Shown: piece after piece, positions 1 to 64,000 of the stretch
How the letters are laid out: each line of letters begins with the position of its first letter
Numbering within the stretch: the first letter of the stretch is position 1
Program-made: the position numbers and the translations under genes
Assembly: GCA_036344075.1 (NCBI GenBank)
Contig: JAYYUJ010000008.1
Coordinates: 27,730-91,729, forward strand
Reading direction: 5' to 3'
Origin: Pseudomonadota bacterium
GTDB lineage: Bacteria > Pseudomonadota > Gammaproteobacteria > Pseudomonadales > UBA7434
Length of the DNA: 64,000 nucleotides
The notes under the pieces: model-generated
What the model saw: only the letters and a program-made list of their open reading frames with translations
Database searches by the model: none
What the model was told of the DNA's origin: nothing

Positions 1-1028
1 AAATAAGACGCTTTAATTTGCGTACCGGCGATACCATTGCAGGAAAAATTCGACCGCCAAAAGACGGTGAGCGATATTTTGCTTTATTAAAAGTGAGTGA
101 AATTAATTTTGATAAACCCGACAATTCAAAACAAAAAATATTATTTGAAAATTTAACCCCACTTTTCCCAGATGAGCGCTTAACTTTGGAGTCAGGCAAT
201 GGCAGTACCGAGGATTTATCAGGTCGCATCATTGATTTAAGCGCCCCCATTGGTAAAGGCCAACGCGGTCTGATCGTTTCACCACCTAAAGCGGGTAAAA
301 CATTAATCCTACAAAATATGGCCCAGGCGATTATTCGCAACAACCCTGAGTGTTATGTCATTGTGTTATTGATTGATGAACGGCCAGAAGAAGTAACTGA
401 GATGGAGCGCTCGGTACGCGCCGCAGAGGTTATCGCCAGCACCTTTGATGAGCCGCCTGCACGGCACGTTCAAGTTGCTGAAATGGTTATCGAAAAAGCT
501 AAACGTCTAACAGAGCATAAACGTAACGTAATTATTTTGCTAGACTCAATCACACGACTTGCTCGGGCTTATAACACCATTGTTCCCAGCTCAGGTAAAG
601 TCTTAACGGGTGGTGTCGATGCCCATGCACTGGAACGACCCAAGCGATTTTTTGGCGCCGCAAGGAATATTGAAGAAGGTGGCAGCCTGACCATCATCGC
701 GACGGCATTGATCGACACGGGTTCAAAAATGGATGAGGTTATTTACGAAGAGTTTAAAGGCACGGGTAACATGGAGCTTCATCTCGATCGCAAGGTAGCA
801 GAAAAACGAGTCTACCCGGCAATTAATGTACGGCGCTCAGGCACTCGTCGCGAAGAACTACTCACTAAAGAAGAAGAACTTCAGCACATGTGGATTTTAC
901 GTAAGCTGCTGCACTCTATGGAAGATACTCAAGCAGTCGAATTTCTTATTGATAAACTCAAAGACACCAAAACTAATGACGAGTTCTTTACGTCTATGAA
1001 ACGTCAAAAAACTGGAAAAATTGCTTAG
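1..1028 (+). CDS. rho: Transcription termination factor Rho (5'-truncated by window edge)
   Basis: The frame is open from nt 3 ([10 protein letters not shown]...), so the TTG at 18 is internal. There are long near-identical blocks to E. coli Rho: PPKAGKT (Walker A), [60 protein letters not shown]. Confidence 0.97.
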
Positions 1029-1039
1029 CGATCTAGACT

Positions 1040-2524
1040 ATGAGTTTGCAATTTAATGATTTACGTGACTTCATCGGCTACCTAGAGGACCATGGTAAAT
1101 TAGTTAGAATCTCACAGCCCATTGACCCCTATCTCGAAATGACAGAAATCTGTGACCGCGCTTTAAAACAGCGTGGTCCTGCTATTTTGTTTGAAAATCC
1201 CATCGGTCATGATATGCCAGTGCTAGGCAACCTGTTTGGTACCGAGCAACGCGTTGCCCTTGCATTGGGTGAAACCAATGTCTCTGCTCTACGGGAAATT
1301 GGCAAATTATTGGCCTTTTTAAAAGAGCCTGATCCCCCAAAGGGCTTAAAAGATATGTGGGAAAAAGCACCCATTTTCAAACAGGTGCTCAATATGAATC
1401 CCAAAACTATCAAGAAGCCACCTTGTCAAACTCAGCAGTCGATAGGTGAACAGGTTGATTTATCGCGCCTACCGGTTCAGACCTGTTGGCCTGGCGATGC
1501 AGGCCCGCTCATCACTTGGCCCTTAGTCATTACCAAGGGGCCCAATAAAACGCGGCAAAATCTTGGGATTTACCGCATGCAGGTAATTGGTAAAAATAAA
1601 TTAATCATGCGCTGGTTATCGCATCGCGGCGGTGCTTTAGATTTTAAAGAATGGCAACAACAACACCCAGACCAAGGATTTCCTGTCGCCATTGCCTTAG
1701 GTGCTGATCCAGCCACGACCTTAGGGGCTGTGACTCCCGTGCCTGATAACCTGTCTGAATATGCGTTTGCAGGCTTACTCCGAGGCGCCAAAACAGAAGT
1801 CGCTGAATGCCTGCATTCAGATCTACAAGTGCCTGCCCATGCTGAAATTATTTTAGAAGGGGTTATTGAGCCTGACGAAATGGCTGATGAGGGTCCTTTT
1901 GGTGATCATACCGGTTACTACAATGAAGTTGATCGTTTTCCGGTATTAACAGTAACCGCAATCACGCATCGCGACAAGCCGATCTACCATAGCACCTATA
2001 CTGGGCGACCGCCCGACGAGCCAGCAATTCTTGGGTTGGCATTGAATGAAGTGTTCGTACCCTTACTGCAAAAAACTTTTCCTGAAATTAGCGATTTTTA
2101 TTTGCCGCCTGAAGGTTGCTCCTATCGGCTTGCTGTCGTTACCATAAAAAAAAAATACCCAGGCCATGCCAAGCGAGTCATGATGGGCGTATGGTCCTTC
2201 CTTCGTCAATTTATGTACACTAAATTTGTCATTGTCACCGACGATGATGTTGATGCGCGAAATTGGCAAGATGTGATCTGGGCAATAACAACTCGTATGG
2301 ATCCTGCTAGGGATACCGTGCTGGTTGAAAACACGCCCATTGATTATCTTGACTTCGCTTCTCCTGTTTCAGGCCTTGGATCAAAAATGGGCTTAGATGC
2401 CACTAATAAATGGCCAGGCGAAACGGATCGCGAATGGGGTGAACCCATTACTATGGATCCCGCCGTAGTCGAAAAAATCGATCAGCTTTGGTCTTCATTA
2501 GGAATCGAGCAAAGCGATGCTTAA
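1040..2524 (+). CDS. ubiD: 4-hydroxy-3-polyprenylbenzoate decarboxylase (UbiD)
   Basis: The 494-aa product is collinear with E. coli UbiD (LRDF..., [49 protein letters not shown]). The rho-ubiD adjacency is typical of pseudomonad-like genomes. Confidence 0.95.
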
Positions 2525-2569
2525 CCACCTGCTAATAATTCGCTACCACTAAGTTTCGGATTAAATGCT

Positions 2570-4504
2570 ATGAGCTATCAGCAAGAATATCAGCAGTCTC
2601 TCAATAATAATATTGAATTTTGGGCCTCTAAGGCCAAAGCTTTAAGCTGGTTCAAACCGCCGCAAACCATTTTAAGCAAAGACGCAAACGGTATCGACAG
2701 ATGGTTTGCTGATGGTCAGCTTAACACGGCTTATCTCGCTCTCGATTATCAAATAGAACAAGGCCGGGGCGATCAAGCAGCTGTTATTTATGATTCCCCG
2801 GTGACTAACACGATTGAATCCATTAGCTATTCAACGTTGCGTGATCGCGTGGCGTTATTGGCTGGCGTACTTAGCTCTTTAGGTATCAATCAAGGCGATC
2901 GAGTACTGATTTATTTACCGATGATTCCGCAAGCGGTGATTGCTATGCTAGCTTGCGCAAGAATCGGCGCAATCCATTCAGTTGTATTCGGTGGTTTTGC
3001 CGCACAAGAAATTGCTAGCCGAATTGACGATGCTACCCCTGATGTTATCTTAACGGCTTCTTGTGGTATTGAATTTGATAATATTATTCCTTATCTCCCT
3101 ATTGTAGACCAAGCAATAACGTTAGCAACTCATCACATTAAGCATTGTGTAGTTTACCAACGCCAACAACATCATGCTGAGCTTAAAGCTAAACCAACCT
3201 CTTCTGCAAGCGATAACACAGTTATATACAGTGATTGGCAGGCATTACTCAATCAAGCTTCACCAGCTAATTGCGTAACGGTCAAGGCCACTGATCCGCT
3301 CTACATTTTATACACCTCAGGTACAACGGGAAAACCTAAGGGAGTTGTCAGAGATAATGGTGGTCATGCTGTGGCACTGCATTACAGCATGAAAGCTATT
3401 TATAATATTGAACCTGGCGAGGTTTTTTGGGCCGCATCGGATGTTGGCTGGGTGGTCGGCCACTCCTATATCGTCTACGGACCGCTAATCGCTGGCTGCA
3501 CCACCGTTTTGTATGAAGGTAAGCCGATTCGAACCCCTGACGCTGGCGCATTTTGGCGAGTCTGCGAACAACATAAAGTAAAAGCAATATTTTCTGCACC
3601 GACAGCATTCAGGGCAATTAAAAAAGTGGATGCGAATGGCAAATACCTTAGTCGTTATGATTTATCACATCTCCAAGCGGCTTTTCTAGCAGGCGAACGA
3701 ACCGACCCCGCCACCTTTGAATGGCTAAGCCAACTCTTAGATAAACCGATTATCGATCATTGGTGGCAAACAGAGACAGGTTGGTCGATTACTGCAAGTA
3801 TGACGGGTATTGAAAGCTTGCCTTGCAAAGCAGGCTCAGCTTCTTTGCCCGTGCCAGGCTTTGAGCTGAGTATTGTCGACGACGCCGGAAATCGTTTAGC
3901 TGCTAATCAGCAAGGGAATATCTTGCTTAAACTGCCGCTTCCGCCCTCAAGCTTTCCAACCCTTTGGAACGATTTTGATCGCTATCAAGCGAACTACCTT
4001 AGTGATTTTCCTGGCTTTTACCTCACGGGTGACGGTGGTTATTTTGACGAGCAAGGTTATTTATTTGTCATGGGACGCACTGACGATGTGATTAATATTG
4101 CTGGCCATCGTTTTTCTACTGGCGAGATGGAAGAAGTCGTTGCCTCCCATTCAGCCATTGCTGAATGCGCGGTGATCGGCATTCAAGACCCACTGAGAGG
4201 CCAAGTGCCGATTGCCATGGTAATTGTTAAGGATGGTATAGTAAGTGAAAGTATTAATCGAATACCCGAGGAAATTATCGCATTAGTACGCGAAAAGATT
4301 GGTGCAGTCGCCTATTTAAAGCATGCCTTAGTCGTGAAACGCCTACCTAAAACCCGCTCAGGCAAAATACTTCGCAACGCACTAAGGCAACTGGCTGACG
4401 GTGAAAATTTCAAACCGCCATCAACAATCGATGACCCTGAAGCGTTAACAGAAATGGAAAAAATATTTAAGGATTATAAAGTTGGCTACTATCAGTCACC
4501 ATAA
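2570..4504 (+). CDS. prpE: Propionate--CoA ligase-like acyl-CoA synthetase (AMP-forming, PrpE/Acs family)
   Basis: The 644-aa product is collinear with E. coli PrpE, with the AMP-binding signature YTSGTTGKPKG, GWVVGHSYIVYGPL, GRTDDVINIAGHR and PKTRSGKILR. Substrate assignment is by similarity only. Confidence 0.75.
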   Translation: MSYQQEYQQSLNNNIEFWASKAKALSWFKPPQTILSKDANGIDRWFADGQLNTAYLALDYQIEQGRGDQAAVIYDSPVTNTIESISYSTLRDRVALLAGVLSSLGINQGDRVLIYLPMIPQAVIAMLACARIGAIHSVVFGGFAAQEIASRIDDATPDVILTASCGIEFDNIIPYLPIVDQAITLATHHIKHCVVYQRQQHHAELKAKPTSSASDNTVIYSDWQALLNQASPANCVTVKATDPLYILYTSGTTGKPKGVVRDNGGHAVALHYSMKAIYNIEPGEVFWAASDVGWVVGHSYIVYGPLIAGCTTVLYEGKPIRTPDAGAFWRVCEQHKVKAIFSAPTAFRAIKKVDANGKYLSRYDLSHLQAAFLAGERTDPATFEWLSQLLDKPIIDHWWQTETGWSITASMTGIESLPCKAGSASLPVPGFELSIVDDAGNRLAANQQGNILLKLPLPPSSFPTLWNDFDRYQANYLSDFPGFYLTGDGGYFDEQGYLFVMGRTDDVINIAGHRFSTGEMEEVVASHSAIAECAVIGIQDPLRGQVPIAMVIVKDGIVSESINRIPEEIIALVREKIGAVAYLKHALVVKRLPKTRSGKILRNALRQLADGENFKPPSTIDDPEALTEMEKIFKDYKVGYYQSP

Positions 4505-4528
4505 CCTAACTGCCACAATATGATAAAC

Positions 4529-5071
4529 CTAACGCTGCGGATACAGTTGAAGTTCGCCAGCCGTTTTATTTCGCTGATTACTGCGCTTTAACTCTTTCGC
4601 TTCCCAAAAAGATCGAATCTCAAGATAGTTATCGAGATTTAATTTTTCAGTGCACACCCATAACCTCTCATATCCAGTATGTGAGATCAGCCATTCTTGA
4701 TCAGTTTTGACGTACTCATCCCAATAAATTCCAGCACCGGTAATCTTAACCTTATCATCTAAGCGATAAACAGTATCTTCAAAATGCCACATGCCCGTCG
4801 CATGGGTATCATCAATGAAAGCAATTTCTGGATGGTGTGCCTGATGCTGTGACAAACATTGATGAGTTGACATCGACTCATCCAAAAAATTAAAGATTCC
4901 CTCGCGACCATGGCAGGAATATCGACCATTGTCATAAGCTGTGGTAGCGTCTTCAGTGAAAAGCTTAATTAAATCATCAAATTGTTTACTATCAAGCCGA
5001 CGAAAATATTCATACTTAAGATTTTGTATAGCATCTTTCTCTAACAATACCTGCACTGGATCAAGACTCAT
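4529..5071 (-). CDS. SnoaL-like / NTF2-fold protein, function unknown
   Basis: The 180-aa product has an N-terminal pattern (IQNLKYEYFRRLDSKQFDDLIKLFTEDA) typical of SnoaL_4/NTF2-like domains. Confidence 0.55.
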   Translation of the reverse strand: MSLDPVQVLLEKDAIQNLKYEYFRRLDSKQFDDLIKLFTEDATTAYDNGRYSCHGREGIFNFLDESMSTHQCLSQHQAHHPEIAFIDDTHATGMWHFEDTVYRLDDKVKITGAGIYWDEYVKTDQEWLISHTGYERLWVCTEKLNLDNYLEIRSFWEAKELKRSNQRNKTAGELQLYPQR

Positions 5072-5185
5072 GGTATTCTCCTAACGGTTACGCATCCGAA
5101 ATTTTTTTATATAATTTTTATCTACAACGCTAATCTGTATCTGTGTGGCTATAACGATAAGGTAACACTAAACAAATATTAAACA

Positions 5186-5665
5186 ATGACCATTCATATC
5201 GTATTCGTCTGTCTGGGTAACATTTGCCGTTCACCAAGCGCTCAAGGTATTCTTGAGAAGCTAGTAAACGATGCTAAGTTGCAAGATAAAATTACCGTTG
5301 ATTCATGTGGTACAGCGGCTTTTAATGTTGGTAAGCATCCCGACCCTAGGGCTATTGCTGCCTGCCAGCGAAAAGGCTATTCAATTGAACGGCAGATCGC
5401 GAGACAAATCACGCCAACTGACTATCAGAAAGCTAATTATATTATATCAATGGATAATATTAATTTAATGAGCGTGAAGGCATGGGCGCCAGCTGACTAC
5501 CAAGGTGAGCTGAGTTTATTTATGCGCTACGGCGGCGGCAGCGAATTCGCGCAAATACCCGACCCTTACTACCAAGAAGCCAATCAATTTGATGGAACAA
5601 TTACTGTTTTAGAAAAAGCTGCAAAAGGCTTGCTTGCATACTTAAGAAAAAATCATCAGCTTTAA
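5186..5665 (+). CDS. Low-molecular-weight protein-tyrosine phosphatase
   Basis: The 159-aa product has the N-terminal P-loop VCLGNICRSP (C-X5-R-S) and a C-terminal DPYY motif, both characteristic of LMW-PTPs. Confidence 0.85.
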   Translation: MTIHIVFVCLGNICRSPSAQGILEKLVNDAKLQDKITVDSCGTAAFNVGKHPDPRAIAACQRKGYSIERQIARQITPTDYQKANYIISMDNINLMSVKAWAPADYQGELSLFMRYGGGSEFAQIPDPYYQEANQFDGTITVLEKAAKGLLAYLRKNHQL

Positions 5666-5669
5666 ATGA

Positions 5670-6791
5670 TTAATCCTTTAAGGCGCTGTGCCATCGCTGA
5701 TGCCATAGTTGTACTACCGGTTCATTTCTACCAATAATAATATCAGCCCCATTTGCCGACAATCCCTGGTGGCATTGTTCCGCTGCGGGTAGATCCTCGT
5801 TAGCAAAGATATCTCCTCCAAAGTTATATGACTGAAGACTTTCTTCAATAGAATCACCCTTTGCACAAGATCCCAAATAATATACTACCGACTCATCTAC
5901 AGAATCTCCAGGCTCAACTCGAATGATTTGCGCATCTTTAGAATTGACAACAATCACAGTGCCAGGAAACAATGTATGACTGATTGCGCCTGGCAATCGT
6001 TGCGGCCATTCGCTTACAGGTTTTTCAGCCCAGTTCTCTATCCCTTTTAGAGGAAAGGCCCATCTCGTGTGCAAACCAAACTCATCAAATACACTGTGTG
6101 ATGTCATAACTGGAGCTAATGATTTACCATGTAATTTAGCAAAATGATATGACTCATGACTAAGGCTCACAATTAGTTTCCAATTGGCAGCCACATTAAA
6201 TTTTCTCGTGCTTATATTCTCTAATTGAGAGAAGTCAAACTCTTTAAGATGGGCATCTAAAGGCGATAGAAAATTTTTCAAGACGGAGGTTGAAAAATTT
6301 TTTCCTAGGCCGACTAAAAGTAAGCCCTGATTTTCAATAATTGGAATTGAGTCTAGTTTTGTATCCTCTTTTTTAATATCGAAACAATTATGCTTTGGTA
6401 TGCCTATTAGATCTCCATCTAAATTATAAGTCCATCCATGAAAACCACAGCTCATAGTTTTTTTATTCCCTGTGCCTTCAGCAACTCGAGCACCGCGATG
6501 AGAGCATGCGTTAATAAACGCTTTCAATTCGCCAAGTTCGTTACGGGTAACTACAATAGGGATGCCCATACACTCAACCGTCATAAAGCTATTAGGCTCG
6601 GAAACGGTTCCTGAGAAACCAATTAATTGAGGGGTTTCGAAAAAAAATTGCTGGCGCTCTTTTTCAAACCGTTCTGTATCAGTGAAAAAGCTGGCAGGCT
6701 CAGTGATTGAATTCTCAGATTCATCACTACTGTCATTCACAATATGATCAATTAAACGAGACATTAATTGCTGGGATATGTTTTTTGACAT
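5670..6791 (-). CDS. Rieske [2Fe-2S] aromatic-ring-hydroxylating oxygenase, alpha-subunit-like
   Basis: The Rieske motif is CSHRGARV...CGFHGW (C-x-H...C-x-x-H). At 373 aa the size fits a catalytic alpha subunit. No partner reductase or ferredoxin gene lies adjacent. Confidence 0.75.
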   Translation of the reverse strand: MSKNISQQLMSRLIDHIVNDSSDESENSITEPASFFTDTERFEKERQQFFFETPQLIGFSGTVSEPNSFMTVECMGIPIVVTRNELGELKAFINACSHRGARVAEGTGNKKTMSCGFHGWTYNLDGDLIGIPKHNCFDIKKEDTKLDSIPIIENQGLLLVGLGKNFSTSVLKNFLSPLDAHLKEFDFSQLENISTRKFNVAANWKLIVSLSHESYHFAKLHGKSLAPVMTSHSVFDEFGLHTRWAFPLKGIENWAEKPVSEWPQRLPGAISHTLFPGTVIVVNSKDAQIIRVEPGDSVDESVVYYLGSCAKGDSIEESLQSYNFGGDIFANEDLPAAEQCHQGLSANGADIIIGRNEPVVQLWHQRWHSALKD

Positions 6792-6827
6792 GCTTGTTAT
6801 TCTATCTTTGTCAATGATGATTCGCGA

Positions 6828-7370
6828 TTATACATTCATTAGAACACTTCGGTAATAGCGTAACTCTTCAATAGAGTCTTTAATATCATCCATCGCCAAA
6901 TGACTGGCCTTTTTTTTCATTCCTTCAAGTGCCTTAGGCTTCCACCGGCGAGCCAACTCTTTCAAGGTGCTGACATCTAAATTACGGTAATGAAAAAAAC
7001 CCTCTAACTCAGGCATATAGTTCGCCATGAAGCGGCGATCTTGACAAATACTATTACCGCACATCGGTGAATCTCCCGCCTGCAAATGCTTGCGTAAAAA
7101 CGCCAAAGTCTGCGCCTCAGCGTCAGCCATGGTTAACTGACTCTCACGGACTCGCTGAACCAAACCAGACTGTCCATGTTGACGGGTATTCCATTCATCC
7201 ATAGCCGCTAAAATTTCATCACTTTGGTTTATAGCTAATGCCGGCCCCTCTGCAATGGTCCGTAAATCAGCATCGGTAACAATGGTAGCAATTTCTATAA
7301 TAACATCGGTATCGGGTTTTAAGCCGGTCATTTCTAAGTCGATCCAAATTAAACGATTCAATTCTTGCAT
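6828..7370 (-). CDS. orn: Oligoribonuclease
   Basis: The 180-aa product has the DEDDh motif [11 protein letters not shown] and HLAMDDI near the C-terminus. It is divergent from rsgA, as in E. coli. Confidence 0.93.
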
Positions 7371-7542
7371 ACTGAAAAGCTCCTCTCTAAAACTGAGTAT
7401 AACGGGGCTAGAGCCTGACTGAAACCATCGTTTGAGATTTTCGTCGATTAGTTTGTCTGACTATTTGGCAATAAACACGAAGCAATTGTAGTTATCGGCA
7501 CGAGACAGTAAGCTAAACGCTTAACTCTTATACAATCGACTT

Positions 7543-8562
7543 ATGAGCAAACGAAAACTTAATCTACAGCAGCAACAGCGTATTGCCGATAAACAGGCAG
7601 AAGTGGCCGATCAGACCCAGCAATCTGATCTTCTTCGCGGTTTAGTGATGAGTCATCATGGCCAAGAGGTAGAGGTGGTGTTAATTGATGAAGACAATTC
7701 GCCGATTGCCAACAATAGCCAACGTTGTCACTTCCGAGCCAATTTGCCAACTGTTGTGTGCGGTGATCGCGTGCTGTGGCGTCCGCTTGAGCAGGCGGAT
7801 ACCGGTATCGTTGAGGCATTATTGAAGCGTGACTCATTACTTGAACGCCCCCGACCTTACCAAGACCCCAAGCCGGTTGCCGCTAATATCGATAGCATTA
7901 TTGTTACCTTAGCACCAAAGCCCGCGCCGATTAGCAGCTTGATTGATCGGTTTCTTATTGCCGCAGAAAATGCAAACATAGAGGTATGCTTATTATTAAA
8001 TAAAGAGGATCTTCTTACCGACAACCCAGTCGTTGCCGCTGAATTAGAGCAATTACTGACACTGTATCGTAATATAGGTTATCAAACCTTTAGCTTTTCA
8101 GCGCAGTCATCGGCATCGGTTGAGCAGCGAGCCTTTATTCAGTTTATCGCCGATAAAACCAGTATTTTAGTTGGTCAATCAGGCGTAGGTAAGTCAACCC
8201 TTATTAATACTTTAAGCGGCGCTGAAAAAGCCAAAACCGCCACCATCTCCAGTGCCAATGATAAGGGCCGGCATACCACCACCACAGCACAACTCTACCC
8301 TTTAAACCGTCATGAAATAGCCGGCAGTGGGGCTATTATTGACTCTCCAGGAATACGCGAGTTTGGTTTATGGCACTTAAGTCCAGCCGCCATCATTAAC
8401 GGTCTACCTGAGTTTAGGGCTCAGGCTGTTTTATGTAAATTCAGAGATTGTGAACATGGCAAAAGTCAAGGTTGCGCATTACAATTAGCCTTTGAAGAAG
8501 GCAAGATACATCCTTCACGAATCAGTAGTTATCGACATATACTGAATTCACTGAATAACTGA
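7543..8562 (+). CDS. rsgA: Ribosome small-subunit-dependent GTPase A
   Basis: It has circularly permuted GTPase motifs (LNKEDL, then GQSGVGKSTLIN) and a C-terminal Zn-finger-like CKFRDCEH...C. The orn/rsgA synteny is conserved. Confidence 0.92.
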   Translation: MSKRKLNLQQQQRIADKQAEVADQTQQSDLLRGLVMSHHGQEVEVVLIDEDNSPIANNSQRCHFRANLPTVVCGDRVLWRPLEQADTGIVEALLKRDSLLERPRPYQDPKPVAANIDSIIVTLAPKPAPISSLIDRFLIAAENANIEVCLLLNKEDLLTDNPVVAAELEQLLTLYRNIGYQTFSFSAQSSASVEQRAFIQFIADKTSILVGQSGVGKSTLINTLSGAEKAKTATISSANDKGRHTTTTAQLYPLNRHEIAGSGAIIDSPGIREFGLWHLSPAAIINGLPEFRAQAVLCKFRDCEHGKSQGCALQLAFEEGKIHPSRISSYRHILNSLNN

Positions 8563-8596
8563 TGAGACCCCCTTTTCCACGTGAGAATAAATCGCT

Positions 8597-9451
8597 ATGG
8601 ACAACATGACTGACATCACTGCCCGGAATGAATTGTTGATTGACAGTGAGCAGCTCGAATATCTGCTCGACGATGATGCCACACTGATTGTTTTTGTTGG
8701 CAGCGAGGCCGCTTTTAATGCTGGCCATATACCTAATTCAATACACGTTTCACCGTCTGAGTTAACCTGCGGCATTCCTCCTGCAGTGGGTAAGCTGCCA
8801 AGTATCGACAAGTTAACCGCGCTGTTTCGCCGTATAGGCTTAACCGAAAACAGTCAACTTATTGCCTATGATGATGAAGGCGGTGGTTGGGCCGGTCGAT
8901 TAATTTGGACCCTCGATATCATTGGTCACAAGCATTATCAATACCTCGATGGTGGCCTTCATCGCTGGCAGGCTGAAAAACGACCTCTCAAAGATTCAAC
9001 CGCTTTCTTAGAACAGGCGCATTCAGACTACCAAGTCACCATTCGGAGTGAGCTTTTGGTAACAGCAGAAAGTATTATTAATGACATATCTACCAAGCAA
9101 ATTCACATCTGGGATGCACGATCGGCTCAAGAGCATCACGGTGAAAAAGTCCTAGCTGATCGAGGCGGTTGCATTCCTGGCGCTGCCAATATCGATTGGT
9201 TAGAATTGATCGATCATAGTCGTGCATTGCAACTCAAACCCTTACCACTCATAAAGCAAATGATGGACGAGGCAGGCCTCGATGGCAGTAAAAAAATTAT
9301 TACTCATTGCCAAACTCATCACCGCTCGGGCCTAAGCTATTTAGTCGGTAAACTGCTGGGTATGCCAATTGCTGCCTATGATGGCTCTTGGTCCGAATGG
9401 GGTAATCGAAGTGATACGCCGATTGAGAAAAAGACGTCCACAACGCCTTAA
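8597..9451 (+). CDS. Two-domain rhodanese-family sulfurtransferase
   Basis: The 284-aa product has tandem rhodanese-like halves, and the second carries an active-site-loop Cys (HCQTHHRSG). Confidence 0.7.
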   Translation: MDNMTDITARNELLIDSEQLEYLLDDDATLIVFVGSEAAFNAGHIPNSIHVSPSELTCGIPPAVGKLPSIDKLTALFRRIGLTENSQLIAYDDEGGGWAGRLIWTLDIIGHKHYQYLDGGLHRWQAEKRPLKDSTAFLEQAHSDYQVTIRSELLVTAESIINDISTKQIHIWDARSAQEHHGEKVLADRGGCIPGAANIDWLELIDHSRALQLKPLPLIKQMMDEAGLDGSKKIITHCQTHHRSGLSYLVGKLLGMPIAAYDGSWSEWGNRSDTPIEKKTSTTP

Positions 9452-9468
9452 TTAAACTGACTTAAAAT

Positions 9469-10317
9469 ATGCGAAATAAACTGTTTATTATTCTTCAATA
9501 TTGCTTACCCCAACATATATTGTCACGCTTAGTGGGACTGCTTGCAGACAGCGAAAGACCCTGGCTCAAGCGGAAATTAATTGCTTTATTCAGCCAGCAT
9601 TTTGATATCAACATCGCAGAAGCCATGCCGGCTGATTATGAAAAGTATAAAAGTTTCAACGCCTTTTTTACTCGACCGTTAAAGCCCGGTGCTAGAATCA
9701 TAGATCCAGCTGACAATGCCATTACCTCACCTGCAGACGGTGCGATTAGTGAAATAGGCTATCTCAATGCCGATCGTCTAATCCAAGCTAAAGGTCAGCA
9801 TTACTCTCTGCTTGCATTACTTGGCGGCGATCAGGCACTGGCTAAACCATTTAATAATGGAGCCTTTGCAACAATCTACTTGTCGCCAAAAGATTATCAT
9901 CGGGTACACATGCCCTTTGCAGGACAATTAGAAAAAACATGTTATATTCCAGGAAAGCTATTTTCAGTTAATCAAGTTACAGCTAATCATGTCCCCGGAC
10001 TATTTTCAAAAAATGAACGTTTAGTGTGTTATTTCTCTACCGATTATGGCCCGATGGTCATCATTTTAGTTGGCGCAATGATTGTTGCCGGTATTGAGAC
10101 AACTTGGTCTGGCCAAGTAACGCCAAAATCAAAAACCATTAACTCCATCGATATCAAACAAAATATTTCTCTATTCAAAGGGCAAGAAATGGGCCGCTTT
10201 AAGTTAGGCTCCACGGCAATCGTATTATTGCCTGCCAATAAAGCCAAATGGAAGACAAACCTAATGAATGGGTCTGCCGTAAGAATGGGGCAAACATTAG
10301 GGGAATTTAACTGCTAA
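9469..10317 (+). CDS. psd: Phosphatidylserine decarboxylase proenzyme
   Basis: The N-terminus LQYCLPQHILSRLVG and the self-cleavage motif LGST (FKLGSTAIV) are both present; the product is 282 aa. Confidence 0.93.
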   Translation: MRNKLFIILQYCLPQHILSRLVGLLADSERPWLKRKLIALFSQHFDINIAEAMPADYEKYKSFNAFFTRPLKPGARIIDPADNAITSPADGAISEIGYLNADRLIQAKGQHYSLLALLGGDQALAKPFNNGAFATIYLSPKDYHRVHMPFAGQLEKTCYIPGKLFSVNQVTANHVPGLFSKNERLVCYFSTDYGPMVIILVGAMIVAGIETTWSGQVTPKSKTINSIDIKQNISLFKGQEMGRFKLGSTAIVLLPANKAKWKTNLMNGSAVRMGQTLGEFNC

Positions 10318-10389
10318 ATTTTTCGATATAGGCAATACTCACAAGCATAGATTCAAGCTCAATAACCCTTATAACTGCGAGCAAGCAAT

Positions 10390-10947
10390 ATGGCCGTCAT
10401 TGATCCACGAAAAAATTGGGCCTTAGTTGAACAGCGACTAGCAACTGAGACAGACCCTATTTTAAAACGCAATTTAACCCTTGTTTATACTCACATGAAA
10501 GCAGAGGCCAGCCTCGACTTCGAAGGACTAATGTCAACCGTTGCTGAAGACGCGCGTTACCACTTTTTTGGTAGTGAAGACGATGAGGCCTTTGCAGGCC
10601 CTAAAGGCAAAACCAATGTCGAAGCTTTTTATCAATCGATCATTGATATGGATATCCACCGCATCGAACACAACATCGATCGTTTAGTAGTGGATCAACA
10701 TTGCGTCATTACCGAAGGTCGGATGCGAATAGCCTACCCAGGTTCCCTATTAGAGGGGATGGGTTACAGTGTAGATGACGCAAACGCTTATTATCTTTAT
10801 GAAACTCGTAGCGCTATTGTCTGGCCGATTAATGAAGATGGTTTAATTAGCGGCGAGGACAGCTATACTGGCAACGATGGCTTTGCTGGCATAGCTGATC
10901 GAAAACTCAATCCCGATGACATTGTGACGATTACAGCCGCCTCTTAG
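10390..10947 (+). CDS. Hypothetical protein, probably NTF2/SnoaL-like fold
   Basis: The 185-aa ORF has coding-like composition and no recognisable catalytic motif. The fold guess rests on size and pattern only. Confidence 0.4.
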   Translation: MAVIDPRKNWALVEQRLATETDPILKRNLTLVYTHMKAEASLDFEGLMSTVAEDARYHFFGSEDDEAFAGPKGKTNVEAFYQSIIDMDIHRIEHNIDRLVVDQHCVITEGRMRIAYPGSLLEGMGYSVDDANAYYLYETRSAIVWPINEDGLISGEDSYTGNDGFAGIADRKLNPDDIVTITAAS

Positions 10948-11913
10948 TCAAGAAACGGCTAATAGTAATAGGCGATCAACGCCAAGTGCAACCCCTGCAC
11001 ACTCAGGCAGGCCTGACTTTAGCGCTTTAAGGAAGTGTTGATCAACCGCTTGCGTTGGTAAACCTAGTTCACGTCGTCGCTGGTTATCTTGCTCAAATCG
11101 ATCAACATGCTGATCATGATCGGTTAACTCCTCATAACCATTCGCAAGTTCAATACCCTCTATATACAGTTCAAACCGTTTAGCGACTAAATTACCCTGT
11201 TCATCATGATCTATTTTTGCCAATGCCGCTTGCGAGGCGGGGTAATCAATTAAAAAGCAGGGTGCTTGATGGCCTAAGTTAGGCTCGATGCAATGACTCA
11301 TTAATAAATCTAACCAAATGTCTTTATCTTGATCCGTAAAATCACAATCGATTTTTTGATGGGCAAAATTCTCTAACTGCGCACTAGTCAAGCTGAAAGG
11401 ATCAATCGATAGATAGCGTAAAAATGCCTCGCGATAAGATAATATTTCGACCCCATTAGCCATCAGGCCTGCCGGAATTAGCGTCATCAATAAAGCGGTT
11501 ACATCATCGATTAAATCAGCTATATTAAACCCAACTCGGTACCATTCAAGCAGAGTAAATTCAATGCTATGCCTAGGTCCCGGCACATCTTGACGGAATG
11601 ACTTACTGATTTGATAAATAGATCCACTGCCTAAAGACAGTAATTGCTTCATTGCATATTCAGGTGAGGTAGTTAAATAAAGCCAAGTCTGTGAAGTGGA
11701 TTGATAATTAACCGTTGGATTTTCAACTTTAATATTATCTAACTGTGGGTCAGTAATCGGATAATCAGAAAGTAATGGCGTATCAACCTCAAGCACCTGC
11801 TGCTGATCAAAGTAACGCCTAATTGCGGCTAGTATCTTTGCACGTTTTCCCAAACATTGCTTAACATTTTTGGCCGTTAAGGCCGCAGGGTTAGCGCCGG
11901 TAGTTTCAATCAT
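10948..11913 (-). CDS. epmA: EF-P--(R)-beta-lysine ligase (PoxA/GenX)
   Basis: The 321-aa product resembles a class II lysyl-tRNA-synthetase catalytic core without an anticodon domain (FRQD..., [13 protein letters not shown]). Its ATG overlaps the efp stop (ATGA). Confidence 0.88.
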
Positions 11914-12473
11914 GCGCGAGAAACATATTCGCCTGTTCGAGTATCTATCTTTAATACTTCGCCTTGGTCAATAAATAATGGAACCCTCACAACCGCTCCA
12001 GTCGATAGAGTCGCTGGCTTAGTGCCACCTTGAGCGGTATCGCCCTTTAGGCCTGGATCTGTTTCTACGACTTCTAACTCGACAAAATTTGGCGGTGACA
12101 CCGTTAAGGGTGCGCCATTCCAGAGTGTAACCACGCAGCAATCCTGCTCTTTTAGAAATAATTTAGCGTCGGCTACAGCCTCAAGCGAAGCCGGTATTTG
12201 TTCGTAACTGATAGGGTCCATAAAATACCAAAATTCACCGTCACAATAGAGGTACTCCATATCGGTATCTATCACATCAGCGGCCTCAACACTTTCACCA
12301 GACTTAAAGGTTTTTTCCCATGTCCTGCCGGTCTTTAGATTTTTGAGTCGTACACGATTAAATGCTTGACCTTTACCCGGCTTAACCACCTCGTTCTCAA
12401 CAATACTACAAGGATCACCATCGATAATAAGTTTTAAGCCATTCTTAAATTCGTTGGTAGAGTAAGTCGCCAT
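11910..12473 (-). CDS. efp: Elongation factor P
   Basis: The 187-aa product has the conserved loop VKPGKGQAF carrying the modifiable Lys, and is collinear with E. coli EF-P. Confidence 0.96.
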
Positions 12474-12566
12474 AATATGCCCCGATAATGCTACAAATTA
12501 ATTGATTATCCCTGTTGCTAATCTCGAGTTCAATCTACAATGAATTAGCAGCTTTAATTAGCTGGT

Positions 12567-13682
12567 GTGAACCCAACTCGATATCAACACAGAGACCGTA
12601 ACGTGATAAAAAACCCTATGATAGCCCGAACTGACCCTGACTGTCAGACTGAAATTCAACCGATCCATACGGTTCAAGCTTTAGATTGGCGTGAATTGCT
12701 ATCGGCATCGCCTCTAAACTTGACTGAATTACTGTCACAACTCGAGCTCACCTACGACGATTTCATTCTCAACTTTGGCGGCCCACTTGATAGCAACCCA
12801 CAAGACTTCCCTATTCGCGCACCGGCCCCTTTTATAGCGAGAATCCAAAAAGGTGATATTAATGATCCTCTATTACGCCAGATACTGCCCCTAGAAAAAG
12901 AAAATGATCTTATGCCTGGGTATACTGATGACCCATTGGGAGAAAAAGACTATAACGTTGCGCCAGGGTTAATTCATAAATATCGCAGTCGCGCATTGCT
13001 CATCGTAACACAAGCCTGCGCAATTCACTGTCGCTACTGTTTTCGTCGGCATTTCCCTTATGAAGATAATCGACCCGCGCGTCAGGCTTGGCAACAAGCG
13101 CTGGATTATTTACGCAAAAACACCAATATTAATGAGATTATTTTAAGTGGCGGCGATCCGTTAGCCGTCAGCAATAAACAATTACAGTGGCTCACTCAAC
13201 AATTAGCCGCTATTCCTCATATCAAAACATTGCGTATTCACAGCCGTTTACCTATCGTCTTACCGCAACGTATCGATAGTGATTTTATCGCTTGGCTAAA
13301 AGCGTGGTCAGGGCATAAAGTGGTTGTGATCCACAGTAACCATGCTAATGAAATAGACAGTCACGTTAAGCGGGCAATAAACGATATAACATCAACTGGC
13401 GCTACTATTTTAAACCAAGCCGTTATGTTAAAGGGAGTAAATGATTGTCCCAAAACACTTGTCGAGTTGAGTCAACGTCTGTTCAATTGTGGCGTACTGC
13501 CTTATTACTTACACCTACTTGATGCGGTTAATGGCGCTGCTCATTTTTCTATAAGCGACGCTAGGGCTAAACGCATTATGGGTGAAGTGGCTGGTCTTTT
13601 GCCTGGGTATTTAGTGCCTAAGCTGGTCAGAGAGTTAGCTAATAAAAAATCAAAAACATTAATACTACCAACCGAGAGTTAA
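12567..13682 (+). CDS. epmB: EF-P beta-lysylation protein EpmB (lysine 2,3-aminomutase-like radical SAM)
   Basis: It has the radical-SAM cluster motif CAIHCRYCFRR and is collinear with E. coli EpmB (DPLLRQ, SGGDPL, HSRLPIV, PYYLH). The GTG at 12567 may be too far upstream; the ATG at 12618 is an alternative start. Confidence 0.9.
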   Translation: MNPTRYQHRDRNVIKNPMIARTDPDCQTEIQPIHTVQALDWRELLSASPLNLTELLSQLELTYDDFILNFGGPLDSNPQDFPIRAPAPFIARIQKGDINDPLLRQILPLEKENDLMPGYTDDPLGEKDYNVAPGLIHKYRSRALLIVTQACAIHCRYCFRRHFPYEDNRPARQAWQQALDYLRKNTNINEIILSGGDPLAVSNKQLQWLTQQLAAIPHIKTLRIHSRLPIVLPQRIDSDFIAWLKAWSGHKVVVIHSNHANEIDSHVKRAINDITSTGATILNQAVMLKGVNDCPKTLVELSQRLFNCGVLPYYLHLLDAVNGAAHFSISDARAKRIMGEVAGLLPGYLVPKLVRELANKKSKTLILPTES

Positions 13683-14911
13683 TGGTTTTTATGGTGGCTT
13701 GTAGCTATTCGCTCCCTATCACTGATGCCAAGTAAATAGATAATACTGTCTAATCCTAAGGTTGATATCGATTGTCGGGCCGAGGCCTTTACAATGGGCT
13801 TAGCGCGAAAGGCAATTCCTAGGCCAGCAACGCTTAGCATCGGCAAATCATTAGCCCCATCACCAACAGCAATAACTTGTTCAAGCGCAATATTTTCTCG
13901 CTGTGCAATATCTTTTAATAACTCTGCTTTGCGTTCACCATTAATAATATCGCCAACCACCTCACCCGTCACCACACCGGCATGAATATCCAATTGATTT
14001 GCATAAACGTAATCAAAACCTAATTGGTCGCGTAATTGATTAGCAAAATAACTAAAACCACCGGATAAGATAGCTGTTTTATAACCCAAACGCTTTAAGG
14101 TGCTAATTAATGTTTCGGCACCTTCGGTTAACCGTAATGTATCAGAAATCTTCTGTAAGGCAGATTCTTTTAAACCTGATAATAAAGCAACGCGACGACG
14201 AAAACTTTCATCAAAATCAATCTCTCCCTGCATCGCTAACTCGGTGATCGCTGACACTTCTGCACCAACGCCTGCAACTTTTGCTAACTCATCTATCACT
14301 TCTGCTTCTATCAAAGTAGAGTCCATATCAAACACGACTAAGCGTCGATTACGACGAAACATATCGTCTTCTTGATAAGCTATATCCATATCTAACGTGT
14401 TAGTGAGCTCAAGTAACGCCCGACGTACTTTTATTTGATCACTTAACTGACCTCGCATTGAAAATTCAACGCAGGCCTTAGATTGCTCGTCAGCATTTAA
14501 CGGGACACGGCCAGATAGACGGGTGATTTTATCAATATTCAGACCATACTGAGCAGCCAAACTAGTGACCGCATTGATATGCTTTGCAGTTACCTTTCTG
14601 ACTAATAAGGTAAGAATATGGCGCGGCTTGCCCTGCTCGCTGATCCAATGCTGGTAATCGTCGCCGCTAACTGCATCAAACTCAATCGACATGCCGAGTT
14701 TTTCTAACGATTCTCTTAGTCGAGAAAAACAGGCCGCCATGTCAACCGAGTCTGGCATTTCTGCCAATATACCCAGCGCTAAATTATTATGAATAACCGC
14801 TTGGCCGATATCGAGAATATTGACAGCATAATCACTAAGAATCGCAGTTGCTGCCTGGGTAATACCGGTTTGATCAGAACCTGAAATTTTTAATAAAGTA
14901 ACGTTGCTCAT
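13679..14911 (-). CDS. serB: Phosphoserine phosphatase with N-terminal ACT-like domains
   Basis: HAD motifs are present: FDMDSTLI (DxDST), SGGF and GDGANDL. The 410-aa product has an N-terminal regulatory extension. Confidence 0.9.
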   Translation of the reverse strand: MSNVTLLKISGSDQTGITQAATAILSDYAVNILDIGQAVIHNNLALGILAEMPDSVDMAACFSRLRESLEKLGMSIEFDAVSGDDYQHWISEQGKPRHILTLLVRKVTAKHINAVTSLAAQYGLNIDKITRLSGRVPLNADEQSKACVEFSMRGQLSDQIKVRRALLELTNTLDMDIAYQEDDMFRRNRRLVVFDMDSTLIEAEVIDELAKVAGVGAEVSAITELAMQGEIDFDESFRRRVALLSGLKESALQKISDTLRLTEGAETLISTLKRLGYKTAILSGGFSYFANQLRDQLGFDYVYANQLDIHAGVVTGEVVGDIINGERKAELLKDIAQRENIALEQVIAVGDGANDLPMLSVAGLGIAFRAKPIVKASARQSISTLGLDSIIYLLGISDRERIATSHHKNH

Positions 14912-14917
14912 TTTAAT

Positions 14918-17182
14918 TTAAGGCTTTGACTCTATTGATAATGAAGTGACGTTCTTATACCCGTTTGGTAACTTTCTTCCTCTTTTTGCTCTGGAACCCA
15001 CATAATTAGTTAACTCAGAATAAGTCCATTTTTTTGTAGATTTTTTTTTGCTGTGTACAACCAAAAGATCTTCTTTTTTCATGGTTGCAGTGGAAACCAT
15101 AAACTCACTTCGATCAGAAAATCGATCTTTAGGTATACTCATAACTTTCACCCCTTTACCCTTAGACATAACGGGTAAATCAGAAATCGGAAAAATTAAT
15201 AAATATCCTTGATTTGTGACTGAAACTAAAAGATCGTTTTCTAAATCATCGACTTTTTGAGGCATAATTACTTCACCGCCCTCTGGAACTTTAATTAATG
15301 TCTTGCCAGCTTTCTTATTCGCATACATATCACCGAGCTTTGCAACAAACCCATAGCCAGCATCAGTGGCAAGCAGATATAGTTGTTCTTCCGCGCCCAT
15401 CATAGCGCCTTTAAAACTTGCGCCAGAAGGTGGGTTGATCGTACCGGTTAGCGGCTCACCTTGACCCCGTGCCGACGGCAAACCTCTGGCTGGGACGGAG
15501 TAACTTCGACCAGTAGAATCCAATAACACCACTGCTTGATTCGATCTTCCTTTAACCGCCAACTTAAAACTATCACCTGACTTGTAACTCAAGTTATGCG
15601 GGTTAATCTCATGACCCTTTGCTGCACGAATCCAACCCTTTGTCGACAAGACAACAGTGATTGGATCGACGCTAGTAATATCGTCTTCAGAGTAAGCCAA
15701 AGCCTCATCACGGGTAACAATTGGTGACCGACGGTCGTCGCCGTATTCTTCAACCACCGCTTGCAACTCTTTTTTCATCAGCGTCTTCATTCGCTTATCG
15801 GAGCTTAGAATTTTTTCTATTTCATCGCGCTCTTCGCTCAATTGAGACTGCTCATCAGTGATTTTTATTTCTTCTAAACGCGCCAACTGCCGTAAACGTG
15901 TGTCGAGAATATAATCGGTTTGGGCCTCACTTAGCCCAAACTTCTTCATCAGTACTTTTTTAGGTTGCTCTTCGGTACGGATAATATGAATGACTTCATC
16001 GAGATTTAAAAATGCAATTAATAAACCATCTAATAAGTGAAGACGGTTAAGAATCTTATCTAAGCGATACTCTAAGCGCTTGCGGATGGTTTCTTTGCGA
16101 TACGACAACCACTCTTTAATAATTAAGCTAAGGTTTTTCACTTGGGGCCGACCATCAACCCCAATCATATTCATATTAATACGGTAGTTACGCTCTAGAT
16201 CAGTGGTTGAAAATAAATGTGACATCAGAGTATCAACATCTACTCGATTCGACTTTGGCACAATCACTAAACGTGTTGGGTTTTCGTGGTCAGACTCGTC
16301 ACGTAAATCAACCACCATCGGTAACTTTTTGGCCTGCATCTGCACCGCTATTTGTTCTAACACTCTAGAACCAGAAACCTGATGCGGCAAGGCTGTTACA
16401 ACAATATCTCCCTGCTCGGTATCATACACCGCTCGCATTTTTAGGCTACCCTTGCCCGTCTTATACATTTCCAAAATTGACTCAGGAGGGGTAATAATCT
16501 CAGCTTCGGTCGGATAATCAGGGCCCTTAATGAAAGCAAATAAATCCTCAACGCTAGCCTTAGGTTTTTCTAGTAAATGAATACAGGCAGCAACCACTTC
16601 GCTTAGGTTATGCGATGGAATATCCGTTGCCATACCGACGGCAATGCCGGTTGTTCCGTTTAATAAAATATTAGGCACTTTGGCTGGTAAAATAACAGGC
16701 TCAAACAGCGTGCCATCAAAGTTAGGCTGCCAATCAACGGTGCCTTGTGACACTTCCGCCATCAATGCGTCTGCGTAAGGCGCTAATCGTGACTCGGTAT
16801 AACGCATAGCCGCGAATGACTTAGGGTCATCTGTTGAACCCCAATTCCCTTGACCATCGACCAATGGGTATCGGTAACTGAAGGGTTGCGCCATTAGCAC
16901 CATCGCTTCATACACTGAGCTGTCGCCGTGAGGATGAAACTTACCAATCACATCACCGACGGTTCGGGCTGATTTTTTATATTTAGCAGAAGCCTTGAGA
17001 CCCAATTCTGACATGGCATAAACGATACGGCGCTGAACAGGTTTTAATCCATCGCCAATATGAGGTAAGGCGCGATCAAGAATGACATACATCGAGTAAT
17101 CGAGATACGCTTTCTCGGTATATTCCTTGATGGACAATTGCTCAGCTGAAAAATTGCTTGAATCTATCGAAGTATCGCTCAT
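14918..17182 (-). CDS. parC: DNA topoisomerase IV subunit A
   Basis: The 754-aa product has GyrA/ParC N-terminal blocks ([25 protein letters not shown] with the catalytic Tyr). It lacks a GyrA-box-type tail, and parE lies in the same window. Confidence 0.93.
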
Positions 17183-17433
17183 TGAGTCGCTGTTCTCATA
17201 TTAGTTCAGGGTTGCTGATCGTCGCTATCGAGACCTAATTATTTGCTGCCGAAATTATTTTGGCTATTTTTTCAAAGCATAACAGGCTTGTCATACTACA
17301 TCGCATAAATTGTCTCAAAAAATAGCCTTCTACGCATCAACACCGGTGCTTTTATGGTGGTAATATGTAGACCTCAAAACGAATTAATGCCTTTTTTCTA
17401 TTTTCTTTATCTAATCATTGTCGGAGCCTCATT

Positions 17434-17805
17434 ATGACACTTGACCAAGCAGCCTATTTTAGCCTTGCTACCTTTCGAAAATCCGGCGTAGCCGTTGAAA
17501 CCCCTGTCTGGTTTGCAGGTGACAAACAAACTTATTACGTCTTTTCTGCCGGCCAAGCAGGCAAAGTCAAGCGACTAAGAAACTCCCCTAAATCACGCGT
17601 CGCCGCCTGTAATGTGATCGGTAAAATCTTAGGTGAATGGCAAGACAGTGAAGCTTTTATTTTAACCAGCGATGAAGAGATACGCCAAGCACATAGCGCG
17701 CTGATAAAAAAGTACGGCTGGCAAATGCGGCTGACTGACCTTGGCTCGTGGCTAACCGGCAGGAAAACTAAGCGCGCTTATATTAAAGTCGTGCTAATCG
17801 ATTAG
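17434..17805 (+). CDS. Pyridoxamine 5'-phosphate oxidase (PPOX)-family small protein
   Basis: The 123-aa product has the pattern LATFRKSGVAVETPVWF..., typical of the small PPOX-class (putative F420/FMN-binding) family. Confidence 0.5.
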   Translation: MTLDQAAYFSLATFRKSGVAVETPVWFAGDKQTYYVFSAGQAGKVKRLRNSPKSRVAACNVIGKILGEWQDSEAFILTSDEEIRQAHSALIKKYGWQMRLTDLGSWLTGRKTKRAYIKVVLID

Positions 17806-17863
17806 CACGTTGTACCGATGATTTCTGTCACCATTTACTGTCACTATTTTAGGTAAGCCACTA

Positions 17864-19420
17864 ATGTTAATTCGCCATAAAACTATCACTTTTTTAGCAA
17901 CCATTAGCAGCTTTTTGATGGCTGCAAATAATAGTTTCGGGCAATCCAGTCATATGGCTGAACAGCAAATTCACCCGCCTGCAAGTAGTTATCTAGCGGC
18001 TGAGCATGCCTTACAGACAAATCTCGCTCGAAAAGATAACCGTCACCGTGCAAGTGGCATCATCTTGTTTGTCGGTGATGGCATGAGCATTGCAACCGTT
18101 ACGGCTGGGCGTATCTATATTGGGCAAAAATCGGGGGCTAATGGAGAGGAGCACAATTTATCTTTTGAACGATTCCCCGCGGTTGGCTTGGCTAAAACCT
18201 ATAATACTAACCAACAGACGCCCGACTCAGCAGGTACTATGACCGCTTTGATCACGGGTGAAAAAACCAAAGCAGGAGTGCTTAGTATGGCTGCAAAAGT
18301 TGCGCGAGCTGACACAAATGCCTGTGGTAAGGAACAACTCACCACCCTATTTGAGCTCGCTGAAGACAGAAACTGGGCGACAGGCATTGTTACCACAACT
18401 TCCGTCACCCATGCCACCCCCGCAGCAGGCTTTGCCCATACTCCTGAACGAAACTGGGAGAATGATTCAGAGTTACCTATTGAGGCAAAAACTAAAGGTT
18501 GTCGCGACATCGCGCGGCAATTTGTTGAGTTTAGCCACGGCGATGGTATCGATGTATTACTGGGCGGCGGCCGTAGCCACTTTTTACCCAAGGACTCTAT
18601 GCATGCTAATGGCAAGCGTGAGGATGGTATTAATTTAATTTCTCAGTGGCAACAGCGCAATCCAAACGGTCGCTACTTTCATAATCGTCGTCAATTAATC
18701 GCTTATCAAAATAGAGATACCGATAAAATTTTAGGTTTATTTTCCGATTCACATATGGACTTTGAAGCCGACCGTGATAGTAGCGGCCAACCCAGTCTCA
18801 GCGAAATGGTTAACGTGGCGATTAATCAATTGCAAAAAAGTAAACGCTTTCTATTAGTGGTCGAAGCCGGTCGAATTGATCATGCGCATCACGTGGGAAA
18901 TGCCTATCGCGCACTAGAAGACCTGCACGCTTTTGATCAAGCAATAGAATTAGCGTATGACAAAGTGAATCTCAAAGAGACATTAATGATTGTGACAGCC
19001 GATCATAGCCATACCTTAACACTGGCGGGCTACCCTACGCGCGGCAACCCTATTTTAGGTTTCGTGACAGGTAACGATAAATCAGGTGAAGCAGAAACCT
19101 CGCCTAGCCTTGCCGCCGACAAGAAACCCTACACAACCCTAAGTTATGCTAACGGCCCCGGTTACTATAATCAGCCCAGCGATCCAGAAAATCCTTATGC
19201 GCGATTTAATAATATTGGCCAGTCAACACGGCAAACCACGCTTGAAGACAACCCAGAGGCAGAACACTACCATCAAGAAGCCGGCGTCCCCTTAGCCACT
19301 GAAACTCATGCAGGTGACGATGTTGCTGTATATGCACAAGGTCCTTGGGCGCACTTACTGAATGGCGTTATGGAACAACATTATATATTTCATGTGATGA
19401 AATATGCTGGGGCACTGTAA
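17864..19420 (+). CDS. Alkaline phosphatase (PhoA family), secreted
   Basis: There is a signal peptide, the nucleophile motif DSAGTMTAL (D-S-A), and metal ligands GRIDHAHH and TADHSHT. Confidence 0.9.
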   Translation: MLIRHKTITFLATISSFLMAANNSFGQSSHMAEQQIHPPASSYLAAEHALQTNLARKDNRHRASGIILFVGDGMSIATVTAGRIYIGQKSGANGEEHNLSFERFPAVGLAKTYNTNQQTPDSAGTMTALITGEKTKAGVLSMAAKVARADTNACGKEQLTTLFELAEDRNWATGIVTTTSVTHATPAAGFAHTPERNWENDSELPIEAKTKGCRDIARQFVEFSHGDGIDVLLGGGRSHFLPKDSMHANGKREDGINLISQWQQRNPNGRYFHNRRQLIAYQNRDTDKILGLFSDSHMDFEADRDSSGQPSLSEMVNVAINQLQKSKRFLLVVEAGRIDHAHHVGNAYRALEDLHAFDQAIELAYDKVNLKETLMIVTADHSHTLTLAGYPTRGNPILGFVTGNDKSGEAETSPSLAADKKPYTTLSYANGPGYYNQPSDPENPYARFNNIGQSTRQTTLEDNPEAEHYHQEAGVPLATETHAGDDVAVYAQGPWAHLLNGVMEQHYIFHVMKYAGAL

Positions 19421-19452
19421 CTCAGCAAGGCAATAAGTGAGAGTTTAATCGC

Positions 19453-19890
19453 TTAACTATTCAGCATAAACGTGACTGGGCCATCGTTGACTAATGCAAC
19501 TTGCATATCAGTAGCAAACTGTCCCGTTTCAACTTTAAGCGGTGATGCCTTTAACTGCGCTATGCAGTCTAGATAAAGTCGCTTGGCTAAAGTTGGTTCT
19601 GCGGCTGATGAAAAGCTTGGTCGCAAGCCTTTATCGGTATTAGCCGCTAGTGTGAACTGCGAGACAACCAGTAATTCACCGGCTATATCTGTGACGCTCA
19701 AATTCATTTTATTATTATGATCGTTAAAAACGCGATAATCGAGCAACTTGGATGCCATTTTTTCCGATGACTGACTATCATCATCAGCTTCAACAGCGAG
19801 TAATACCAGCAAACCTTTGCTGATCTTTCCAATTATTTGATCGTCGACTCTGACACTTGCAGAGTTAACCCGTTGTATCAGCGCACGCAT
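19453..19890 (-). CDS. dtd: D-aminoacyl-tRNA deacylase
   Basis: The 145-aa product has the N-terminus MRALIQRV and SQFTL motifs characteristic of Dtd. Confidence 0.92.
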   Translation of the reverse strand: MRALIQRVNSASVRVDDQIIGKISKGLLVLLAVEADDDSQSSEKMASKLLDYRVFNDHNNKMNLSVTDIAGELLVVSQFTLAANTDKGLRPSFSSAAEPTLAKRLYLDCIAQLKASPLKVETGQFATDMQVALVNDGPVTFMLNS

Positions 19891-19898
19891 GACAATCG

Positions 19899-21734
19899 TT
19901 ACTCCTTGGTTGGACGAGCAGCGCGCTTACGCTCATGCTCAAGTAATAATTTTTTACGAATTCGAATACTGTCTGGCGTAACCTCTACCAGCTCATCATC
20001 TTCAATAAACTCTAACGCCTGTTCTAAAGTGTATCGAATTGGTGGCGATAGAATGGTCGCTTCATCGGTGCCAGAAGCTCTAACATTAGTTAACTGTTTC
20101 GCCTTAGTCGGATTAACCGTTAAATCATTGCCACGACTGTGAATACCCATCACTTGGCCCTCATAGACATCGATATTGGCATCTATCATTAAGCGACCAC
20201 GATCTTGCAAATTAAATAACGCATAAGCTAAAGTTTTGCCTTTTACATTGCTGATCAATACGCCATTAGTGCGCGATTGAACTTCGCCGACTTTTACCTG
20301 GCCATAGTGATCAAATATAGACGTCAGAATGCCAGAACCCGAGGTCATGGTTAAAAACTCAGAGCGAAAACCAATTAGGCCACGGGCTGGAATCATATAA
20401 TCCAATCTAACCCGGCCTTTGCCATCCGGCACCATGTTCTTAAGATCACCTTTTCGTGCGCCTAAGGCTTCCATCACTGAACCTTGATGCTGCTCTTCGC
20501 AATCGACAACCACCGATTCAAAGGGCTCTTCCACAACACCATCGACCACCCGCTGCACGACCTCTGGCCGGCCAACGCTTAGCTCAAATCCCTCGCGACG
20601 CATAGTTTCGATTAACACAGATAAATGCAGCTCTCCACGGCCAGAGACAACAAATTTATCCGCACTGTCGCCCTGTTCAACCTTTAAGGCCACATTGTGT
20701 AGTAACTCGCGATCCAGCCGTTCTTTAATATTTCGACTGGTAACAAACTTACCTTCTAAGCCAGCGAAGGGAGAATCATTTACTTGGAAGGTCATCGACA
20801 CCGTAGGCTCATCAACCGTTAGCTTAGGCAAGGCCTCAACTTGATCCGGAGAACACAAAGTGTCTGAAATATTTAATCCATCGATACCCGTGATGCAAAT
20901 AATATCTCCGGCCACCGCTTCTTCGACCGGCACACGTTCGACGCCCATATTGCCAAGAATATCTAAAACTCGGCCATTACGTGTATTGTTATTGCCATCA
21001 ACAATGATGACCGGTGTGTTGCGTTTAATTTTGCCGCGAGTCACGCGACCGACGCCAATAACACCAACATAGCTGGAATAATCAAGCGCACTTATCTGCA
21101 TTTGAAAGGCGCCGCTAGGATCAACCGAGGGTGCTTTAACGTGATCTAAAATCAGCTCTAATAAAGCTGTCATGTCGCTACCCATGGCGCTTTCATCGAG
21201 TCCAGCAATGCCGTTCAACGCTGAGGCATAGACGACTGGAAAATCTAACTGCTCATCCGTCGCGCCAAGACGATCAAATAGATCAAACACCTGATCCATT
21301 ACCCAGTCAGGTCTCGCGCCCGGTCGGTCGATCTTATTAATCACCACGATAGGATTCAAACCGCGGGCAAAGGCCTTTTGAGTTACGAATCGAGTTTGAG
21401 GCATCGGCCCATCGACCGCATCAACTAGCAGGAGTACCGAGTCAACCATCGACAACACACGCTCAACCTCACCTCCAAAATCGGCATGGCCCGGGGTATC
21501 AACAATATTTATGTGATAGCCTTGCCAGTTAATCGCTGTGTTTTTGGCTAGAATAGTGATGCCACGCTCTTTTTCCTGATCATTCGAATCCATGATCCTT
21601 TCAATGCCTTGATCACGACGATCGAGTGTCCCAGACTGCTCTAATAGCTTATCGACTAAGGTGGTCTTGCCATGGTCAACATGAGCAATAATAGCGATAT
21701 TACGCAGCTCTTTAATATTAATTTGTTCAGTCAC
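19899..21734 (-). CDS. typA: Translational GTPase TypA/BipA
   Basis: Motifs include [16 protein letters not shown] and DTPGHADF, and the product is collinear with E. coli BipA. The ORF is open to a TTG at 21773, but AGGAG sits 10 nt upstream of the GTG at 21734, which gives a BipA-like N-terminus. Confidence 0.93.
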
Positions 21735-22026
21735 TGTAGTGACACTCCTAAATGGCGTTAGCCATGACGACAAATGTTAAAGCGGCGCGATTATACACAA
21801 GCCAATGCCGCATTAAAGCCAATCTGCCCAATGCCGCGGTATTATTTCCGTATACATGAAGTAAAATCCATTTTTTTGCTGGTTTTATCCGAGATAACGT
21901 CTCGACAAACCCAAATGCCTCGATTTGATTGTTTTTGCTATCCACAAAGTGTTAACCGCTATTGGCAAATACGCGAATGAACAGTAACGTAGCGACTGTC
22001 GTTAATTTGATTTTTAGGAGAGACCC

Positions 22027-23151
22027 ATGCAAACAGAGCTATGTAAGAAACTCGGCGTTGAGCTACCCATATTTGCCTTCACCCACTGCCGTGATGTTGT
22101 CGTTGCAGTGTCCAAGGCCGGCGGCATTGGCGTTTTAGGTGCTGTCGGGTTCTCGCCTAAACAATTAAAAGAAGAACTCGACTGGATCGATGCCCATATT
22201 GGCGACCATATCTACGGTGTCGATACCGCGATCCCGCAAAAATATGAAGGTCAGGGTGAAACCGATCCTGATAAATTAGTCGAAATGCTGCAAGCGGCAA
22301 TCCCTGAGCAGCATCGTGAATTCGCTGAGGGCCTACTGAAAGACCATAATGTGCCAGCTTGGCCGGAGAACGATGATGAAGTCACCTTGAGTTTCTCTGA
22401 AGCACAGGCTCAATTACTGGTTGATGAAGCGCTAACAAGAGACAAATGCCGAATGATCGTTAATGCCCTAGGCACGCCACCGGCAAATATTGTCGATCAA
22501 GTTCATCAATCCGGTCGTTTAATAGGCGCACTTGCTGGTCGACTAAAACACGGAATTAATCATAAGAATGCCGGCCTTGATTTTATTGTTTGTCAGGGCT
22601 CTGAAGGTGGCGGTCACGCCGGTGAAGTAACTTCAATGGTGCTTTGGCCACAAATGGTCGACGCGGTTGCACCCTTGCCGGTGCTAGCGGCAGGCGGGAT
22701 AGCCAATGGCCGTCAAATGTTGGCAGCCATGAGCATGGGTGTTGAAGGCGTCTGGATGGGGTCTATGTGGCTCAATGCATCTGAGGCGGCCGCAGAACCG
22801 GCACAACGCGAGTCCTACATGAATGCCAGCTCTGAAGACACAATTCGGTCGCGCTCCTTCACGGGTAAAACCGCCAGAATGCTGAAAAATGAATGGACCG
22901 AAGCTTGGGATAGGCCCGATACCCCAGACCCATTGCCCATGCCGCTACAAGGGTATTTAACCTTTGACGCTACGCGCCGCACCCATCGCTATGCCGGCAG
23001 TGGCGAAACCCAAAAGGTGGCCTTCAACCCTGTTGGACAAGTGGTAGGACAAATCAATCAAATTGAATCCTGTCGCGATATCATGATGCGATTAATCACT
23101 GAATACAGTGAGGCACTCGACCATCTAGCGGCCATTAACCCGACTGACTAA
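22027..23151 (+). CDS. Nitronate monooxygenase (NMO / 2-nitropropane dioxygenase) family FMN oxidoreductase
   Basis: The 374-aa product has the TIM-barrel FMN pattern PIFAFTH..., GSEGGGH and AAGGIANG. Confidence 0.7.
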   Translation: MQTELCKKLGVELPIFAFTHCRDVVVAVSKAGGIGVLGAVGFSPKQLKEELDWIDAHIGDHIYGVDTAIPQKYEGQGETDPDKLVEMLQAAIPEQHREFAEGLLKDHNVPAWPENDDEVTLSFSEAQAQLLVDEALTRDKCRMIVNALGTPPANIVDQVHQSGRLIGALAGRLKHGINHKNAGLDFIVCQGSEGGGHAGEVTSMVLWPQMVDAVAPLPVLAAGGIANGRQMLAAMSMGVEGVWMGSMWLNASEAAAEPAQRESYMNASSEDTIRSRSFTGKTARMLKNEWTEAWDRPDTPDPLPMPLQGYLTFDATRRTHRYAGSGETQKVAFNPVGQVVGQINQIESCRDIMMRLITEYSEALDHLAAINPTD

Positions 23152-23290
23152 ACGGCAACGCTAATCGGCAAAAAGACACTTGCGTGTTGATTGATAAATG
23201 GTATTTTAGTGCTGAGAGGCGCCTTTAGTTTTCGCTAAAGGCCAGCTCGACGAACTATTATAACCATTTAATGCAACACAAAGGGTCGCT

Positions 23291-24624
23291 ATGTCTGCTC
23301 AATCATCCACTCATTACCCCGTTTGGACTCACCGTTGGACCTATATTTTAGCCACCACTGGCGCCGCAGTTGGGCTGGGTAATATTTGGAAATTTCCTTA
23401 TATTGCTGGCGAAAATGGCGGCGGCGCCTTTGTTCTCATGTATCTGATCTGCATTATGATGTTTGGCGTGCCAATTATGATGGCTGAGGTACTGCTTGGT
23501 CGAAAAGGTCGCGCCAACCCAGTGCACGCCATGCTGTCGCAGGCACGTGCCGCCGGCGCCAGTAAGCTGTGGGCATTTATTGGTCTGATGGGCGTGGCCG
23601 CCGGGATCATGATTCTCATGTATTACAGCGTGGTGGCTGGCTGGTCGCTAGAATATGTGTTTCAAAGTGCCAGTTCAGCCTATATCGGTCAAGACGCCCA
23701 AATTATCGCTGACAGATTCGGCTATTTAGCCCAAGATAGCGACCGGCAACTGCTATGGCATAGCGTCTTTATTCTTGCCACGGCAACAATTGTTGGACTT
23801 GGGGTTACACGTGGCATTGGCAATGCCGTGAATATTTTAATGCCCATTTTATTTGCTTTGCTTTTGCTCTTGCTATGGTACGCCTTCAAAAACGGCGAGT
23901 TTCAGAAGGGCTTAAATTTTATGTTTGCCGCTGATTTTAGCAAACTGACCAGTCAATCGGTGTTAACCGCCATGGGCCATGCTTTTTTTACCCTTAGCTT
24001 AGGCATGGGAACCGTCATGGTGTACGGCTCTTATATGTCAAACGATCAATCAATTTCAAACGCAGTGATCGTTGTTGCCGGGCTAGATACGTTGATCGCC
24101 TTAATTGCCGGCATGGCTATTTTTCCACTAGTGTTTGCCAGTGGTCTGGCGCCAGGCTCTGGGCCAGGCTTATTATTTGAAACGCTGCCTATTGCCTTTT
24201 CAGGCATGTGGGGCGGTACCTTCTTTGGAACAGGATTTTTTGTTTTAGTTGCAATTGCAGCGTTAAGCTCATCGATCTCACTCATCGAGCCCGGTATCGC
24301 ATGGCTAGAAAAGCTCGGCAGTTCGCGCTTGTTGGCACTGTCGGTCTAAGCATATTATGCTGGCTAGGCGGTGTGGCAAGTATTTACTCGAGCGAGGTCT
24401 TTAATCGCTTGGACTATTTAACTGCCAATATTATGTTACCGCTAGGCGGGCTTTTAATTGCGCTGTTTGTGGGTTGGAAGGTCGGCTATACCCGGGTGCG
24501 TAAAGAGATCGATGGCTTATCGACTGGCTTATTTAACCTATGGTTTATTAGCTTGCGTTTTATCGCTCCGGCCGGCGTTTTAGTCATCTTCTATCAAGGT
24601 ATTAAAGCCAGTCTAGGTAGCTAA
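23291..24624 (+). pseudogene. Na+-dependent transporter, SNF/NSS family, interrupted by a frameshift
   Basis: The NSS signature GLGNIWKFPYIAGENGGGAF is at the N-terminus. The reading frame ends at 24349, while the C-terminal TM segments continue in another frame (ORF 24208-24624). The frames switch near GAAAAGCT at about 24308-24320. Confidence 0.7.
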
Positions 24625-25514
24625 GTTGTCTCTGGGTGCGTAACACGGCAACAATCAAGCCACGATTGAAGTCCCCGTGAAGGAAACTTTTTATTGTGCG
24701 TGACAAAGTAGAATTGCCTGCTCATATCGCGATGTTTCAGCTTTAGTGGCACCAAGCTGCCTCTTTTAAAGGCATCGGCTAGCGGAATAACGGACAAACA
24801 GCCGAGCCCTAGGCCCGCTTCAACAGCCCGTTTAATGGCCTCGGTATGCTCAAACTCCAAGTGCACATCCAGTTCATTGATTAGGCCGTGCATCGCGCGA
24901 TCAAAGGTTTGCCGTGTGCCTGAACCATGCTCACGCAGAATCCATTGGGCATTAGTTAAGTCATCATCGGTTAAAATTTTTTTATTCGCATAAGGGTGTT
25001 CTGGCGAACAAAAAATCATTAACTCATCATAACACCATGGATGCACATGAAGATCTGGGTGTGAATACTCGCCCTCTATTAAACCGACGTCCAGCTCAAA
25101 ATCCAGCACTTGCTTGGCAATATGTGCGGTATTAGCAACATGTAAGCGAACACTCACTTCAGGATAATCCCTTTTAAAACTGGCAATAATCGGTATTGCG
25201 ATGTAATTGCCGATGGTCAGCGTTGCACCAACTCGTAATCGCCCCGCGGGCATTTGCTGCTGCAAAACAACCTCGACATCCTCTGCGCCCGAGATTAAGG
25301 CCTCAGCTAAGGGGCGAAGCGATTGACCCAGCATATTGAGCCGCAATCGTTTTCCCACTCGATCAAATAGTTGCGCATCATAGCGCTCCTCTAAATCGCG
25401 GAGTGCGCCACTAGCGGCAGACTGAGACATGGATAAACTCTCAGCCGCTCGGCTTATATTTTGATAATGCGCAGTGGCAAGAAATACTTGAAGTTGACGT
25501 AGGGTAAATTTCAC
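24621..25514 (-). CDS. LysR-family transcriptional regulator (FinR-like by position, divergent from fpr)
   Basis: It has an N-terminal wHTH (LRQLQVFLATAHYQNISRAAESLSMSQSAAS) and a LysR substrate-binding domain. The divergent arrangement with fpr matches the Pseudomonas finR-fpr layout. Confidence 0.85.
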   Translation of the reverse strand: MKFTLRQLQVFLATAHYQNISRAAESLSMSQSAASGALRDLEERYDAQLFDRVGKRLRLNMLGQSLRPLAEALISGAEDVEVVLQQQMPAGRLRVGATLTIGNYIAIPIIASFKRDYPEVSVRLHVANTAHIAKQVLDFELDVGLIEGEYSHPDLHVHPWCYDELMIFCSPEHPYANKKILTDDDLTNAQWILREHGSGTRQTFDRAMHGLINELDVHLEFEHTEAIKRAVEAGLGLGCLSVIPLADAFKRGSLVPLKLKHRDMSRQFYFVTHNKKFPSRGLQSWLDCCRVTHPETT

Positions 25515-25594
25515 TTTCTGATGCCTCTAGGTTAAGCCAGATGAATGACAGCACCGTATATTTACTGAAATTCACATTGTTTTACTAAATGATA

Positions 25595-25630
25595 ATAGAT
25601 ATTATTTGATAAATAGTATCAGATATCTAT
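25595..25630. promoter_or_regulatory. Nested dyad symmetries in the LysR/fpr divergent intergenic region (candidate operator)
   Basis: An outer inverted repeat ATAGATAT (25595-25602) / ATATCTAT (25623-25630) encloses the perfect dyad TGATA-aatag-TATCA (25607-25621). Confidence 0.3.
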
Positions 25631-25753
25631 GGTGTAGCTATTATATCGGAAAAACAAATATATTATATCTTTATATCCCGCTATACCTGTTGAAAATTGC
25701 CATATATATTGGACCTCCTAGCTTGAGACGATAATTTTGTTTGAGGAAAACGA

Positions 25754-26527
25754 ATGACTAAGTTAATGACCGAAACCGTGACCGACGTCCATCATTGGAA
25801 CAACAGTTTATTTAGTTTTAAAACTACCCGAGATGCTGGCTTTCGCTTTAAAAATGGTCACTTCGTAATGGTTGGCCTTGAACATGAAGGAAAACCCCTA
25901 TTACGAGCTTACAGCATCGCAAGTGCGAATTACGAAGATGAACTAGAATTTCTTAGCATTAAAGTGCCAAATGGTCCACTGACATCGAAGTTACAGCATT
26001 TAAAAGTTGGTGATGAAGTATTAATCGGTAAAAAACCTCTGGGCACTCTGGTCACCGATGAAATGCTACCTGGAAAAAACTTATATCTACTAGGGACTGG
26101 TACTGGCTTAGCCCCTTTTATGAGTATTATCAAAGACTTTGAGGTTTATGAGCAATTCGATAAAATCATTCTCGCTCACGGGGTCAGAGAGGTATCTGAA
26201 TTGGCGTACAGCGATTACATTGAGAATGAACTGCCCCAGCACGAATATTTTGGTGAAATGGTACGTGAAAAACTGCTTTACTACCCTACTGTTACTCGAG
26301 AACCTTATAAAAATAATGGTCGTTTAACCGACCTTATGACTAGCGGTAAATTATTTCTTGACCTTGGTCTGCCAAAGCCAAGTGTAGAGGATGATCGATT
26401 TATGCTCTGTGGCAGTCCCAGTATGCTCAAAGACATGTGCGCCATCTTGGATGAGCGAGGATTTAATGAGGTGCGCAGCGGCAACCAAGGCCACTATGTG
26501 ATTGAGCGAGCCTTTGTCGAAGGTTAA
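25754..26527 (+). CDS. fpr: Ferredoxin--NADP+ reductase
   Basis: The 257-aa product has FAD-binding RAYSIAS and NADP-binding LLGTGTGLAPF, with a bacterial Fpr-type C-terminus. Confidence 0.92.
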   Translation: MTKLMTETVTDVHHWNNSLFSFKTTRDAGFRFKNGHFVMVGLEHEGKPLLRAYSIASANYEDELEFLSIKVPNGPLTSKLQHLKVGDEVLIGKKPLGTLVTDEMLPGKNLYLLGTGTGLAPFMSIIKDFEVYEQFDKIILAHGVREVSELAYSDYIENELPQHEYFGEMVREKLLYYPTVTREPYKNNGRLTDLMTSGKLFLDLGLPKPSVEDDRFMLCGSPSMLKDMCAILDERGFNEVRSGNQGHYVIERAFVEG

Positions 26528-26538
26528 TCGTCTCTCGA

Positions 26539-26563
26539 TTGGCGATAATTAACTTATCGCCAA
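26539..26563 (+). terminator. Hairpin downstream of fpr (possible terminator)
   Basis: There is a perfect 10-bp stem TTGGCGATAA / TTATCGCCAA with a 5-nt loop, followed by only a weak T tract (CTTTAAC). Confidence 0.45.
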
Positions 26564-26660
26564 CTTTAACCTCAACTTATTACGGTATTCTTATTACTAG
26601 CTTTGAAGCTGGTTAGTCAGCTTTCGTTTTCTAGACTTTTATAATAAGGATAATTCACTT

Positions 26661-27104
26661 ATGGCTTACACCCTCGAACAAGTCTCTGCCAAACTTGAAA
26701 TCCACGATTTACTATATCGTTACGCAGAGTTGATTGATGCCAAGGCATTTGATCAACTAAACGAAGTATTTACCGACGATGCCTTTATTGACTACACAGC
26801 ATTAGGTGGTGAGAAGGGCAATCTACCGGAAACGATTGATTTCTTACAAAGGTCATTGACTGATGCCTTTCCTAGTCATCAACATCTCAATGCTAACTGC
26901 CAAATCACCTTGGCCACTGAGCATGATATTAGCCAAGCAACAGGCCGTATTATGTGTTTCAATCCAATGGAAATGGCCGCTAAAAAAGGGCAGGGTAAAT
27001 TAATGATGTGTGGTCTGTGGTACCTAGATGACTACGTAAAAGTCGACGGCACCTGGAAAATACAACGCAGAGTTGAAGAAAAAAGTTGGGTCAAAGTGAT
27101 TTAG
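26661..27104 (+). CDS. SnoaL-like / NTF2-fold protein
   Basis: The 147-aa product has the N-terminal pattern EIHDLLYRYAELIDAKAFDQLNEVFTDDA, typical of SnoaL_4 domains. Confidence 0.55.
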   Translation: MAYTLEQVSAKLEIHDLLYRYAELIDAKAFDQLNEVFTDDAFIDYTALGGEKGNLPETIDFLQRSLTDAFPSHQHLNANCQITLATEHDISQATGRIMCFNPMEMAAKKGQGKLMMCGLWYLDDYVKVDGTWKIQRRVEEKSWVKVI

Positions 27105-27128
27105 CCTTCGCCGCTATTGATAGGTAGC

Positions 27129-28100
27129 TTAGGCCAGCGGTAAGCCCAGCACCGCCTCAAATTCCTGCGGTTGTCGATAACGCTTAATCGTATCGAATAA
27201 GGGTTTGGCTTCAGGGTAATGCATCTGCAAATAAAATAACCACTGCTTCACCCGATTACCTAAAAATCGACTCGGATAAGCCGCCTTAGTCTGATAGTAA
27301 AATTGATTTAGCAACTGCATGACAGCCGACCAAGATAAGGCTTGATACTTTCGCCCCGCCGCCGCCGCTTTTATTTGTAAGGCCAAATCGGGGCAAGCAA
27401 TTAAACCACGACCTAACATCACATCCTCACAACCGGTTTGTTCCCGACAGTTTCGCCAATCATCAACTGACCATACTTCGCCATTAGCAATGACCGGTAG
27501 CGAAACCGCTTCAACAATCTTTTGAATATAAGACCAATAAGCCGGTGGGCTGTAGCCATCAGCACGAGAACGGGCATGGACGCAAAGTTCTGTTGCACCA
27601 GCTTCGGCGATAGCTAAAGCGTTTTCCATATAGAGACTGCGGTCTTCAAAGCCCAAACGAATTTTTGCCGTAACAGGCCGCTCACTCGGCACTGCGAATC
27701 GCACTTGTCGAACAATCTCACCCACCAATTGCGGCTCTTTTAACAACACCGCACCGCCGCGACTTTTATTCACTGTTTTGGCGGGGCAACCAAAATTTAA
27801 ATCAATCGCCGATGCGCCAAGGTTAATAGCAGTGACTGCGCTAGCGGCGATGGTTTCCGGATTACTACCTAACAATTGCACGCGTAAGGGCGTGCCATTA
27901 GGAGTGGCACTTAATCGCTGTTGATGGAATGAAGCTTGCTGCAGTTCAGGGCAATCACGCAGAAACACTTTTTTACTGACCGCCACGTCATTGACGCGAA
28001 TAAACTCACTGACACAAATATCAACGCCGCCTATTGCGCTGTAGAGGGTGCGAAAGTGGTGATCAATAACGCCTTCCATTGGAGCCAAAAAAATGCGCAT
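27129..28100 (-). CDS. dusC: tRNA-dihydrouridine synthase C
   Basis: The N-terminus MRIFLAPMEGV and the FMN/TIM-barrel blocks (DLNFGCP, catalytic Cys) are present. The size (323 aa) and N-terminus are closest to DusC. Confidence 0.85.
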   Translation of the reverse strand: MRIFLAPMEGVIDHHFRTLYSAIGGVDICVSEFIRVNDVAVSKKVFLRDCPELQQASFHQQRLSATPNGTPLRVQLLGSNPETIAASAVTAINLGASAIDLNFGCPAKTVNKSRGGAVLLKEPQLVGEIVRQVRFAVPSERPVTAKIRLGFEDRSLYMENALAIAEAGATELCVHARSRADGYSPPAYWSYIQKIVEAVSLPVIANGEVWSVDDWRNCREQTGCEDVMLGRGLIACPDLALQIKAAAAGRKYQALSWSAVMQLLNQFYYQTKAAYPSRFLGNRVKQWLFYLQMHYPEAKPLFDTIKRYRQPQEFEAVLGLPLA

Positions 28101-28124
28101 AGAATCAAAATCGCCTGTTGAGTG

Positions 28125-29003
28125 TTAAGGCCCGCTCATAATTAAAATCCCAGCCGCCGGCAGGGCGGCCGAGCGATCAATCACACTATTAGGAACTGTC
28201 AACGCACCAATTGCTACACCACATTCATCGGCCACTAAACCATTATTTAACAGTACCTTCACCGGTGGTGAGTCAATGTATTTTTGTTGTTCACTGTTGC
28301 CGGCGACCGTATCAGAAAATAATTGCATCTCAATCAAATATGCCCCTACGGTGGGTGAACCGGTGTGACCAATGCCGGGAACGGTACAGTCGCCCATGAC
28401 GCCTTCAGAATTTTTTCCTTCAAGACAAAAATCAAGATGGGCATGAATAGCATCACCTGAGGTCACGCCCGCCGCCTGTTCTATAGGGGCCTCTAATGGG
28501 CCTTCAACCCCTGCACCTGACCAAATTGTACCCTCTGCATAAAAAGCATTCTCTTCAGCCGTGCCATTAATCACAACATCGGGTGGTATTGCACCAAAAT
28601 AACGAACCCGCTCGCCGTTAGGTGAATCATCTAGCCAACGTTGCTCATCTTTATCCCAAAAACGTAGCGAGCCAAGTGCGCGAAACCACAGCACCTCACC
28701 ACCGAGGAAATCCCCTGCCTTAACCACCCAACCAGGATCATCGGTTTTATGCGGACCGCCAGCAAAATCACCAAAATCGGCCGGCACAACCGTTCTACCA
28801 GTGCTCGCTTCGGATGGAAACTGACCGCTCTCATCAATCAGTAGTGAGCCGCCGTCTGTTCCAGCGGGATCAACATCGATGATAACATCAAAATGGCCGA
28901 AAGCATTACAGGTCGTAATCCCTTGTGCATAACTCTTTAGCACCGCCGTTGATAAAAACAGGCAGCTCACAAGTGTTAAATTGATGCCGTATTTATTAAT
29001 CAT
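28125..29003 (-). CDS. Secreted protein, paralogue 1 of an unrecognised family (H-x-H-L-D-F motif); last gene of the TBDR operon
   Basis: A signal peptide (MINKYGINLTLVSCLFLSTAVLKSYA/QG) follows the ATG at 29003, one nt after the receptor stop (TAAtATG). It shares ordered motifs with the products of 32928-33704 and 33834-34526 (ADFGDF, KTDDPGW, ALGSLRFWD..W, IHAHLDF, GAYLIEM, NNG). The ORF-track start at 29024 is probably an over-extension. Confidence 0.8.
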   Translation of the reverse strand: MINKYGINLTLVSCLFLSTAVLKSYAQGITTCNAFGHFDVIIDVDPAGTDGGSLLIDESGQFPSEASTGRTVVPADFGDFAGGPHKTDDPGWVVKAGDFLGGEVLWFRALGSLRFWDKDEQRWLDDSPNGERVRYFGAIPPDVVINGTAEENAFYAEGTIWSGAGVEGPLEAPIEQAAGVTSGDAIHAHLDFCLEGKNSEGVMGDCTVPGIGHTGSPTVGAYLIEMQLFSDTVAGNSEQQKYIDSPPVKVLLNNGLVADECGVAIGALTVPNSVIDRSAALPAAGILIMSGP

Positions 29004-29004
29004 A

Positions 29005-31314
29005 TTAAAATTGATACCGAACACCGAACACTATTTCTCTGCCAGGCTCTGGGGTAAAGTTTCTTAAAAAAGACGTTGATTTTCGAATATCTTCATCCAA
29101 TAAATTTTTCATCTGTAAAAAAACAATCATTTCTTGATGAAAGGGACCGTCAAAATGAAGAATGTAAGACGCATAGGCATTGAGTAGCTTATAGGCATCT
29201 GTTGGTACTTCATTATCGCCAATATTTTTCTGTGCAGCGACAAAATTGTAACGCAACTCCGAATAGAAGAGGCCGTTCCCCCACTGAAAGCCAAGCCCTC
29301 TGCGGGCCGGCGGCATCCTCGGTAAGTCCTCGCTGCCGGTCAGCCTTCCTCGAACATGATCAGCAAATAACTCTATTTGAAATTCACCACCTCGAACGTC
29401 GATAGGCGGTAATGTCCACTGCCATTCATAACCGGTCAGCGTTGCATCATGCTGCTGATAATCAAAGACAGCAATGCATTCTTCTAATCGAACACAGGCA
29501 TTACGGAAAACGTTATCAGAGGTATCAAACAATCCATTGATCGCTCTTTTTTTTTGATAAATAAAATCATCTGCTTCGGTATAAAAGATGGCGCTGCTCA
29601 TATCACCAAAAGCACCTTGCCACTCCCAGCGCAAATCAATGCCCTGAAACTTTTCAGCCTCAGGTGGAGAATCATTCAATTGACTATCAAACAGCAATAA
29701 GCCGATATCATATGAACGTGTCGCCAAGTGTGGGCCTAGTGAGAGTAATTCTTGTATTTCAGGCACTCGCTGTGCCGAATTTAATCCAAATACTAAACGC
29801 TGTTGATCGGATACATCCACGCTTAACGCTGAGGAAAAAGTATAGCTTTGATAGCTAATCGGCTCATGCATAAACTGGGTATTGTAGGGCAATAATCCAG
29901 CAGTTAACTGTCGCTGTAATATCTCTTGCCACTCATAGCGACAACCTAACTCAAACAGGCCTATGGCTAATGGAAATTGATCATAGAAGAAAACACCGAT
30001 CGAGCGCTGATCCGCTGCTGGAATAAAATCCTCACCGCCACCTAGTGAGCGCATATTCTCTGCAGAAAACGCGCGATCTACCCACTGTAGCCCCATCTTG
30101 CCGCTATGCTGTGTGTTAAAACGATGCAGTAAGTGATGATTGATTTCAGCTTTAACTTCAAACACATCATTGATAAACCGAGTGCCGTTTATAAATTTTT
30201 TTGTTACTGGGTCTTGCTCAAACTCAAGGTGCTGATATTTAATGTTTCCTATCGTTAAGCGTACGTCTTTTAAGCTAGGATTACTAATCTTATAACCGAA
30301 CTTAAATAGATGACGCTCCTGCTCCAAATCGATACGAACTCTCGACTGAATCACAATATTTTCGCCAACGGGGTGGCTATGACTGTGCCCCGGCGAATCC
30401 GCTGGCTCGGTATGCGCACCTGGCGGGATGCCATACTCACTGTTAATCATCGTGCTTGAACCGCCAATAAAAAAATCATCATCGACATAACTTAACGCCA
30501 ATGAACCGCTATCGGTATCTGAATCCGTATTTAATACCGTGCCAAAAGTATTATCCGAATTGCTGATAGCAAATACTTGCTCGATAGCCTGCTCTTCAAT
30601 GGCTAGCGCAGGAATGCTCATATCTTCAGCGCTTCTCGTAAAGCCATCAACCTGAAAAACCCACTTTCCCATTTCGGTTTTAAGCTTAGAAATGGCAGTT
30701 TCACGATGATGGTCGTTGTTTAATTCTTTTCTAAGCTCGAAGACTGAAGACAAAGATTGATTATCTAAGGCTTCAGCAATTCGCCCATTAAGCACCTCAA
30801 CCGTGCCACCCACCGCATTATTCCCATGCAAAACCGTCGCAGGACCTTTGAGTACCTGAATACTTTTAGCCAAGGCCGGCTCTATCGCCGTCGCATGATC
30901 AGGACTAATAGAGGAAGCATCCCAAGCTCCGACACCATCTTCACTAAGACGCACACGTACACCAGAGAGACCGCGCAATACAGGCAGACCAACGCCTGGG
31001 CCATAAGAAGCATTGTGCACCCCCAGTTCATTGGCCAACGTATCACCTAAAGTACCGCCTTGTTTACTGAGCAGTTCATCATCCGACAGCTCAATCGTAC
31101 TCAAACCTAAAGCCGTTTTTTGCTCTTGCTTTTGAGCATTAATCGTCACTTCTTCCATCGCGTTTTCAGCGGTCGTCATTGAAGAAAAAAAAGCGGCAAT
31201 GCAAATAGCAATGGATACACCATGGCTTAATCGCGGCGGTAGAAATGAAAGTGAGAAGATCTGCTCTAGTTGGATATTCGGCATAAGCATTGGACTCAAA
31301 ATAGTGCTCGACAA
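29005..31314 (-). CDS. TonB-dependent outer-membrane receptor with His-rich loop (ZnuD-like by context)
   Basis: A signal peptide is followed by a plug region (EEVTINA..., LRGLSG, VLKGPATVLHGNNAVGG) and a C-terminal beta-barrel ending in the terminal Phe (GVRYQF). There is an internal HTEPADSPGHSHSHP segment. The start may be one of the internal Met codons (31290 or 31284), which would remove the overlap with the upstream gene. Confidence 0.9.
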   Translation of the reverse strand: MSSTILSPMLMPNIQLEQIFSLSFLPPRLSHGVSIAICIAAFFSSMTTAENAMEEVTINAQKQEQKTALGLSTIELSDDELLSKQGGTLGDTLANELGVHNASYGPGVGLPVLRGLSGVRVRLSEDGVGAWDASSISPDHATAIEPALAKSIQVLKGPATVLHGNNAVGGTVEVLNGRIAEALDNQSLSSVFELRKELNNDHHRETAISKLKTEMGKWVFQVDGFTRSAEDMSIPALAIEEQAIEQVFAISNSDNTFGTVLNTDSDTDSGSLALSYVDDDFFIGGSSTMINSEYGIPPGAHTEPADSPGHSHSHPVGENIVIQSRVRIDLEQERHLFKFGYKISNPSLKDVRLTIGNIKYQHLEFEQDPVTKKFINGTRFINDVFEVKAEINHHLLHRFNTQHSGKMGLQWVDRAFSAENMRSLGGGEDFIPAADQRSIGVFFYDQFPLAIGLFELGCRYEWQEILQRQLTAGLLPYNTQFMHEPISYQSYTFSSALSVDVSDQQRLVFGLNSAQRVPEIQELLSLGPHLATRSYDIGLLLFDSQLNDSPPEAEKFQGIDLRWEWQGAFGDMSSAIFYTEADDFIYQKKRAINGLFDTSDNVFRNACVRLEECIAVFDYQQHDATLTGYEWQWTLPPIDVRGGEFQIELFADHVRGRLTGSEDLPRMPPARRGLGFQWGNGLFYSELRYNFVAAQKNIGDNEVPTDAYKLLNAYASYILHFDGPFHQEMIVFLQMKNLLDEDIRKSTSFLRNFTPEPGREIVFGVRYQF

Positions 31315-32891
31315 TTAGATCTAAAATCTAAGGCCTGAGTATAGTCATAGCCTATGGAGACACCATTACGACCGGCTAGCAATGCGGGCGATTCGACTGA
31401 TAATCGAAAGTCATTATTTAATTGGTTAATAAACAAGGGGTCAGTATTTTTTTGCGAATCGACATCCGGCCTAGTGCTGAGCTGAGGATGAGATTCAACA
31501 TTTTGCCAATTATCCATATCTCGAAAAACATCTTCTAATGGGCCGCCTGCATCTAATCGCCAGCTCAGATAATCTGCTGGCGCAAAATATAAATTATAAT
31601 CACTGTACGCAATACTGTTTTCTAATGAAGAGTTTTCCGGCGACCGTGTCACCAATAGATTCACGTCAAATCCCTCTAAGGTTGGATGAAAGATATTATT
31701 AAATATCTCAACATTTTTTACCCCCGAAATATCAATCACAATCGAAGCAGTATCAATGAAATTATTATTGAATAAACAGAATGATTCTGACTGGTATTCA
31801 CTGCCTCCTAGATCAAGCAAAATCGCAGAATCCGCTTTTTCAGAGTCTTCAGGCATACGAAATAAATTACCCGACACATCTACAGACTTGAATAGCCCTG
31901 TTTTAATTTCATCATTTGCTGAGGTATCGCTTATTTGGTTATGGAAGTTAACGGGCTGTTTGACTTGCGTGAAATTATTATTATGTATTTGAATATTCGC
32001 TACGGGCTCTTCAATATTGAGCGAATACGCAGGACTACCCAACCCCTGCGCATTAATAATGACGCCACTGTCTAAATTGGTAAATGTATTACCATCGATC
32101 ACGATGTTAGACAAGCCGCGGCCAGTTCTAATCAATTCATTCTCTTCGTTGGATAACTGGCTAAAGACATCGCTAATTTCATTATTCCGAATGACTGTAT
32201 CACTGACCCCCATTAGCCGAATACCGCCAACATACTTTTCTCCATAAACGTGATGGATACGGTTGCCCTCTAAGGTGATATTGTTAGTTTCGCAGGCGCC
32301 GTTGACTGAACTACTTATGCCGGCCTCATTAACCTTTGTAATTTCGATATTACGTACAATGATGTGACTCACACAGTCTAACAGCAAGCCCAAGGTGATA
32401 TCATTCCTGTTACTCGCAAAGCTTTCTTGCTGCTGATTAATCACAGGCCGTGAAGTGACATCACCCTCAATAATAATAGGTGCAGAGATTGTGCCGCTGT
32501 TCGTTACCCGGTATCCGCGGAGTTTTTTTAAAAGAACGCCATCAGCATCGAATACCTGCTTAATAATATTATCAGTATGGTAAGGATGCCCTTCATTGTG
32601 TTGGACCACTAGCACATCGCCAGGTCTCAGTTGATCCAGTGCGTATTGAAGCGATTGAAAGGGCAAAGTGATGCCGTCGTTAGTATCGTCACCACTGACA
32701 TTATTGACGAATAATCTGGCGCCAGTTACCGGGCCGCCTGAATTCACTACGGTCTGTGTGCCGCCGCTGACATCGCCTCCACAACCACTCAAGATAACCG
32801 CAGGCAGGATTAAAGCTCCTATCATTAAGGCCCAAATAGCCTTTCTAAAACAAGTCTTGATTATTCGATAAATAGCAGATGGAGTCATCAC
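31296..32891 (-). CDS. Right-handed parallel beta-helix repeat lipoprotein
   Basis: The lipoprotein signal peptide carries the lipobox ILSGC. The N-terminal pattern is FVNNVSGDDTNDG..PFQSLQYALDQLRPGD. Recurring beta-helix-type repeats follow (GNRIHHV, RNNEISDV, DGNTFTNL, HNNNFTQV, FNNNFID). Confidence 0.8.
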   Translation of the reverse strand: MMTPSAIYRIIKTCFRKAIWALMIGALILPAVILSGCGGDVSGGTQTVVNSGGPVTGARLFVNNVSGDDTNDGITLPFQSLQYALDQLRPGDVLVVQHNEGHPYHTDNIIKQVFDADGVLLKKLRGYRVTNSGTISAPIIIEGDVTSRPVINQQQESFASNRNDITLGLLLDCVSHIIVRNIEITKVNEAGISSSVNGACETNNITLEGNRIHHVYGEKYVGGIRLMGVSDTVIRNNEISDVFSQLSNEENELIRTGRGLSNIVIDGNTFTNLDSGVIINAQGLGSPAYSLNIEEPVANIQIHNNNFTQVKQPVNFHNQISDTSANDEIKTGLFKSVDVSGNLFRMPEDSEKADSAILLDLGGSEYQSESFCLFNNNFIDTASIVIDISGVKNVEIFNNIFHPTLEGFDVNLLVTRSPENSSLENSIAYSDYNLYFAPADYLSWRLDAGGPLEDVFRDMDNWQNVESHPQLSTRPDVDSQKNTDPLFINQLNNDFRLSVESPALLAGRNGVSIGYDYTQALDFRSNCRALF

Positions 32892-32927
32892 AGTTTTTAA
32901 TGCCTGGCCTAATAAAGAGTAACGAAG

Positions 32928-33704
32928 CTACCTTACTATAGATTTACGCGTCTTCTCGTAGTAAGCAAAAATAAACAGTAAACTCGCTAATAGAAATAAT
33001 GCGCCATTCGGCATGGGAACAGCAACAGCCTCTGGCTCTGGCTCTGGCTCTGGCTGAGACGTGAGTGCATTAATGGCTTGAGCAAAGGCAGCCTCACTCA
33101 TTTGATAATTGAATGCAATTCGCACAGGCTCTGAGGTTAAGTGGGTCTCAATAGTGCCACCAGGTGTATCGGTCCCAAAAAACTCTATATCAATCATATA
33201 GGCGCCAATTGTAGGATCGCCTGAGCCTAGATTTTCGATAAAGAAATCTATGTGCTGGTGTAAAGAGCCATTGCCATTAATTTGAGCAATAGCGCCCAGT
33301 GGATTGCTAACGCCTGAGTCAGTGATGATCGAATAGGAATACACCACATCTCGAATTTTCACTCTTTCCTGATCAGCTACCTCGTTAACCCATGCTTGAC
33401 CATTCCAAAACCACAACGAGCCCACTACACGGTAGTAAAGAAAGCTATTTGGGCTAAAAGTGTTAGTCAATGACTGGAAACCAGGCTGATCAGTTTTATT
33501 TGGATCACTAAAAGATCCAAAAGTATTTGGAAATAAAGACTTTCCTGTTGTTAAGTCAGTGATGATAGGGATATTGGTTTCAGAATTTATTTCGCTTGCT
33601 GCCACCTGGTTATCAACCAATGTAAGCCATATGTCGGCATGTTGAGCATTACTTAACGGCACGAGGCTGACAAAAAATGCCATTGCAAACAATGAAATCT
33701 TCAT
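32928..33704 (-). CDS. Secreted protein, paralogue 2 of the unrecognised family, with (PE)4 linker and PEP-CTERM-like tail
   Basis: The signal peptide MKISLFAMAFFVSLVPLSNA/Q follows the ATG at 33704. Family motifs are present (NKTDQPGF, VGSLWFWNGQAW, LHQHIDF, GAYMIDI). The C-terminus is VPMPNGALFLLASLLFIFAYYEKTRK. The ORF-track extension to 33818 would translate through a terminator hairpin. Confidence 0.8.
   Translation of the reverse strand: MKISLFAMAFFVSLVPLSNAQHADIWLTLVDNQVAASEINSETNIPIITDLTTGKSLFPNTFGSFSDPNKTDQPGFQSLTNTFSPNSFLYYRVVGSLWFWNGQAWVNEVADQERVKIRDVVYSYSIITDSGVSNPLGAIAQINGNGSLHQHIDFFIENLGSGDPTIGAYMIDIEFFGTDTPGGTIETHLTSEPVRIAFNYQMSEAAFAQAINALTSQPEPEPEPEAVAVPMPNGALFLLASLLFIFAYYEKTRKSIVR
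33032..33055 (-). repeat. Hexanucleotide tandem repeat (CTGGCT)x4 encoding a (PE)n linker
   Basis: Four perfect tandem CTGGCT units read on the minus strand as QPEPEPEPEA, immediately before the C-terminal anchor of paralogue 2. Confidence 0.9.
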
Positions 33705-33750
33705 GAATTTGAGAAAATTTTTTGACACTTCTTTACCAATAGATTCAAGA

Positions 33751-33790
33751 AATAAAGAAAAAACCCGAAGCACAATACTTCGGGTTTTTA
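33751..33790 (-). terminator. Rho-independent terminator after the His-rich protein gene
   Basis: The minus strand reads AAACCCGAAG-tattgtg-CTTCGGGTTT followed by TTTTTCTTTATT: a 10-bp GC-containing stem with a T tract, about 45 nt after the TAG at 33834-33836. Confidence 0.8.
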
Positions 33791-33833
33791 TTCTAGCCGC
33801 AATCGCTAAAGAGATCACGCTTTCAAGGTGCTA

Positions 33834-34526
33834 CTAGGCTTTAAGACGGCGTCCTAGTAATAAAGAACCTAAACCAGAAGCTAGGAATAACCAAGCCGCT
33901 GGTATTGGAACTGCTGATACCGGACCAGCGTCGAAGGATGCCTCATCCATACCATTGTTAAAAACGATGAAGATAGATTCAGAAGACCAACCATTAGCTG
34001 ATGACAACGCTTGATCAGAGTAACCCTCGAGAATAAATTCAATTAAGAAGGCCTGGGCTGACGCACTTGGATCAATGAAAAATTCAAGGTGCTCATGAAC
34101 ACCACCTTCATCATCTGACATGCCAATTAGACCCAAAGAAAAAGGTTGTACTCCATAATCATGGCTTTCTAGTGTTAGTAAACTGTTAGTTGAGGCAGTC
34201 CAGCTAGAGCCATCCCATTCTTTGAGGTTGCTTTGCATATTGTAAGCAAGGTAATTGTATGCCCCAAATGGGCCATCTTCTAGAATAATACCAGGCTCAT
34301 CTGTCCCGTATGCACCAAGCTCGAAATCGTTAAAGTCTGCCTCAAATAATTTAGCTTCGCCTGCTAAAGCTTCGCCTGTTTCAACGTGTATTTCAAAGCC
34401 TGTCTCAGCTGCAGAAATAATATCGCCTCCATGACCTTCATGGCCGCCATGCCCATGATCGTCTTCTTCAGCATTTGCTGAAAAAGCCAATACAGAAAAC
34501 AGGCCTAGTAGAAGTAAATTTTTCAT
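33834..34526 (-). CDS. Secreted His-rich protein, paralogue 3 of the unrecognised family, with VPLPA-CTERM-like anchor
   Basis: The signal peptide is MKNLLLLGLFSVLAFSANA/EE. The mature N-terminus is EEDDHGHGGHEGHGGD. Family motifs are present (GTDEPG, VHEHLEF, AFLIEF, NNG). The C-terminus is VPIPAAWLFLASGLGSLLLGRRLKA. GGAGA sits upstream of the ATG. Confidence 0.85.
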   Translation of the reverse strand: MKNLLLLGLFSVLAFSANAEEDDHGHGGHEGHGGDIISAAETGFEIHVETGEALAGEAKLFEADFNDFELGAYGTDEPGIILEDGPFGAYNYLAYNMQSNLKEWDGSSWTASTNSLLTLESHDYGVQPFSLGLIGMSDDEGGVHEHLEFFIDPSASAQAFLIEFILEGYSDQALSSANGWSSESIFIVFNNGMDEASFDAGPVSAVPIPAAWLFLASGLGSLLLGRRLKA

Positions 34527-34587
34527 TTTATTGATTCTCCAGATTTTTTTGAGTAAATATTTTTAGTTTTTGTCAATCATAACTGGG

Positions 34588-34618
34588 AATGATACAACAT
34601 ATCATTTGGGTGTTTCAA
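34588..34618 (-). promoter_or_regulatory. Zur-box-like palindrome overlapping a sigma-70-type promoter of the His-rich protein gene
   Basis: The minus strand reads TTGAAA-(18 nt)-TATCAT. The dyad AATGATA-tgttg-TATCATT (34588-34606) covers the spacer and the -10. It matches about 16 of 21 positions of the gammaproteobacterial Zur consensus (AAATGTTATAnTATAACATTT) as I recall it. It lies 62-80 nt upstream of the ATG, and zur is the next gene upstream. Confidence 0.6.
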
Positions 34619-34747
34619 GCACAAATTGGCCAATTAATGATCTTTAAGAATCTTAAATCAAACACCCACCCATTAAGTTCGGGGCACTGAGACAAAAAAG
34701 CTAAGCTAAAGAAAAATATATTGGAGAAACTCAGCGGGAAAAATTGA

Positions 34748-35209
34748 TTATTTTTGACACTTGCCGCACAAACCGTGCAACTCAAGCTGTTGATTATGCA
34801 TTGAAAAACCGGATTTCAGTATATCAGCCCTCAACTGCTCCAAAGTATGCTTTTGGATTCCGGCCTCGGACACCGACTGACAATTATCACAAATAAGAAA
34901 TTGAGGTAAATCATGCGCATGATTGCAGTTGATGTGCTCGCAAGCCGTGTATTTATTAACCGAATTTAATCGGTGAGCGAGCGTTTCTTCAACCAGAAAA
35001 TTCAGCATGCGATAGGCCGACATCGCGGTAAGCGACTCACTGTATCGCGCATGATACAAGTCGATCAACTCATAGGCCGATACCGGTGATGGAGCCTCTA
35101 ATAGCAAGGCCAATGCTCGTTTACGTTTTACAGTCAACCTCACACCAGCATCGCGGCATATCAACTCGGCATTTTGCAAAGTCTTATCAGTTGCAGCGGA
35201 TTGATTCAT
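34748..35209 (-). CDS. zur: Zinc uptake regulator (Fur family)
   Basis: The 153-aa product is collinear with E. coli Zur (AE.IC...GVRLT..R...L.LL, SAY.L.DL, Y..C, FLICD.C, HGLCG.C), including the C-x-x-C pairs. Confidence 0.85.
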   Translation of the reverse strand: MNQSAATDKTLQNAELICRDAGVRLTVKRKRALALLLEAPSPVSAYELIDLYHARYSESLTAMSAYRMLNFLVEETLAHRLNSVNKYTACEHINCNHAHDLPQFLICDNCQSVSEAGIQKHTLEQLRADILKSGFSMHNQQLELHGLCGKCQK

Positions 35210-35331
35210 AGCAAAAAAGCACCCGAGATAAATTAATAGGCTTGTGATTAGGCTTTATCGAGTATACCTTTTTTTAGATATTTTGTTCAGCTAGCCGACT
35301 CTTTTATTATCGCTAAAGTCTATTCTTTAGG

Positions 35332-36216
35332 CTAGCCCTCTAAAAATTTCTCACGCAAACGAAGCAGTTCATCATCACTTAATCCCAAGCCTTGTCGAAA
35401 ATAATTATCAATAGAGCCGTATTGTGTTTTCATTTGATCTAGCGCCGCTAAGATAAAACTACGCTCAACGCCCAGTAAGGGGCGTATTTTTTCGGGATCG
35501 GTTCTAAATAAAGAGCCTAGCCTAATCATCCAAATATATTTATTGATTTTGTCTTCGGTATAAACATTGGTTAACATAAAATCATTAATGACGGTTTCTT
35601 CAGGCACACCTAAAGCTAATAAGATGATCGCGGCGCCAAAACCTGCTCGGTCTTTGCCACCTGTGCAATGTGCCACGCTCGGGATATTTTCATCATCGAG
35701 CAAACTTTTTAAATATGGACCATAAACGGGTTGCTGTGAAGAGACAAAGGCACGGTTCGCGTTTTCCATCAACTCAATCGCATTTAAATCGTCAATATCT
35801 CCCGAAGAGATCTTATCAAATAATTCTTTAACTGCGGTGCCCTCGACATCAATTTCACGTTCCACGTATTGAATACCAGCGGGAATGCGATCGGGGTCTT
35901 CGGCTTTTTCAAACGGGGTACGAAAATCGACTATCTGTTTGACATTCAAGCGTTGTATAAACGCTAGGTCTTGATCGCTTAAGTCGGCCAAGCTGTCTGA
36001 GCGATATAACATGCCCCACTTGACGGTTTTACCATCATGCGTTTGATACCCCCCTAAATCGCGAAAGTTTTCAGCACCGTCCATTGCCAGCTTGCGGTAG
36101 GCTTCTCGCTGATCGGAAGCAACATCGATAGGTCTGACACGCTGATCTGCCGGATCGATTGAATCCCCACAGGCTAATAAAAAAGTCAGCGTTAACAGTG
36201 TAAAAATATACTTCAT
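35332..36216 (-). CDS. Protein-tyrosine-phosphatase-like lipoprotein (Y_phosphatase3-type)
   Basis: It has a lipoprotein signal (LTFLLACGD), the active-site loop HCTGGKDRAG (C-X5-R), and the upstream pattern NFRDLGG typical of this family. Confidence 0.65.
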   Translation of the reverse strand: MKYIFTLLTLTFLLACGDSIDPADQRVRPIDVASDQREAYRKLAMDGAENFRDLGGYQTHDGKTVKWGMLYRSDSLADLSDQDLAFIQRLNVKQIVDFRTPFEKAEDPDRIPAGIQYVEREIDVEGTAVKELFDKISSGDIDDLNAIELMENANRAFVSSQQPVYGPYLKSLLDDENIPSVAHCTGGKDRAGFGAAIILLALGVPEETVINDFMLTNVYTEDKINKYIWMIRLGSLFRTDPEKIRPLLGVERSFILAALDQMKTQYGSIDNYFRQGLGLSDDELLRLREKFLEG

Positions 36217-36261
36217 TGTGTTTCTTCCTTTTTATATTCTTCAACATTCAGCGGTTGATAC

Positions 36262-37458
36262 TTAGCTTAATATACCTGCCGCTCGTAGCGCTTCAATATC
36301 GTCAGCCAAACCCAGCTCATGCATGATTTCATCATTGTGTTGACCAAGCGATGGGCTAGAAAACCCCACTCCCGCTGGTGTGCCTTCAAATTGTGCCGCC
36401 ATGCGCGGCTCACGAATCTTGCCCGCAATAGGATGCTCACTGCTAACAAAGGTACCGTTAGCAATCATCTGCGGATGCTCAGGCAAATCTTTAATATCCA
36501 TTGCTTTAGCGCAGGGCACGTCGTTAGCGATCATGGCAGCAATCGCTTCATCCACATCGATCTTCGCCGCATTGGCATAGACTTTTTGTATCACCTCTGC
36601 CACCACCTCTTTATTTGCGGCGCGATCGATAATGGTTTCAACGCGAGGCTCAGCGTGCGAATCAACATCAAATGCGGCGCAGAGCCCATGAAACTCAACA
36701 TCGGATACAGGTGCTGACTGTCCATAACCGTTAGCGAACTTCATCAGCTTAACGCCCTTGGCAACCTGTTGCCCCAACTCTGCCTCAGGCTCTAAGAAAG
36801 TCGCTTTTTCAGAGGCATCCATCCATAAAAAATGCACCATGCTATCGACCATATTTAATCGGATATGTTGGCCACCGCGACCCATCGCTCTGGCAAATAA
36901 TGCCGAACTAGCAGCCATTGATACATTCATGCCCGTCATCTTGTCAGCAATCGCTTGATAACATTGCATTGGCTCACCCGTCTCAGCATCGGCTTGATTA
37001 TAAGTGACGCCCGAAAAAGCCTGTACAACATTATCATAGGCGCGGCGATGAGCATCGGGGCCTTCATGACCAAAGCCGTAAACCGAGATATAAATAAGCT
37101 TAGGGTTAATTGCAATTAAATCATCATAACTAATACCTAAGCGTTCAACGACACCAACTCTAAAATTATGTATAACCACATCCGCATCAGCGACCAGTTT
37201 TAAAAAAACTGCAAGACCTTTTTCCTGCTTTAAGTCAATCGCTAAACCTCGCTTACCGCGATTCGCCATATGAAACATAGCAGTGACACCACGGCAGCTT
37301 GAGCCGATATAACGCATCACATCCCCAATCCCTGGTGCTTCAACCTTAATGACTTCTGCCCCTTGGTCGGCCATCATGGCACTGCCAAAAGGAGCCGCTA
37401 TGGCGGTCGATAAATCGAGCACTTTAATACCTTGAAGTGGCCCTTGACTAGTGTCCAT
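36262..37458 (-). CDS. Family III CoA-transferase (CaiB/BaiF type)
   Basis: The 398-aa product has the N-terminus GPLQGIKVLDLS....AAPF...MADQGAEVIKVE and NFR.GV.ERLG, characteristic of the family. Confidence 0.8.
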   Translation of the reverse strand: MDTSQGPLQGIKVLDLSTAIAAPFGSAMMADQGAEVIKVEAPGIGDVMRYIGSSCRGVTAMFHMANRGKRGLAIDLKQEKGLAVFLKLVADADVVIHNFRVGVVERLGISYDDLIAINPKLIYISVYGFGHEGPDAHRRAYDNVVQAFSGVTYNQADAETGEPMQCYQAIADKMTGMNVSMAASSALFARAMGRGGQHIRLNMVDSMVHFLWMDASEKATFLEPEAELGQQVAKGVKLMKFANGYGQSAPVSDVEFHGLCAAFDVDSHAEPRVETIIDRAANKEVVAEVIQKVYANAAKIDVDEAIAAMIANDVPCAKAMDIKDLPEHPQMIANGTFVSSEHPIAGKIREPRMAAQFEGTPAGVGFSSPSLGQHNDEIMHELGLADDIEALRAAGILS

Positions 37459-37476
37459 ATACTTCCCTCAGCTAGT

Positions 37477-38607
37477 TTATTCAGTAAATTGTTTATTCGA
37501 TCGCCGCCGACCGCCTGGACCGCTGTAGGCCATGGTATAGTCCGGTTCTGGATTAAATCTAACTGGATTAATCGACGTGATTGCACTATCCCAAGCATTA
37601 ATCAACTGGTCTTCAGCGCAGTAATCAAATGGGTCTTGCAAGGCTTTAACCTGCCAGTCATCGGCTGCGAAGGGATTTTTAAGAAGCCAATGCGCAGTTT
37701 TTATTAATCCCTCTTGGGGCGTCACTTTATCGGCATAAGCCAATCGTTGTTGTAGCTTACTGATATCCATCAATCGATGCGTGGTTGTCGGCTGCATCAT
37801 TAAAGGCTTAGCCGATTTAGCCAGTTCATAGGGCATTGAAACAATACGCCATTGATGAGCTAAACCTTCAGCGATCACTTCGACCATCTGACGTAGCGTT
37901 AAGGTTTGACTGTCACCGCAATTAAAAATTTGGCCGCGTGCCGCCTCCGGTTGGTCGACAGCTAATAAAATCGCATGGGCTAAATTCTCCGCATAACCCA
38001 TGCTAAGTAACGACAAACCATCGTCAGGTAAAATAATGTGCGGTCTCTTATCAATAATACGTTTAACAATACACCACTCCCTGGGCAACGCCTGATAAGG
38101 ACCATAAACAATCGGATAGCGAAAATGCGTCGCATGCGGTAAGGCTTCAAATACTGCACGTTCAGTTTTGACAATACGGTAACCTTTTTCGTCCTGCTCT
38201 ACCGTTGACACCAATTCAGCCTCCTCATCTGTTGGTACGACTAAGCCTTCGGGCACATGCAGACGAGGGTTCATATACCCTAAGTAGCAAGGTTGTCCGC
38301 CAATCGAAATAAAGGCGTCGCAACGCTCACGCATTAAATCGGCAATGACGCGCAAGCGACCATAGGCGGCGATGCATAAAGTGAACCGCCTTTCGGCTAA
38401 GGCATCGGTTAAGCAATTTTGATCGTAAGGGTTAGTATGAATATGTTCGACGCTAGAAGGGATTTCAGCCACTTCATGATTGCCAGTATGTAAGATGGCC
38501 ACTCGATAACCACGGGCCAATAAGCCGTTAACAATGAAATGTCCGGTGGGTCCAGTGCCGCCAATAACCAAGGCGGTTAAGACTTCTGGGGCTTGATGTG
38601 ATGACAC
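37477..38607 (-). CDS. NAD-dependent epimerase/dehydratase-family (SDR, extended) protein
   Basis: It has an N-terminal Rossmann motif VIGGTGPTGHFIV. The 376-aa product has a C-terminal extension. Substrate is unknown. Confidence 0.6.
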   Translation of the reverse strand: MSSHQAPEVLTALVIGGTGPTGHFIVNGLLARGYRVAILHTGNHEVAEIPSSVEHIHTNPYDQNCLTDALAERRFTLCIAAYGRLRVIADLMRERCDAFISIGGQPCYLGYMNPRLHVPEGLVVPTDEEAELVSTVEQDEKGYRIVKTERAVFEALPHATHFRYPIVYGPYQALPREWCIVKRIIDKRPHIILPDDGLSLLSMGYAENLAHAILLAVDQPEAARGQIFNCGDSQTLTLRQMVEVIAEGLAHQWRIVSMPYELAKSAKPLMMQPTTTHRLMDISKLQQRLAYADKVTPQEGLIKTAHWLLKNPFAADDWQVKALQDPFDYCAEDQLINAWDSAITSINPVRFNPEPDYTMAYSGPGGRRRSNKQFTE

Positions 38608-38708
38608 TTAGTATGATCCGCCTGAAAAAAACGACAGATTAATACTCTACCCGAAAAAAAGCGCAGTCATACTTAATAAGTGTTTAGACCAAAGACTGGG
38701 CAGTAACC

Positions 38709-40595
38709 CTACACGACTTCAGCAAGGTCACCTTTAGCCTCTAACCACTTCTTCCTATCGGGGGCACGTTTCTTAGCCAATAGCATATCGAGCAATGTCT
38801 CGGTGCCATCACCGGCCCCCGCGGTTAGCTGCACTAAACGACGGGTATCTTTATCCATGGTAGTTTCACGCAACTGCAAGGGATTCATTTCACCCAAACC
38901 CTTAAAACGCTGAACGTTAACCTTGCCACGTTTTTTCTCGGCTTTAATACGGTCGAGAATGCCGGTTTTTTCAGCATCGTCAAGAGCGTAGTAGACGTTA
39001 TCGCCAATATCGATTCGGTACAGGGGTGGCATGGCGACATACACATGACCCGCAGAAACTAGCGGTCGAAAGTGACGCATAAACAGTGCGCAAATTAAAG
39101 TAGCGATATGTAGACCATCAGAGTCAGCGTCGGCAAGGATACAAATTTTATGGTAGCGAAGACCAGACAAATCGTTTGAGGCTGGATCAATCCCCATCGC
39201 AACGGCAATATTATGAATTTCGTCGGAGGCCAGTATTTCCTGTGAATCAACTTCCCATGCATTTAAAATTTTACCCCGTAAAGGCAAAATAGCCTGGAAA
39301 CTTCTATCCCGCGCCTGCTTAGCCGAGCCGCCCGCCGAATCCCCCTCGACTAAAAATAATTCACCTAACTCTGGGTCGTCACTTGAGCAATCGGCTAATT
39401 TTCCGGGCAGAGCTGGACCTTGAACAATACGCTTACGGGCTACTTTTTTTGCTTTTCTTGATCGTGCTTGCGCGCTATTAATGGCTAGCTCAGCAATTAA
39501 GTCAGCTTCTTCTGTGTGTTGATTCAACCAGAGGCCTAGCGCATCTTTAGCGACCCCAGAAATGAACGGAGCGCATTCTCGCGATGACAAGCGTTCTTTC
39601 GTTTGGCCTGAAAATTGTGGGTCTGTTAATTTTGCAGACAAGACATAACTGCAGCGATCCCAGATATCGTCTGCTGTTAACTTAAGGCCTTTAGGCAGTA
39701 GATTTCTAAATTCACAATACTCGCGGATCGCATCTAACATACCAGTTCGCAAGCCATTCACATGCGTACCACCCTGAGCTGTGGGAATTAAATTAACATA
39801 ACTTTCAGCGACGATATCACCGCCCTCTGGCAACCACTGCACAGCCCAATCAACCGCTTCTGTCTCACCACTAAAGCTACCCATGAAGGGCAATTCGGGT
39901 AATACTGGCCAACCCTGCGTAGCCGATAAAATATAATCCTTTAAGCCGTCTTCATAGAACCACTCTTCTTTCTCGCCACTTTTCTCATCATGAAAAGTAA
40001 TGCGTAAACCTGGGCATAGCACAGCTTTCGCTCGCAATACATGGTGCAAGCGTCGGATAGAAAATTTGACTGAATCAAAGTACTGCTTATCGGGCCAAAA
40101 TCGGACAGCGGTACCAGTATTCCTTTGACCGACAGTGCCAGTTTGCTTCAATTTACTTTTCAACTTGCCATCACCAAAGGTAATATTAAACTTCTTGGCA
40201 TCGCGTTTAATATCAACTTCTAACTTGGTTGATAAAGCATTAACTACCGACACTCCAACGCCATGTAAGCCACCTGAAAATTGATAATTTTTATTTGAAA
40301 ATTTACCGCCCGAATGAAGCTTAGTCAAAATCAGCTCGACCCCTGACATTTTATGTTCAGGGTGAATATCAACGGGCATACCACGACCATTATCAACTGC
40401 CGATAAAGAACCGTCTTTATGGGCCACTACATGAATGGTGTCGGCATAGCCGGCTAGAGCTTCATCAACCGAATTATCAATAATTTCTTGAGCTAAATGG
40501 TTAGGCCGTTGCGTATCGGTATACATACCGGGTCGTTTTCGGACTGGCTCTAAACCGGTCAAAACCTCAATTGAATCGGCGTTATATTCAGACAT
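38709..40595 (-). CDS. parE: DNA topoisomerase IV subunit B
   Basis: The 628-aa product has the GHKL ATPase (EIIDNSVDEA, GLHGVG) and Toprim (LVEGDSAGGS, PLRGKILN) motifs. The parE-yqiA-cpdA-yqiB synteny matches E. coli. Confidence 0.95.
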   Translation of the reverse strand: MSEYNADSIEVLTGLEPVRKRPGMYTDTQRPNHLAQEIIDNSVDEALAGYADTIHVVAHKDGSLSAVDNGRGMPVDIHPEHKMSGVELILTKLHSGGKFSNKNYQFSGGLHGVGVSVVNALSTKLEVDIKRDAKKFNITFGDGKLKSKLKQTGTVGQRNTGTAVRFWPDKQYFDSVKFSIRRLHHVLRAKAVLCPGLRITFHDEKSGEKEEWFYEDGLKDYILSATQGWPVLPELPFMGSFSGETEAVDWAVQWLPEGGDIVAESYVNLIPTAQGGTHVNGLRTGMLDAIREYCEFRNLLPKGLKLTADDIWDRCSYVLSAKLTDPQFSGQTKERLSSRECAPFISGVAKDALGLWLNQHTEEADLIAELAINSAQARSRKAKKVARKRIVQGPALPGKLADCSSDDPELGELFLVEGDSAGGSAKQARDRSFQAILPLRGKILNAWEVDSQEILASDEIHNIAVAMGIDPASNDLSGLRYHKICILADADSDGLHIATLICALFMRHFRPLVSAGHVYVAMPPLYRIDIGDNVYYALDDAEKTGILDRIKAEKKRGKVNVQRFKGLGEMNPLQLRETTMDKDTRRLVQLTAGAGDGTETLLDMLLAKKRAPDRKKWLEAKGDLAEVV

Positions 40596-40632
40596 AATTT
40601 TTCACTACTGCTATCAAGTTAAGTAAATATTG

Positions 40633-41211
40633 CTATGTGATTAAAAAATCAGTAATCGCCGGTAGCCATCGAGCAAAATTTTGAAAGCTGTGATCGCCAC
40701 CGTATTCAATCACCGTCCTACAACGGCGATAATACGCAGTGGCCTGACTGTAATCGAGTGTTTCATCGCCGGTTTGCAATAGTACCCATCGCTGCTTAGG
40801 CTGACGAATATCATCAACACTTAGAGCCTGTAACTCTATCATATGTTGTTTACTAAGCGTGTAAGTTTCACCCGTATAATCATTGCGCTGTGGACCAAGG
40901 TAGTCAACTAGCAGATGATCAGGGTAAATAGCGGGATTGATCAGCACAGCTTTACAATCAAACTGCTGGGCTAAATAATTCGCATAATAACCACCCAGCG
41001 AGCTGCCAATTAGCAGCGGTTGCTCAGCGCCGGCAATCAACGACTGAAGCTGAGAAATAGCTAGCGCAGGAGCATGGGGCAATTGCGGGACTTGATAGTC
41101 GATAAGGGCTTGTCCTGCGATTTGGCAATGCTGAAAGTAACGACCACAAAGTTGAGCTTTATGGGACTGCGGCGAACTGTTGTAGCCGTGTAAATAAAAA
41201 ATGGTCTTCAA
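40633..41211 (-). CDS. yqiA: YqiA-family esterase (alpha/beta hydrolase)
   Basis: The 192-aa product begins IFYLHGYNSSP and has the nucleophile elbow GSSLGG. Its position next to parE is conserved. Confidence 0.8.
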   Translation of the reverse strand: MKTIFYLHGYNSSPQSHKAQLCGRYFQHCQIAGQALIDYQVPQLPHAPALAISQLQSLIAGAEQPLLIGSSLGGYYANYLAQQFDCKAVLINPAIYPDHLLVDYLGPQRNDYTGETYTLSKQHMIELQALSVDDIRQPKQRWVLLQTGDETLDYSQATAYYRRCRTVIEYGGDHSFQNFARWLPAITDFLIT

Positions 41212-41248
41212 GGCCGCATCATCTCAGTGAACAAACGCAAGCAGTCAA

Positions 41249-42100
41249 TCACTTATAGCCCTGCGATGCATAATCAACCGCTAAATCAACACCGTCTAGC
41301 CGCGACACTGCAGTCTCAATATAACCATTGGGGTGCAGATCTAACCACCGATAACCGGGCGCCATTTGATCGAGTTTAAAGCCTTCGGTATTGGGTGCAA
41401 ATTGAACGCATGTTGAGGGTGCAGATAGCAATTGCACCCCAGGTAAACGTGCATCTTGTCCGCTAAACGCTTGATGCACATGGCCCCATAACACTGCCCG
41501 CATCCGAGACTCTCGACAAAGGATGGCTAACAATTTATTACTATCGGCAAGCCGCTGCTCATCAAGCCAGTCGCAACCAATTGGAATCGGCTGGTGATGA
41601 AGGCAAGCAATGACGTAATCGGCATCAGCATGCGCGAATAATGCCTGCTCTAAATACACCAACTCTTGCTCACCCAGTTCGCCTCCCACTTGACCAGGGA
41701 CAGCCGAGTCCATCATCACGATTAGCCAGCGACCCGCGCGAACCGTTCGAGGCAATAAACAATTACCTACGGTATCAACCATCAAGTCGCGCCTATCATG
41801 GTTGCCGGCTAGCCATGCATAAGGCAACCCTAATGGCGCTAGCTTCGCCTTTAGCCGAAGATAGGCCTCGGCCGAGCCGTGATTGGCTAAATCCCCAGTG
41901 GCGAGGAGTAGATGAGCCTCTGGTTGCTCCTCTTTAATCAGCGTTAGCACATGATCAAGGCTACTATCGGTATCCATACCCACTAAGCGCTCTCCGCTTT
42001 GCTTACCTAAATGGCAATCGGTAATTTGCACTAAACGCAAAACTTGATTGGCGCTAAAGGCACCAAGCTGAAGATGTTCAAGTGGCGGCATATCGGTCAT
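41249..42100 (-). CDS. cpdA: 3',5'-cyclic-AMP phosphodiesterase
   Basis: Metallophosphoesterase motifs are present (ITDCHLG, TGDLANHG, GNHD, HH) and the product is collinear with E. coli CpdA. The ATG at 42100 is preferred over the longer ORF reaching 42133. Confidence 0.85.
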   Translation of the reverse strand: MTDMPPLEHLQLGAFSANQVLRLVQITDCHLGKQSGERLVGMDTDSSLDHVLTLIKEEQPEAHLLLATGDLANHGSAEAYLRLKAKLAPLGLPYAWLAGNHDRRDLMVDTVGNCLLPRTVRAGRWLIVMMDSAVPGQVGGELGEQELVYLEQALFAHADADYVIACLHHQPIPIGCDWLDEQRLADSNKLLAILCRESRMRAVLWGHVHQAFSGQDARLPGVQLLSAPSTCVQFAPNTEGFKLDQMAPGYRWLDLHPNGYIETAVSRLDGVDLAVDYASQGYK

Positions 42101-42116
42101 AAATTTAGACTCATTA

Positions 42117-42734
42117 CTAACTCCGCTGGGCATTCTGAGCCAGCGAAACGGCTTGGCTGCTGGCTTTGGCCGGCCGCAGTTGCGCCGATGACGCCTCGGC
42201 CGTAGCTAGCCAAGCAAAATCAGATTGGGCGTCTAAAAAGACCGTCTCACTTAAGCCTTGCTTTAAGGTAAGACTTAACCACTCGGCGAGAAACCGATTT
42301 TGCTGCTCTTTTTCATCTGGCTGAAACATAAGCTCATTAGGGTACTGGTAACTGGCCAACCGACTAGGTTGCTGATTACACGCCACCACCTCAGCCATCT
42401 TCGCATCGTGATAGAGTCGAATCGATAGGTTCACACACGCGGCTTGGCAGGCTTGTGGCATTGATTCAATATTCAAATGTAAATTAACCATAGTGGTAAA
42501 TCGACAACGCTCGGTAATCATTAACTGCAAATGCGCTAACCTTTCTGCGCCTAAGTCAATATGACAACGCTTCTGACCCTCGGCTGGACAAAACTCAAGA
42601 TGCTGGTCATCCGACGCGCCATTTAAACCCTTGAAATTAAGAGACGGCATAATCTGGCACAAACGCAAGTAATTGAGCTCACAATTGGCCATCATAGCTT
42701 TAATATCAAAACGGTATTTTTTTTTCACGATCAC
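42117..42734 (-). CDS. DUF1249-family protein (YqiB-like)
   Basis: The 205-aa product is identified mainly by its conserved position upstream of cpdA, as in E. coli yqiB. Confidence 0.6.
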   Translation of the reverse strand: MIVKKKYRFDIKAMMANCELNYLRLCQIMPSLNFKGLNGASDDQHLEFCPAEGQKRCHIDLGAERLAHLQLMITERCRFTTMVNLHLNIESMPQACQAACVNLSIRLYHDAKMAEVVACNQQPSRLASYQYPNELMFQPDEKEQQNRFLAEWLSLTLKQGLSETVFLDAQSDFAWLATAEASSAQLRPAKASSQAVSLAQNAQRS

Positions 42735-42886
42735 TCATATTTGATTGTAGGGATTGTTAGCCGACTCACATCAACCAAGCAGTCGAAACTTACGAACCGC
42801 GGGATCGCCCATTAGGGCTAAAAACCAAAGGGTAAAGACTGTCGTATATTTGATGCAAGCACTGGCAGAGGTAAATTATAACAATA

Positions 42887-42917
42887 TTGCTTAAAGAGGC
42901 CTAGCAGCCCGTATAAT
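42887..42917 (+). promoter_or_regulatory. Possible sigma-70 promoter for tolC
   Basis: It reads TTGCTT-(19 nt)-TATAAT, about 120 nt upstream of the tolC ATG. The spacer is longer than optimal. Confidence 0.3.
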
Positions 42918-43038
42918 GTAAGCGGTTTGGTCTAAAACGGTAGTATTACTTCCACTTAACCTTAAATATTGTTGGCGCCGTCTAGCTTATCGGTCTGTTA
43001 AAATAATCATTCTATCGGATTTTTAGTAAGGATTTTTC

Positions 43039-44502
43039 ATGCCATTTGCTCCTTTGATTTCACTGCTTAAACGTTTCTTCGCCATGCTGAGCTGTGGCTT
43101 TGCCTGCTTTGCCATTAACCCTTGGGCACAGGCAGCTGATTTAGTGGATATTTACGAATTGGCATTGATTAACGACCCGACCTTAAAGGCCGCTAAAGCG
43201 AGCTTTAATGCCAGCCAAGAAATCAAGGCCAAAGCGATCTCACAGCTGCTGCCGCAGATCAGCGCAAGAGCGATCCATAACGAAACTGATGAGGATATCA
43301 ATAGTAAATTCTATTCTAGTAATTTTGATGTGGCCGCCTTTGGCGGTAACCCTATATCCAGTACTAATATTGAATCCGATACTACTACTTATTCAGTTAC
43401 TCTGTCACAAGATTTATTTAATCTCTCGGCCTATTTCTCATTTCATCAAAGTCGCGCGCTATCTAAACAGGGCGAGTTACAGTTGGCTATCGATCAGCAG
43501 GACTTAATTATTCGCACCGCCAACGCCTACTTTGATGTATTGCGCGGCCAAGATAACTTGACCTCTGCCCTCGCCGAAGAAAAAGCCATCCAACAACAGT
43601 TGGAACAAACCCAACAACGCTATGATGTTGGCTTAATCGCGATCACCGATGTTCACGAATCGCAGGCTGCGTATGATCTAGCTGTGGCCAATCGTCTGAC
43701 AGAAGAAGTTGGTTTAGGTATCGCCTATGAAAATCTTTCCGCGCTGACAGGTCAAGCCCATACCAATTTATCCAACCTTGCCGCCGGCTTTGTTACCCAA
43801 AAACCCACCCCCAATAAAGCCGAAGACTGGGTGGCTTTTGCCGCAGAAAATAATTTATCAATTAAGCTCGCCGAACAAGTGGCTGAGGCGGCCAACCAAA
43901 ATGCTAAGGCTAAAAAGGCCGCAACTGCACCCACTCTCAGAGCCACGCTGCGATACAATGATAGCGATCAAGACGCCGATAATACCAACCTAATTACTGA
44001 GACAAGCGACACCTCTTTTTTAAATAGAGACGGCGCAACTGCTGAGATTACGCTCGATTTACCTATTTGGGCAGGCGGCCTAAAACAAGCCGAGCGCCGC
44101 GAAGCAGGGTATCAACGCGTGCGTGATCAGGCTAACTTAATTGCCGCTAAGCGCTCAGCTTTTCGCGATACGCGCTCGGGCTTTTTAACCACTGTTGCCG
44201 ATACCTCGCGCGTTAATGCTCGACGACTGGCCATTACCTCAGCCGAAAGCGCCCTTGATGCAACCGAGGCCGGTTATGACGCTGGCACGCGTAATATTGT
44301 GGATCTATTAAATGCTCAGCGTGATTTGTTTCGTGCACAGCGTGACTACGCCAATACCCGTTACGATTTTATTATTAATTCACTGGGACTTAAGCGTGCG
44401 GCAGGCATTTTAGCGCCAAGTGATATTTATGAGCTAAATAACTGGCTGGTCGAGCCTGAAATATCAATGCAAACGAACCAGCCTACTACCACGATTAACT
44501 AA
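43039..44502 (+). CDS. tolC: Outer-membrane channel TolC
   Basis: After the signal peptide the mature start is ADLVDIYELALINDPTLKAA. There are two internal repeat halves, and the gene is divergent from the yqiB-cpdA block as in E. coli. Confidence 0.9.
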   Translation: MPFAPLISLLKRFFAMLSCGFACFAINPWAQAADLVDIYELALINDPTLKAAKASFNASQEIKAKAISQLLPQISARAIHNETDEDINSKFYSSNFDVAAFGGNPISSTNIESDTTTYSVTLSQDLFNLSAYFSFHQSRALSKQGELQLAIDQQDLIIRTANAYFDVLRGQDNLTSALAEEKAIQQQLEQTQQRYDVGLIAITDVHESQAAYDLAVANRLTEEVGLGIAYENLSALTGQAHTNLSNLAAGFVTQKPTPNKAEDWVAFAAENNLSIKLAEQVAEAANQNAKAKKAATAPTLRATLRYNDSDQDADNTNLITETSDTSFLNRDGATAEITLDLPIWAGGLKQAERREAGYQRVRDQANLIAAKRSAFRDTRSGFLTTVADTSRVNARRLAITSAESALDATEAGYDAGTRNIVDLLNAQRDLFRAQRDYANTRYDFIINSLGLKRAAGILAPSDIYELNNWLVEPEISMQTNQPTTTIN

Positions 44503-45761
44503 TACCGCCTCAATAACGGGTCAATCAGCGCTAGCAATCGCTGCAGTGCTCCCTGATTACTGGCCACCACATGCCTACCTGCTTGAGCCGCTATTTCTCG
44601 CTGCGAAGGATACTCAATATAATATCTGACATCCTGCGCAAGCTCTTCGGTTTTATTCACTAACTGGAGTGCGCCCGCGTTTTGCAGTAATTGACTAACA
44701 TGAGCAAAGTTAAAGAGATGAGGCCCAGCTAATATCGGCATGCCCCACGCCGCAGGTTCAATCAGGTTATGCCCCCCGTGGGGAATAATGCTACCGCCAA
44801 TAAAAGCAAGATCGGCGACGCCATAAAACTTCATCAACTGACCGATGCTATCGATTAATAAAATTTGCGTCCCACAGTCGGCCGTCGATGTGAAGGAACT
44901 GCGTTGATATGTTAATTGATACTGCTCAATCAATTCACCAACTTTACCGCAGCGCTCAGGGTGTCTGGGCGCCAAAATTAATAGTGTCTCGGCATTACTT
45001 TGTAATAAAGCCTGATGCGCCCGCAAAATACTCCCATCTTCACCATCATGGGTGCTGGCTGCTAACCATATAAACTGCTTTCCATTATCGAGTAATGATT
45101 GCCGCATGCTACCCGCCTCAACGGTGAGTGACTGGCTGATCTTTATGTCGAACTTGATACTGCCAGTCACATAAAGCTGCTGCGTTTGAGCGCCTAAGGC
45201 TAAAAAATTATCTGCATCCGAAGCATACTGCGCAGCAATATGTACGTCTCTTAGCATCGCCGTCACCAACCAATTGATCCGCAGATAGCCTTGTTTTGAC
45301 TTATCCGATAACCGTGCATTTGCAATTACAACCGGTATGGCTTGTCGCCGACACATAAATAGCATGCTCGGCCATAACTCGGTTTCCATCACGATGCATA
45401 ACGCCGGTTTCACCCGAATAAAAAACTGATAAACAAAAGGCAGCCAATCAAAAGGGGCATAGCAATGATATACCTCGTCACCAAATAAATTTTTCGCCCG
45501 TTCAGATCCCGTTGGCGTTGTGGTAGTGAGTATTAGTGGCCGATCTGGATAATCGCTGCGCAATTGTCTGATTAAAGGTTCAGCAGCAATCACTTCGCCA
45601 ACCGAGACCGCATGCAAATAAATACCGCCTGGTACTTGTGGGCAAATAAAACCACAACGCTCCAACCAGCGTTGTCGATACGCAACTGCACTTAAGGATC
45701 GTAACCATAGTCGAATAAAAAAAAACGGCCACATGACAGTCACAATCAGCCCATAAAGCAT
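44499..45761 (-). CDS. waaA: 3-deoxy-D-manno-octulosonic acid (Kdo) transferase
   Basis: From the ATG at 45761 the product is collinear with E. coli WaaA (LHAVSVGE, METELWP, IANARLS, PRHPER, GGH). The ORF is open to 45878, but that extension has no counterpart in WaaA. Confidence 0.9.
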   Translation of the reverse strand: MLYGLIVTVMWPFFFIRLWLRSLSAVAYRQRWLERCGFICPQVPGGIYLHAVSVGEVIAAEPLIRQLRSDYPDRPLILTTTTPTGSERAKNLFGDEVYHCYAPFDWLPFVYQFFIRVKPALCIVMETELWPSMLFMCRRQAIPVVIANARLSDKSKQGYLRINWLVTAMLRDVHIAAQYASDADNFLALGAQTQQLYVTGSIKFDIKISQSLTVEAGSMRQSLLDNGKQFIWLAASTHDGEDGSILRAHQALLQSNAETLLILAPRHPERCGKVGELIEQYQLTYQRSSFTSTADCGTQILLIDSIGQLMKFYGVADLAFIGGSIIPHGGHNLIEPAAWGMPILAGPHLFNFAHVSQLLQNAGALQLVNKTEELAQDVRYYIEYPSQREIAAQAGRHVVASNQGALQRLLALIDPLLRRY

Positions 45762-46095
45762 ATTAGCTAGCACAAATTTGCTCTCTGAGACGAAACAGTT
45801 AAGTGATTTACGTTTCAAAAATGAACCTACTATAGTGTCAGCATTAGAAAAACAGCAATAAGACAACTTAGTGACCAACTCTAAGGAAACTTTTTGTTGT
45901 CAAAACATGAACCTGAACAAAAAACCACCAGAAGCAAGGCTATTATACGTTTAATAACTGAAAGATTGGCAATAAAGGACGCATTAATCTGATAAGAATT
46001 GATTTTTAATGGTTGCTCGGAAAGAATAACGCAGCAGTGAATAGCTGATGAAAAGTGACATTCAGCGCATGCTCCCAAAGCCATCAATAAAGCCA

Positions 46096-46112
46096 TGCAC
46101 CATAAAAGTGCA
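46096..46112. promoter_or_regulatory. NtrC-type enhancer site upstream of glnII
   Basis: TGCACC-ATAAA-AGTGCA differs at one position from the consensus TGCACC-N5-GGTGCA. It is centred about 110 nt upstream of the -24 element. Confidence 0.55.
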
Positions 46113-46213
46113 TTAATGCTATTTTTTTGTGCTTTTCCCCCGGCGATACTAAAGCATCCTCAGTAAACTCACTACTTATCAATAACTTATAAATTTTCTC
46201 CACGCTATTAAGT

Positions 46214-46229
46214 TGGTATAGCTATTGCA
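46214..46229 (+). promoter_or_regulatory. Sigma-54 (-24/-12) promoter of glnII
   Basis: TGGTAT-AGCTA-TTGCA has exactly the spacing of the consensus TGGCAC-N5-TTGCW, with both the GG and GC dinucleotides present. It lies about 100 nt upstream of the ATG at 46331. Confidence 0.6.
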
Positions 46230-46330
46230 ATCTTAGGGGAGTCGCGGCGAAATACTGTGCCCAGAACTGTTTTACAACGTGCATATTTATGCACCCGAAT
46301 TTAAATTATTTAAACGGAGACCTATACACA

Positions 46331-47341
46331 ATGAAAGCAAAGTTAGAATATATTTGGTTAGACGGTTACTCGCCGACTCAAAGCCTACGCAGCAAAACAC
46401 AAGTCAGAGATAATTTCGGGGGTACACTTGATGAATGCCCAATGTGGTCTTTTGATGGTAGCTCAACGTTGCAAGCCGAAGGCAACTCATCGGATTGCTT
46501 ATTAAAGCCCGTTTTTATTTGCCCTGACCCTGATCGTAAAAATTCATACTTGGTCATGACCGAGGTCTTAAATGCTGACGGCACTCCGCATGCTACCAAT
46601 GGCCGTGCCACCATTGACGATGATGATGATGACTTTTGGTTTGGTTTCGAACAGGAGTATTTCCTCTGGGATATTGATACTAAATTACCTCCAGGCTTCC
46701 CGGCTAATGGTTATCCAGCGCCGCAAGGTCCTTACTACTGCTCAGTAGGTGCAGCTAATGCCTTTGGCCGTGGCTGTGTAGAAGACCACTTTGATCTTTG
46801 CCTAGATGCTGGCATTAATGTTGAAGGCATTAACGCTGAGGTCGCTGCTGGTCAATGGGAATTTCAGGTTTTTGCAAAAGGAGCCAAACGTGCCGGAGAT
46901 GAAACTTGGGTAGCGCGCTACTTGCTTGAAAGAACCGGCGAAAAGTATGGCTATGGAATCAACTACCATCCAAAACCGTTTGGCGAACTCGATTGGAACG
47001 GCTCAGGTATGCATGCCAACTTCTCAAATGGCGCCATGCGTGACTCAGGTGATGAAGCGGTCTTTACTAAAATTTGTGAAAACTTCGGCAAGAATATCGA
47101 ACGTCATATGAGCGTGTACGGAGCTGATAATGACCAGCGTCTAACCGGTAAACATGAAACTCAATCGATCGATGAATTCAGCTATGGTGTATCCGACCGT
47201 GGAGCGTCAATTCGTGTGCCTATTGGTACCGTTGAAGATGGCTGGAAAGGTCGCTTGGAAGATCGTCGCACTGCATCAAATGCTGACCCATACAAAGTAG
47301 CAGCAGCGATTATCAAAACCACTAAAGAAGCTTTAGCATAA
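46331..47341 (+). CDS. glnII: Glutamine synthetase type II (eukaryote-like GSII)
   Basis: The product is collinear with rhizobial GlnII (KLEYIWLDGY.PT, WSFDGSST.QAEG.SSDC.LKP, WFGFEQEYF, GYPAPQGPYYC, GINAEVA.GQWEFQ, DWNGSGMHANFS, RLTGKHET, DRGASIRVP). GGAGA precedes the ATG at 46331; the ORF-track start at 46289 is probably upstream of the true start. Confidence 0.9.
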   Translation: MKAKLEYIWLDGYSPTQSLRSKTQVRDNFGGTLDECPMWSFDGSSTLQAEGNSSDCLLKPVFICPDPDRKNSYLVMTEVLNADGTPHATNGRATIDDDDDDFWFGFEQEYFLWDIDTKLPPGFPANGYPAPQGPYYCSVGAANAFGRGCVEDHFDLCLDAGINVEGINAEVAAGQWEFQVFAKGAKRAGDETWVARYLLERTGEKYGYGINYHPKPFGELDWNGSGMHANFSNGAMRDSGDEAVFTKICENFGKNIERHMSVYGADNDQRLTGKHETQSIDEFSYGVSDRGASIRVPIGTVEDGWKGRLEDRRTASNADPYKVAAAIIKTTKEALA

Positions 47342-47350
47342 CCACTCCCC

Positions 47351-47380
47351 CACCCTGAAGACCCGTTTGTCTTCAGGGTG
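47351..47380 (+). terminator. Hairpin terminator after glnII
   Basis: There is a perfect 12-bp stem CACCCTGAAGAC / GTCTTCAGGGTG with a 6-nt loop, 10 nt after the stop codon. The following T tract is weak (GCTTTAG). Confidence 0.6.
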
Positions 47381-47606
47381 GCTTTAGCCTCCAAGTCACT
47401 CCTACTCTCTTTTCTCTTCACCAACGCCAAGTTAGCCATTCCTTCAGCCATTCAACCGCTCAATAATGCACTCAAGTTCTATAGCTAAACGGGCAGTTTC
47501 AACATCGCGCAATTGTAAAAAAATTATACCTAGTTCGCAGTTTTGAAAATAAAAACCATATTCAAATACGTGGACCCAATCTAGCATTCGCCACTGTAGA
47601 TTATGT

Positions 47607-47897
47607 ATGAAGACATTGACCAGCTTACTCGCATGCTTATTGCTGCATTACATGGCATCGCCCTTGGCGCAGACCTATCAGGTAACTGATTCCAATGGGC
47701 ATACACAATTTACCGATCAATACTCTGAGGCGCATCAAGCCTCAGCATCAATCACTGTCACACAAAAGGAGCCAGTCGACTATCAAACTACAGACAACAG
47801 TCTTGTACCACCAACATCAGTTAGCCGGCCAATTCAACAATGTAAAACCAAAAATGAATTACTCAGCCAACAAAAGCAACAACGCTATCTTGTTTGA
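47607..47897 (+). CDS. Small secreted DUF4124-like protein
   Basis: The signal peptide is followed by YQVTDSNGHTQFTDQ, which matches the Y.W.D..G...FSD pattern of DUF4124. Confidence 0.5.
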   Translation: MKTLTSLLACLLLHYMASPLAQTYQVTDSNGHTQFTDQYSEAHQASASITVTQKEPVDYQTTDNSLVPPTSVSRPIQQCKTKNELLSQQKQQRYLV

Positions 47898-48104
47898 CAA
47901 CAACAATTAGCCGATAAAAAAAGCAAATAGGCCAACTTAAAACGCATCTCAATTAGGCAAAAAAATACAGGCAGACGATTTTGTTGCGAATACTCTAGGA
48001 GGTTTTAAATTAACTCGAACTTATAGTGATAGGGTCAGCACCATTCATAAAAAACTGATACTCAACGAAAAGGCTTAGTTATCTTTGCGACGCAATAATC
48101 CCAA

Positions 48105-49313
48105 TTAATCGCGAGGCTGTAATATCAAGTGTTGCTTATCTTGGTCTAAATTAAATGCAAAATGTTTCAAAAAATTCATTCCCAGTAAGCCCTGGAATGC
48201 ACCGTTATTTTGACTAAACGCCATCACCACAAATTCAATATCACGCACCATGTATTCACCAATAGCGAAAGCTTCAAACCGATAAATTGGCGCATCGATT
48301 CTACCTCCAGCTGTATCTATGGTCGCGTGACGAACAAATTCTGGATTGAATTGATCTTTTTTTTGTTCAAAGAACCATTCAGATAATACTGAAATAGAAG
48401 CACCAGTATCAATCAACAAAATGATTTCATGACTATTTAACTGACCTTCAATCAAATAATGCGCTGACTGTTTAATTAAGGGGAACGTTGCTTTAATTAG
48501 ACTTAAGCGATTTAGCTCGTTCAAAAGTTTCTGGGCACGCTTGCCATAATAAGCATGACCAATGAGTGACTCTAAACGAAATATCGACTGCTGATATTGA
48601 CCAAGCTGAAAATATGCATCCGCGATTTCAAAGATATATAAATCATTACTTGGTTGATACCAAAGTAAATGCTCAAGCAGCTTAATTAATGTAGTCCAAT
48701 CACCGTTGCTTTTTAAAGTCCCTAACTGAGCTCTGATAATAGTATTCTTTTGACGCGAATAGATTTCATGCTCAACGCCAGATAACTGATCAACTAACCT
48801 AAACATCACATCGACCGCGTCAATTCTATTTTCTCGGCTAAACTGGTCAGTGGCTTTTATCCATTCTACATCAAAATCATCTGTGAAATGCGCTGACCAC
48901 ACACCTAAAAAAAGTAAGCCACGATCAACGTCCTTTGCTCCTAAACCTTTCTTAATCTCTGCTAGCCATTGCCCTTTCAATTGAGATGCTTGATCTGGGT
49001 AATAGCCTGATAAGCTTTCCCATTCAGCCACTAAGCGATCAAATTGATTCGATTCAAAAAGCTGCTGTAAGTATTTAAGTTCTGGCTCTAATCTTAGATG
49101 AGTAAAGGGTTGCTTAGATTTAGACATGAACCCAGTTTTGGTTTGCGAATCTAGAGTGACTGAACTAGGAAAGTCGTTCACCAGCTGATTATTCAGATCA
49201 TCACCCAGCGCTTGTGCAGAAGCAGGCTGCTGTTCTTGGCTAGTAACGAAAAAAATCAGATTAGCCAATAGTGATAGGGCTAATAAAAAAAAGATAAAGC
49301 GTGATCTGAGCAT
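48105..49313 (-). CDS. Membrane-anchored retropepsin-like aspartic protease with helical-repeat N-terminal region
   Basis: It has an N-terminal TM/signal segment. The C-terminal domain carries LLIDTGASISVL (D-T-G active site) and GLLGMNFL, typical of bacterial clan AA retropepsin-like proteases. Confidence 0.55.
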   Translation of the reverse strand: MLRSRFIFFLLALSLLANLIFFVTSQEQQPASAQALGDDLNNQLVNDFPSSVTLDSQTKTGFMSKSKQPFTHLRLEPELKYLQQLFESNQFDRLVAEWESLSGYYPDQASQLKGQWLAEIKKGLGAKDVDRGLLFLGVWSAHFTDDFDVEWIKATDQFSRENRIDAVDVMFRLVDQLSGVEHEIYSRQKNTIIRAQLGTLKSNGDWTTLIKLLEHLLWYQPSNDLYIFEIADAYFQLGQYQQSIFRLESLIGHAYYGKRAQKLLNELNRLSLIKATFPLIKQSAHYLIEGQLNSHEIILLIDTGASISVLSEWFFEQKKDQFNPEFVRHATIDTAGGRIDAPIYRFEAFAIGEYMVRDIEFVVMAFSQNNGAFQGLLGMNFLKHFAFNLDQDKQHLILQPRD

Positions 49314-49441
49314 AACTTGCTTGACTCATTCATCAAGTGAAGTACCTAATTTTATCGTTAATAAGATTAATAACTCTAGCTATAGACGATAAAAGTTGTC
49401 CGCATTCACTCTTTTTACAAATGACTGGTGCCAGCTTTTCT

Positions 49442-49458
49442 TGCACCATAGTGGTGCG
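49442..49458. promoter_or_regulatory. NtrC-binding-site-like dyad upstream of ntrB
   Basis: TGCACC-ATAGT-GGTGCG matches the consensus TGCACC-N5-GGTGCA at 11 of 12 specified positions. It lies about 160 nt upstream of ntrB. Confidence 0.5.
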
Positions 49459-49615
49459 TATAGTGTTATACTCACCGCCTAGTATTACACAATCTACGGT
49501 CTAAACACCCTCTGATGCCGTGGAATCATATTTTTTTTTCATAAGTGGTTGATTTGAATCAACTATTAACATTAAGCCGATGTTTATCTGATTCGTGCAC
49601 AATTTTTGCATTATT

Positions 49616-50701
49616 ATGATCATGATTGCAGAACAACTACATACCCGTCTTCTTGAGAACTTATCCACTGCTGTATTGCTACTCGATAGAAAGCTTTGCT
49701 TGAGTCATATTAATTCGGCAGCTGAAAGTCTATTAGGGCTCAGTGGAAGTCGGCATATTGGTGAACCGCTAAATAATTTATTGATCGCCGCCGACGCAAT
49801 GATACTAACACTGAAAGATACCCTAGACAGTGGTAGGCCTCACACTCGCAGAGAAGCGACCTTATCAAAAACCAATGCAGGTAAAATTAGCCGTATAACA
49901 GTCGACTATACCATCACTCCTATCGACGATATTCCCGATAGCGCACTGATTGTTGAAATACAGCCAATTGATCGCTTATTGAAAATCAGCCGTGACGAAA
50001 CCTTGTTTTCTTCTCAAGAATCAACTCACGCACTTTTAAAAGGTCTGGGCCACGAAATAAAAAATCCGCTTGGGGGACTTCGCGGCGCAGCGCAACTGTT
50101 AGAACATGAACTTGACGATCCAAGTCTCAAAGAGTACACGCAAATTATCATTGATGAGGCGGACAGGTTACGCAAACTAGTCGACCGTATGTTAGGCCCT
50201 TCTAAGCCGCATGATACTGCCTTGACGAATATCCATGAGGTACTTGAGCGGGTGAGAAGTCTCACCGAAGCCGATTGTGGTGACAGCATTATTATTTTAC
50301 GTGACTACGACCCTAGCATTCCTGATATTAAGATTGATAAAGAGCGCTTAATTCAAGCTGTGTTAAACATAACCTGCAATGCCGTTAATGCATTAAGCCA
50401 AAACTCTAAACCTGAACATACACCACTGATTACAATTAGGAGTCGTATTATTCGTCAGTTTACTATTGGCGGCCATAATCATCGACTCGTCTGCCGCATT
50501 GATGTTCATGACAATGGCCCTGGCATCCCTAATGATATTCGCGATAAAGTTTTTATCCCAATGGTAAGCGGACACGCGAGCAATTCAGGGCTTGGCTTGT
50601 CAATCGCGCAATCTATTGTTAATCAACACCATGGCTTAATTGCCTTTACGAGTGAAGCAGGCGATACCTGCTTTTCAATTTATCTGCCCATGATGGACTA
50701 A
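49616..50701 (+). CDS. ntrB: Nitrogen regulation sensor histidine kinase NtrB
   Basis: It has an N-terminal PAS-like domain, the H-box GLGHEIKNPLGGLRGAAQLL, and N/G boxes (HDNGPGIP, GLGLSIAQ). The ATG at 49616 or 49622 is preferred over the GTG at 49595. Confidence 0.92.
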   Translation: MIMIAEQLHTRLLENLSTAVLLLDRKLCLSHINSAAESLLGLSGSRHIGEPLNNLLIAADAMILTLKDTLDSGRPHTRREATLSKTNAGKISRITVDYTITPIDDIPDSALIVEIQPIDRLLKISRDETLFSSQESTHALLKGLGHEIKNPLGGLRGAAQLLEHELDDPSLKEYTQIIIDEADRLRKLVDRMLGPSKPHDTALTNIHEVLERVRSLTEADCGDSIIILRDYDPSIPDIKIDKERLIQAVLNITCNAVNALSQNSKPEHTPLITIRSRIIRQFTIGGHNHRLVCRIDVHDNGPGIPNDIRDKVFIPMVSGHASNSGLGLSIAQSIVNQHHGLIAFTSEAGDTCFSIYLPMMD

Positions 50702-50719
50702 AAATTAGTAAGGAGTGAC

Positions 50720-52144
50720 ATGAGTAAAACAAATTATGTATGGATAGTAGATGATGATAAATCTATCCGCTGGGTCCTCGAGCGTGCACTGACGCGCTCA
50801 GGTATTGATGTTGACGTTTTCACTAATGCCGAAGAGTTGTTAGAGGCTCTTAATTATTCAATGCCCGACGTCATTATTAGTGATATCCGTATGCCCGGTA
50901 TGGATGGGTTGGAGATGTTATCGACAATTATTGCCAAACATCCAAAGCTGCCCGTTATCGTTACAACAGCCCATTCCGATCTCGATAATGCAGTCTCATC
51001 ATACCAAGGCGGCGCTTTTGAATACCTACCTAAACCATTTGATATCGATGAAGCCGTTGCCATGACGCGAAGAGCACTTGCGCACGCAGAAGAAAATCAA
51101 ATATCTACCACGGCTAAATACGAAGAAGAAACCACCGAAATGATTGGCCAAGCGCCTGCAATGCAGGAAGTCTTTCGTGCTATTGGCCGACTATCACAAT
51201 CAAATATTAACGTGCTCATTAATGGTGAATCCGGCACGGGTAAAGAATTAGTTGCTAAAGCTTTACATCGTCATAGCCCGCGTAAAGAGAAGGCATTCAT
51301 CGCTTTAAATATGGCGGCGATACCAAAAGATTTAGTTGAATCTGAATTATTTGGTCACGAGAAAGGTGCTTTTACAGGCGCCTCACAGCAGAGAGTTGGT
51401 CGCTTCGAACAGGCCAGTGGCGGCACATTATTTCTCGACGAGATTGGCGACATGCCCGCCGACATTCAAACGCGATTACTCAGAGTATTAGCAGACGGTG
51501 AGTTTTATCGCGTTGGTGGTCATACCCCTATAAAAGTCGATGTTCGCGTTATTGCTGCAACTCATCAGCACTTAGAAACCCTCGTCGAACAAAAGCTTTT
51601 TCGAAATGACTTATTTCACCGCCTAAATGTTATTCGAATGCAGTTGCCTAAGTTAGCTGATCGAAGCGAAGATATCCCCCAGTTAGCCCGTTACTTCCTT
51701 GATTTAAGTGCAAAAGATTTAGGTGTAGAAACCAAAGTATTAGCCCCAGCAACAGAAGATTTATTTACCACCTTGCCATGGCCTGGCAATGTTAGACAAC
51801 TAGAAAATACCTGCCGCTGGTTAACCGTCATGGCCTCTGGCAATGAGGTACAACCAGACGATCTGCCACCGGAACTATTAACTCCCGCTGAAGGCCGAAG
51901 CTCAGAAAAAACAACTAGCTGGGAAGACCAGCTTCGCAACTGGGCTAACCGTGAACTGAGCTCTGGTAAAAATAGAATTTTAGATTCAGCAACGCCAAGC
52001 TTTGAAAAGACGATGATAGAAATCGCTTTAAAACACAGTCATGGCCGTAAACGAGATGCCGCAATTCTGCTGGGTTGGGGGCGAAATACGCTGACGCGTA
52101 AAATGCAAGAGCTAGACATGAGTCGCTCGCGATCATCAACCTAA
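50720..52144 (+). CDS. ntrC: Nitrogen regulation response regulator NtrC (sigma-54 activator)
   Basis: It has a receiver domain (VWIVDDD...D..MPGMDG), an AAA+ domain (GESGTGKE, GAFTGA, the GAFTGA-type loop) and a C-terminal HTH. Confidence 0.95.
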   Translation: MSKTNYVWIVDDDKSIRWVLERALTRSGIDVDVFTNAEELLEALNYSMPDVIISDIRMPGMDGLEMLSTIIAKHPKLPVIVTTAHSDLDNAVSSYQGGAFEYLPKPFDIDEAVAMTRRALAHAEENQISTTAKYEEETTEMIGQAPAMQEVFRAIGRLSQSNINVLINGESGTGKELVAKALHRHSPRKEKAFIALNMAAIPKDLVESELFGHEKGAFTGASQQRVGRFEQASGGTLFLDEIGDMPADIQTRLLRVLADGEFYRVGGHTPIKVDVRVIAATHQHLETLVEQKLFRNDLFHRLNVIRMQLPKLADRSEDIPQLARYFLDLSAKDLGVETKVLAPATEDLFTTLPWPGNVRQLENTCRWLTVMASGNEVQPDDLPPELLTPAEGRSSEKTTSWEDQLRNWANRELSSGKNRILDSATPSFEKTMIEIALKHSHGRKRDAAILLGWGRNTLTRKMQELDMSRSRSST

Positions 52145-52229
52145 GCATTAAATAAGGTGAAAAGCTATTGGTCAGGCGCTGATTCAATTATACTGATATA
52201 CTACTTTTTTGTTTCCAATAACTACCTTT

Positions 52230-52700
52230 ATGCCGCTTAATGTTGTTTTATACGAGCCAGAAATAGCGCCTAATACCGGCAATATTATTAGACTCTGTGC
52301 GAATACTGGCAGCCAACTACATTTAATAGAACCCCTAGGTTTTGCTTTGGACGACAAGCGCTTGCGACGAGCGGGCTTAGATTATCAAGAGTGGGCCGAC
52401 GTTAAACAGTGGCCCTGTTTCGAAAATTTTTATCACCAGCTTAGTGAACCAACAAGACTATTCGCCTTCACTACTAAAGGCACTAATAGCCACCATCAAA
52501 ATACGTTTCAAGCCAATGATAATTTACTGTTTGGACCTGAAACCCGTGGATTGCCAGCCTCGATTTTGAACAGCTTACAACAGCAACAAAAATTACGCTT
52601 GCCAATGGTAGCAGGAAGTCGCAGCTTAAACCTTTCAAACAGTGTTGCAGTTGCAGTTTATGAAGCCTGGCGACAACTGGATTTTTCAGGCAGTTTATAG
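52230..52700 (+). CDS. trmL: tRNA (cytidine/uridine-2'-O-)-methyltransferase TrmL (SpoU family)
   Basis: Motifs are [36 protein letters not shown] and [15 protein letters not shown]. The ATG at 52230 gives the canonical N-terminus. Confidence 0.9.
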
Positions 52701-52987
52701 ATAGTCATTTTCATCATGGTCGACAAACTATCAAGAACGATATTACGCCAAAGGTAAATCACCAGGTAGCAATTTTCAGGCGTAATAGTATTGAATTCTG
52801 TCGCTGTGATCTCTTTTTCTTTAGCAACATGACGGTTGCGTGAATCGTCGCCAAGCTTATAGCCATGCCATATCGTACCCATTAAAAAGTGATCGTTAAA
52901 AGCCCCTTGTAATGTTTCTGCGTTTACGAAAATAGGTAACATAAAACTGCAGATGACAATGTCATTTGTCGTTAACTTCATTTTCAA
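52658..52987 (-). pseudogene. Possible relic of a GH10 endo-xylanase gene (N-terminal fragment only)
   Basis: The translation LQGAFNDHFLMGTIW...KEKEITATEFNTITPEN resembles the start of GH10 catalytic domains (L..AF.D.F.IG.A....EFN.ITPEN-MKW). The similarity stops after PEN, and the ORF tail overlaps the trmL 3' end. Confidence 0.3.
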
Positions 52988-53009
52988 TAACTCAATCTGC
53001 AGTGAAATA

Positions 53010-53489
53010 CTAATTCAGCGACTGGCCACTCTGATCTGCGCTGGCTTGCGATTGTCTGAAAATAGCATCGAAATCGATTGGCGCAATTGACAGCGGCGGA
53101 AATCCACCCTTTACGACTATAGAATCAACTGCTTCTCTGGCGTAGGGGAACAAAAAGTTAGGGCAAACTGCACCTAATACATGAGCCATTTGCTCTTTTG
53201 GAAAACCATTGATAGCGAAGATGCCCGCCTGTTGTAATTCAACGATATAAGCAGTGTCCTCTTCTACTTTGGCGGTGATTGTCAAGGTCAACACGATTTC
53301 ATGTACACCCTCCGCAATCGAATTGCCACGCGTGTTCACATCCATTTTCACTTTTGGTTGAAAAGCTTGTGTGAAAACTTTAACTCCCATAGGTGTTTCA
53401 AATGATAGATCCTTAATAAAAGTTCTTTGGATAGCAAACTGTGGGCCAGATGGCTGTTCAGTTGCTGCGTTATTCTCTTCCATAATCAC
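53010..53489 (-). CDS. secB: Protein-export chaperone SecB
   Basis: The 159-aa product has FAIQRTFIKDLSFETP and an acidic C-terminus. The secB-grx-rhodanese cluster is conserved. Confidence 0.93.
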   Translation of the reverse strand: MIMEENNAATEQPSGPQFAIQRTFIKDLSFETPMGVKVFTQAFQPKVKMDVNTRGNSIAEGVHEIVLTLTITAKVEEDTAYIVELQQAGIFAINGFPKEQMAHVLGAVCPNFLFPYAREAVDSIVVKGGFPPLSIAPIDFDAIFRQSQASADQSGQSLN

Positions 53490-53574
53490 CTCTTAATTTC
53501 TATAGTGAGACTTGCCTAAAGGTATAGAGCACTGCGCTCAAGCATCCGCTTAAGTAGTCATGATTTAAACCTGC

Positions 53575-53826
53575 TTAATTATCAAGCGTGGCATCTAAGC
53601 GGCCGCTTCGATCGTAGGCTACTAAGTCAGTATAGCCGCCAACATGAGAACCACTAATCCAGATTTGTGGTACGGTATGTTGGCCACTCAACCGCTCCAT
53701 CTCCGCCCGCAAATTGGGGTTATTATCAACTTTTATTTCATCGAAAGGCAGCGCTTTGCTGCTTAACAGCTGTTTTGCCGCCGTACAATAAGGGCAAATT
53801 TGAGTGGTATATATCAGGATTTTCAT
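53575..53826 (-). CDS. grxC: Glutaredoxin 3
   Basis: MKILIYTTQICPYCTAAK carries the CPYC active site, and TVPQIWI..SHVGG is present. The ATG at 53826 gives an 84-aa protein; the longer ORF overlaps the upstream gene. Confidence 0.9.
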   Translation of the reverse strand: MKILIYTTQICPYCTAAKQLLSSKALPFDEIKVDNNPNLRAEMERLSGQHTVPQIWISGSHVGGYTDLVAYDRSGRLDATLDN

Positions 53827-53870
53827 GAAGTTTTTGAACTCTAACAGAACATCAAGTGTGACCGAGTGAA

Positions 53871-54299
53871 TTATTGGATCAGCGGCATCTGCGATGCTCT
53901 CCATTCCATAATACCGCCACTCAAGCGATAAACCGTAGGGCCCGACTCTCGCTGTAATCGCTTAGCTGCAAATGTCGATTGTTGGCCAAGCTTACAAACA
54001 AAGACAATAGGTTTATCTTTATATTGTTGAAATAGCCCATCTTTATCTGAATTATATTGGCTTTGCCATTGATTAAAAGGTAAGTTAATCGCGTCAACAA
54101 TATGGCCCGCATCAAACTCCGCTTTATCCCGTAAATCAATGATAATCGCACCTTCTCTATTAACGACGTTGGTCAACGCCTGACTGGTCAAGCTGGGTCC
54201 TGCACGACGCTTTTCTAACCAAGCTAAAGCGACGATAGCGGCTGAAAGGAGGCTGACCAATAACCATTGCTCAGAAATAAAAATAAGAAACTTTTGCAT
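53871..54299 (-). CDS. Membrane-anchored single-domain rhodanese
   Basis: It has an N-terminal TM helix, a rhodanese fold with the active-site loop VCKLGQQS, and a conserved position upstream of grx-secB. Confidence 0.75.
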   Translation of the reverse strand: MQKFLIFISEQWLLVSLLSAAIVALAWLEKRRAGPSLTSQALTNVVNREGAIIIDLRDKAEFDAGHIVDAINLPFNQWQSQYNSDKDGLFQQYKDKPIVFVCKLGQQSTFAAKRLQRESGPTVYRLSGGIMEWRASQMPLIQ

Positions 54300-54544
54300 A
54301 ACGATTCGTTTACACTTAAAGTGGATTACAAAGATCGATTATACACTGCAAAAGTCACTTAGCCACTACCTATCGGCTAGCATTGGATGAAATTTTTAGA
54401 CCATAGCTAAATTCATATGTAAACAGTCGATATTATCGTTTTTTTATTCTTAGGCCTAAGAATGTCAAGGTTTAACCGCTACAACTGACGTGCTCGGCTT
54501 TGAATGGGTCAACGATATTCGGTAATAACAACAACCACACGCCC

Positions 54545-55762
54545 ATGATTATTCGAAAGCTTATCAGATTTTCCCCAGTTGGCTTAATTACCACATTGAT
54601 GTGTGCGACTCTTTTGAGCCACAATGCCAACAGCGAGCCGCTTAGTGAACGTGATAGGGCTAGTCAGCAAGCTGAGCTTAATCAACTTATTAGGCAGCTG
54701 AAGGAAATCCAGGTCGCACTAAAAAAAGATATTAGAAACCGCAGCTTGGTCGTGACTCAGTTAAGTAATACTGAACTTAAAATTGGCGCCTTAGCCGCCG
54801 AACTTCGAGTATTAAAAAGGCAAGCTACCCTAATGGATGCTAATCTTGTCGAACTTCAACAACAGCAATTATCATTAGATCAAAAAACAAAAAAACAACA
54901 CGCGTTACTCGCTGCGCATATTAAACAAGCCTATTTACTCAATGAAACAAATCAGCTGAAGATTTTACTCAATCAAACCAACCCTGAAGATTTTGATCGG
55001 CAAATGAATTATCTTAAGTTTGTCAATCAATCCAGACAGCAACAACTCCAGAATTATCGTGCGTTAATTGAAAAAAATAATCAACTTGCAAAATCTATTT
55101 ATCAAAAACAGCAGGCGATTGATCAAAACAAGGCGCTGATTATAGAACAGACAGACACATTAAAACGTTTACAGATAGAAAGGCGGCAACAGCTTATAAA
55201 ACTACAGTCAGCGATCAAAAGTAAGCAGTCTGCCGTCTTAGCGCTAGAGCGCGACGGTAAGGCAATGAAAAAACTATTATCAACAGTTGCAAAACTTACC
55301 AAGAAAAATCAACAAGCGGAAAAGCAACAATCCGTCATCAAGCAAGCTGGTGTTGGTAATCAGGGTTTTTTTCAGGCTAAAGGATCTTTACCTTGGCCAG
55401 TGAAGGGTAATCCTATCGCGTTCTTTGGCGATAAGCGCACCAACTCAGGTATTGCATGGGAGGGAATAACGCTAGCCGCAAATATGGGTGAACCGATTAA
55501 GGCTATTTTCTCCGGTCTTGTTGTTTTTTCTGATTGGTTTCAAGGTCAGGGATTACTGTTGATCATTGACCACGGACAAGGCTATTTAAGTTTATACAGT
55601 CATAATCAAAGCTTACTTAAAAATACTGGCGCAATGGTTGTTGGTGGTGAGACCATTGCCACAGCTGGTAATAGCGGCGGCCAACTACAAAGCGGACTTT
55701 ACTTCGAAATCCGTCATAACGGAGAACCGCAGAACCCTGAGCATTGGTGTATAAAGCGGTAG
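54545..55762 (+). CDS. envC: Murein hydrolase activator EnvC-like (coiled coil + LytM/M23 domain)
   Basis: A signal/anchor is followed by a long Q/L-rich coiled coil and a C-terminal M23 domain (GLLLIIDHGQGYLSLYSHN, LYFEIRHNGEPQNP). The ATG at 54545 is preferred over the TTG at 54500. Confidence 0.85.
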   Translation: MIIRKLIRFSPVGLITTLMCATLLSHNANSEPLSERDRASQQAELNQLIRQLKEIQVALKKDIRNRSLVVTQLSNTELKIGALAAELRVLKRQATLMDANLVELQQQQLSLDQKTKKQHALLAAHIKQAYLLNETNQLKILLNQTNPEDFDRQMNYLKFVNQSRQQQLQNYRALIEKNNQLAKSIYQKQQAIDQNKALIIEQTDTLKRLQIERRQQLIKLQSAIKSKQSAVLALERDGKAMKKLLSTVAKLTKKNQQAEKQQSVIKQAGVGNQGFFQAKGSLPWPVKGNPIAFFGDKRTNSGIAWEGITLAANMGEPIKAIFSGLVVFSDWFQGQGLLLIIDHGQGYLSLYSHNQSLLKNTGAMVVGGETIATAGNSGGQLQSGLYFEIRHNGEPQNPEHWCIKR

Positions 55763-55896
55763 AAACTACCATGGCCAATCTACATGACAAATAACCTTTG
55801 AAAATTAGCAAATACCGTCGTTACTGGTTATTATATTCACGACATTCCCCACGATTTATAAACTGCAAATTATACTGAACAAAAAAGGAAAAAATT

Positions 55897-57249
55897 GTGC
55901 CTAACGCTCATTTAATTCATGCTTCACTATACTGCTTGTTTATCGTGATGCTGTCTGCACTAAGTGCATTTACTACCGCCAATGAAGTGGAGACTCCATC
56001 AAATAGCACCCATTCTGTGATTATCAACAGTGGCGATCCATTAAAAGGGAAGTTGGCGCTCGATGATCTTCGTGCATTTGTGAAAGCCTTCAATCATATC
56101 CGCAGCGCATATGTTGAAGAGGTTAACGATGCTACCTTACTAAAAAATGCCGTTAAGGGTATGCTATCCGAGCTTGATCCTCATTCAAATTTTCTAGAAC
56201 CTGACCATTTTAAAGATTTGCAGGAAACCTCTACTGGGGAGTTTGGTGGGTTAGGACTAGAGGTGGGTATGGAAGATAACTTTATAAAAGTTATCTCGCC
56301 GATTGATGATACGCCCGCTCAAAAAGCTGGCATCAAGACCAGCGACCTCATTATTAGTATTGATGGCCAATCGATCAAAGGTCTTGATCTTGGAGAAGCA
56401 GTAAAAAAAATGCGCGGTCCAAAAGGCAGTGAAATCACCTTAAGTATTATTCGAAAAGGCGTACCACAACCTATCGAATTTACTTTGATACGGGATATCA
56501 TCTCGGTGGTTTCTGTTCGCAGTGAAATCTTAAATGACAATTATCTTTATATTCGAATAGCACAATTCCAAGGTAATACGGGTATTGACCTAAAAAATTT
56601 GCTAGCTAATACTGAAAAAAAACAAGTCATTAAGGGCGCTGTTCTTGATTTGCGAAACAATCCTGGCGGTATTCTTCAAGCAGCTGTTGAGGTGACCGAT
56701 GCTTTCATTGAGCAAGGATTAATTGTTTATACTGAGGGCCGCATTAAACATTCAGCAATGTCATACCACGCTAACAAAGATCAAGCTAGTTATGATTATC
56801 CTTTGATAGTACTGATCAACGGCGGTTCTGCATCAGCTTCCGAGATTGTCGCTGGTGCTTTACAAGATCATCAACGAGCGTTAATTCTTGGCACTACCAG
56901 CTTCGGTAAAGGTTCGGTTCAAACGGTAATACCTCTTTCAGAAAAGCACGGTATTAAACTGACCACTGCTCGCTATTTCACGCCAAACGGCCGCTCTATT
57001 CAGGCGCAAGGCATTGAACCTGATATCGTGGTCGAGCCAGCAACTATCACTAAAATTGATACGGGGAAAAAGTATACTGAAGCAAGCTTACAGGGTCATT
57101 TAGCTAATGGTGAATTTGCAGACGATCAATTTAGCACAGATGAACGAGACATTAATTCTACGGATCAAGCCCGATTAGCCAACGACAATCAGTTATATGA
57201 AGCCTTAAATATTTTAAAGGGATTGCATATTTTAGGCCTAAATGATTAG
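55897..57249 (+). CDS. ctpA: Carboxy-terminal processing protease (S41 family)
   Basis: It has a PDZ region (GGLGLEV..., PAQKAGI..D.I..IDG) and S41 catalytic blocks (DLRNNPGG, GSASASEI, TSFGKGSVQ). Confidence 0.9.
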   Translation: MPNAHLIHASLYCLFIVMLSALSAFTTANEVETPSNSTHSVIINSGDPLKGKLALDDLRAFVKAFNHIRSAYVEEVNDATLLKNAVKGMLSELDPHSNFLEPDHFKDLQETSTGEFGGLGLEVGMEDNFIKVISPIDDTPAQKAGIKTSDLIISIDGQSIKGLDLGEAVKKMRGPKGSEITLSIIRKGVPQPIEFTLIRDIISVVSVRSEILNDNYLYIRIAQFQGNTGIDLKNLLANTEKKQVIKGAVLDLRNNPGGILQAAVEVTDAFIEQGLIVYTEGRIKHSAMSYHANKDQASYDYPLIVLINGGSASASEIVAGALQDHQRALILGTTSFGKGSVQTVIPLSEKHGIKLTTARYFTPNGRSIQAQGIEPDIVVEPATITKIDTGKKYTEASLQGHLANGEFADDQFSTDERDINSTDQARLANDNQLYEALNILKGLHILGLND

Positions 57250-57275
57250 CTAACTTGGTCGATTCTATTAATTAT

Positions 57276-58148
57276 ATGTATCACTATTTAAAACGTATTA
57301 CCTGTCTATGTGTTGTTGCCGGCTGTTTGCCAGTATTTAGTCAACCGTTGTCATCTCTAGTTATTATTATAGACGACTTGGGCAACAACTTAAGTCTAGG
57401 TCAACGGGCAATCAATCTCCCTGGCGCTTTAACCTATGGGATCTTGCCGTCAACACCTCAGGCAAAAAATCTAGCTGCTGCGGTGTTAAACAGTGGCGAT
57501 GATAAAGAAATAATTATTCATATGCCGATGGAGTCGGTTTACTCACAAGCTGATAAACCTAACGTCATAAGTGGCAATAAAAAACAATTATCGTCGTCTA
57601 AAAAAACTCAAACTTTAGCTTCACATCAAACGCAGGCAATCTTTGCAAAAAACCTACATACAGCGTTGCAACAATTTCCGTCAGCGCGTGGACTTAATAA
57701 CCATCAAGGCAGTTACTTAACAGCACTCATTGATCAGATGAATTGGTTGATGGGAGAATTAAAAGAAACTGACTTATATTTTATCGACAGCAAAACAACA
57801 GGCAACAGCGTGGCAAAAAAAGCGGCGGCAAATCACGGTATCCCTTACCTTGTTAGAGATGTTTTTTTAGATCATGACCCAAGCCCTGAGGCAATTGATA
57901 AGCAGTATCGCCGCGCAATAAAAATAGCTAATAAAAAAGGCTACGCAATTATCATCGCACACCCTAACCGCAGTACATTAGATTACTTAGAACAACAAAT
58001 ACCACTATTGGCAGAAAAAAATATCGTCATTGTGAGTGGAAGTGAAGCTATTCGGCAACAACGCCAAGGGATCATCGAACGGACAAAAGAAACCTTACTT
58101 TCTAAGGCACAAAGACAGGCAGATCCTGCCCCATTAGATATTCACTAG
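57276..58148 (+). CDS. Divergent polysaccharide deacetylase family protein (YibQ-like)
   Basis: Motifs are IIIDDLG, LPGALTYGILP and NNHQGS. Its position after envC-ctpA matches Pseudomonas. A TTG at 57255 is an alternative start. Confidence 0.8.
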   Translation: MYHYLKRITCLCVVAGCLPVFSQPLSSLVIIIDDLGNNLSLGQRAINLPGALTYGILPSTPQAKNLAAAVLNSGDDKEIIIHMPMESVYSQADKPNVISGNKKQLSSSKKTQTLASHQTQAIFAKNLHTALQQFPSARGLNNHQGSYLTALIDQMNWLMGELKETDLYFIDSKTTGNSVAKKAAANHGIPYLVRDVFLDHDPSPEAIDKQYRRAIKIANKKGYAIIIAHPNRSTLDYLEQQIPLLAEKNIVIVSGSEAIRQQRQGIIERTKETLLSKAQRQADPAPLDIH

Positions 58149-58154
58149 CACTAA

Positions 58155-58934
58155 TTATAATCGCATTTCTATTCCGCGATCTGCCATATATTGCTTAGCA
58201 TCGCCTATACTGTATTCGCCAAAGTGAAATATACTGGCAGCTAATACCGCATCTGCATGGCCTTCAACAATACCGTCGACAAGGTGCTGTAAGTTACCGA
58301 CTCCACCAGAAGCAATCACTGGTACGTTGACTGCATCCGTTACCGCTCGCGTCAAACCTAAATCAAAACCATTTTTTACGCCATCTTGATCCATACTGGT
58401 CAGTAAAATTTCCCCCGCACCATAGTCAGTCATTTTTACCGCCCACTCAACTGCATCGATGCCGGTTGGTTTTCTTCCGCCATGAGTAAAAATCTCCCAT
58501 CGCGGTGATTCCGTGTTAGTTGCCACAGCAACCTGCTTTGCATCAATGGCCACGACAATACACTGCGAACCAAACCTGTTAGAAGCCTCTTTAACTAAGT
58601 CAGGGTTGTGTATGGCCGCAGTATTAATCCCAACCTTGTCAGCACCTGCATTCAACATGCGGCGAATATCTTGGCACTCTCGTATACCCCCGCCAACCGT
58701 GAGCGGAATAAAAACTTCACTCGCTATTTTTTCGACGGTTTTCACAGTGGTATCCCGCGCTTCATGACTTGCAGTAATATCTAAAAAAGTTATTTCATCC
58801 GCGCCCTGCTCGTTATAACGGCGCGCAACTTCAACAGGATTTCCAGCATCGCGAATATCAACAAACTGAACACCTTTAACAACGCGACCATTATCGACAT
58901 CTAAACATGGTATAATTCGTTTCGCTAGGCCCAT
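58155..58934 (-). CDS. hisF: Imidazole glycerol phosphate synthase cyclase subunit
   Basis: Motifs are [28 protein letters not shown] and ASGG.G. The ATG at 58934 gives the canonical N-terminus. Confidence 0.96.
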
Positions 58935-58954
58935 CAGCACATCTCTAAAAAGTT

Positions 58955-59695
58955 TTATTTAGCCTGATAATTATCACAATATACTTGTGCTTGTTGCAGA
59001 TCTAAGCTGCCTTCATAAATTGCACGGCCAGTAATTGCGCCGCAGATACCTTGGCTTGCAACTGCACACAAAGCAACAATATCATCTTGGTTGGTGATGC
59101 CGCCCGATGCAATGATCGGAATTGAAGAGGCCTGCGCCATTGCCACAGTGGCTTCAACATTAACGCCCTGCATCATGCCATCACGAGCGATATCGGTATA
59201 AACAATACTCGATACGCCGGCTTGCTCAAACCGCTTGGCCAATTCTGTGGCCTGAAGATCTGAAACTTCAGCCCAACCGTCGGTCGCTACTCGTCCATTT
59301 TTTGCGTCGAGGCCAACAATGATATGGCCTTCATATTCGCGGCAGGCTAAGTTGATAAACTCGGGCTTTTTAACCGCTTGAGTACCAATAATTAAATAAT
59401 TAACGCCCGAGGTTAAATAAGCCTCAATAGTTTCGAGGGATCGAATACCTCCGCCAATTTGGATTGGCAAGTCAGGAAAGTTCCTAGCTATAGCCTCCAC
59501 TACGTCACCATTCACGGGTTGACCATCGAAAGCACCGTTTAAATCAACCAAATGCAGGCGCCTTGCACCGGCGTTAACCCATTGCTCTGCCATGGCAACG
59601 GGGTCATCTGAGAACACCGTCGAGTCATCCATTAAGCCCTGACGTAAGCGTACGCACTGGCCATCTTTTAAATCGATTGCAGGTATCACTACCAT
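58955..59695 (-). CDS. hisA: 1-(5-phosphoribosyl)-5-[(5-phosphoribosylamino)methylideneamino]imidazole-4-carboxamide isomerase
   Basis: Motifs are [31 protein letters not shown] and ASGG. The ATG at 59695 is preferred over the TTG at 59710. Confidence 0.95.
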
Positions 59696-59746
59696 TTTAC
59701 TGATTTCCAATGTTACGAATGTTTTTATCTTTTATTAATAGAAATA

Positions 59747-60415
59747 TTAACTGGCACCATCCCAATTAACAAAATTCTTCAGTAACTGTAACCCATCGTG
59801 ATGACTTTTCTCAGGGTGAAATTGTACGGCACAAATATTATCACGAGCCAACATAGCGGTAATATCAATGCCGTAATTGGCCTTTCCGACCGTATAGGCA
59901 CAATCTTCAGCAGCCACAAAGTAACTATGAACAAAATAAAATCGCGCGCCACTTTCTATACTCTGCCAAAGCCGATGAGGCTGGGTTTGTTCGACCTGAT
60001 TCCAGCCCATGTGCGGCACCTTCAAACCTGGCTGAGCATTACTTTGTGGCTTCGCATCGCTAAAGTGATCGCTGAAGAACTGCACCCGACTGGGCAGTAA
60101 GCCTAAGCAATCAACCCCGCCATTTTCATCGGACCGAACCATCATGCCTTGCATACCGACACAAATCCCTAGTAAAGGTTTTGATTGTGCAACCTCCTGA
60201 ATAACTTGATCTAAACCACGTGCACGCACCTCGGCCATGCAATCACCAATCGCACCCACACCGGGATATACCACGTGTGAAGCGTTCTTAATTAGCTCGG
60301 GATCATCGCCCACCCAAACATTGCGTTCAGGAGCAATATGGCGGAGGGCTTTAGCTATGGAATGGAGATTGCCCATGCCATAGTCAATCACCGCTATATC
60401 CACGGCTGTCATCAT
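59747..60415 (-). CDS. hisH: Imidazole glycerol phosphate synthase glutamine amidotransferase subunit
   Basis: Motifs are IAVIDYGMGNLHS, the catalytic GICVGMQ, and the FHPE triad region. Confidence 0.95.
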   Translation of the reverse strand: MMTAVDIAVIDYGMGNLHSIAKALRHIAPERNVWVGDDPELIKNASHVVYPGVGAIGDCMAEVRARGLDQVIQEVAQSKPLLGICVGMQGMMVRSDENGGVDCLGLLPSRVQFFSDHFSDAKPQSNAQPGLKVPHMGWNQVEQTQPHRLWQSIESGARFYFVHSYFVAAEDCAYTVGKANYGIDITAMLARDNICAVQFHPEKSHHDGLQLLKNFVNWDGAS

Positions 60416-60452
60416 AAGGAATTCCTGTTGATCATCAATGCGAATACTGCGC

Positions 60453-61067
60453 TTACAAACTGCCTTTGGTTGATGGCATCACACCAGTCATGCGTGGATC
60501 TAGCTCAAGCGCCATACGTAACGCTCTACCGAATGCCTTAAAGACTGTCTCGATTTGGTGATGGCTGTTTTCACCGCGAAGACAATCAACATGCAAAGTC
60601 ACATTGGCATGGTTGATAAAGCCTTGAAAGAATTCATGAAATAAATCAACATCAAAACCGCCCACCGTTGATCGTGTAAACGGCACATTAAAATCCAACC
60701 CTGGTCGGCCAGATAGGTCGAGCACGACACGCGACAGGGCTTCATCAAGTGGTACGTAAGCATGGCCATAACGGCGAATACCTTTTTTATCACCCACCGC
60801 TTTGGTAAAAGCTTGGCCCATGGTGATGCCGAGGTCTTCCACTGTGTGGTGGTCGTCAATATGTAAGTCGCCTTTAGCCTTAATATCTAAGTCAATCAGG
60901 CCATGACGGGCAATTTGATCAAGCATGTGCTCAAGGAAGGGAATGCCTGTATCTAATACTACTTCGCCATTCCCATCGAGATTCAATGAAACCACAATTT
61001 GTGTTTCCAATGTATCTCGGGCTACCGTCGCCTTTCGTGCGGGTATTGGATTATTAGGCTGGCTCAT
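60453..61067 (-). CDS. hisB: Imidazoleglycerol-phosphate dehydratase
   Basis: The product is monofunctional IGPD (204 aa), with [16 protein letters not shown] and NSHHQIE.FKA motifs. Confidence 0.95.
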
Positions 61068-61222
61068 ATCGCTCTCAAAATAATTAGTAAAACACAGAAT
61101 ACAGGTTAATTATAATCAACTTAGGGAAAAGCCTACAGCCTGAAAACTCGGCAATTATGCCACCAAAAGCACAAATTAATAGTTAATTAAATAATAGTTA
61201 GCACTCACTAACTCTCTTGCAG

Positions 61223-61966
61223 CTAGGCCTTAGCTTGATTTGCCACTGAATCCATCATAGCTTCTATCTCATCAGGGTCGCCTAAATATTCGCTGCTAAC
61301 AGGCCTCAAATCAGCATCCAATTGATAGACCAAGGGAACACCTGTAGGGATATTCAATTCCATAATATCGGTGTCGCTGATCGCTTCTAAGTACTTGACT
61401 AAGGCACGCAGGCTGTTGCCATGAGCAGCAATGATCACACGCTGTCCTGCCGCGATCGAGGGCCGAATAACATCATGCCAATAGGGCAGCACGCGATCGA
61501 TGGTTAAGGCCAAACTTTCAGCCCGGGGCAAGATGTTTGGGTCTATGTCGGCATAACGACTATCATTCCCAGGAAAATGCTCGCTGTCTAACTCAACTAA
61601 AGGCGGCGGCGTATCAAAGCTGCGACGCCAAATTTTAACTTGCTCATCGCCATGTTGTTTAGCTGTTTCGGCTTTATTTAATCCCGTTAACGCCCCGTAA
61701 TGACGTTCATTTAATCGCCAACTACGCTCTGTGGGCAAATACAAACGATCCATTTCATCAAGCATCAACCACAAAGTTCGCATTGCACGCTGCAATACCG
61801 ACGTATAGGCAATATCAAATTCAAATCCGCCTTGCTTTAACAATTGACCCGCGTACTTAGCTTGCTGAATACCCGCCTCGGCCAAATCAATATCGTGCCA
61901 ACCGGTGAATCGATTTTCTTGATTCCAAATACTTTCACCGTGCCGAATAAGAACAAGTTGATGCAT
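61223..61966 (-). CDS. gpmA: 2,3-bisphosphoglycerate-dependent phosphoglycerate mutase
   Basis: [20 protein letters not shown] contains the catalytic RHG motif, and [11 protein letters not shown] and [10 protein letters not shown] are also present. Confidence 0.95.
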
Positions 61967-62177
61967 AGCTCACCCATGATTGTGTCGTTTATACTAAAAA
62001 CTCAATTTAAGATTATAGCCTAGATAAATAGCCATGACCGCTATGATTTAAGCTGATAAAATCAATATTCATACAATTTTATTTCAAAATTAGCACTTAG
62101 CTTGAAGATCACCGAAATCGTATCAACCAATTTAGAAATTCATTGCCTAATTAGTTGGGCAAAGTGATAAACTATCA

Positions 62178-64000
62178 ATGATGAAAAAAGTGCGGCTAAA
62201 ATGGCTAACGCTACCGCTACTTGCAATAGCTGCAGGAGTAACAACTCTATGGGTTTTCTTGCTAAGTCTCGATGCCAACAACTTTAAACCACTGATTGAA
62301 TCGACTATTTACGATCGCTTTGGGATTCAATTATCCATTGATGGCCCGCTAAACTGGTCGATTAATTTTAACGGCTTACCCACCGCGGCTTTACAACTGA
62401 GCAATATCAATGCCTACTTTGCTGACAAACCTTTAGCGCAAAACGAGCCTTTGTTTGCCCATGTCAGCCATTTAGAGCTTGGCATTGCTTTGCAACCGCT
62501 ACTCAATGGAACACTGGCTGTTGGTCGCCTAACAGTCGACGGTGTTGATCTTAATTTGCAGGTTAATCGCCAAGGACAAAAAAATTGGTTAGCCGTTAAC
62601 GCTTTCCATAATCAGCCGCTTTCAAATGGACGATCACTTGAGAATGCCTCTATTAGTGAATCGTCAAATCACATGCTGATGGATTTTAGCTTAGACACTC
62701 TGCGCCTAAGCAACGTTAAACTAGGTTACCAAAATGACCAACAACAAAACTTTCATCAAATACACATCAACGAATTAACAGCCAACGCGGTTAACTTAAA
62801 CGGCCAAGCGTTTTTAACAGAAGCCACCATTACCTATCAGCAAAACCGGCAAGAGTTCTCGCCGATAACGTTGAAATTTCGCAGTGATCTATCTCTGATG
62901 GGCTTACTGCAAGCCTCTCACGACTATCCTCGCACGATGACCTTACGTGACCTCGAGATGACACTTGCCGCAAGCAACAACAAAGCTCGATCTATTGACT
63001 TGCAGGGTGACATTACTTATCGGCTGAATGACCACGCTTTTGTGTTCGATAATTTCAGTCTTAAAACTAAGCACTCCACGATTAATTTACAAGCGAACGG
63101 GGTCCCCACACTAGGCCACGATCAGCTAACGCCAACTATCGATCTAACGGGGGAAATTAACGTTAACAGTGAAAATATCGCGGCAGAGGCAACTAATATC
63201 GCGCATTGGATAGGCCAGCAATCACGATTTAATGTCGAGAATGAACCGCCTATTGCACTGTCACTCGAGGCCATCGTTAGCGGACAGCTAGATGAATTAT
63301 CTCAGCGATTATCATTAGTGAACCTACAGGCTTCTTTAGACGACACAAGTATTAAAGGCACGATCAGTGCGCTGATCAAACCCAATCAAATCACCACCTT
63401 TTCTAGCATGCTCGATATCGATCGTATCGATCTCAGTCGCTATTTGAAACCATCAGCCATTGAAAAAAACACCGATCCAGAGCAACAACAAGCAGCGAAA
63501 AATTTTATTAATAAGACGCTGCCGTTGACTGTTCTGGACCGCGCTAATCTGTTATTGACCACGCATATTGATGCGCTTACTTATGAGGGCATCACTGCGA
63601 CCAAAATACGCTCTGGTATTGAAGTGACTAATGGAGACATAAGTATTCTTCAAGTGACCGCCGATGCTTTGCAGTCGACGTTTGACCTTGATGCTAGGTT
63701 ACTTCGTCATCAACCAAGCACGCCACAGTTGACCATTAACGCGAGTGCGACTGAGCTAGATATAGCGACACTATTTAAGACCTTTGACCGTTCAAGTAAA
63801 CCATATGCGGCACCTTTAATGACTGGCACGCTTAACCTTGCCAACAACTGGCAGATGGCCGGTAGCTCTATCGGCGACTGGCAGGCGAGCTTAACTGGTA
63901 ACAGCAAGGCTTCCATTCAAAATGGACGTTTCTATGTTGATAATATTGAACATCGCATTTGCCAAGCTATTGCCGAGATTAGACAAACGAAACTGCATCA
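62178..64000 (+). CDS. asmA: AsmA-family outer-membrane biogenesis protein (3'-truncated by window edge)
   Basis: This gene is not in the ORF track because no stop codon is reached. The frame from ATG 62178 reads MMKKVRLKWLTLPLLAIAAGVTTLWVFLLSLDANNFKPLIESTIYDRFGIQLSIDGPLNWSI..., the typical AsmA N-terminus. No other plus-strand ORF is listed across the remaining 1.8 kb, consistent with an open frame. I spot-checked the frame at several points only. Confidence 0.8.
   Translation, partial: MMKKVRLKWLTLPLLAIAAGVTTLWVFLLSLDANNFKPLIESTIYDRFGIQLSIDGPLNWSINFNGLPTAALQLSNINAYFADKPLAQNEPLFAHVSHLELGIALQPLLNGTLAVGRLTVDGVDLNLQVNRQGQKNWLAVNAFHNQPLSNGRSLENASISESSNHMLMDFSLDTLRLSNVKLGYQNDQQQNFHQIHINELTANAVNLNGQAFLTEATITYQQNRQEFSPITLKFRSDLSLMGLLQASHDYPRTMTLRDLEMTLAASNNKARSIDLQGDITYRLNDHAFVFDNFSLKTKHSTINLQANGVPTLGHDQLTPTIDLTGEINVNSENIAAEATNIAHWIGQQSRFNVENEPPIALSLEAIVSGQLDELSQRLSLVNLQASLDDTSIKGTISALIKPNQITTFSSMLDIDRIDLSRYLKPSAIEKNTDPEQQQAAKNFINKTLPLTVLDRANLLLTTHIDALTYEGITATKIRSGIEVTNGDISILQVTADALQSTFDLDARLLRHQPSTPQLTINASATELDIATLFKTFDRSSKPYAAPLMTGTLNLANNWQMAGSSIGDWQASLTGNSKASIQNGRFYVDNIEHRICQAIAEIRQTKLH

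What the first reader, a model, noticed from the sequence alone, without database searches (positions are those of the whole stretch)
28125..35209. Candidate undescribed Zur-controlled surface metal-capture and TonB-dependent uptake system
On the minus strand, a clear Zur orthologue (34748-35209) is followed by five co-directional genes. In order they encode a His-rich secreted protein (33834-34526), a paralogue of it (32928-33704), a lipobox-bearing beta-helix protein (31296-32891), a TonB-dependent receptor with an internal GHSHSHP loop (29005-31314), and a third paralogue (28125-29003). Junctions among the last four genes are tight (36 nt or less, or overlapping; TAAtATG between the receptor and the last gene), which implies co-transcription. 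A Zur-box-like dyad overlaps the -10 of the first gene. The accessory proteins do not resemble components of the zinc systems I can recognise (ZnuABC, ZinT, AdcA-type binding proteins, Cnt-type opine metallophore loci). The locus sits in an accessory block between the conserved genes dusC and parE. Together these points suggest a relay in which anchored or secreted metal-binding proteins feed a ZnuD-like receptor.
Basis: partly seen in the sequence, partly recalled or inferred. Interest (0 to 1): 0.88.

Follow-up and report, generated by a model that had tools for sequence, protein, structure and literature searches.

The report
Zur-linked zinc-capture proteins with ZnuD-like receptor
A marine gammaproteobacterium carries a zinc-starvation gene cluster in which a ZnuD-like outer-membrane receptor is paired with three copies of an uncharacterised secreted protein that probably binds metal, plus a beta-helix lipoprotein; it resembles the recently described ZepA protein "zincophore" system but uses a different protein family.

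Summary

- **The paralogues.** The three are true paralogues of a family with no Pfam or NCBIfam model, no PDB relative by sequence or fold, and only "hypothetical protein" names. An exhaustive profile search finds 552 clusters.
- **Family signature.** x-H-x(1-2)-D directly after the signal peptide, and a 99-100% conserved H-x-H strand, which suggests a 3His/Asp metal site.
- **Genomic partners.** In 14 of the 15 genomes whose contig reaches far enough, the family sits beside a ZnuD-like TonB-dependent receptor. It usually also has a Zur-like gene and a conserved Zur-type palindrome nearby, and in some lineages cobW, ZrgA or true zepA.
- **Location.** One relative is the passenger domain of an autotransporter, and others carry PKD or dockerin modules or bona fide PEP-CTERM tails. 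This favours an extracytoplasmic, surface location.
- **Relation to ZepA.** It is not the ZepA/all3515 family, but it co-occurs with zepA wherever a ZnuD-like receptor is present.

Best reading: a Zur-repressed protein relay that captures zinc and hands it to the receptor. Metal binding, localisation and regulation are inferred, not shown. I rate it a new variant of a known kind.

The parts
34748..35209 (-). zur-like Fur-family repressor gene (153 aa)
   Evidence: Pfam FUR 9.3e-10. NCBIfam Zur NF008646 1.2e-26 (93 bits, below the 167 cut-off). Best PDB hits are Zur structures 7dh7 and 4mtd rather than Fur. Orthologue adjacent to the module in L004-L006, L008-L010 and L017.
34588..34606 (-). 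Zur-box-like palindrome AATGATATGTTGTATCATT overlapping the -10 (TATCAT, 34589-34594) of the gene A promoter; the -35 TTGAAA lies at 34613-34618
   Evidence: Best promoter match in the region (10 of 12). Unique in the window. Identical or near-identical box upstream of the first paralogue in 8 related loci, with canonical variants (TGTTAT..ATAACA) in more distant loci and upstream of cobW in Marinibactrum.
33834..34526 (-). Paralogue A (230 aa): signal peptide; His/acidic-rich mature N-terminus EEDDHGHGGHEGHGGD (34422-34469); HEH strand (34080-34097); VPIPAA...GRRLKA PEP-CTERM/VPLPA-like tail (33837-33911)
   Evidence: No Pfam or NCBIfam family covers the globular part. The His-rich N-terminus varies between orthologues, with 2-5 His.
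33759..33789 (-). Intrinsic-terminator-like hairpin plus T-run between A and B
   Evidence: 14-pair stem followed by a T-run. An equivalent GC-rich hairpin plus T-run, with different sequence, is present after gene A in all 9 type-1 loci.
32928..33704 (-). Paralogue B (258 aa): signal peptide; mature N-terminus QHADI (33630-33644); HQH strand (33243-33260); VPMP plus hydrophobic plus basic tail (32931-33020)
   Evidence: Only 18 clusters of close homologues, none of them named.
31296..32891 (-). Right-handed beta-helix lipoprotein (531 aa), lipobox LSGC at 32781-32792
   Evidence: Pfam Beta_helix 2.5e-6. AF2 model pLDDT 82.7. Foldseek gives only generic beta-helix hits (GH136, PL9, RbmB), TM at most 0.45 and about 13% identity. 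Cys37 is invariant and no His is conserved. Present in all assessable E-subfamily loci and absent from distant versions.
29005..31314 (-). ZnuD-like TonB-dependent receptor (769 aa) with conserved His loop GIPPGAHTEPADSPGHSHSHP (30370-30432)
   Evidence: Plug plus barrel domains. NCBIfam ZnuD 2.7e-64 but 218 bits, far below the 950 cut-off. The only strong PDB hit is ZnuD 4rdr. The loop is conserved in 18 orthologues and aligns to the ZnuD HDDDNAHAHTH segment.
28125..29003 (-). Paralogue E (292 aa), start codon 1 nt after the receptor stop: GHFD (28884-28898); HAH strand (28428-28445); conserved short tail LPAAGILIMSGP (28128-28163)
   Evidence: AF2 model pLDDT 89.7, pTM 0.82, beta-sandwich. 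No PDB fold match (best E 7.7e-3, TM at most 0.26). Lies directly downstream of the receptor in 14 of 15 loci; L016 is cut at the contig end.

Best explanation
This is a Zur-repressed outer-membrane zinc-acquisition module.

**Regulation.** When zinc is scarce, Zur leaves the palindrome that covers the -10 of gene A. A is then made in excess, because a conserved terminator lets only part of the transcription continue into B, the beta-helix lipoprotein gene, the receptor gene and E.

**Capture.** A, B and E are Sec-exported beta-sandwich proteins of one uncharacterised family. They bind Zn(II) at a site built from a His and an Asp at the very start of the mature chain (x-H-x(1-2)-D) and an invariant H-x-H strand. 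A carries an additional flexible His-rich N-terminal arm.

**Location.** A and B carry PEP-CTERM/VPLPA-like tails and are sorted to the cell surface or released. E is translationally coupled to the receptor and acts as its dedicated partner at the outer membrane.

**Hand-over and import.** The proteins pass zinc to the His-rich extracellular loop of the ZnuD-like TonB-dependent receptor, which imports it into the periplasm for an inner-membrane importer encoded elsewhere.

**The lipoprotein.** The beta-helix lipoprotein is a lineage-specific accessory. Most likely it is an outer-membrane docking or scaffold protein, or a glycan-cleaving enzyme that gives the proteins access through the cell's polysaccharide layer.

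**What is shown:** gene content, paralogy, conservation of the module, conserved motifs, the conserved operator-like box and terminator, and co-occurrence with zinc-regulon genes.

**What is inferred:** zinc binding, the identity of the ligands, localisation, direction of transfer, Zur control, and the role of the lipoprotein.
For: **The module is conserved.**
- E-subfamily members occur in only 15 of 185,579 species genomes.
- In all assessable cases they have a ZnuD-like receptor immediately upstream, a beta-helix lipoprotein, and one or two further paralogues.

**Link to zinc.**
- An adjacent Zur-like regulator lies nearby in 10 of the 15 loci. The window protein is closest to solved Zur structures.
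- The palindrome is conserved upstream of the first paralogue, while the flanking intergenic DNA is not.
- Its variants grade into the canonical TGTTAT-N-ATAACA Zur box. One such box lies upstream of cobW beside the Marinibactrum module.

**Distant members keep the same company.**
- L019: receptor, autotransporter member, FUR, two members, cobW.
- L020 and L022: FUR, receptor, two or three members.
- L021: a lone member beside ZrgA-ABC and cobW.
- In 24 metagenomic zepA loci of at least 10 kb, 9 carry two members plus a ZnuD-like receptor. The other 15 carry neither.

**Putative metal site.**
- H-x-H is 99-100% conserved over 148 diverse representatives.
- H-x-D or H-x-G-D sits right after the signal-peptide cleavage site in nearly all full-length members.
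- A orthologues have a His-rich mature N-terminus, as do ZepA, ZnuA and ZinT according to PMC10957091.

**Extracytoplasmic or surface location.**
- The family domain is the N-terminal passenger of an autotransporter (PATR plus PF03797). It is also fused to PKD, Big_9 and dockerin modules.
- Burkholderiales members pass the TIGR02595 PEP-CTERM cut-off.
- Conserved Cys pairs are present.

**Receptor.** The His loop is conserved and aligns with the ZnuD His/Asp segment.

**Precedent.** ZepA is a Zur-repressed PEP-CTERM exoprotein that binds about 1.5 Zn and is proposed to feed a TBDT (PMC10957091).
Against: - No experiment bears on this family.
- The regulator and the receptor both score below NCBIfam's equivalog cut-offs for Zur and ZnuD.
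- A's tail is only a sub-threshold VPLPA/PEP-CTERM match, and the tails of B and E match no sorting-domain model. No exosortase was looked for genome-wide.
- No promoter or Zur box was found in front of B, and a terminator follows A. Zinc control of the receptor genes therefore rests on read-through.
- Microbulbifer and Marinibactrum loci lack an adjacent zur.
- The lipoprotein has no conserved His and resembles carbohydrate-active enzymes.
Confidence: 0.6

Rival explanations
1. Periplasmic hand-off model. The receptor takes up free or loosely complexed zinc by itself. A and B are inner-membrane-anchored through their C-terminal helix, and E is soluble in the periplasm. All three act as periplasmic metallochaperones that collect zinc from the receptor and pass it to an inner-membrane importer, in the way ZinT or AztD serve ZnuA or AztC.
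For: - The topology reads literally as a type-I membrane protein: signal peptide plus C-terminal hydrophobic helix plus basic cluster.
- The tails of B and E match no sorting-domain model, and A is sub-threshold.
- E's tail is too short to be a transmembrane or exosortase signal.
- ZnuD works without a partner in Neisseria (general knowledge, not tested here).
Against: - One homologue is an autotransporter passenger and others carry PKD or dockerin modules, which places the domain outside the cell.
- Burkholderiales members have bona fide PEP-CTERM tails.
- The analogous ZepA was found experimentally in the exoproteome and not in the periplasm.
- No ZnuA-type gene accompanies the module in any locus examined.
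Confidence: 0.17
2. Same architecture but a different cargo. The proteins capture another metal (Cu, Co, Cd or Ni) or a metal-ligand complex. The N-terminal x-H site would act like an amino-terminal Cu/Ni-type site, and the Fur-family regulator would sense that metal.
For: - His at position 2 of the mature chain is reminiscent of N-terminal Cu(II)/Ni(II) motifs (inference).
- The regulator is below the Zur equivalog cut-off.
- In sea water Zn, Co and Cd are used interchangeably by some enzymes (general knowledge).
- MerC-like genes occur in L019 and L021.
Against: - The regulator is much closer to Zur than to Fur or PerR structures.
- The box grades into the canonical Zur box.
- The neighbours cobW/COG0523, ZrgA and zepA are zinc-regulon markers.
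- The receptor's only structural relative is ZnuD.
Confidence: 0.1
3. PUL-like glycan utilisation. The beta-helix lipoprotein is a polysaccharide lyase or hydrolase, the paralogues are glycan-binding proteins, and the receptor imports oligosaccharides. The zur gene is a chance neighbour.
For: - Foldseek places the lipoprotein nearest GH136, PL9, PL6 and RbmB enzymes.
- The weak fold hits for E are lectin or adhesin beta-sandwiches.
- The Microbulbifer locus lies among cellulase and LPMO genes.
Against: - Those fold matches are generic (TM at most 0.45 for the lipoprotein; nothing below 1e-3 for E).
- The receptor has no SusC/RagA-type hit and there is no SusD-like gene.
- The beta-helix gene is absent from distant versions of the module, which keep the receptor, the paralogues and FUR.
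- The Zur-type operator is conserved.
- CAZyme neighbours are seen only in Microbulbifer.
Confidence: 0.04

Closest known systems
ZepA / All3515 of Anabaena sp. PCC 7120 (NCBIfam NF040463, 'all3515 family Zur-repressed PEP-CTERM protein'; PMC10957091)
   Same: - Sec signal peptide; His/acidic-rich start of the mature chain; beta-sandwich of about 230-290 aa; PEP-CTERM-type tail.
- Zur-type palindrome over the promoter.
- Neighbours include FUR, a TBDT and COG0523.
- Rare and patchy distribution.
- Proposed to hand zinc to an outer-membrane TonB-dependent transporter.
- The two families are physically adjacent in many loci.
   Different: - No detectable homology of the globular part. NF040463 does not hit A, B or E. 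hhalign gives probability 0.2% with the single ZepA sequence, and 30% (E 5.5e-4) over the last two strands only with full profiles and tails removed.
- The ZepA motif H-X2-9-H-[FY]-H is absent. This family instead has an N-terminal H-x-D plus H-x-H.
- This family tracks the ZnuD-like receptor perfectly in the sampled loci, whereas cyanobacterial zepA loci have neither.
- The window genome has three paralogues, no zepA in the 64 kb, and an extra beta-helix lipoprotein.
ZnuD of Neisseria meningitidis (PDB 4RDR; NCBIfam NF038289)
   Same: - Best and only strong structural relative of the receptor (1.9e-28).
- Plug plus 22-strand-type barrel domains.
- His-rich extracellular segment at the aligned position.
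- Zur-linked.
   Different: - Only 218 bits against the 950-bit equivalog cut-off.
- The alignment to the solved structure is low-identity throughout.
- From general knowledge, ZnuD is described as acting alone, without dedicated secreted partner proteins.
Protein-mediated metal delivery to TonB-dependent receptors: HasA-HasR hemophore, azurin-OprC (copper; cited in PMC10957091), and T6SS zinc effectors such as YezP or TseZ with HmuR (PMC8602904 lists these)
   Same: A secreted small metal- or cofactor-binding protein is encoded with, or works with, a specific TonB-dependent receptor. The scavenger is made in excess over the receptor.
   Different: Unrelated protein families and export routes (T1SS, T6SS). 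No tri-paralogue set, and no beta-helix lipoprotein.
Right-handed beta-helix proteins (Pfam Beta_helix / Pel9A-like; GH136 lacto-N-biosidase, PL9 lyases, RbmB; NosD of the N2O-reductase copper-assembly system)
   Same: Fold and Asn-ladder repeats, plus the C-terminal DPxF...SPA cap motif. NosD, recalled from memory and not tested here, is a precedent for a beta-helix acting in metal-centre trafficking rather than glycan cleavage.
   Different: - About 13% identity to any solved enzyme, and catalytic residues could not be mapped.
- It is a lipoprotein with a long flexible tether.
- Its close homologues (42 clusters, all at least 40% identical) are found only with this module.

Membership tests
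ZepA / all3515 family (NF040463) | Sequence match to the family model, or at least 35% identity over at least 75% coverage to ZepA (the paper's criterion) | tested here: not met
   NCBIfam scan of A, B and E at E<=0.1 gives no NF040463 hit, whereas a true homologue in L022 scores 255.7 bits. BLASTP of A against ZepA finds nothing significant. hhalign gives 0.2% and 30%.
ZepA / all3515 family (NF040463) | Zinc-site motif H-X2-9-H-[FY]-H | tested here: not met
   A, B and E have G-x-[IV]-H-x-H-[LI]-[DE]-F with only two His in that strand. The third conserved His is at the mature N-terminus.
ZepA / all3515 family (NF040463) | N-terminal Sec signal peptide and C-terminal PEP-CTERM domain | tested here: inconclusive
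   Signal-peptide-like N-termini with AxA-type cleavage sites were read from the sequences. A's tail scores 14.5 bits against VPLPA-CTERM (cut-off 25.35). The tails of B and E have no hit. Burkholderiales members of the same family pass TIGR02595.
ZepA / all3515 family (NF040463) | Zur-binding-site-like palindrome over the promoter | tested here: met
ZepA / all3515 family (NF040463) | Binds zinc, is secreted, and supports growth at low zinc | not testable with these tools
   Requires ICP-MS/ITC, fractionation and mutants.
ZnuD-type zinc TonB-dependent receptor (NF038289) | Plug plus TonB-dependent beta-barrel architecture | tested here: met
   PF07715 2.6e-13 and PF00593 2.1e-20.
ZnuD-type zinc TonB-dependent receptor (NF038289) | Score at or above the curated equivalog cut-off (950 bits) | tested here: not met
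   218 bits. It is the top-scoring NCBIfam model and covers the full length, so the receptor is ZnuD-like but not a ZnuD equivalog.
ZnuD-type zinc TonB-dependent receptor (NF038289) | His/Asp-rich extracellular loop used for zinc capture | tested here: met
   GIPPGAHTEPxDSPGHSHSHP is conserved in 18 orthologues and aligns to the ZnuD segment ...HDDDNAHAHTH. That it faces outward is inferred from the ZnuD alignment.
Zur (zinc uptake regulator, NF008646) | Fur-family fold that is closer to Zur than to Fur or PerR | tested here: met
   7dh7 3.6e-24 and 4mtd 2.7e-19, against Fur about 5e-6 and PerR 3.8e-6. However, 93 bits is below the 167-bit equivalog cut-off.
Zur (zinc uptake regulator, NF008646) | Zinc-dependent binding to the operator | not testable with these tools
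   Only the conserved palindrome and gene adjacency are available.
Polysaccharide utilisation locus (SusC/SusD type) | SusC-like receptor with adjacent SusD-like lipoprotein and CAZymes | tested here: not met
   Neither the receptor nor its neighbours hit a SusC/RagA or SusD model. CAZyme neighbours occur only in Microbulbifer.
Exosortase/PEP-CTERM sorting system | An exosortase (EpsH/Xrt) gene in the genome | not tested
   Only about 40 of the window's ORFs were scanned and none is an exosortase. The rest of the genome is not available.

The most novel reading that the evidence does not exclude
The family is a previously unrecognised class of protein zincophore or co-receptor with a new beta-sandwich fold.
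- Its metal site is formed by the first residues of the mature chain (x-H-x-D) clamped onto an H-x-H strand.
- It is the obligate partner of a ZnuD-like receptor clade across Gamma- and Betaproteobacteria.
- In this lineage it has diversified into a three-step relay: A, an abundant His-armed scavenger; B; and E, a receptor-bound acceptor carrying a novel short C-terminal docking tail.
- The relay is organised on an outer-membrane beta-helix lipoprotein.

If so, this would be the receptor-proximal component that the ZepA work could not identify.
Probability: 0.35. Interest if true: 0.8.

Novelty: new variant of a known kind. Interest (0 to 1): 0.66.

Why it matters
Zinc is vanishingly scarce in surface sea water, and how marine heterotrophs scavenge it is poorly known. 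The only described protein-based zinc scavenger, ZepA (2024), lacks an identified receptor or hand-over mechanism.

This family appears to be the component that travels with the receptor. It co-occurred with a ZnuD-like TonB-dependent transporter in every sampled locus but one (L021, a lone member). In some genomes it sits between that transporter and zepA.

That gives a concrete, testable system for protein-to-receptor zinc transfer, built around:
- a three-paralogue set;
- a defined candidate metal site;
- a conserved operator.

It would also give names to several hundred "hypothetical" proteins, and it suggests markers of zinc stress for marine metatranscriptomics. The beta-helix lipoprotein and E's short conserved tail are further open questions.

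Tried and rejected
- **Known-family assignment of A, B and E.** Pfam and NCBIfam at E<=0.1 gave nothing for the globular parts. A PDB profile search found nothing below E 0.7. Foldseek of a confident model found nothing below 1e-3, with TM at most 0.26. Source names are all "hypothetical protein".\n- **ZepA homology.** Rejected as membership. With richer profiles, the apparent 97% hhalign probability was driven by the shared PEP-CTERM tail. It fell to 30% once the tails were trimmed.\n- **NCBIfam 'FxDxF' and other PEP-CTERM families.** Only the tails match.\n- **PUL interpretation.** Rejected; see the rival explanations.\n- **A second Zur box or promoter in front of B, or in front of zur.** None within 5 mismatches, and no convincing promoter.\n- **Structured RNA.** Rfam gives no hit in the whole window.\n- **Metal ligands in the beta-helix protein.** No conserved His; only D92, Y104, Q153, R225 and two Cys.\n- **Literature.** Four full-text searches found only the ZepA paper as relevant.\n- **Ligand proximity in the AF2 model.** Could not be checked, because coordinates are not exposed by the tools.

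Full report
**1. The observation**

The six minus-strand ORFs are at the stated coordinates.

- **Regulator (34748-35209).** It has a FUR domain. Its best NCBIfam model is Zur (1.2e-26), but at 93 bits it is below the 167-bit equivalog cut-off. Against solved structures it is far closer to Zur (7dh7 3.6e-24; E. coli Zur 4mtd 2.7e-19) than to Fur or PerR (about 5e-6).
- **Receptor (29005-31314).** It has Plug and barrel domains. ZnuD is its top NCBIfam model (2.7e-64; 218 bits against a 950-bit cut-off) and its only PDB hit below 1e-10 (4rdr, 1.9e-28).
- **Beta-helix protein (31296-32891).** It matches Pfam Beta_helix and has an LSGC lipobox whose Cys is invariant in 45 homologues.
- **Small proteins A, B and E.** A (33834-34526), B (32928-33704) and E (28125-29003) are true paralogues: A-B 8e-12, B-E 1e-23, A-E 2e-6.
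- **Dyad.** AATGATATGTTGTATCATT (34588-34606) covers the -10 of the best sigma-70 match in the region, TTGAAA-18-TATCAT at 10 of 12. It is unique in the window, against 0.06 expected.
- **An added feature.** A 14-pair hairpin with a T-run lies between A and B (33759-33789).

**2. The three paralogues belong to an unnamed family**

- No Pfam or NCBIfam model covers their globular parts.
- Word-indexed searches found 81 clusters for E and 18 for B. All carry no name or only "hypothetical protein", and come mostly from marine Pseudomonadales/Cellvibrionales MAGs, Microbulbifer and Marinibactrum.
- An exhaustive HMMER profile search of 1.84 billion representatives found 552 clusters at E<=1e-3, of which 229 are at 1e-10 or better and 89 at 1e-30 or better. 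The sampled members are again unnamed.
- An AlphaFold2 model of E is confident (pLDDT 89.7, pTM 0.82) and is a beta-sandwich with a few short helices.
- Foldseek against the PDB gives nothing below E 1e-3, with TM at most 0.26. A PDB profile search gives nothing.

**3. Family signature**

- Across 148 diverse representatives, the H-x-H strand is 99-100% conserved and a P-G is 100% conserved. Two Trp residues and a G-A-Y are conserved at 92-97%.
- In 100 of the 148, an H-x-D-[IVLAFM] motif lies within the first 75 residues, usually directly after the predicted signal-peptidase site (for example SNA|QHADIW). Most of the rest have H-x-G-D-[IV].
- In the E subfamily, H37, D39, H187 and H189 are invariant and four Cys are conserved or nearly so.
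- A orthologues extend the N-terminus with two to five further His residues, for example EEDDHGHGGHEGHGGD.
- I read this as a 3His/1Asp metal site plus a flexible His arm. The spatial proximity of the four residues could not be verified.

**4. The module is conserved and linked to zinc**

A scan of one genome per species (185,579 species) found E-type genes in 15 loci. Mapping the six window proteins onto them shows two layouts:

- **Type 1:** zur-A-B-BH-receptor-E, all co-directional, in Cellvibrionales/Pseudomonadales MAGs. The closest, NP74 and UBA1963, also share the flanking PTP and dusC genes.
- **Type 2:** BH divergent from [one A/B-like paralogue]-receptor-E, in Microbulbifer, Marinibactrum and others. 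Three of these loci have a further paralogue divergent from a Zur-like gene.

The receptor lies directly upstream of E in all 14 assessable loci, and BH is present in all of them. The Marinibactrum locus has two cobW genes alongside.

*The operator.*
- The palindrome is identical or differs by one base upstream of the first paralogue in eight loci, whose flanking intergenic DNA is otherwise unalignable. It is duplicated in several of them.
- L005 carries a hybrid form (AATGTTATGTTGTATCATT).
- More distant loci carry ATTGATATGTTATAACATT or ATTGTTATATTATAACATT. In Marinibactrum, AATGTTATGTTATAACAAT lies upstream of cobW.
- The box therefore belongs to the TGTTAT-N-ATAACA Zur-box family. The comparison with published Zur boxes rests on PMC10957091 S1 File and on general knowledge.

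*The terminator.* A GC-rich hairpin plus T-run follows gene A in all nine type-1 loci, with different sequences. A is therefore probably expressed well above the downstream genes.

**5. Distant relatives point the same way, and towards the cell surface**

- **L019:** a ZnuD-like receptor is followed 4 nt later by a 1209-aa autotransporter. Its N-terminal passenger domain is a member of this family (PATR repeats plus PF03797). FUR, two further members, cobW, MerC and a DUF3299-ABC cluster follow.
- **L020 (Roseateles) and L022:** FUR, a receptor, and two or three members, some with a tail that passes the TIGR02595 PEP-CTERM cut-off.
- **L021:** a lone member beside a ZrgA-ABC cluster and cobW.
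- Other members are fused to PKD, Big_9 or dockerin modules.

These architectures argue that the domain works outside the cytoplasmic membrane, and most likely at or beyond the outer membrane.

**6. Relation to ZepA**

*What is published.* A full-text search led to Sarasa-Buisan et al. 2024 (PMC10957091).
- ZepA/All3515 of Anabaena is Zur-repressed, has a Sec signal peptide, a His/acidic mature N-terminus and a PEP-CTERM tail, and is found in the exoproteome.
- It binds about 1.5 Zn and is needed at low zinc. The authors propose that it delivers zinc to a TBDT.

*Homology tests.* I took the ZepA sequence from the paper's S2 Fig.
- A, B and E do not match it by BLASTP.
- They do not match the NCBIfam all3515 model NF040463. 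A true homologue in L022 scores 255.7 bits against that model.
- hhalign against the single ZepA sequence gives a probability of 0.2%.
- With a 55-sequence ZepA profile built from metagenomic loci, the apparent 97% probability came from the shared PEP-CTERM tail. After trimming signal peptides and tails, 30% (E 5.5e-4) remained, over the last two strands only.
- The ZepA motif H-X2-9-H-[FY]-H is absent.
- This is therefore a different family, and at most a very remote relative.

*Co-occurrence.* The two families are physically linked.
- The L022 cluster has a true zepA next to two members.
- Of 24 metagenomic zepA loci of at least 10 kb, 9 carry two members plus a ZnuD-like receptor. The other 15 (cyanobacterial type) carry neither.
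- The new family therefore tracks the receptor, not zepA.
- It is probably among the paper's unnamed "other PEP-CTERM proteins"; that identification is my inference.

**7. The receptor loop and the lipoprotein**

- The segment GIPPGAHTEPxDSPGHSHSHP is conserved in 18 receptor orthologues. In the pairwise alignment it falls on the ZnuD segment containing HDDDNAHAHTH.
- The lipoprotein model (pLDDT 82.7) is a right-handed beta-helix behind a flexible roughly 15-residue tether.
- Foldseek gives only generic beta-helix matches (GH136, PL9, PL6, RbmB, tailspikes), with TM at most 0.45 and about 13% identity.
- Residues conserved across 45 homologues include C37, D92, Y104, Q153, C173, C200, R225, W444 and W462, but no His.
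- Its close homologues (42 clusters, at least 40% identical) appear only with this module. It is absent from the betaproteobacterial and zepA-type versions.
- Its role is unresolved. A scaffold or co-receptor, or an enzyme that opens the polysaccharide layer, are the options I consider most likely.

**8. Mechanism, rivals and confidence**

- **Best-supported reading (0.60).** A Zur-repressed relay in which exported family proteins capture Zn(II) and hand it to the ZnuD-like receptor's His loop for TonB-driven import. A is the abundant scavenger and E the receptor-coupled partner.
- **Main rival (0.17).** A and B are inner-membrane-anchored and E is periplasmic, so all three are chaperones acting after the receptor. 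The autotransporter, PKD and PEP-CTERM relatives and the ZepA precedent argue against this, but A's tail is only a sub-threshold sorting-domain match and the tails of B and E match nothing.
- **A different cargo metal (0.10) and a PUL-like role (0.04)** are less likely, for the reasons listed under the rival explanations.

**9. Open points**

- E ends in a conserved 12-residue tail, LPAAG[IV]LI[MI]xG[PEY]. It looks like the first half of A's tail without the rest of the helix or the basic cluster.
- No promoter or box precedes B.
- No exosortase or inner-membrane zinc importer was seen in the part of the window that I annotated.

**10. Verdict**

The finding is real and coherent, and its main interpretation survives testing. 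It is not categorically new, because ZepA (2024) established the idea of a Zur-controlled secreted zinc-binding protein working with a TBDT. The new elements are:
- an uncharacterised family with no detectable fold relative;
- its strict coupling to a ZnuD-like receptor clade;
- the three-paralogue plus beta-helix-lipoprotein architecture.

I rate it a new variant of a known kind, with interest 0.66.

Noticed in passing
window 23291-24624 (+): A sodium:neurotransmitter-symporter (SNF) family gene is split into two overlapping ORFs (23291-24349 and 24208-24624). The reading frame changes near 24300-24340, so this is either a frameshifted pseudogene or an assembly error.
   Followed up: partly
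window 25588-25606, between LysR (24621-25514, -) and a ferredoxin-NADP-reductase-like gene (25754-26527, +): A second Fur-family-type palindrome, AATAATATCTATTATCATT, with 4 mismatches to the Zur-type box. Similar boxes sit at the syntenic position in L006 (13387) and L017 (13390). It may be a Fur or Zur site for the divergent pair.
   Followed up: no
window 28128-28163 (C-terminus of E), and all E orthologues: A conserved 12-residue C-terminal tail, LPAAG[IV]LI[MI]xG[PEY]. It resembles a truncated VPLPA/PEP-CTERM signal without the basic cluster, and its function is unknown.
   Followed up: partly
L019 8001-11630: An autotransporter whose passenger begins with a domain of the new family. It is encoded 4 nt after a ZnuD-like receptor and next to FUR, two more family members and cobW. 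This is a different way of displaying the same domain at the surface.
   Followed up: partly
L020 5370-7655 and L022 4670-6853: In the Burkholderiales-type loci, a 727-761-aa protein with no Pfam hit lies directly downstream of the receptor, in the position that E occupies in the window. It was not examined further.
   Followed up: no
window 17864-19420 (+): A PhoA-type alkaline phosphatase lies about 9 kb from the module; by general knowledge this is a zinc-dependent enzyme. It is probably coincidental.
   Followed up: no
window 48105-49313 (-): A 402-aa ORF with a retropepsin-like aspartyl protease domain (PF13975/PF13650) in a locally AT-rich stretch, GC 0.385 at 48-50 kb.
   Followed up: no
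window 38709-44502: An E. coli-like conserved block, tolC - DUF1249 (yqiB-like) - cpdA-like - yqiA-like - parE, with parC at 14918-17182. The zinc module and its PTP, CoA-transferase and epimerase neighbours lie between dusC and this block.
   Followed up: partly

What the first reader, a model, noticed from the sequence alone, without database searches (positions are those of the whole stretch)
28125..34526. Three-member paralogous family with ordered conserved motifs including H-x-H-[LI]-[DE]-F
The three secreted proteins share the same motif order. First comes F-x-(A/N)-(D/T)-F-(G/N)-(D/S)-F, then (K/G)-T-D-(D/Q/E)-P-G. Next is a Trp-containing block (ALGSLRFWDKDEQRW / VVGSLWFWNGQAW / SNLKEWDGSSW). 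The H-x-H motif follows: IHAHLDF at 28428-28445, LHQHIDF at 33243-33260 and VHEHLEF at 34080-34097. The last two shared blocks are GAY(L/M)I(E/D) or AFLIEF, and then (V/I)xxNNG. I do not recognise this as a named domain. An invariant His-x-His-x-Asp/Glu is a plausible metal site, and the context (Zur, a His-rich tail, a TBDR) fits that reading.
Basis: seen in the sequence. Interest (0 to 1): 0.75.

Follow-up and report, generated by a model that had tools for sequence, protein, structure and literature searches.

The report
Uncharacterised zinc-starvation surface protein family
Three related exported proteins with an invariant His-x-His motif sit in a zinc-starvation (Zur-controlled) gene cluster around a ZnuD-like outer-membrane importer; they belong to a widespread, unnamed family that most likely captures zinc outside the cell, much as the recently described but unrelated protein ZepA does.

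Summary
The three minus-strand ORFs (A 28125-29024, B 32928-33704/33818, C 33834-34526) are true paralogues (BLASTP 2e-23, 4e-12, 2e-6), and the motifs lie at the stated coordinates. No Pfam, NCBIfam or PDB sequence match exists. AlphaFold2 models are confident (pLDDT 90.7 and 88.9), and Foldseek finds only generic Ig-like sandwiches (TM <=0.35).

A profile search finds 831 family clusters. In 270 aligned members His-x-His is invariant (266/267, 267/267). The following acid is D/E in 84%. An N-terminal H-x-D is better conserved (Asp 224/227).

The context points to zinc. The Zur gene is adjacent, and a Zur-box-like palindrome overlaps the best -10 upstream of C and recurs in orthologous loci. 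In 15 of 15 evaluable genomes the order is small member, beta-helix lipoprotein, ZnuD-like TonB receptor, A-type member. Distant members, including autotransporter and PKD fusions, lie beside TonB receptors, Fur-family regulators, cobW, FolE2, ZrgA and Zip genes.

The closest known analogue is ZepA. It is not detectably homologous once the PEP-CTERM tail is removed, yet true ZepA genes share clusters with this family in two loci.

My reading: a new family of Zur-regulated extracellular zinc-capture proteins feeding a ZnuD-like receptor.

The parts
34748..35209 (-). Zur (Fur-family zinc uptake regulator), 153 aa
   Evidence: PF01475 FUR 9e-10. NCBIfam Zur NF008646 scores 1.2e-26, the best of the Fur-family models but below the equivalog cut-off. 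Homologues lie next to the cluster in 11 of 16 genome loci.
34587..34607 (-). Zur-box-like palindrome AAATGATATGTTGTATCATTC, which overlaps the -10 of the best promoter-like site (-35 TTGAAA starting at 34618, -10 TATCAT ending at 34589)
   Evidence: the same palindrome lies upstream of the first family gene in L004-L009 and L016. Related palindromes occur in L012/L013 (GTAATGTTGTAACGTTAC) and L017 (GTTATGTTATAACATAAC); the only match in the window with <=1 mismatch; 0.16 matches expected by chance at <=3 mismatches; promoter-like site with 10 of 12 matches.
33834..34526 (-). Paralogue C, 230 aa. Signal peptide (residues 1-19), His-rich tract HGHGGHEGHGG, H32..D35 (34422-34433), HEHLEF (34080-34097), VPLPA/PEP-CTERM-like tail (about 33837-33917)
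   Evidence: Tail: TIGR03370 VPLPA-CTERM 14.8 bits and NF038129 19 bits, both below cut-off. AF2 pLDDT 88.9.
33749..33789 (-). Rho-independent terminator or attenuator directly after paralogue C (AAAAACCCGAAG...CUUCGGGUUUUUU)
   Evidence: fold -26.2 kcal/mol, z = -2.9. Comparable hairpin plus T-run after the first family gene in L003, L004, L005, L008 and L010.
32928..33704 (-). Paralogue B, 258 aa from ATG 33704 (296 aa if read from GTG 33818). Signal peptide, mature N-terminus QHADIW (H-x-D at 33633-33641), HQHIDF (33243-33260), PEP-CTERM-like tail VPMP + TM + basic end
   Evidence: Orthologue N-termini and the terminator inside the 5' extension support the shorter start.
31296..32891 (-). 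Right-handed beta-helix lipoprotein (lipobox LSGC), 531 aa; conserved member of the cluster, role unknown
   Evidence: PF13229 Beta_helix 2.5e-6. The Microbulbifer orthologue hits PF22842 Pel9A-like_beta_helix. Syntenic in all 15 evaluable A-type loci.
29005..31314 (-). ZnuD-like TonB-dependent receptor, 769 aa, with a His-rich segment PGHSHSHP
   Evidence: Plug and barrel domains. NCBIfam ZnuD NF038289 scores 2.7e-64, by far the best model but below the exception-level cut-off. The only PDB hit at E<=1e-10 is ZnuD 4RDR, 1.9e-28.
28125..29024 (-). Paralogue A, 299 aa (or 292 aa from ATG 29003); overlaps the TBDR stop. Signal peptide, Cys-containing N-terminal extension, H-F-D (28887-28895), HAHLDF (28428-28445), four conserved Cys, short conserved tail LPAAGILIMSGP without a TM helix or basic end
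   Evidence: AF2 pLDDT 90.7, pTM 0.84. Lies immediately after the TBDR in every evaluable locus.

Best explanation
The cluster is a Zur-repressed zinc-acquisition module built around a ZnuD-like TonB-dependent receptor. A, B and C belong to an undescribed family of exported Ig-like beta-sandwich proteins that most likely bind Zn(II) outside the cell and pass it to the receptor.

Proposed sequence of events (steps marked shown or inferred):
1. When zinc is plentiful, Zur binds the palindrome over the -10 upstream of C. The box and its conservation are shown; binding is inferred.
2. Under zinc starvation C is transcribed strongly. A terminator after C limits read-through into B, the beta-helix lipoprotein, the receptor and A. 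The terminator is shown; the stoichiometry is inferred.
3. All three proteins cross the inner membrane by Sec (signal peptides shown). B and C carry PEP-CTERM-type tails and would be released to the surface or exopolymer layer by an exosortase (inferred; no exosortase gene lies in the window).
4. Zinc is held by the invariant H-x-H on one beta strand together with the H-x-D at the first strand (inferred). In most PEP-CTERM-type members that H-x-D lies 1-4 residues from the predicted mature N-terminus. His-rich N-terminal tracts, as in C, would act as antennae (inferred).
5. The A-type protein is always encoded directly after the receptor. In other lineages an autotransporter-, PKD- or dockerin-anchored copy of the same domain takes that position. 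A is therefore read as the receptor-proximal, cell-bound member (inferred).
6. The receptor imports the metal (inferred).
For: Paralogy and motifs.

Family size and conservation:
- 831 clusters at E<=1e-3 and 362 at E<=1e-10.
- H-x-H 266/267 and 267/267, P-G 265/265, N-terminal Asp 224/227.

Regulation:
- Zur gene adjacent.
- Zur-box-like palindrome overlapping the -10, conserved in orthologous loci.

Synteny and zinc-linked neighbours:
- Small member, beta-helix protein, TBDR, A-type member in 15 of 15 evaluable genomes; Zur nearby in 11 of 16.
- The receptor's only strong PDB and NCBIfam match is ZnuD.
- An autotransporter fusion lies directly after a TBDR, with FUR, two cobW genes, ZrgA and DUF3299+MacB.
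- A Methylomonas PKD fusion lies after a TBDR, with FolE2, cobW and DUF1826.
- Further loci carry FUR plus TBDR or FUR plus Zip.
- True ZepA homologues share the cluster in L022 (3e-53) and L002.

His-rich features:
- His-rich N-terminal tracts occur in C orthologues.
- P0188 has three tandem domains, each preceded by an extreme His/Asp-rich linker.
- The conserved His lies 1-4 residues after the predicted cleavage site in 72 of 102 PEP-CTERM-type members (heuristic).

Precedent: ZepA is a Zur-regulated PEP-CTERM exoprotein that binds about 1.5 Zn per monomer and supports zinc uptake (PMC10957091).
Against: - No experiment or metal-site prediction exists for this family.
- I could not measure whether H-x-H and H-x-D are close in the AF2 models, because no coordinates are returned.
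- The acid in H-x-H-x-[DE] is not invariant (84% D/E).
- No exosortase gene lies in the 64-kb window, and the PEP-CTERM HMM scores are below cut-off.
- A lacks a complete sorting tail, so its location is unknown.
- The beta-helix lipoprotein has no assigned role.
- One locus (L025) shows no TBDR within 6 kb.
- Conservation was examined only for the best-scoring 270 or so members.
Confidence: 0.68

Rival explanations
1. The family is a metal-dependent surface enzyme, and H-x-H plus Asp forms a catalytic site. It would free zinc from organic ligands, exopolymer or proteins, perhaps together with the beta-helix (pectate-lyase-like) lipoprotein, rather than carrying the metal itself.
For: - Invariant H-x-H plus Asp is also typical of catalytic metal sites (general knowledge).
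- The beta-helix partner resembles polysaccharide lyases (PF13229, PF22842).
- Fusions to dockerin, PKD and autotransporter modules are common for surface enzymes.
Against: - The fold is a small Ig-like sandwich that matches no enzyme.
- His-rich antennae and His/Asp-rich linkers fit metal capture better.
- The same clusters hold ZepA, a zinc binder.
Confidence: 0.12
2. The proteins are accessory or structural partners of the receptor, or pilin-like surface or adhesive proteins, with no direct metal role. They would be co-regulated only because of their gene position.
For: - Foldseek's best matches are pilins, PapD-like domains and lectin domains.
- PEP-CTERM proteins are generally linked to exopolymer and biofilm (PMC10957091).
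Against: - The matches are weak (TM <=0.35).
- The invariant residues are His, His and Asp rather than hydrophobic core positions.
- The linkage to zinc-starvation genes holds across distant taxa and across different anchoring modes.
Confidence: 0.08
3. The family handles another metal (Cu, Ni, Co or Mn) rather than zinc. For example, it could use a near-N-terminal His in a histidine-brace-like or X-His type site.
For: - The conserved His lies at position 1-2 of the predicted mature protein in many members.
- Fur-family regulators cannot be assigned a metal from sequence alone; the Zur model score is below cut-off.
Against: - The neighbours are classic Zur-regulon genes: FolE2, COG0523/cobW, ZrgA, DUF3299+MacB, Zip, ZepA.
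- The receptor matches ZnuD. The copper-receptor model gives only a weak partial hit.
- The palindrome resembles gamma-proteobacterial Zur boxes (the resemblance is from my own knowledge of the consensus).
Confidence: 0.07

Closest known systems
ZepA (All3515, UniProt Q8YRD3) of Anabaena PCC 7120 and its homologues (Sarasa-Buisan et al., PLoS Biol 2024, PMC10957091)
   Same: [quoted passage not shown]
- Mostly beta, Ig-like fold with no solved relative.
- His cluster that includes an H-x-H.
- His-rich mature N-terminus in some members.
- Neighbours are TBDRs, Fur-family genes and COG0523 genes.
- True ZepA genes lie in the same clusters as this family in L022 and L002.
   Different: - No detectable sequence homology once the PEP-CTERM tail is cut away: hhalign probability 0.5%, then 4% and 0.1%. 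The 96.6% comes from the tail.
- ZepA's site is H-X2-9-H-[FY]-H in the N-terminal third. Here H-x-H lies in the C-terminal half, with A/Q/E/T/S as the middle residue, and an H-x-D lies at the N-terminus.
- This family also occurs with other anchors (autotransporter, PKD/dockerin, short A-type tail) and typically in 2-3 copies around a TBDR.
HasA-type haemophore with the HasR receptor (works-like comparison, from general knowledge)
   Same: A small secreted binding protein is encoded with its TonB-dependent receptor under a Fur-family repressor. A terminator after the carrier gene would give an excess of carrier over receptor.
   Different: Different ligand (haem), fold and secretion route (type I). 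No homology. Delivery to the receptor is not shown here.
ZnuD (Neisseria meningitidis, PDB 4RDR/4RDT/4RVW)
   Same: The cluster's receptor is its closest relative in the PDB (1.9e-28) and in NCBIfam (2.7e-64). It has a His-rich segment.
   Different: ZnuD is not known to work with dedicated partner proteins of this kind (my own knowledge). The score here is far below the NCBIfam cut-off (218 versus 950 bits), so this is a ZnuD-like receptor, not an orthologue.
ZinT/ZnuA His-rich periplasmic zinc binders and ZrgA (PF10986)
   Same: Zur-regulated zinc-binding proteins with His-rich flexible tracts. A ZrgA gene lies in one cluster that carries this family.
   Different: Unrelated folds and families. 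No Pfam hit to ZinT, ZnuA or ZrgA models. Those proteins are periplasmic, not PEP-CTERM or surface anchored.

Membership tests
ZepA family | Sequence homology to Anabaena ZepA (the paper used >=35% identity over >=75% coverage) | tested here: not met
   hmmsearch of the family HMM against ZepA gives no significant hit. hhalign gives 0.5%. With PEP-CTERM tails removed it gives 4% and 0.1%.
ZepA family | H-X2-9-H-[FY]-H zinc motif in the N-terminal third | tested here: not met
   The family's H-x-H lies at residues 194-196 of 299 (A), 187-189 of 296 (B) and 144-146 of 230 (C). Its middle residue is A, Q or E.
ZepA family | N-terminal signal peptide plus C-terminal PEP-CTERM tail | tested here: inconclusive
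   Signal peptides are present in all three. C and B have a VP[IM]P + TM + basic tail, but the HMM scores are below cut-off. A has only a 12-residue remnant.
ZepA family | Zur-site and zinc-gene neighbourhood | tested here: met
ZepA family | Zinc binding and a role in zinc uptake | not testable with these tools
   Needs biochemistry and genetics.
PEP-CTERM / VPLPA-CTERM exosortase substrates (PF07589, TIGR03370) | C-terminal P-x-P motif, a hydrophobic helix and a basic cluster at the extreme C-terminus | tested here: inconclusive
   Visible in B and C. Homologues P0112 and P0114 carry PF07589. C's tail scores 14.8 bits against TIGR03370, cut-off 25.35. B's tail has no hit. A does not meet the feature.
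PEP-CTERM / VPLPA-CTERM exosortase substrates (PF07589, TIGR03370) | An exosortase is encoded in the genome | not testable with these tools
   None among the window genes scanned. The rest of the genome is not available.
ZnuD-type zinc TonB-dependent receptors (NF038289), for the partner gene | Full-length match above the NCBIfam cut-off | tested here: not met
   218 bits versus a cut-off of 950. It is the best model by a wide margin, and ZnuD is the only strong PDB hit. The receptor is ZnuD-like, not an orthologue.
Any Pfam, NCBIfam or PDB family, for the three paralogues | A significant profile or structural match | tested here: not met
   No hit at E<=1 in Pfam or NCBIfam apart from the tail. 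PDB profile searches give E>=0.65. Foldseek TM is <=0.24 for A and <=0.35 for C.

The most novel reading that the evidence does not exclude
The family is a modular, multi-copy protein zincophore system that explains how environmental ZnuD-type receptors obtain zinc. A freely released, His-tagged scavenger (C-type) and a second exported copy (B-type) would relay Zn to a receptor-docked copy. That docked copy is the A-type, or an autotransporter- or PKD-anchored equivalent in other lineages. A beta-helix surface lipoprotein would act as co-receptor. The metal site would be a new type, formed by a near-N-terminal H-x-D and an invariant H-x-H on an Ig-like sandwich.
Probability: 0.3. Interest if true: 0.8.

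Novelty: new variant of a known kind. Interest (0 to 1): 0.62.

Why it matters
How Gram-negative bacteria outside the host-pathogen setting move zinc across the outer membrane is poorly understood. ZnuD-like receptors are common in Zur regulons, but what they bind is mostly unknown. ZepA (2024) was the first exoprotein shown to take part in zinc uptake.

This family is a second, sequence-unrelated and apparently larger group. It has at least 831 clusters at 50% identity, in marine Cellvibrionales/Pseudomonadales, Microbulbifer, methanotrophs and Roseateles-type Betaproteobacteria. Its genes are physically coupled to the receptor gene, and it comes with several kinds of surface anchor.

If it binds zinc, this gives a testable receptor-partner pair for zinc import, a candidate new metal-site architecture, and a marker for zinc limitation in marine metagenomes and metaproteomes.

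Tried and rejected
1. Mean-field DCA on 254 aligned members (Neff about 199) to see whether the H-x-D strand pairs with the H-x-H strand. The top couplings were gap and indel artefacts, so the result is uninformative.

2. Measuring His-His distances in the AF2 models. This is not possible because the tool returns no coordinates.

3. Homology to ZepA. An apparent 96.6% hhalign hit was due to the shared PEP-CTERM tail and fell to 4% after trimming.

4. The search for related loci with the whole-family alignment failed because no stretch was conserved enough. It was repeated with A-type sequences only.

5. Cupin, metallo-beta-lactamase, carbonic-anhydrase or laccase-like H-x-H sites were considered. 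There is no profile or fold support; the laccase Foldseek hits have TM about 0.2.

6. A literature search for a prior description of this family found only the ZepA paper.

7. The glnA-like ORF (46289-47341) was suspected to be truncated. It looks like a complete short (about 350 aa) glutamine synthetase.

Full report
**1. The observation**

The minus strand between 28.1 and 35.2 kb carries six consecutive genes:

| Gene | Coordinates | Size |
|---|---|---|
| Fur-family regulator (Zur) | 34748-35209 | 153 aa |
| Paralogue C | 33834-34526 | 230 aa |
| Paralogue B | 32928-33818 as an ORF; probably starts at ATG 33704 | 296 / 258 aa |
| Beta-helix lipoprotein | 31296-32891 | 531 aa |
| TonB-dependent receptor | 29005-31314 | 769 aa |
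| Paralogue A | 28125-29024 | 299 aa |

A, B and C are real paralogues. BLASTP gives A-B 2e-23, B-C 4e-12 and A-C 2e-6. The H-x-H-[LI]-[DE]-F hexapeptides lie exactly at 28428-28445, 33243-33260 and 34080-34097. All three proteins begin with Sec-type signal peptides (SYA|Q, SNA|Q, ANA|E).

**2. The family is unnamed**

- Pfam-A and NCBIfam give nothing at E<=1 for the three proteins, apart from a weak match of C's tail to PEP-CTERM-type models.
- Profile searches of the PDB sequences are empty: E>=0.65.
- AlphaFold2 models built on family alignments are confident. A has pLDDT 90.7 and pTM 0.84; C has pLDDT 88.9 and pTM 0.81. Both are almost all beta.
- Foldseek against the PDB finds nothing for A (best E 7e-3, TM about 0.2). 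For C it finds only generic Ig-like sandwiches (FimA, PapD-like, PsaA; TM <=0.35).
- All homologues with a source name are 'hypothetical protein', or are named after an appended PKD domain.

**3. Size and conservation of the family**

A profile search of 1.84 billion representative proteins found 831 clusters at E<=1e-3 and 362 at E<=1e-10. I aligned 270 members, namely the best 150 representatives plus 130 closer homologues, to the family HMM.

| Conserved position | Count |
|---|---|
| First His of H-x-H | 266/267 |
| Second His of H-x-H | 267/267 |
| P-G of TDxPG | 265/265 |
| Second Trp | 262/265 |
| N-terminal Asp | 224/227 |
| His one or two residues before that Asp | 190/225 |
| D/E two residues after H-x-H | 225/268 |

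It is S or G in P0188. The N-terminal H-x-D is the better extra-ligand candidate.

In PEP-CTERM-type members that His usually lies 1-4 residues after the predicted signal-peptidase site (72 of 102 by a simple -3/-1 heuristic, most often ...AxA|QH.D). In A-type proteins a Cys-containing extension of about 10 residues precedes it.

Some members, including C and its orthologues, carry His-rich tracts just before this motif. P0188 has three tandem domains, each preceded by linkers such as EDHDDHDDHDDHGHAGD.

I could not test whether these residues converge in space. The structure tool returns no coordinates, and a DCA attempt gave only gap artefacts.

**4. C-terminal anchors**

About half of the aligned members end in a PEP-CTERM-like tail (P-x-P, hydrophobic helix, basic end), as do B (VPMP...) and C (VPIPAAWLFLASGLGSLLLGRRLKA, closest to VPLPA-CTERM).

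About a third are A-type. They end in a conserved short tail, (L/T/Q)P(A/G)(A/S)G(I/V)LI(M/I)xG(P/Y/E). It aligns with the first half of the PEP-CTERM tail but lacks the rest of the helix and the basic cluster.

Other members are N-terminal domains of autotransporters, or are followed by PKD, dockerin or Flg_new_2 repeats. This choice of anchors argues that the domain works at the cell surface or beyond it.

**5. Genomic context**

In the window:
- The regulator scores best against the Zur model (1.2e-26, below cut-off).
- The receptor scores best by far against ZnuD in NCBIfam (2.7e-64, below cut-off) and in the PDB (4RDR, 1.9e-28). It contains a PGHSHSHP segment.
- Upstream of C, the palindrome AAATGATATGTTGTATCATTC (34587-34607) overlaps the -10 of the best promoter-like site in the region.
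- A canonical rho-independent terminator follows C directly. This also shows that B's 5' extension is not coding.

In 16 genome loci that hold A-type genes (Cellvibrionales and Pseudomonadales MAGs, two Microbulbifer species, Marinibactrum halimedae, a Chromatiaceae MAG):
- Every evaluable locus (15 of 15) has a small family member, a beta-helix homologue, a ZnuD-like receptor and the A-type gene directly after the receptor.
- 11 of 16 have a Zur homologue within 10 kb.
- The same palindrome, or a classical Zur-box variant such as GTTATGTTATAACATAAC in Marinibactrum, lies upstream of the first family gene in most loci.
- A terminator hairpin after that gene recurs in at least five loci.

At the distant end of the family:

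| Member | Context |
|---|---|
| Autotransporter fusion P0172 | Directly after a TBDR; next to FUR, two more family members, two cobW genes, ZrgA and DUF3299+MacB |
| Methylomonas PKD fusion P0196 | After a TBDR; preceded by DUF1826, an amidohydrolase, FolE2, cobW and a small family member |
| P0209 | Beside a TBDR and FUR |
| P0151 | Beside a TBDR and FUR |
| P0114 | Beside a TBDR and FUR |
| P0188 | Beside FUR and a Zip transporter |

These neighbours are typical Zur-regulon genes (established knowledge of Zur regulons; also PMC10957091).

**6. Relation to ZepA**

The only paper that combines PEP-CTERM, Zur and TonB-dependent transport is the description of ZepA (PMC10957091). ZepA is a Zur-regulated PEP-CTERM exoprotein of Anabaena. 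It binds about 1.5 Zn per monomer and supports zinc uptake. It has an Ig-like domain plus a novel domain, and an H-X2-9-H-[FY]-H site.

Using the ZepA sequence printed in the paper's S2 Fig:
- The family HMM and hhalign find no homology.
- A 96.6% hhalign match between family profiles was carried by the shared PEP-CTERM tail. It fell to 4% when the tails were trimmed.
- Bona fide ZepA homologues do lie in two of the clusters that carry this family: L022 at 3e-53, and L002, where the gene is frameshifted.

[quoted passage not shown] These may be members of the present family (inference).

**7. Mechanism proposed**

The cluster is a Zur-repressed module in which exported family members capture Zn(II) and deliver it to the ZnuD-like receptor. 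The proposed site is H-x-H plus the N-terminal H-x-D, helped by His-rich tracts.
- C is the abundant, released scavenger (promoter-proximal, followed by a terminator, His-rich).
- B is a second exported copy.
- A, or an anchored equivalent in other lineages, is the receptor-proximal copy.

Shown: paralogy, conservation, confident fold without a known relative, signal peptides, tails, Zur box, terminator, synteny and zinc-gene neighbourhoods.

Inferred: zinc binding, the identity of the ligands, exosortase processing, localisation, delivery to the receptor, and any role of the beta-helix lipoprotein.

Rivals (a surface metallo-enzyme, a non-metal accessory or adhesin, another metal) are less likely, for the reasons given in their entries.

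**8. Verdict**

The family is not described in the databases or literature available here. In function it looks like a second, sequence-unrelated and more widespread counterpart of ZepA. I therefore rate it a new variant of a known kind, of moderate to high interest. The decisive experiments are straightforward.

Noticed in passing
window 33749-33789 (minus strand): A strong rho-independent terminator lies between paralogues C and B, inside the ORF extension that the mechanical ORF call gives to B. Similar hairpins follow the first family gene in L003, L004, L005, L008 and L010.
   Followed up: yes
window 28125-28160 (C-terminus of paralogue A) and about 90 orthologues: A conserved 12-residue C-terminal tail, LPAAGILIMSGP, looks like the first half of a PEP-CTERM signal without the rest of the helix or the basic end. 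Its sorting role is unknown. The same stretch of DNA can also form a GC-rich hairpin (28149-28173).
   Followed up: partly
window 31296-32891: A beta-helix lipoprotein (lipobox LSGC; PF13229, Pel9A-like in orthologues) is syntenic with the receptor in all 15 evaluable loci. It has no obvious link to zinc. NosD-type beta-helix metal-handling proteins are a lead recalled from memory only.
   Followed up: partly
L022:11116-11973 and L002:834-1756: True ZepA homologues (phmmer 3e-53 and 7e-28) lie in the same Fur/TBDR clusters as members of the new family. The L002 copy is split over two frames.
   Followed up: partly
L019:3100-5604 and L024:962-3520: Large (834-852 aa) proteins with a Spermine_synth (PF01564) domain lie next to the TBDR and family genes in two unrelated loci. 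Proteins of about 725 aa with no Pfam hit take a similar place in L002 and L022.
   Followed up: no
P0188 (locus L025:6126-8171): This protein has three tandem copies of the domain separated by extreme His/Asp-rich linkers, followed by a dockerin. It lies next to a FUR gene and near a Zip transporter.
   Followed up: partly
window 23291-24624: A sodium:neurotransmitter-symporter-like gene is split into two overlapping frames (23291-24349 and 24208-24624). This is a frameshift, a pseudogene or a sequencing error.
   Followed up: no
window 25587-25607: A second, weak match (3 mismatches) to the Zur-box pattern lies between the divergent LysR-type regulator (24621-25514) and a ferredoxin-NADP-reductase-like gene (25754-26527). 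It is probably unrelated to Zur.
   Followed up: no
window 48105-49313: A 402-aa secreted protein with a retropepsin-like aspartyl protease domain (PF13975) lies in the lowest-GC patch of the window (38.5% at 48-50 kb).
   Followed up: no
window 17864-19420: A PhoA-type alkaline phosphatase (a zinc enzyme) is encoded about 9 kb from the cluster. The rest of the window is housekeeping (rho, ubiD, acs, efp/epmA/epmB, serB, parC/parE, bipA, his genes). No exosortase gene was found among the scanned ORFs, and there are no Rfam hits.
   Followed up: partly

Follow-up and report, generated by a model that had tools for sequence, protein, structure and literature searches.

A candidate Zur-regulated zinc-capture protein with a His-rich N-terminus and a PEP-CTERM-like tail, encoded beside a ZnuD-like receptor in marine Cellvibrionales

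The 64-kb stretch of DNA that we analyzed, referred to here as the window, contains a gene cassette on the reverse strand with the order Zur, gene A, terminator, gene B, beta-helix lipoprotein, ZnuD-like receptor, and gene E. Its features are as follows, in the direction of transcription.

34748-35209, reverse strand: gene for a Fur-family regulator, most likely Zur (Pfam FUR, E = 9.3e-10), which immediately precedes gene A wherever the cassette is complete
34589-34618, reverse strand: predicted sigma-70-like promoter, TTGAAA-18 nt-TATCAT (consensus scan, 10/12 matches)
34588-34606, reverse strand: Zur-box-like palindrome AATGATATGTTGTATCATT, overlapping the -10 element of TTGAAA-18-TATCAT (phylogenetic footprinting)
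34537-34540, reverse strand: putative ribosome-binding site GGAG, 10 nt 5' of the ATG (by inspection)
33834-34526, reverse strand: gene A, an open reading frame (ORF) of 230 amino acids
34470-34526, reverse strand: predicted signal peptide of gene A, residues 1-19, MKNLLLLGLFSVLAFSANA, with cleavage after A-N-A (by inspection)
34434-34469, reverse strand: variable acidic His-Gly prefix EEDDHGHGGHEG, residues 20-31 (low pLDDT, indels, found in 28/134 relatives)
34422-34433, reverse strand: family-wide motif H32-G-G-D35, followed by I36, which opens strand 1 (alignment of 134 representatives)
33918-34421, reverse strand: predicted beta-sandwich core, residues 36-203, with P78-G79 and W104 (AlphaFold2 model, conservation)
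34089-34097, reverse strand: H144-E-H146, candidate metal ligand pair (conservation in relatives and paralogues)
33837-33911, reverse strand: putative C-terminal sorting tail VPIPAAWLFLASGLGSLLLGRRLKA of the VPLPA/PEP-CTERM type (by inspection; TIGR03370 score below cutoff)
33759-33789, reverse strand: hairpin downstream of gene A, a predicted intrinsic terminator or attenuator (14 pairs and a T-run)
32928-33704, reverse strand: gene B, a paralogue of A (BLASTP, 27% identity, E = 9e-12) with the predicted mature N-terminus QHADIW, a PE-repeat linker, and a diverged tail
31296-32891, reverse strand: gene for a right-handed beta-helix protein with the lipobox ILSGC (Pfam Beta_helix, 2.5e-6), present in all full cassettes
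29005-31314, reverse strand: gene for a ZnuD-like TonB-dependent receptor with plug and barrel domains
28125-29024, reverse strand: gene E, a paralogue with the same domain and the motif GHFDVI, without a complete sorting tail (alignment)

The same gene order was observed in several metagenome-assembled genomes (MAGs) of Cellvibrionales/Pseudomonadales, including a complete 2.98-Mb chromosome in which the flanking genes are different. The cassette is conserved and widespread in marine Cellvibrionales. Alignment of the three paralogues revealed that B and E keep the H-x-D-[IV], TDxPG, Trp, and HxH motifs of A, with H144-x-H146 invariant in all three, and that the His-rich prefix is present only in A. 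Orthologues of the beta-helix lipoprotein carry Pel9A-like_beta_helix, a fold typical of polysaccharide lyases. The closest match of the receptor in the PDB was ZnuD (4RDR, 1.9e-28), and ZnuD was also its best family in NCBIfam (NF038289). Since its score of 218 bits is far below the cutoff of 950 for that family, even though no other family matched better, we refer to this receptor as ZnuD-like rather than as ZnuD. It contains two His-rich stretches, at residues 299-314 and 388-403.

The protein encoded by gene A begins with MKNLLLLGLFSVLAFSANA, which has the Lys-containing n-region, hydrophobic core, and A-N-A at positions -3/-1 of a textbook Sec signal, in agreement with the AxA cleavage site that a sequence-only reading of this DNA had placed ahead of a His-rich tract. 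This signal peptide is kept in the orthologues and forms a separate helix in the AlphaFold2 model. The processed product (residues 20-205) would have a mass of ~19.9 kDa and a pI of ~4.0; it lacks Cys, and its acidic residues (36) far outnumber the basic ones (2). The His residues of the protein are at positions 24, 26, 29, 32, 47, 122, 144, and 146. The AlphaFold2 model, computed with an alignment of 50 sequences, showed an all-beta core (mean pLDDT of 86.9, pTM of 0.79). Values within this core were mostly 91-97 and fell to 83-87 at residues 111-130. As judged from its sequence and this model, the product is a Sec-exported, very acidic beta-sandwich with a flexible His-rich tip and a PEP-CTERM-like tail.

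A search of 1.84 billion representative proteins retrieved 145 relatives of gene A at E <= 0.001, of which 43 were found at E <= 1e-10. Most of them contain 220-270 residues and have one organization in common, a signal peptide followed by a single conserved domain and then by a sorting tail at the C-terminus. The conservation counts given here are based on an alignment of 134 of these 145 relatives. Within the core, P78 is conserved in 134/134, G79 in 133/134, and W104 in 115/134 representatives. None of the Pfam and NCBIfam models covered the core, either for gene A (Pfam threshold, E <= 0.1) or for 50 relatives, in which all matches were confined to the tail, so that the gene A family has neither a Pfam nor an NCBIfam name. 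A sequence-profile search of the PDB with gene A returned no relative. Foldseek searches with two models retrieved only generic pilin-like and Ig-like sandwiches with TM scores of 0.3-0.5, and the core can therefore not be assigned to a structural family.

Several lines of evidence place gene A under zinc control. The best NCBIfam match of the regulator was Zur (PRK11639), with 93 bits against a cutoff of 167, and the Fur and PerR models reached at most 40 bits. The palindrome AATGATATGTTGTATCATT occurs once in the window when up to 3 mismatches are allowed. In an alignment of four loci, it corresponds to 18 consecutive invariant columns in an otherwise divergent intergenic region. It is also found upstream of A homologues elsewhere, with 19/19 matching positions in L007, 18/19 in L009, and 17/19 in L012; the box of L014 is weaker (14/19) and does not belong to the seven near-identical loci. 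Inside the cassette we detected no second Zur box or promoter for the genes from B to E. As had been proposed, the Zur-box promoter thus has gene A, and no other gene, directly behind it. The zinc context, which had been suggested as well, is strongly supported by the match of the regulator to Zur, the near-invariance of the box in seven loci, the similarity of the receptor to ZnuD, and the precedent of ZepA discussed below.

The sequence-only reading had also assigned gene A its own terminator, and we found a 14-bp hairpin followed by a T-run (33789-33759), with equivalents in three other lineages (L001, L005, and L004). In L004 an unrelated sequence forms the hairpin, an argument for selection acting on the structure. 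Transcript data came from four seawater metatranscriptomes, in which contigs of 150-172 nt with 96-97% identity fell inside gene A (34032-34238). No contig from Zur or from the genes from B to E was present in these four data sets, which does not prove that such RNA is absent, and the receptor gene was found in none of the RNA runs searched. Short RNA contigs also matched 33026-33055; this is the PE-repeat of gene B, and the matches were set aside as being of low complexity. The contigs are few, stem from a relative with 96-97% identity, and may include DNA carry-over. The proposal that the gene A product is the most abundant component of the system is thus weakly supported: the conserved terminator and the recovery of gene A pieces only are in its favor, whereas the low depth and the origin of the reads in a related strain weaken it. 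As weak evidence, the RNA pieces are in line with a higher expression of A than of any other gene at the locus.

Considering this setting, we regard it as reasonably likely that gene A encodes a Zur-repressed, exported zinc-capture protein that feeds the ZnuD-like receptor. The closest parallel is ZepA/All3515 of Anabaena PCC 7120, which is repressed by Zur, starts with a Sec signal, ends in a PEP-CTERM tail, and was detected in the exoproteome (Sarasa-Buisan et al., PLoS Biol 2024; PMC10957091). ZepA binds ~1.5 Zn per monomer and contains a conserved three-His site; its mature N-terminus is unstructured and composed of His and acidic residues, and was likened by the authors to those of ZinT and ZnuA (PMC10957091). 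Homologues of zepA in Proteobacteria are located near TonB-dependent transporters and a Fur-family gene (PMC10957091). Gene A shares with ZepA the Sec signal, an unstructured N-terminus rich in His and acidic residues, a predicted beta-sandwich body, a conserved His cluster, a PEP-CTERM-type tail, and a Zur box over the promoter, and its neighborhood, like that of the proteobacterial ZepA loci, includes a Fur-family gene and a TonB-dependent transporter.

Despite this common layout, to which the gene A tail contributes with a score below the model threshold, we were unable to assign gene A to the ZepA family. BLASTP with the ZepA sequence, taken from S2 Fig of PMC10957091, gave no significant alignment with gene A. 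A comparison of the full-length profiles of 50 relatives and of 22 ZepA homologues resulted in a probability of 97%, but the match covered only the last two strands and the tail and was driven by the latter. After removal of signal peptides and tails, hhalign returned probabilities of 3.5-3.8% (E of ~0.01) and a score of 22.7, as compared to at most 17.6 in 20 column shuffles. Neither A nor any of the 50 relatives was matched by the NCBIfam model from which the name "all3515 family Zur-repressed PEP-CTERM protein" derives. The ZepA motif H-X2-9-H-[FY]-H is absent from gene A, in which the pair is H-E-H (144-146) with no His 2-9 residues upstream. Membership in the ZepA family was thus rejected on the grounds of tail-free profiles, BLASTP, zinc motif, and NCBIfam. 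There are also differences in architecture, since ZepA consists of two domains with ~235 mature residues, whereas gene A encodes a single domain with ~186, and, unlike ZepA, gene A is one of three paralogues that make up a fixed cassette with a beta-helix lipoprotein and the receptor. Because the contextual features are shared whereas homology of the cores is undetectable, gene A is ZepA-like in logic and not a demonstrable member of the family. By analogy, it looks like a second, sequence-distinct counterpart of ZepA, and a very distant kinship of the two beta-sandwiches is conceivable.

The expected location of the protein is read from its tail: at the extreme C-terminus, a Pro motif is followed by a hydrophobic helix and then by a basic cluster (VPIPAA-WLFLASGLGSLLLG-RRLKA). 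Against the VPLPA-CTERM model TIGR03370, this tail scored 14.7 bits (E = 0.023), below the cutoff of 25.35, and the tails of B and E matched none of the PEP-CTERM/VPLPA-CTERM models. Among 50 homologues, 17 matched TIGR03370 (best E, 1.5e-9) and 14 matched the PEP-CTERM model TIGR02595 (best E, 6e-7), both at E <= 0.01, and a few relatives have dockerin-type ends in place of such tails. Within the window, sorting tails of this kind are found in A and B only. Because a VPxPAA-helix-RR tail is of the PEP-CTERM/VPLPA-CTERM type, the protein is expected on, or released from, the envelope.

The main alternative reads the same tail as a membrane anchor. The gene A product would then be a periplasmic metallochaperone with an uncleaved tail, its helix in the inner membrane and RRLK in the cytoplasm, that takes zinc from the receptor to an inner-membrane importer in the way of ZinT and ZnuA. 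After Sec export, a helix at the C-terminus with a basic cluster behind it adopts this topology by default; moreover, no polytopic exosortase-like ORF was found in the 64-kb window, and the tail scores below the VPLPA-CTERM threshold. The cassette also contains neither an inner-membrane transporter nor a periplasmic binding protein, which makes a periplasmic carrier a missing function. Nevertheless, we regard this explanation as unlikely, since homologues with canonical PEP-CTERM/VPLPA-CTERM or dockerin-type tails point to an extracytoplasmic surface and the exoproteome contains ZepA, whose layout is the same. In addition, A and B are the fastest-diverging proteins across orthologous cassettes, a behavior common among exposed proteins; L005 shows identities of 46% for A and 44% for B, as compared to 87% for Zur, 67% for the lipoprotein, 90% for the receptor, and 79% for E.

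The reading of gene A as an exported zinc-capture protein assigns a role to the His-rich tract EEDDHGHGGHEGHGGD at residues 20-35 (nt 34469-34422), which starts at the predicted mature N-terminus. The sequence-only reading had given its position and its letters exactly, but had counted five His, and there are four (H24, H26, H29, and H32). A scan for 5 His in 16 residues consequently did not pick up this tract, which has only 4. No other stretch of 9 residues in the 52 long ORFs of the window contains 4 His. Shuffling the residues of these ORFs produced a mean of 0.49 such stretches, about one-half per window, and the composition alone is therefore unremarkable. The significance of the tract lies instead in its position at the cleavage site and in its conservation: H24, H26, and D35 are invariant in 15 orthologues of gene A.

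The earlier reading had treated the tract as one unit. The alignment does not support this, since only its end, H32-x-x-D35, is conserved family-wide. The position of D35 is occupied by Asp in 131/134 representatives, and 125/134 have a His 2 or 3 residues ahead of it. A His-rich prefix, defined as at least 3 His within the 22 residues before the conserved Asp, is present at the same position in 28/134 representatives, and its length differs by indels even between close gene A orthologues. Because H-x(1-2)-D-[IV] is family-wide and the prefix varies with lineage, the tract consists of two joined elements. A single His precedes the Asp in 70/134 family members, so that the prefix appears dispensable for the core function of the family. 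In the AlphaFold2 model, pLDDT falls below 50 at residues 18-25 and 27-32, as compared to the mean of 86.9 for the whole model. Judged from the model and the alignment, EEDDHGHGGHEG is a lineage-variable, disordered add-on. The sequence-only reading had also left the tract unconnected to the C-terminal sorting tail and to the two paralogues, both of which are added here.

Such a prefix might be an incidental low-complexity spacer, any metal being bound by the conserved core alone. Its absence from most of the family, its indel variation among close orthologues, and its statistically unexceptional composition agree with this explanation, which we nonetheless hold to be quite improbable: H24 and H26 are invariant in the 15 orthologues, many separate branches acquired a His-rich prefix at this very position (28/134), and the alternation of His and acidic residues resembles the zinc-binding N-termini cited for ZepA, ZinT, and ZnuA.

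The candidate metal site of the zinc-capture protein combines the start of strand 1 with the HxH pair. H144 is present in 125/134 representatives (the other 9 have Asp) and H146 in 132/134, and between them the family has E, S, T, or Q. Judging by this conservation, H32-x-x-D35 is probably part of one core site with H144-x-H146. The gene A protein probably binds Zn(II), with H32 and D35, where strand 1 begins, and H144 and H146 as the likely ligands. Genes for DUF2946, which accompany copper receptors, adjoin two distant family members, and the metal specificity may thus differ across the family. A different ligand of the gene A protein itself, be it Cu, Ni, or Co, a small metallophore, or a glycan that the beta-helix lipoprotein processes, with Zur control reflecting an indirect role, would be in line with these DUF2946 genes, which hint at copper in some branches, with the conserved His being mature residue 1 or 2 in many members, which recalls amino-terminal copper sites, and with the Pel9A-like beta-helix protein being fixed in the cassette, but is very unlikely, given that regulator, box, and receptor all point to zinc in this clade and that a prefix precedes the conserved His in gene A and 28 other representatives, so that a free amino group cannot be the conserved ligand.

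Other known systems resemble the proposed zinc-capture protein in part. ZinT and ZnuA, a parallel drawn in PMC10957091 and, for ZnuA, in the sequence-only reading, share with it Zur control and a flexible His-rich segment beside a zinc site, which is a candidate site in A. However, gene A matched neither ZnuA (PF01297) nor ZinT (PF09223) in Pfam at E <= 0.1. Their folds are lipocalin-like (ZinT) or that of a cluster-9 binding protein (ZnuA) instead of a beta-sandwich, and their partner is an ABC importer, whereas gene A has a C-terminal sorting tail and an outer-membrane receptor as its partner. The streptococcal polyhistidine-triad (Pht) proteins are surface-exposed and zinc-regulated, contain His motifs, and are thought to pass zinc to an uptake system. 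The gene A protein would be comparable to them in exposure, regulation, and His motifs; unlike it, they come from Gram-positive bacteria and contain HxxHxH repeats, and neither their sequence nor their anchor is related to its own. As for the receptor, both the comparison with solved structures and that with NCBIfam placed it closest to ZnuD of Neisseria meningitidis. ZnuD is not known to require dedicated accessory proteins at the surface, whereas the receptor of the cassette is always accompanied by two or three paralogous His/Asp beta-sandwich proteins.

From these data we infer a mechanism that comprises zinc binding, the identity of the ligands, the location of the protein, its hand-off to the receptor, and its stoichiometry. 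When zinc is plentiful, Zur would occupy the box over the -10 element and keep the operon off. Under zinc scarcity, Zur would leave the box and gene A would be strongly transcribed. The hairpin would then stop most transcripts, and a fraction would read through to B, the lipoprotein, the receptor, and E. Since the conserved hairpin halts most transcripts in this scheme, A would be made in excess over the receptor genes. The protein would be exported via Sec, its tail processed, and the product displayed on, or released from, the envelope. There, the disordered prefix EEDDHGHGGHEG would probably act as a flexible, low-affinity "fishing line" by which zinc is concentrated locally around the core site, as is thought for the His-rich N-termini of ZepA, ZinT, and ZnuA; it would hold Zn(II) loosely and feed a tetrahedral site formed by H32, D35, H144, and H146. 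The gene A protein would either pass its zinc, or dock as a holo-protein, to the ZnuD-like receptor encoded three genes downstream. B, E, and the beta-helix lipoprotein may be further parts of the same apparatus.

More tentatively, A and its paralogues may form a second, independently evolved class of protein "zincophores". In this possible arrangement, His/Asp/His-x-His sandwiches, tailed (A and B) or tail-less (E), together with a beta-helix lipoprotein, would relay external zinc to and through a dedicated ZnuD-like receptor, and the tip of the overexpressed A would be the outermost capture element.

How ZnuD-type receptors are fed in free-living marine bacteria, at picomolar to nanomolar zinc, is poorly understood. 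To our knowledge, ZepA (2024) is the only protein-based extracellular zinc scavenger with a PEP-CTERM tail that has been described. The locus points to a second family that would follow the logic of ZepA with a different core and a different metal motif, and would connect metal acquisition with sorting of the exosortase type in a second lineage. This family offers defined residues (H32, D35, H144, H146, and the prefix 20-31) and defined partners (the receptor, B, E, and the lipoprotein). A search of the literature on PEP-CTERM proteins with zinc and TonB-dependent receptors, and on VPLPA-CTERM, found nothing on the gene A family.

The link of the gene A family to ZnuD-like receptors is found in nearly every locus examined: among 11 loci with usable flanks, the receptor was encoded within a few genes in 10, and a Fur-family gene was present in 8. 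The distant loci L014 and L015 contain a reduced core that consists of an A/B-like protein, the receptor (34-42% identical), and an E-like protein. The E type adjoins the receptor even in these two loci, with an identity of 53% in L014. A locus search with the gene A alignment retrieved only MAGs of Cellvibrionales/Pseudomonadales and one weak, tail-level match in a Yonathbacteria MAG. The module also occurs in Planctomycetota.

Between the orthologous cassettes of the window (28125-34526) and of L005, a locus in another genome (10001-16468), the two paralogues with sorting tails, A and B, have diverged much faster than the ZnuD-like TonB-dependent receptor and E, a further paralogue of A. The L005 proteins are 46% (A) and 44% (B) identical to those of the window, as compared to 90% for the receptor and 79% for E. 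This rapid divergence of A and B is the pattern expected of exposed proteins under diversifying pressure. The tail of B is preceded by a linker of Pro-Glu repeats (PEPEPEPE; window 33021-33056 in gene B); unrelated RNA contigs match the DNA of this linker spuriously over 30 nt.

The receptor contains two His stretches, each with 4 His in 16 residues:

His stretches of the ZnuD-like receptor
Stretch 1, window 30370-30417, residues 299-314: GAHTEPADSPGHSHSH
Stretch 2, window 30103-30150, residues 388-403: KAEINHHLLHRFNTQH

The sequence-only reading had counted five His in stretch 1, which is one too many.

The domain of the A family is used with alternative anchors, since P0023 (MEE2718285.1, 681 aa, from a Planctomycetota MAG), which carries it three times in tandem, ends in a dockerin-type segment in place of the PEP-CTERM tail. 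Metal specificity may differ between family members. DUF2946 genes adjoin the distant members P0065 and P0096 (L016 1395-1778; L017 5788-6165). At L016, a Fur-family gene is flanked by two pairs, each consisting of a receptor and a family member. L017 lacks a receptor within 7 kb, although a prepilin-type N_methyl protein is present there.

At L015, the locus of a distant family member, the intergenic region between the divergent receptor and A-like genes (3530-3600) contains three GCAAC-N3-4-GTTGC palindromes and no AT-rich Zur box, a sequence pattern that suggests another regulator or another box type. The Zur-A intergenic region of L005 carries a (GTCTCA)n microsatellite of ~8 units upstream of the Zur box (~9800-9850), which is present in this one relative and absent from the window.

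Elsewhere in the window, a sodium:neurotransmitter-symporter (SNF) gene (23291-24624, forward strand) appears to be broken up into two ORFs, of 352 and 138 aa, that overlap each other. The gene could be frameshifted, a pseudogene or wrongly assembled; the relatives at L001 and L005 have a single 444-aa SNF gene.
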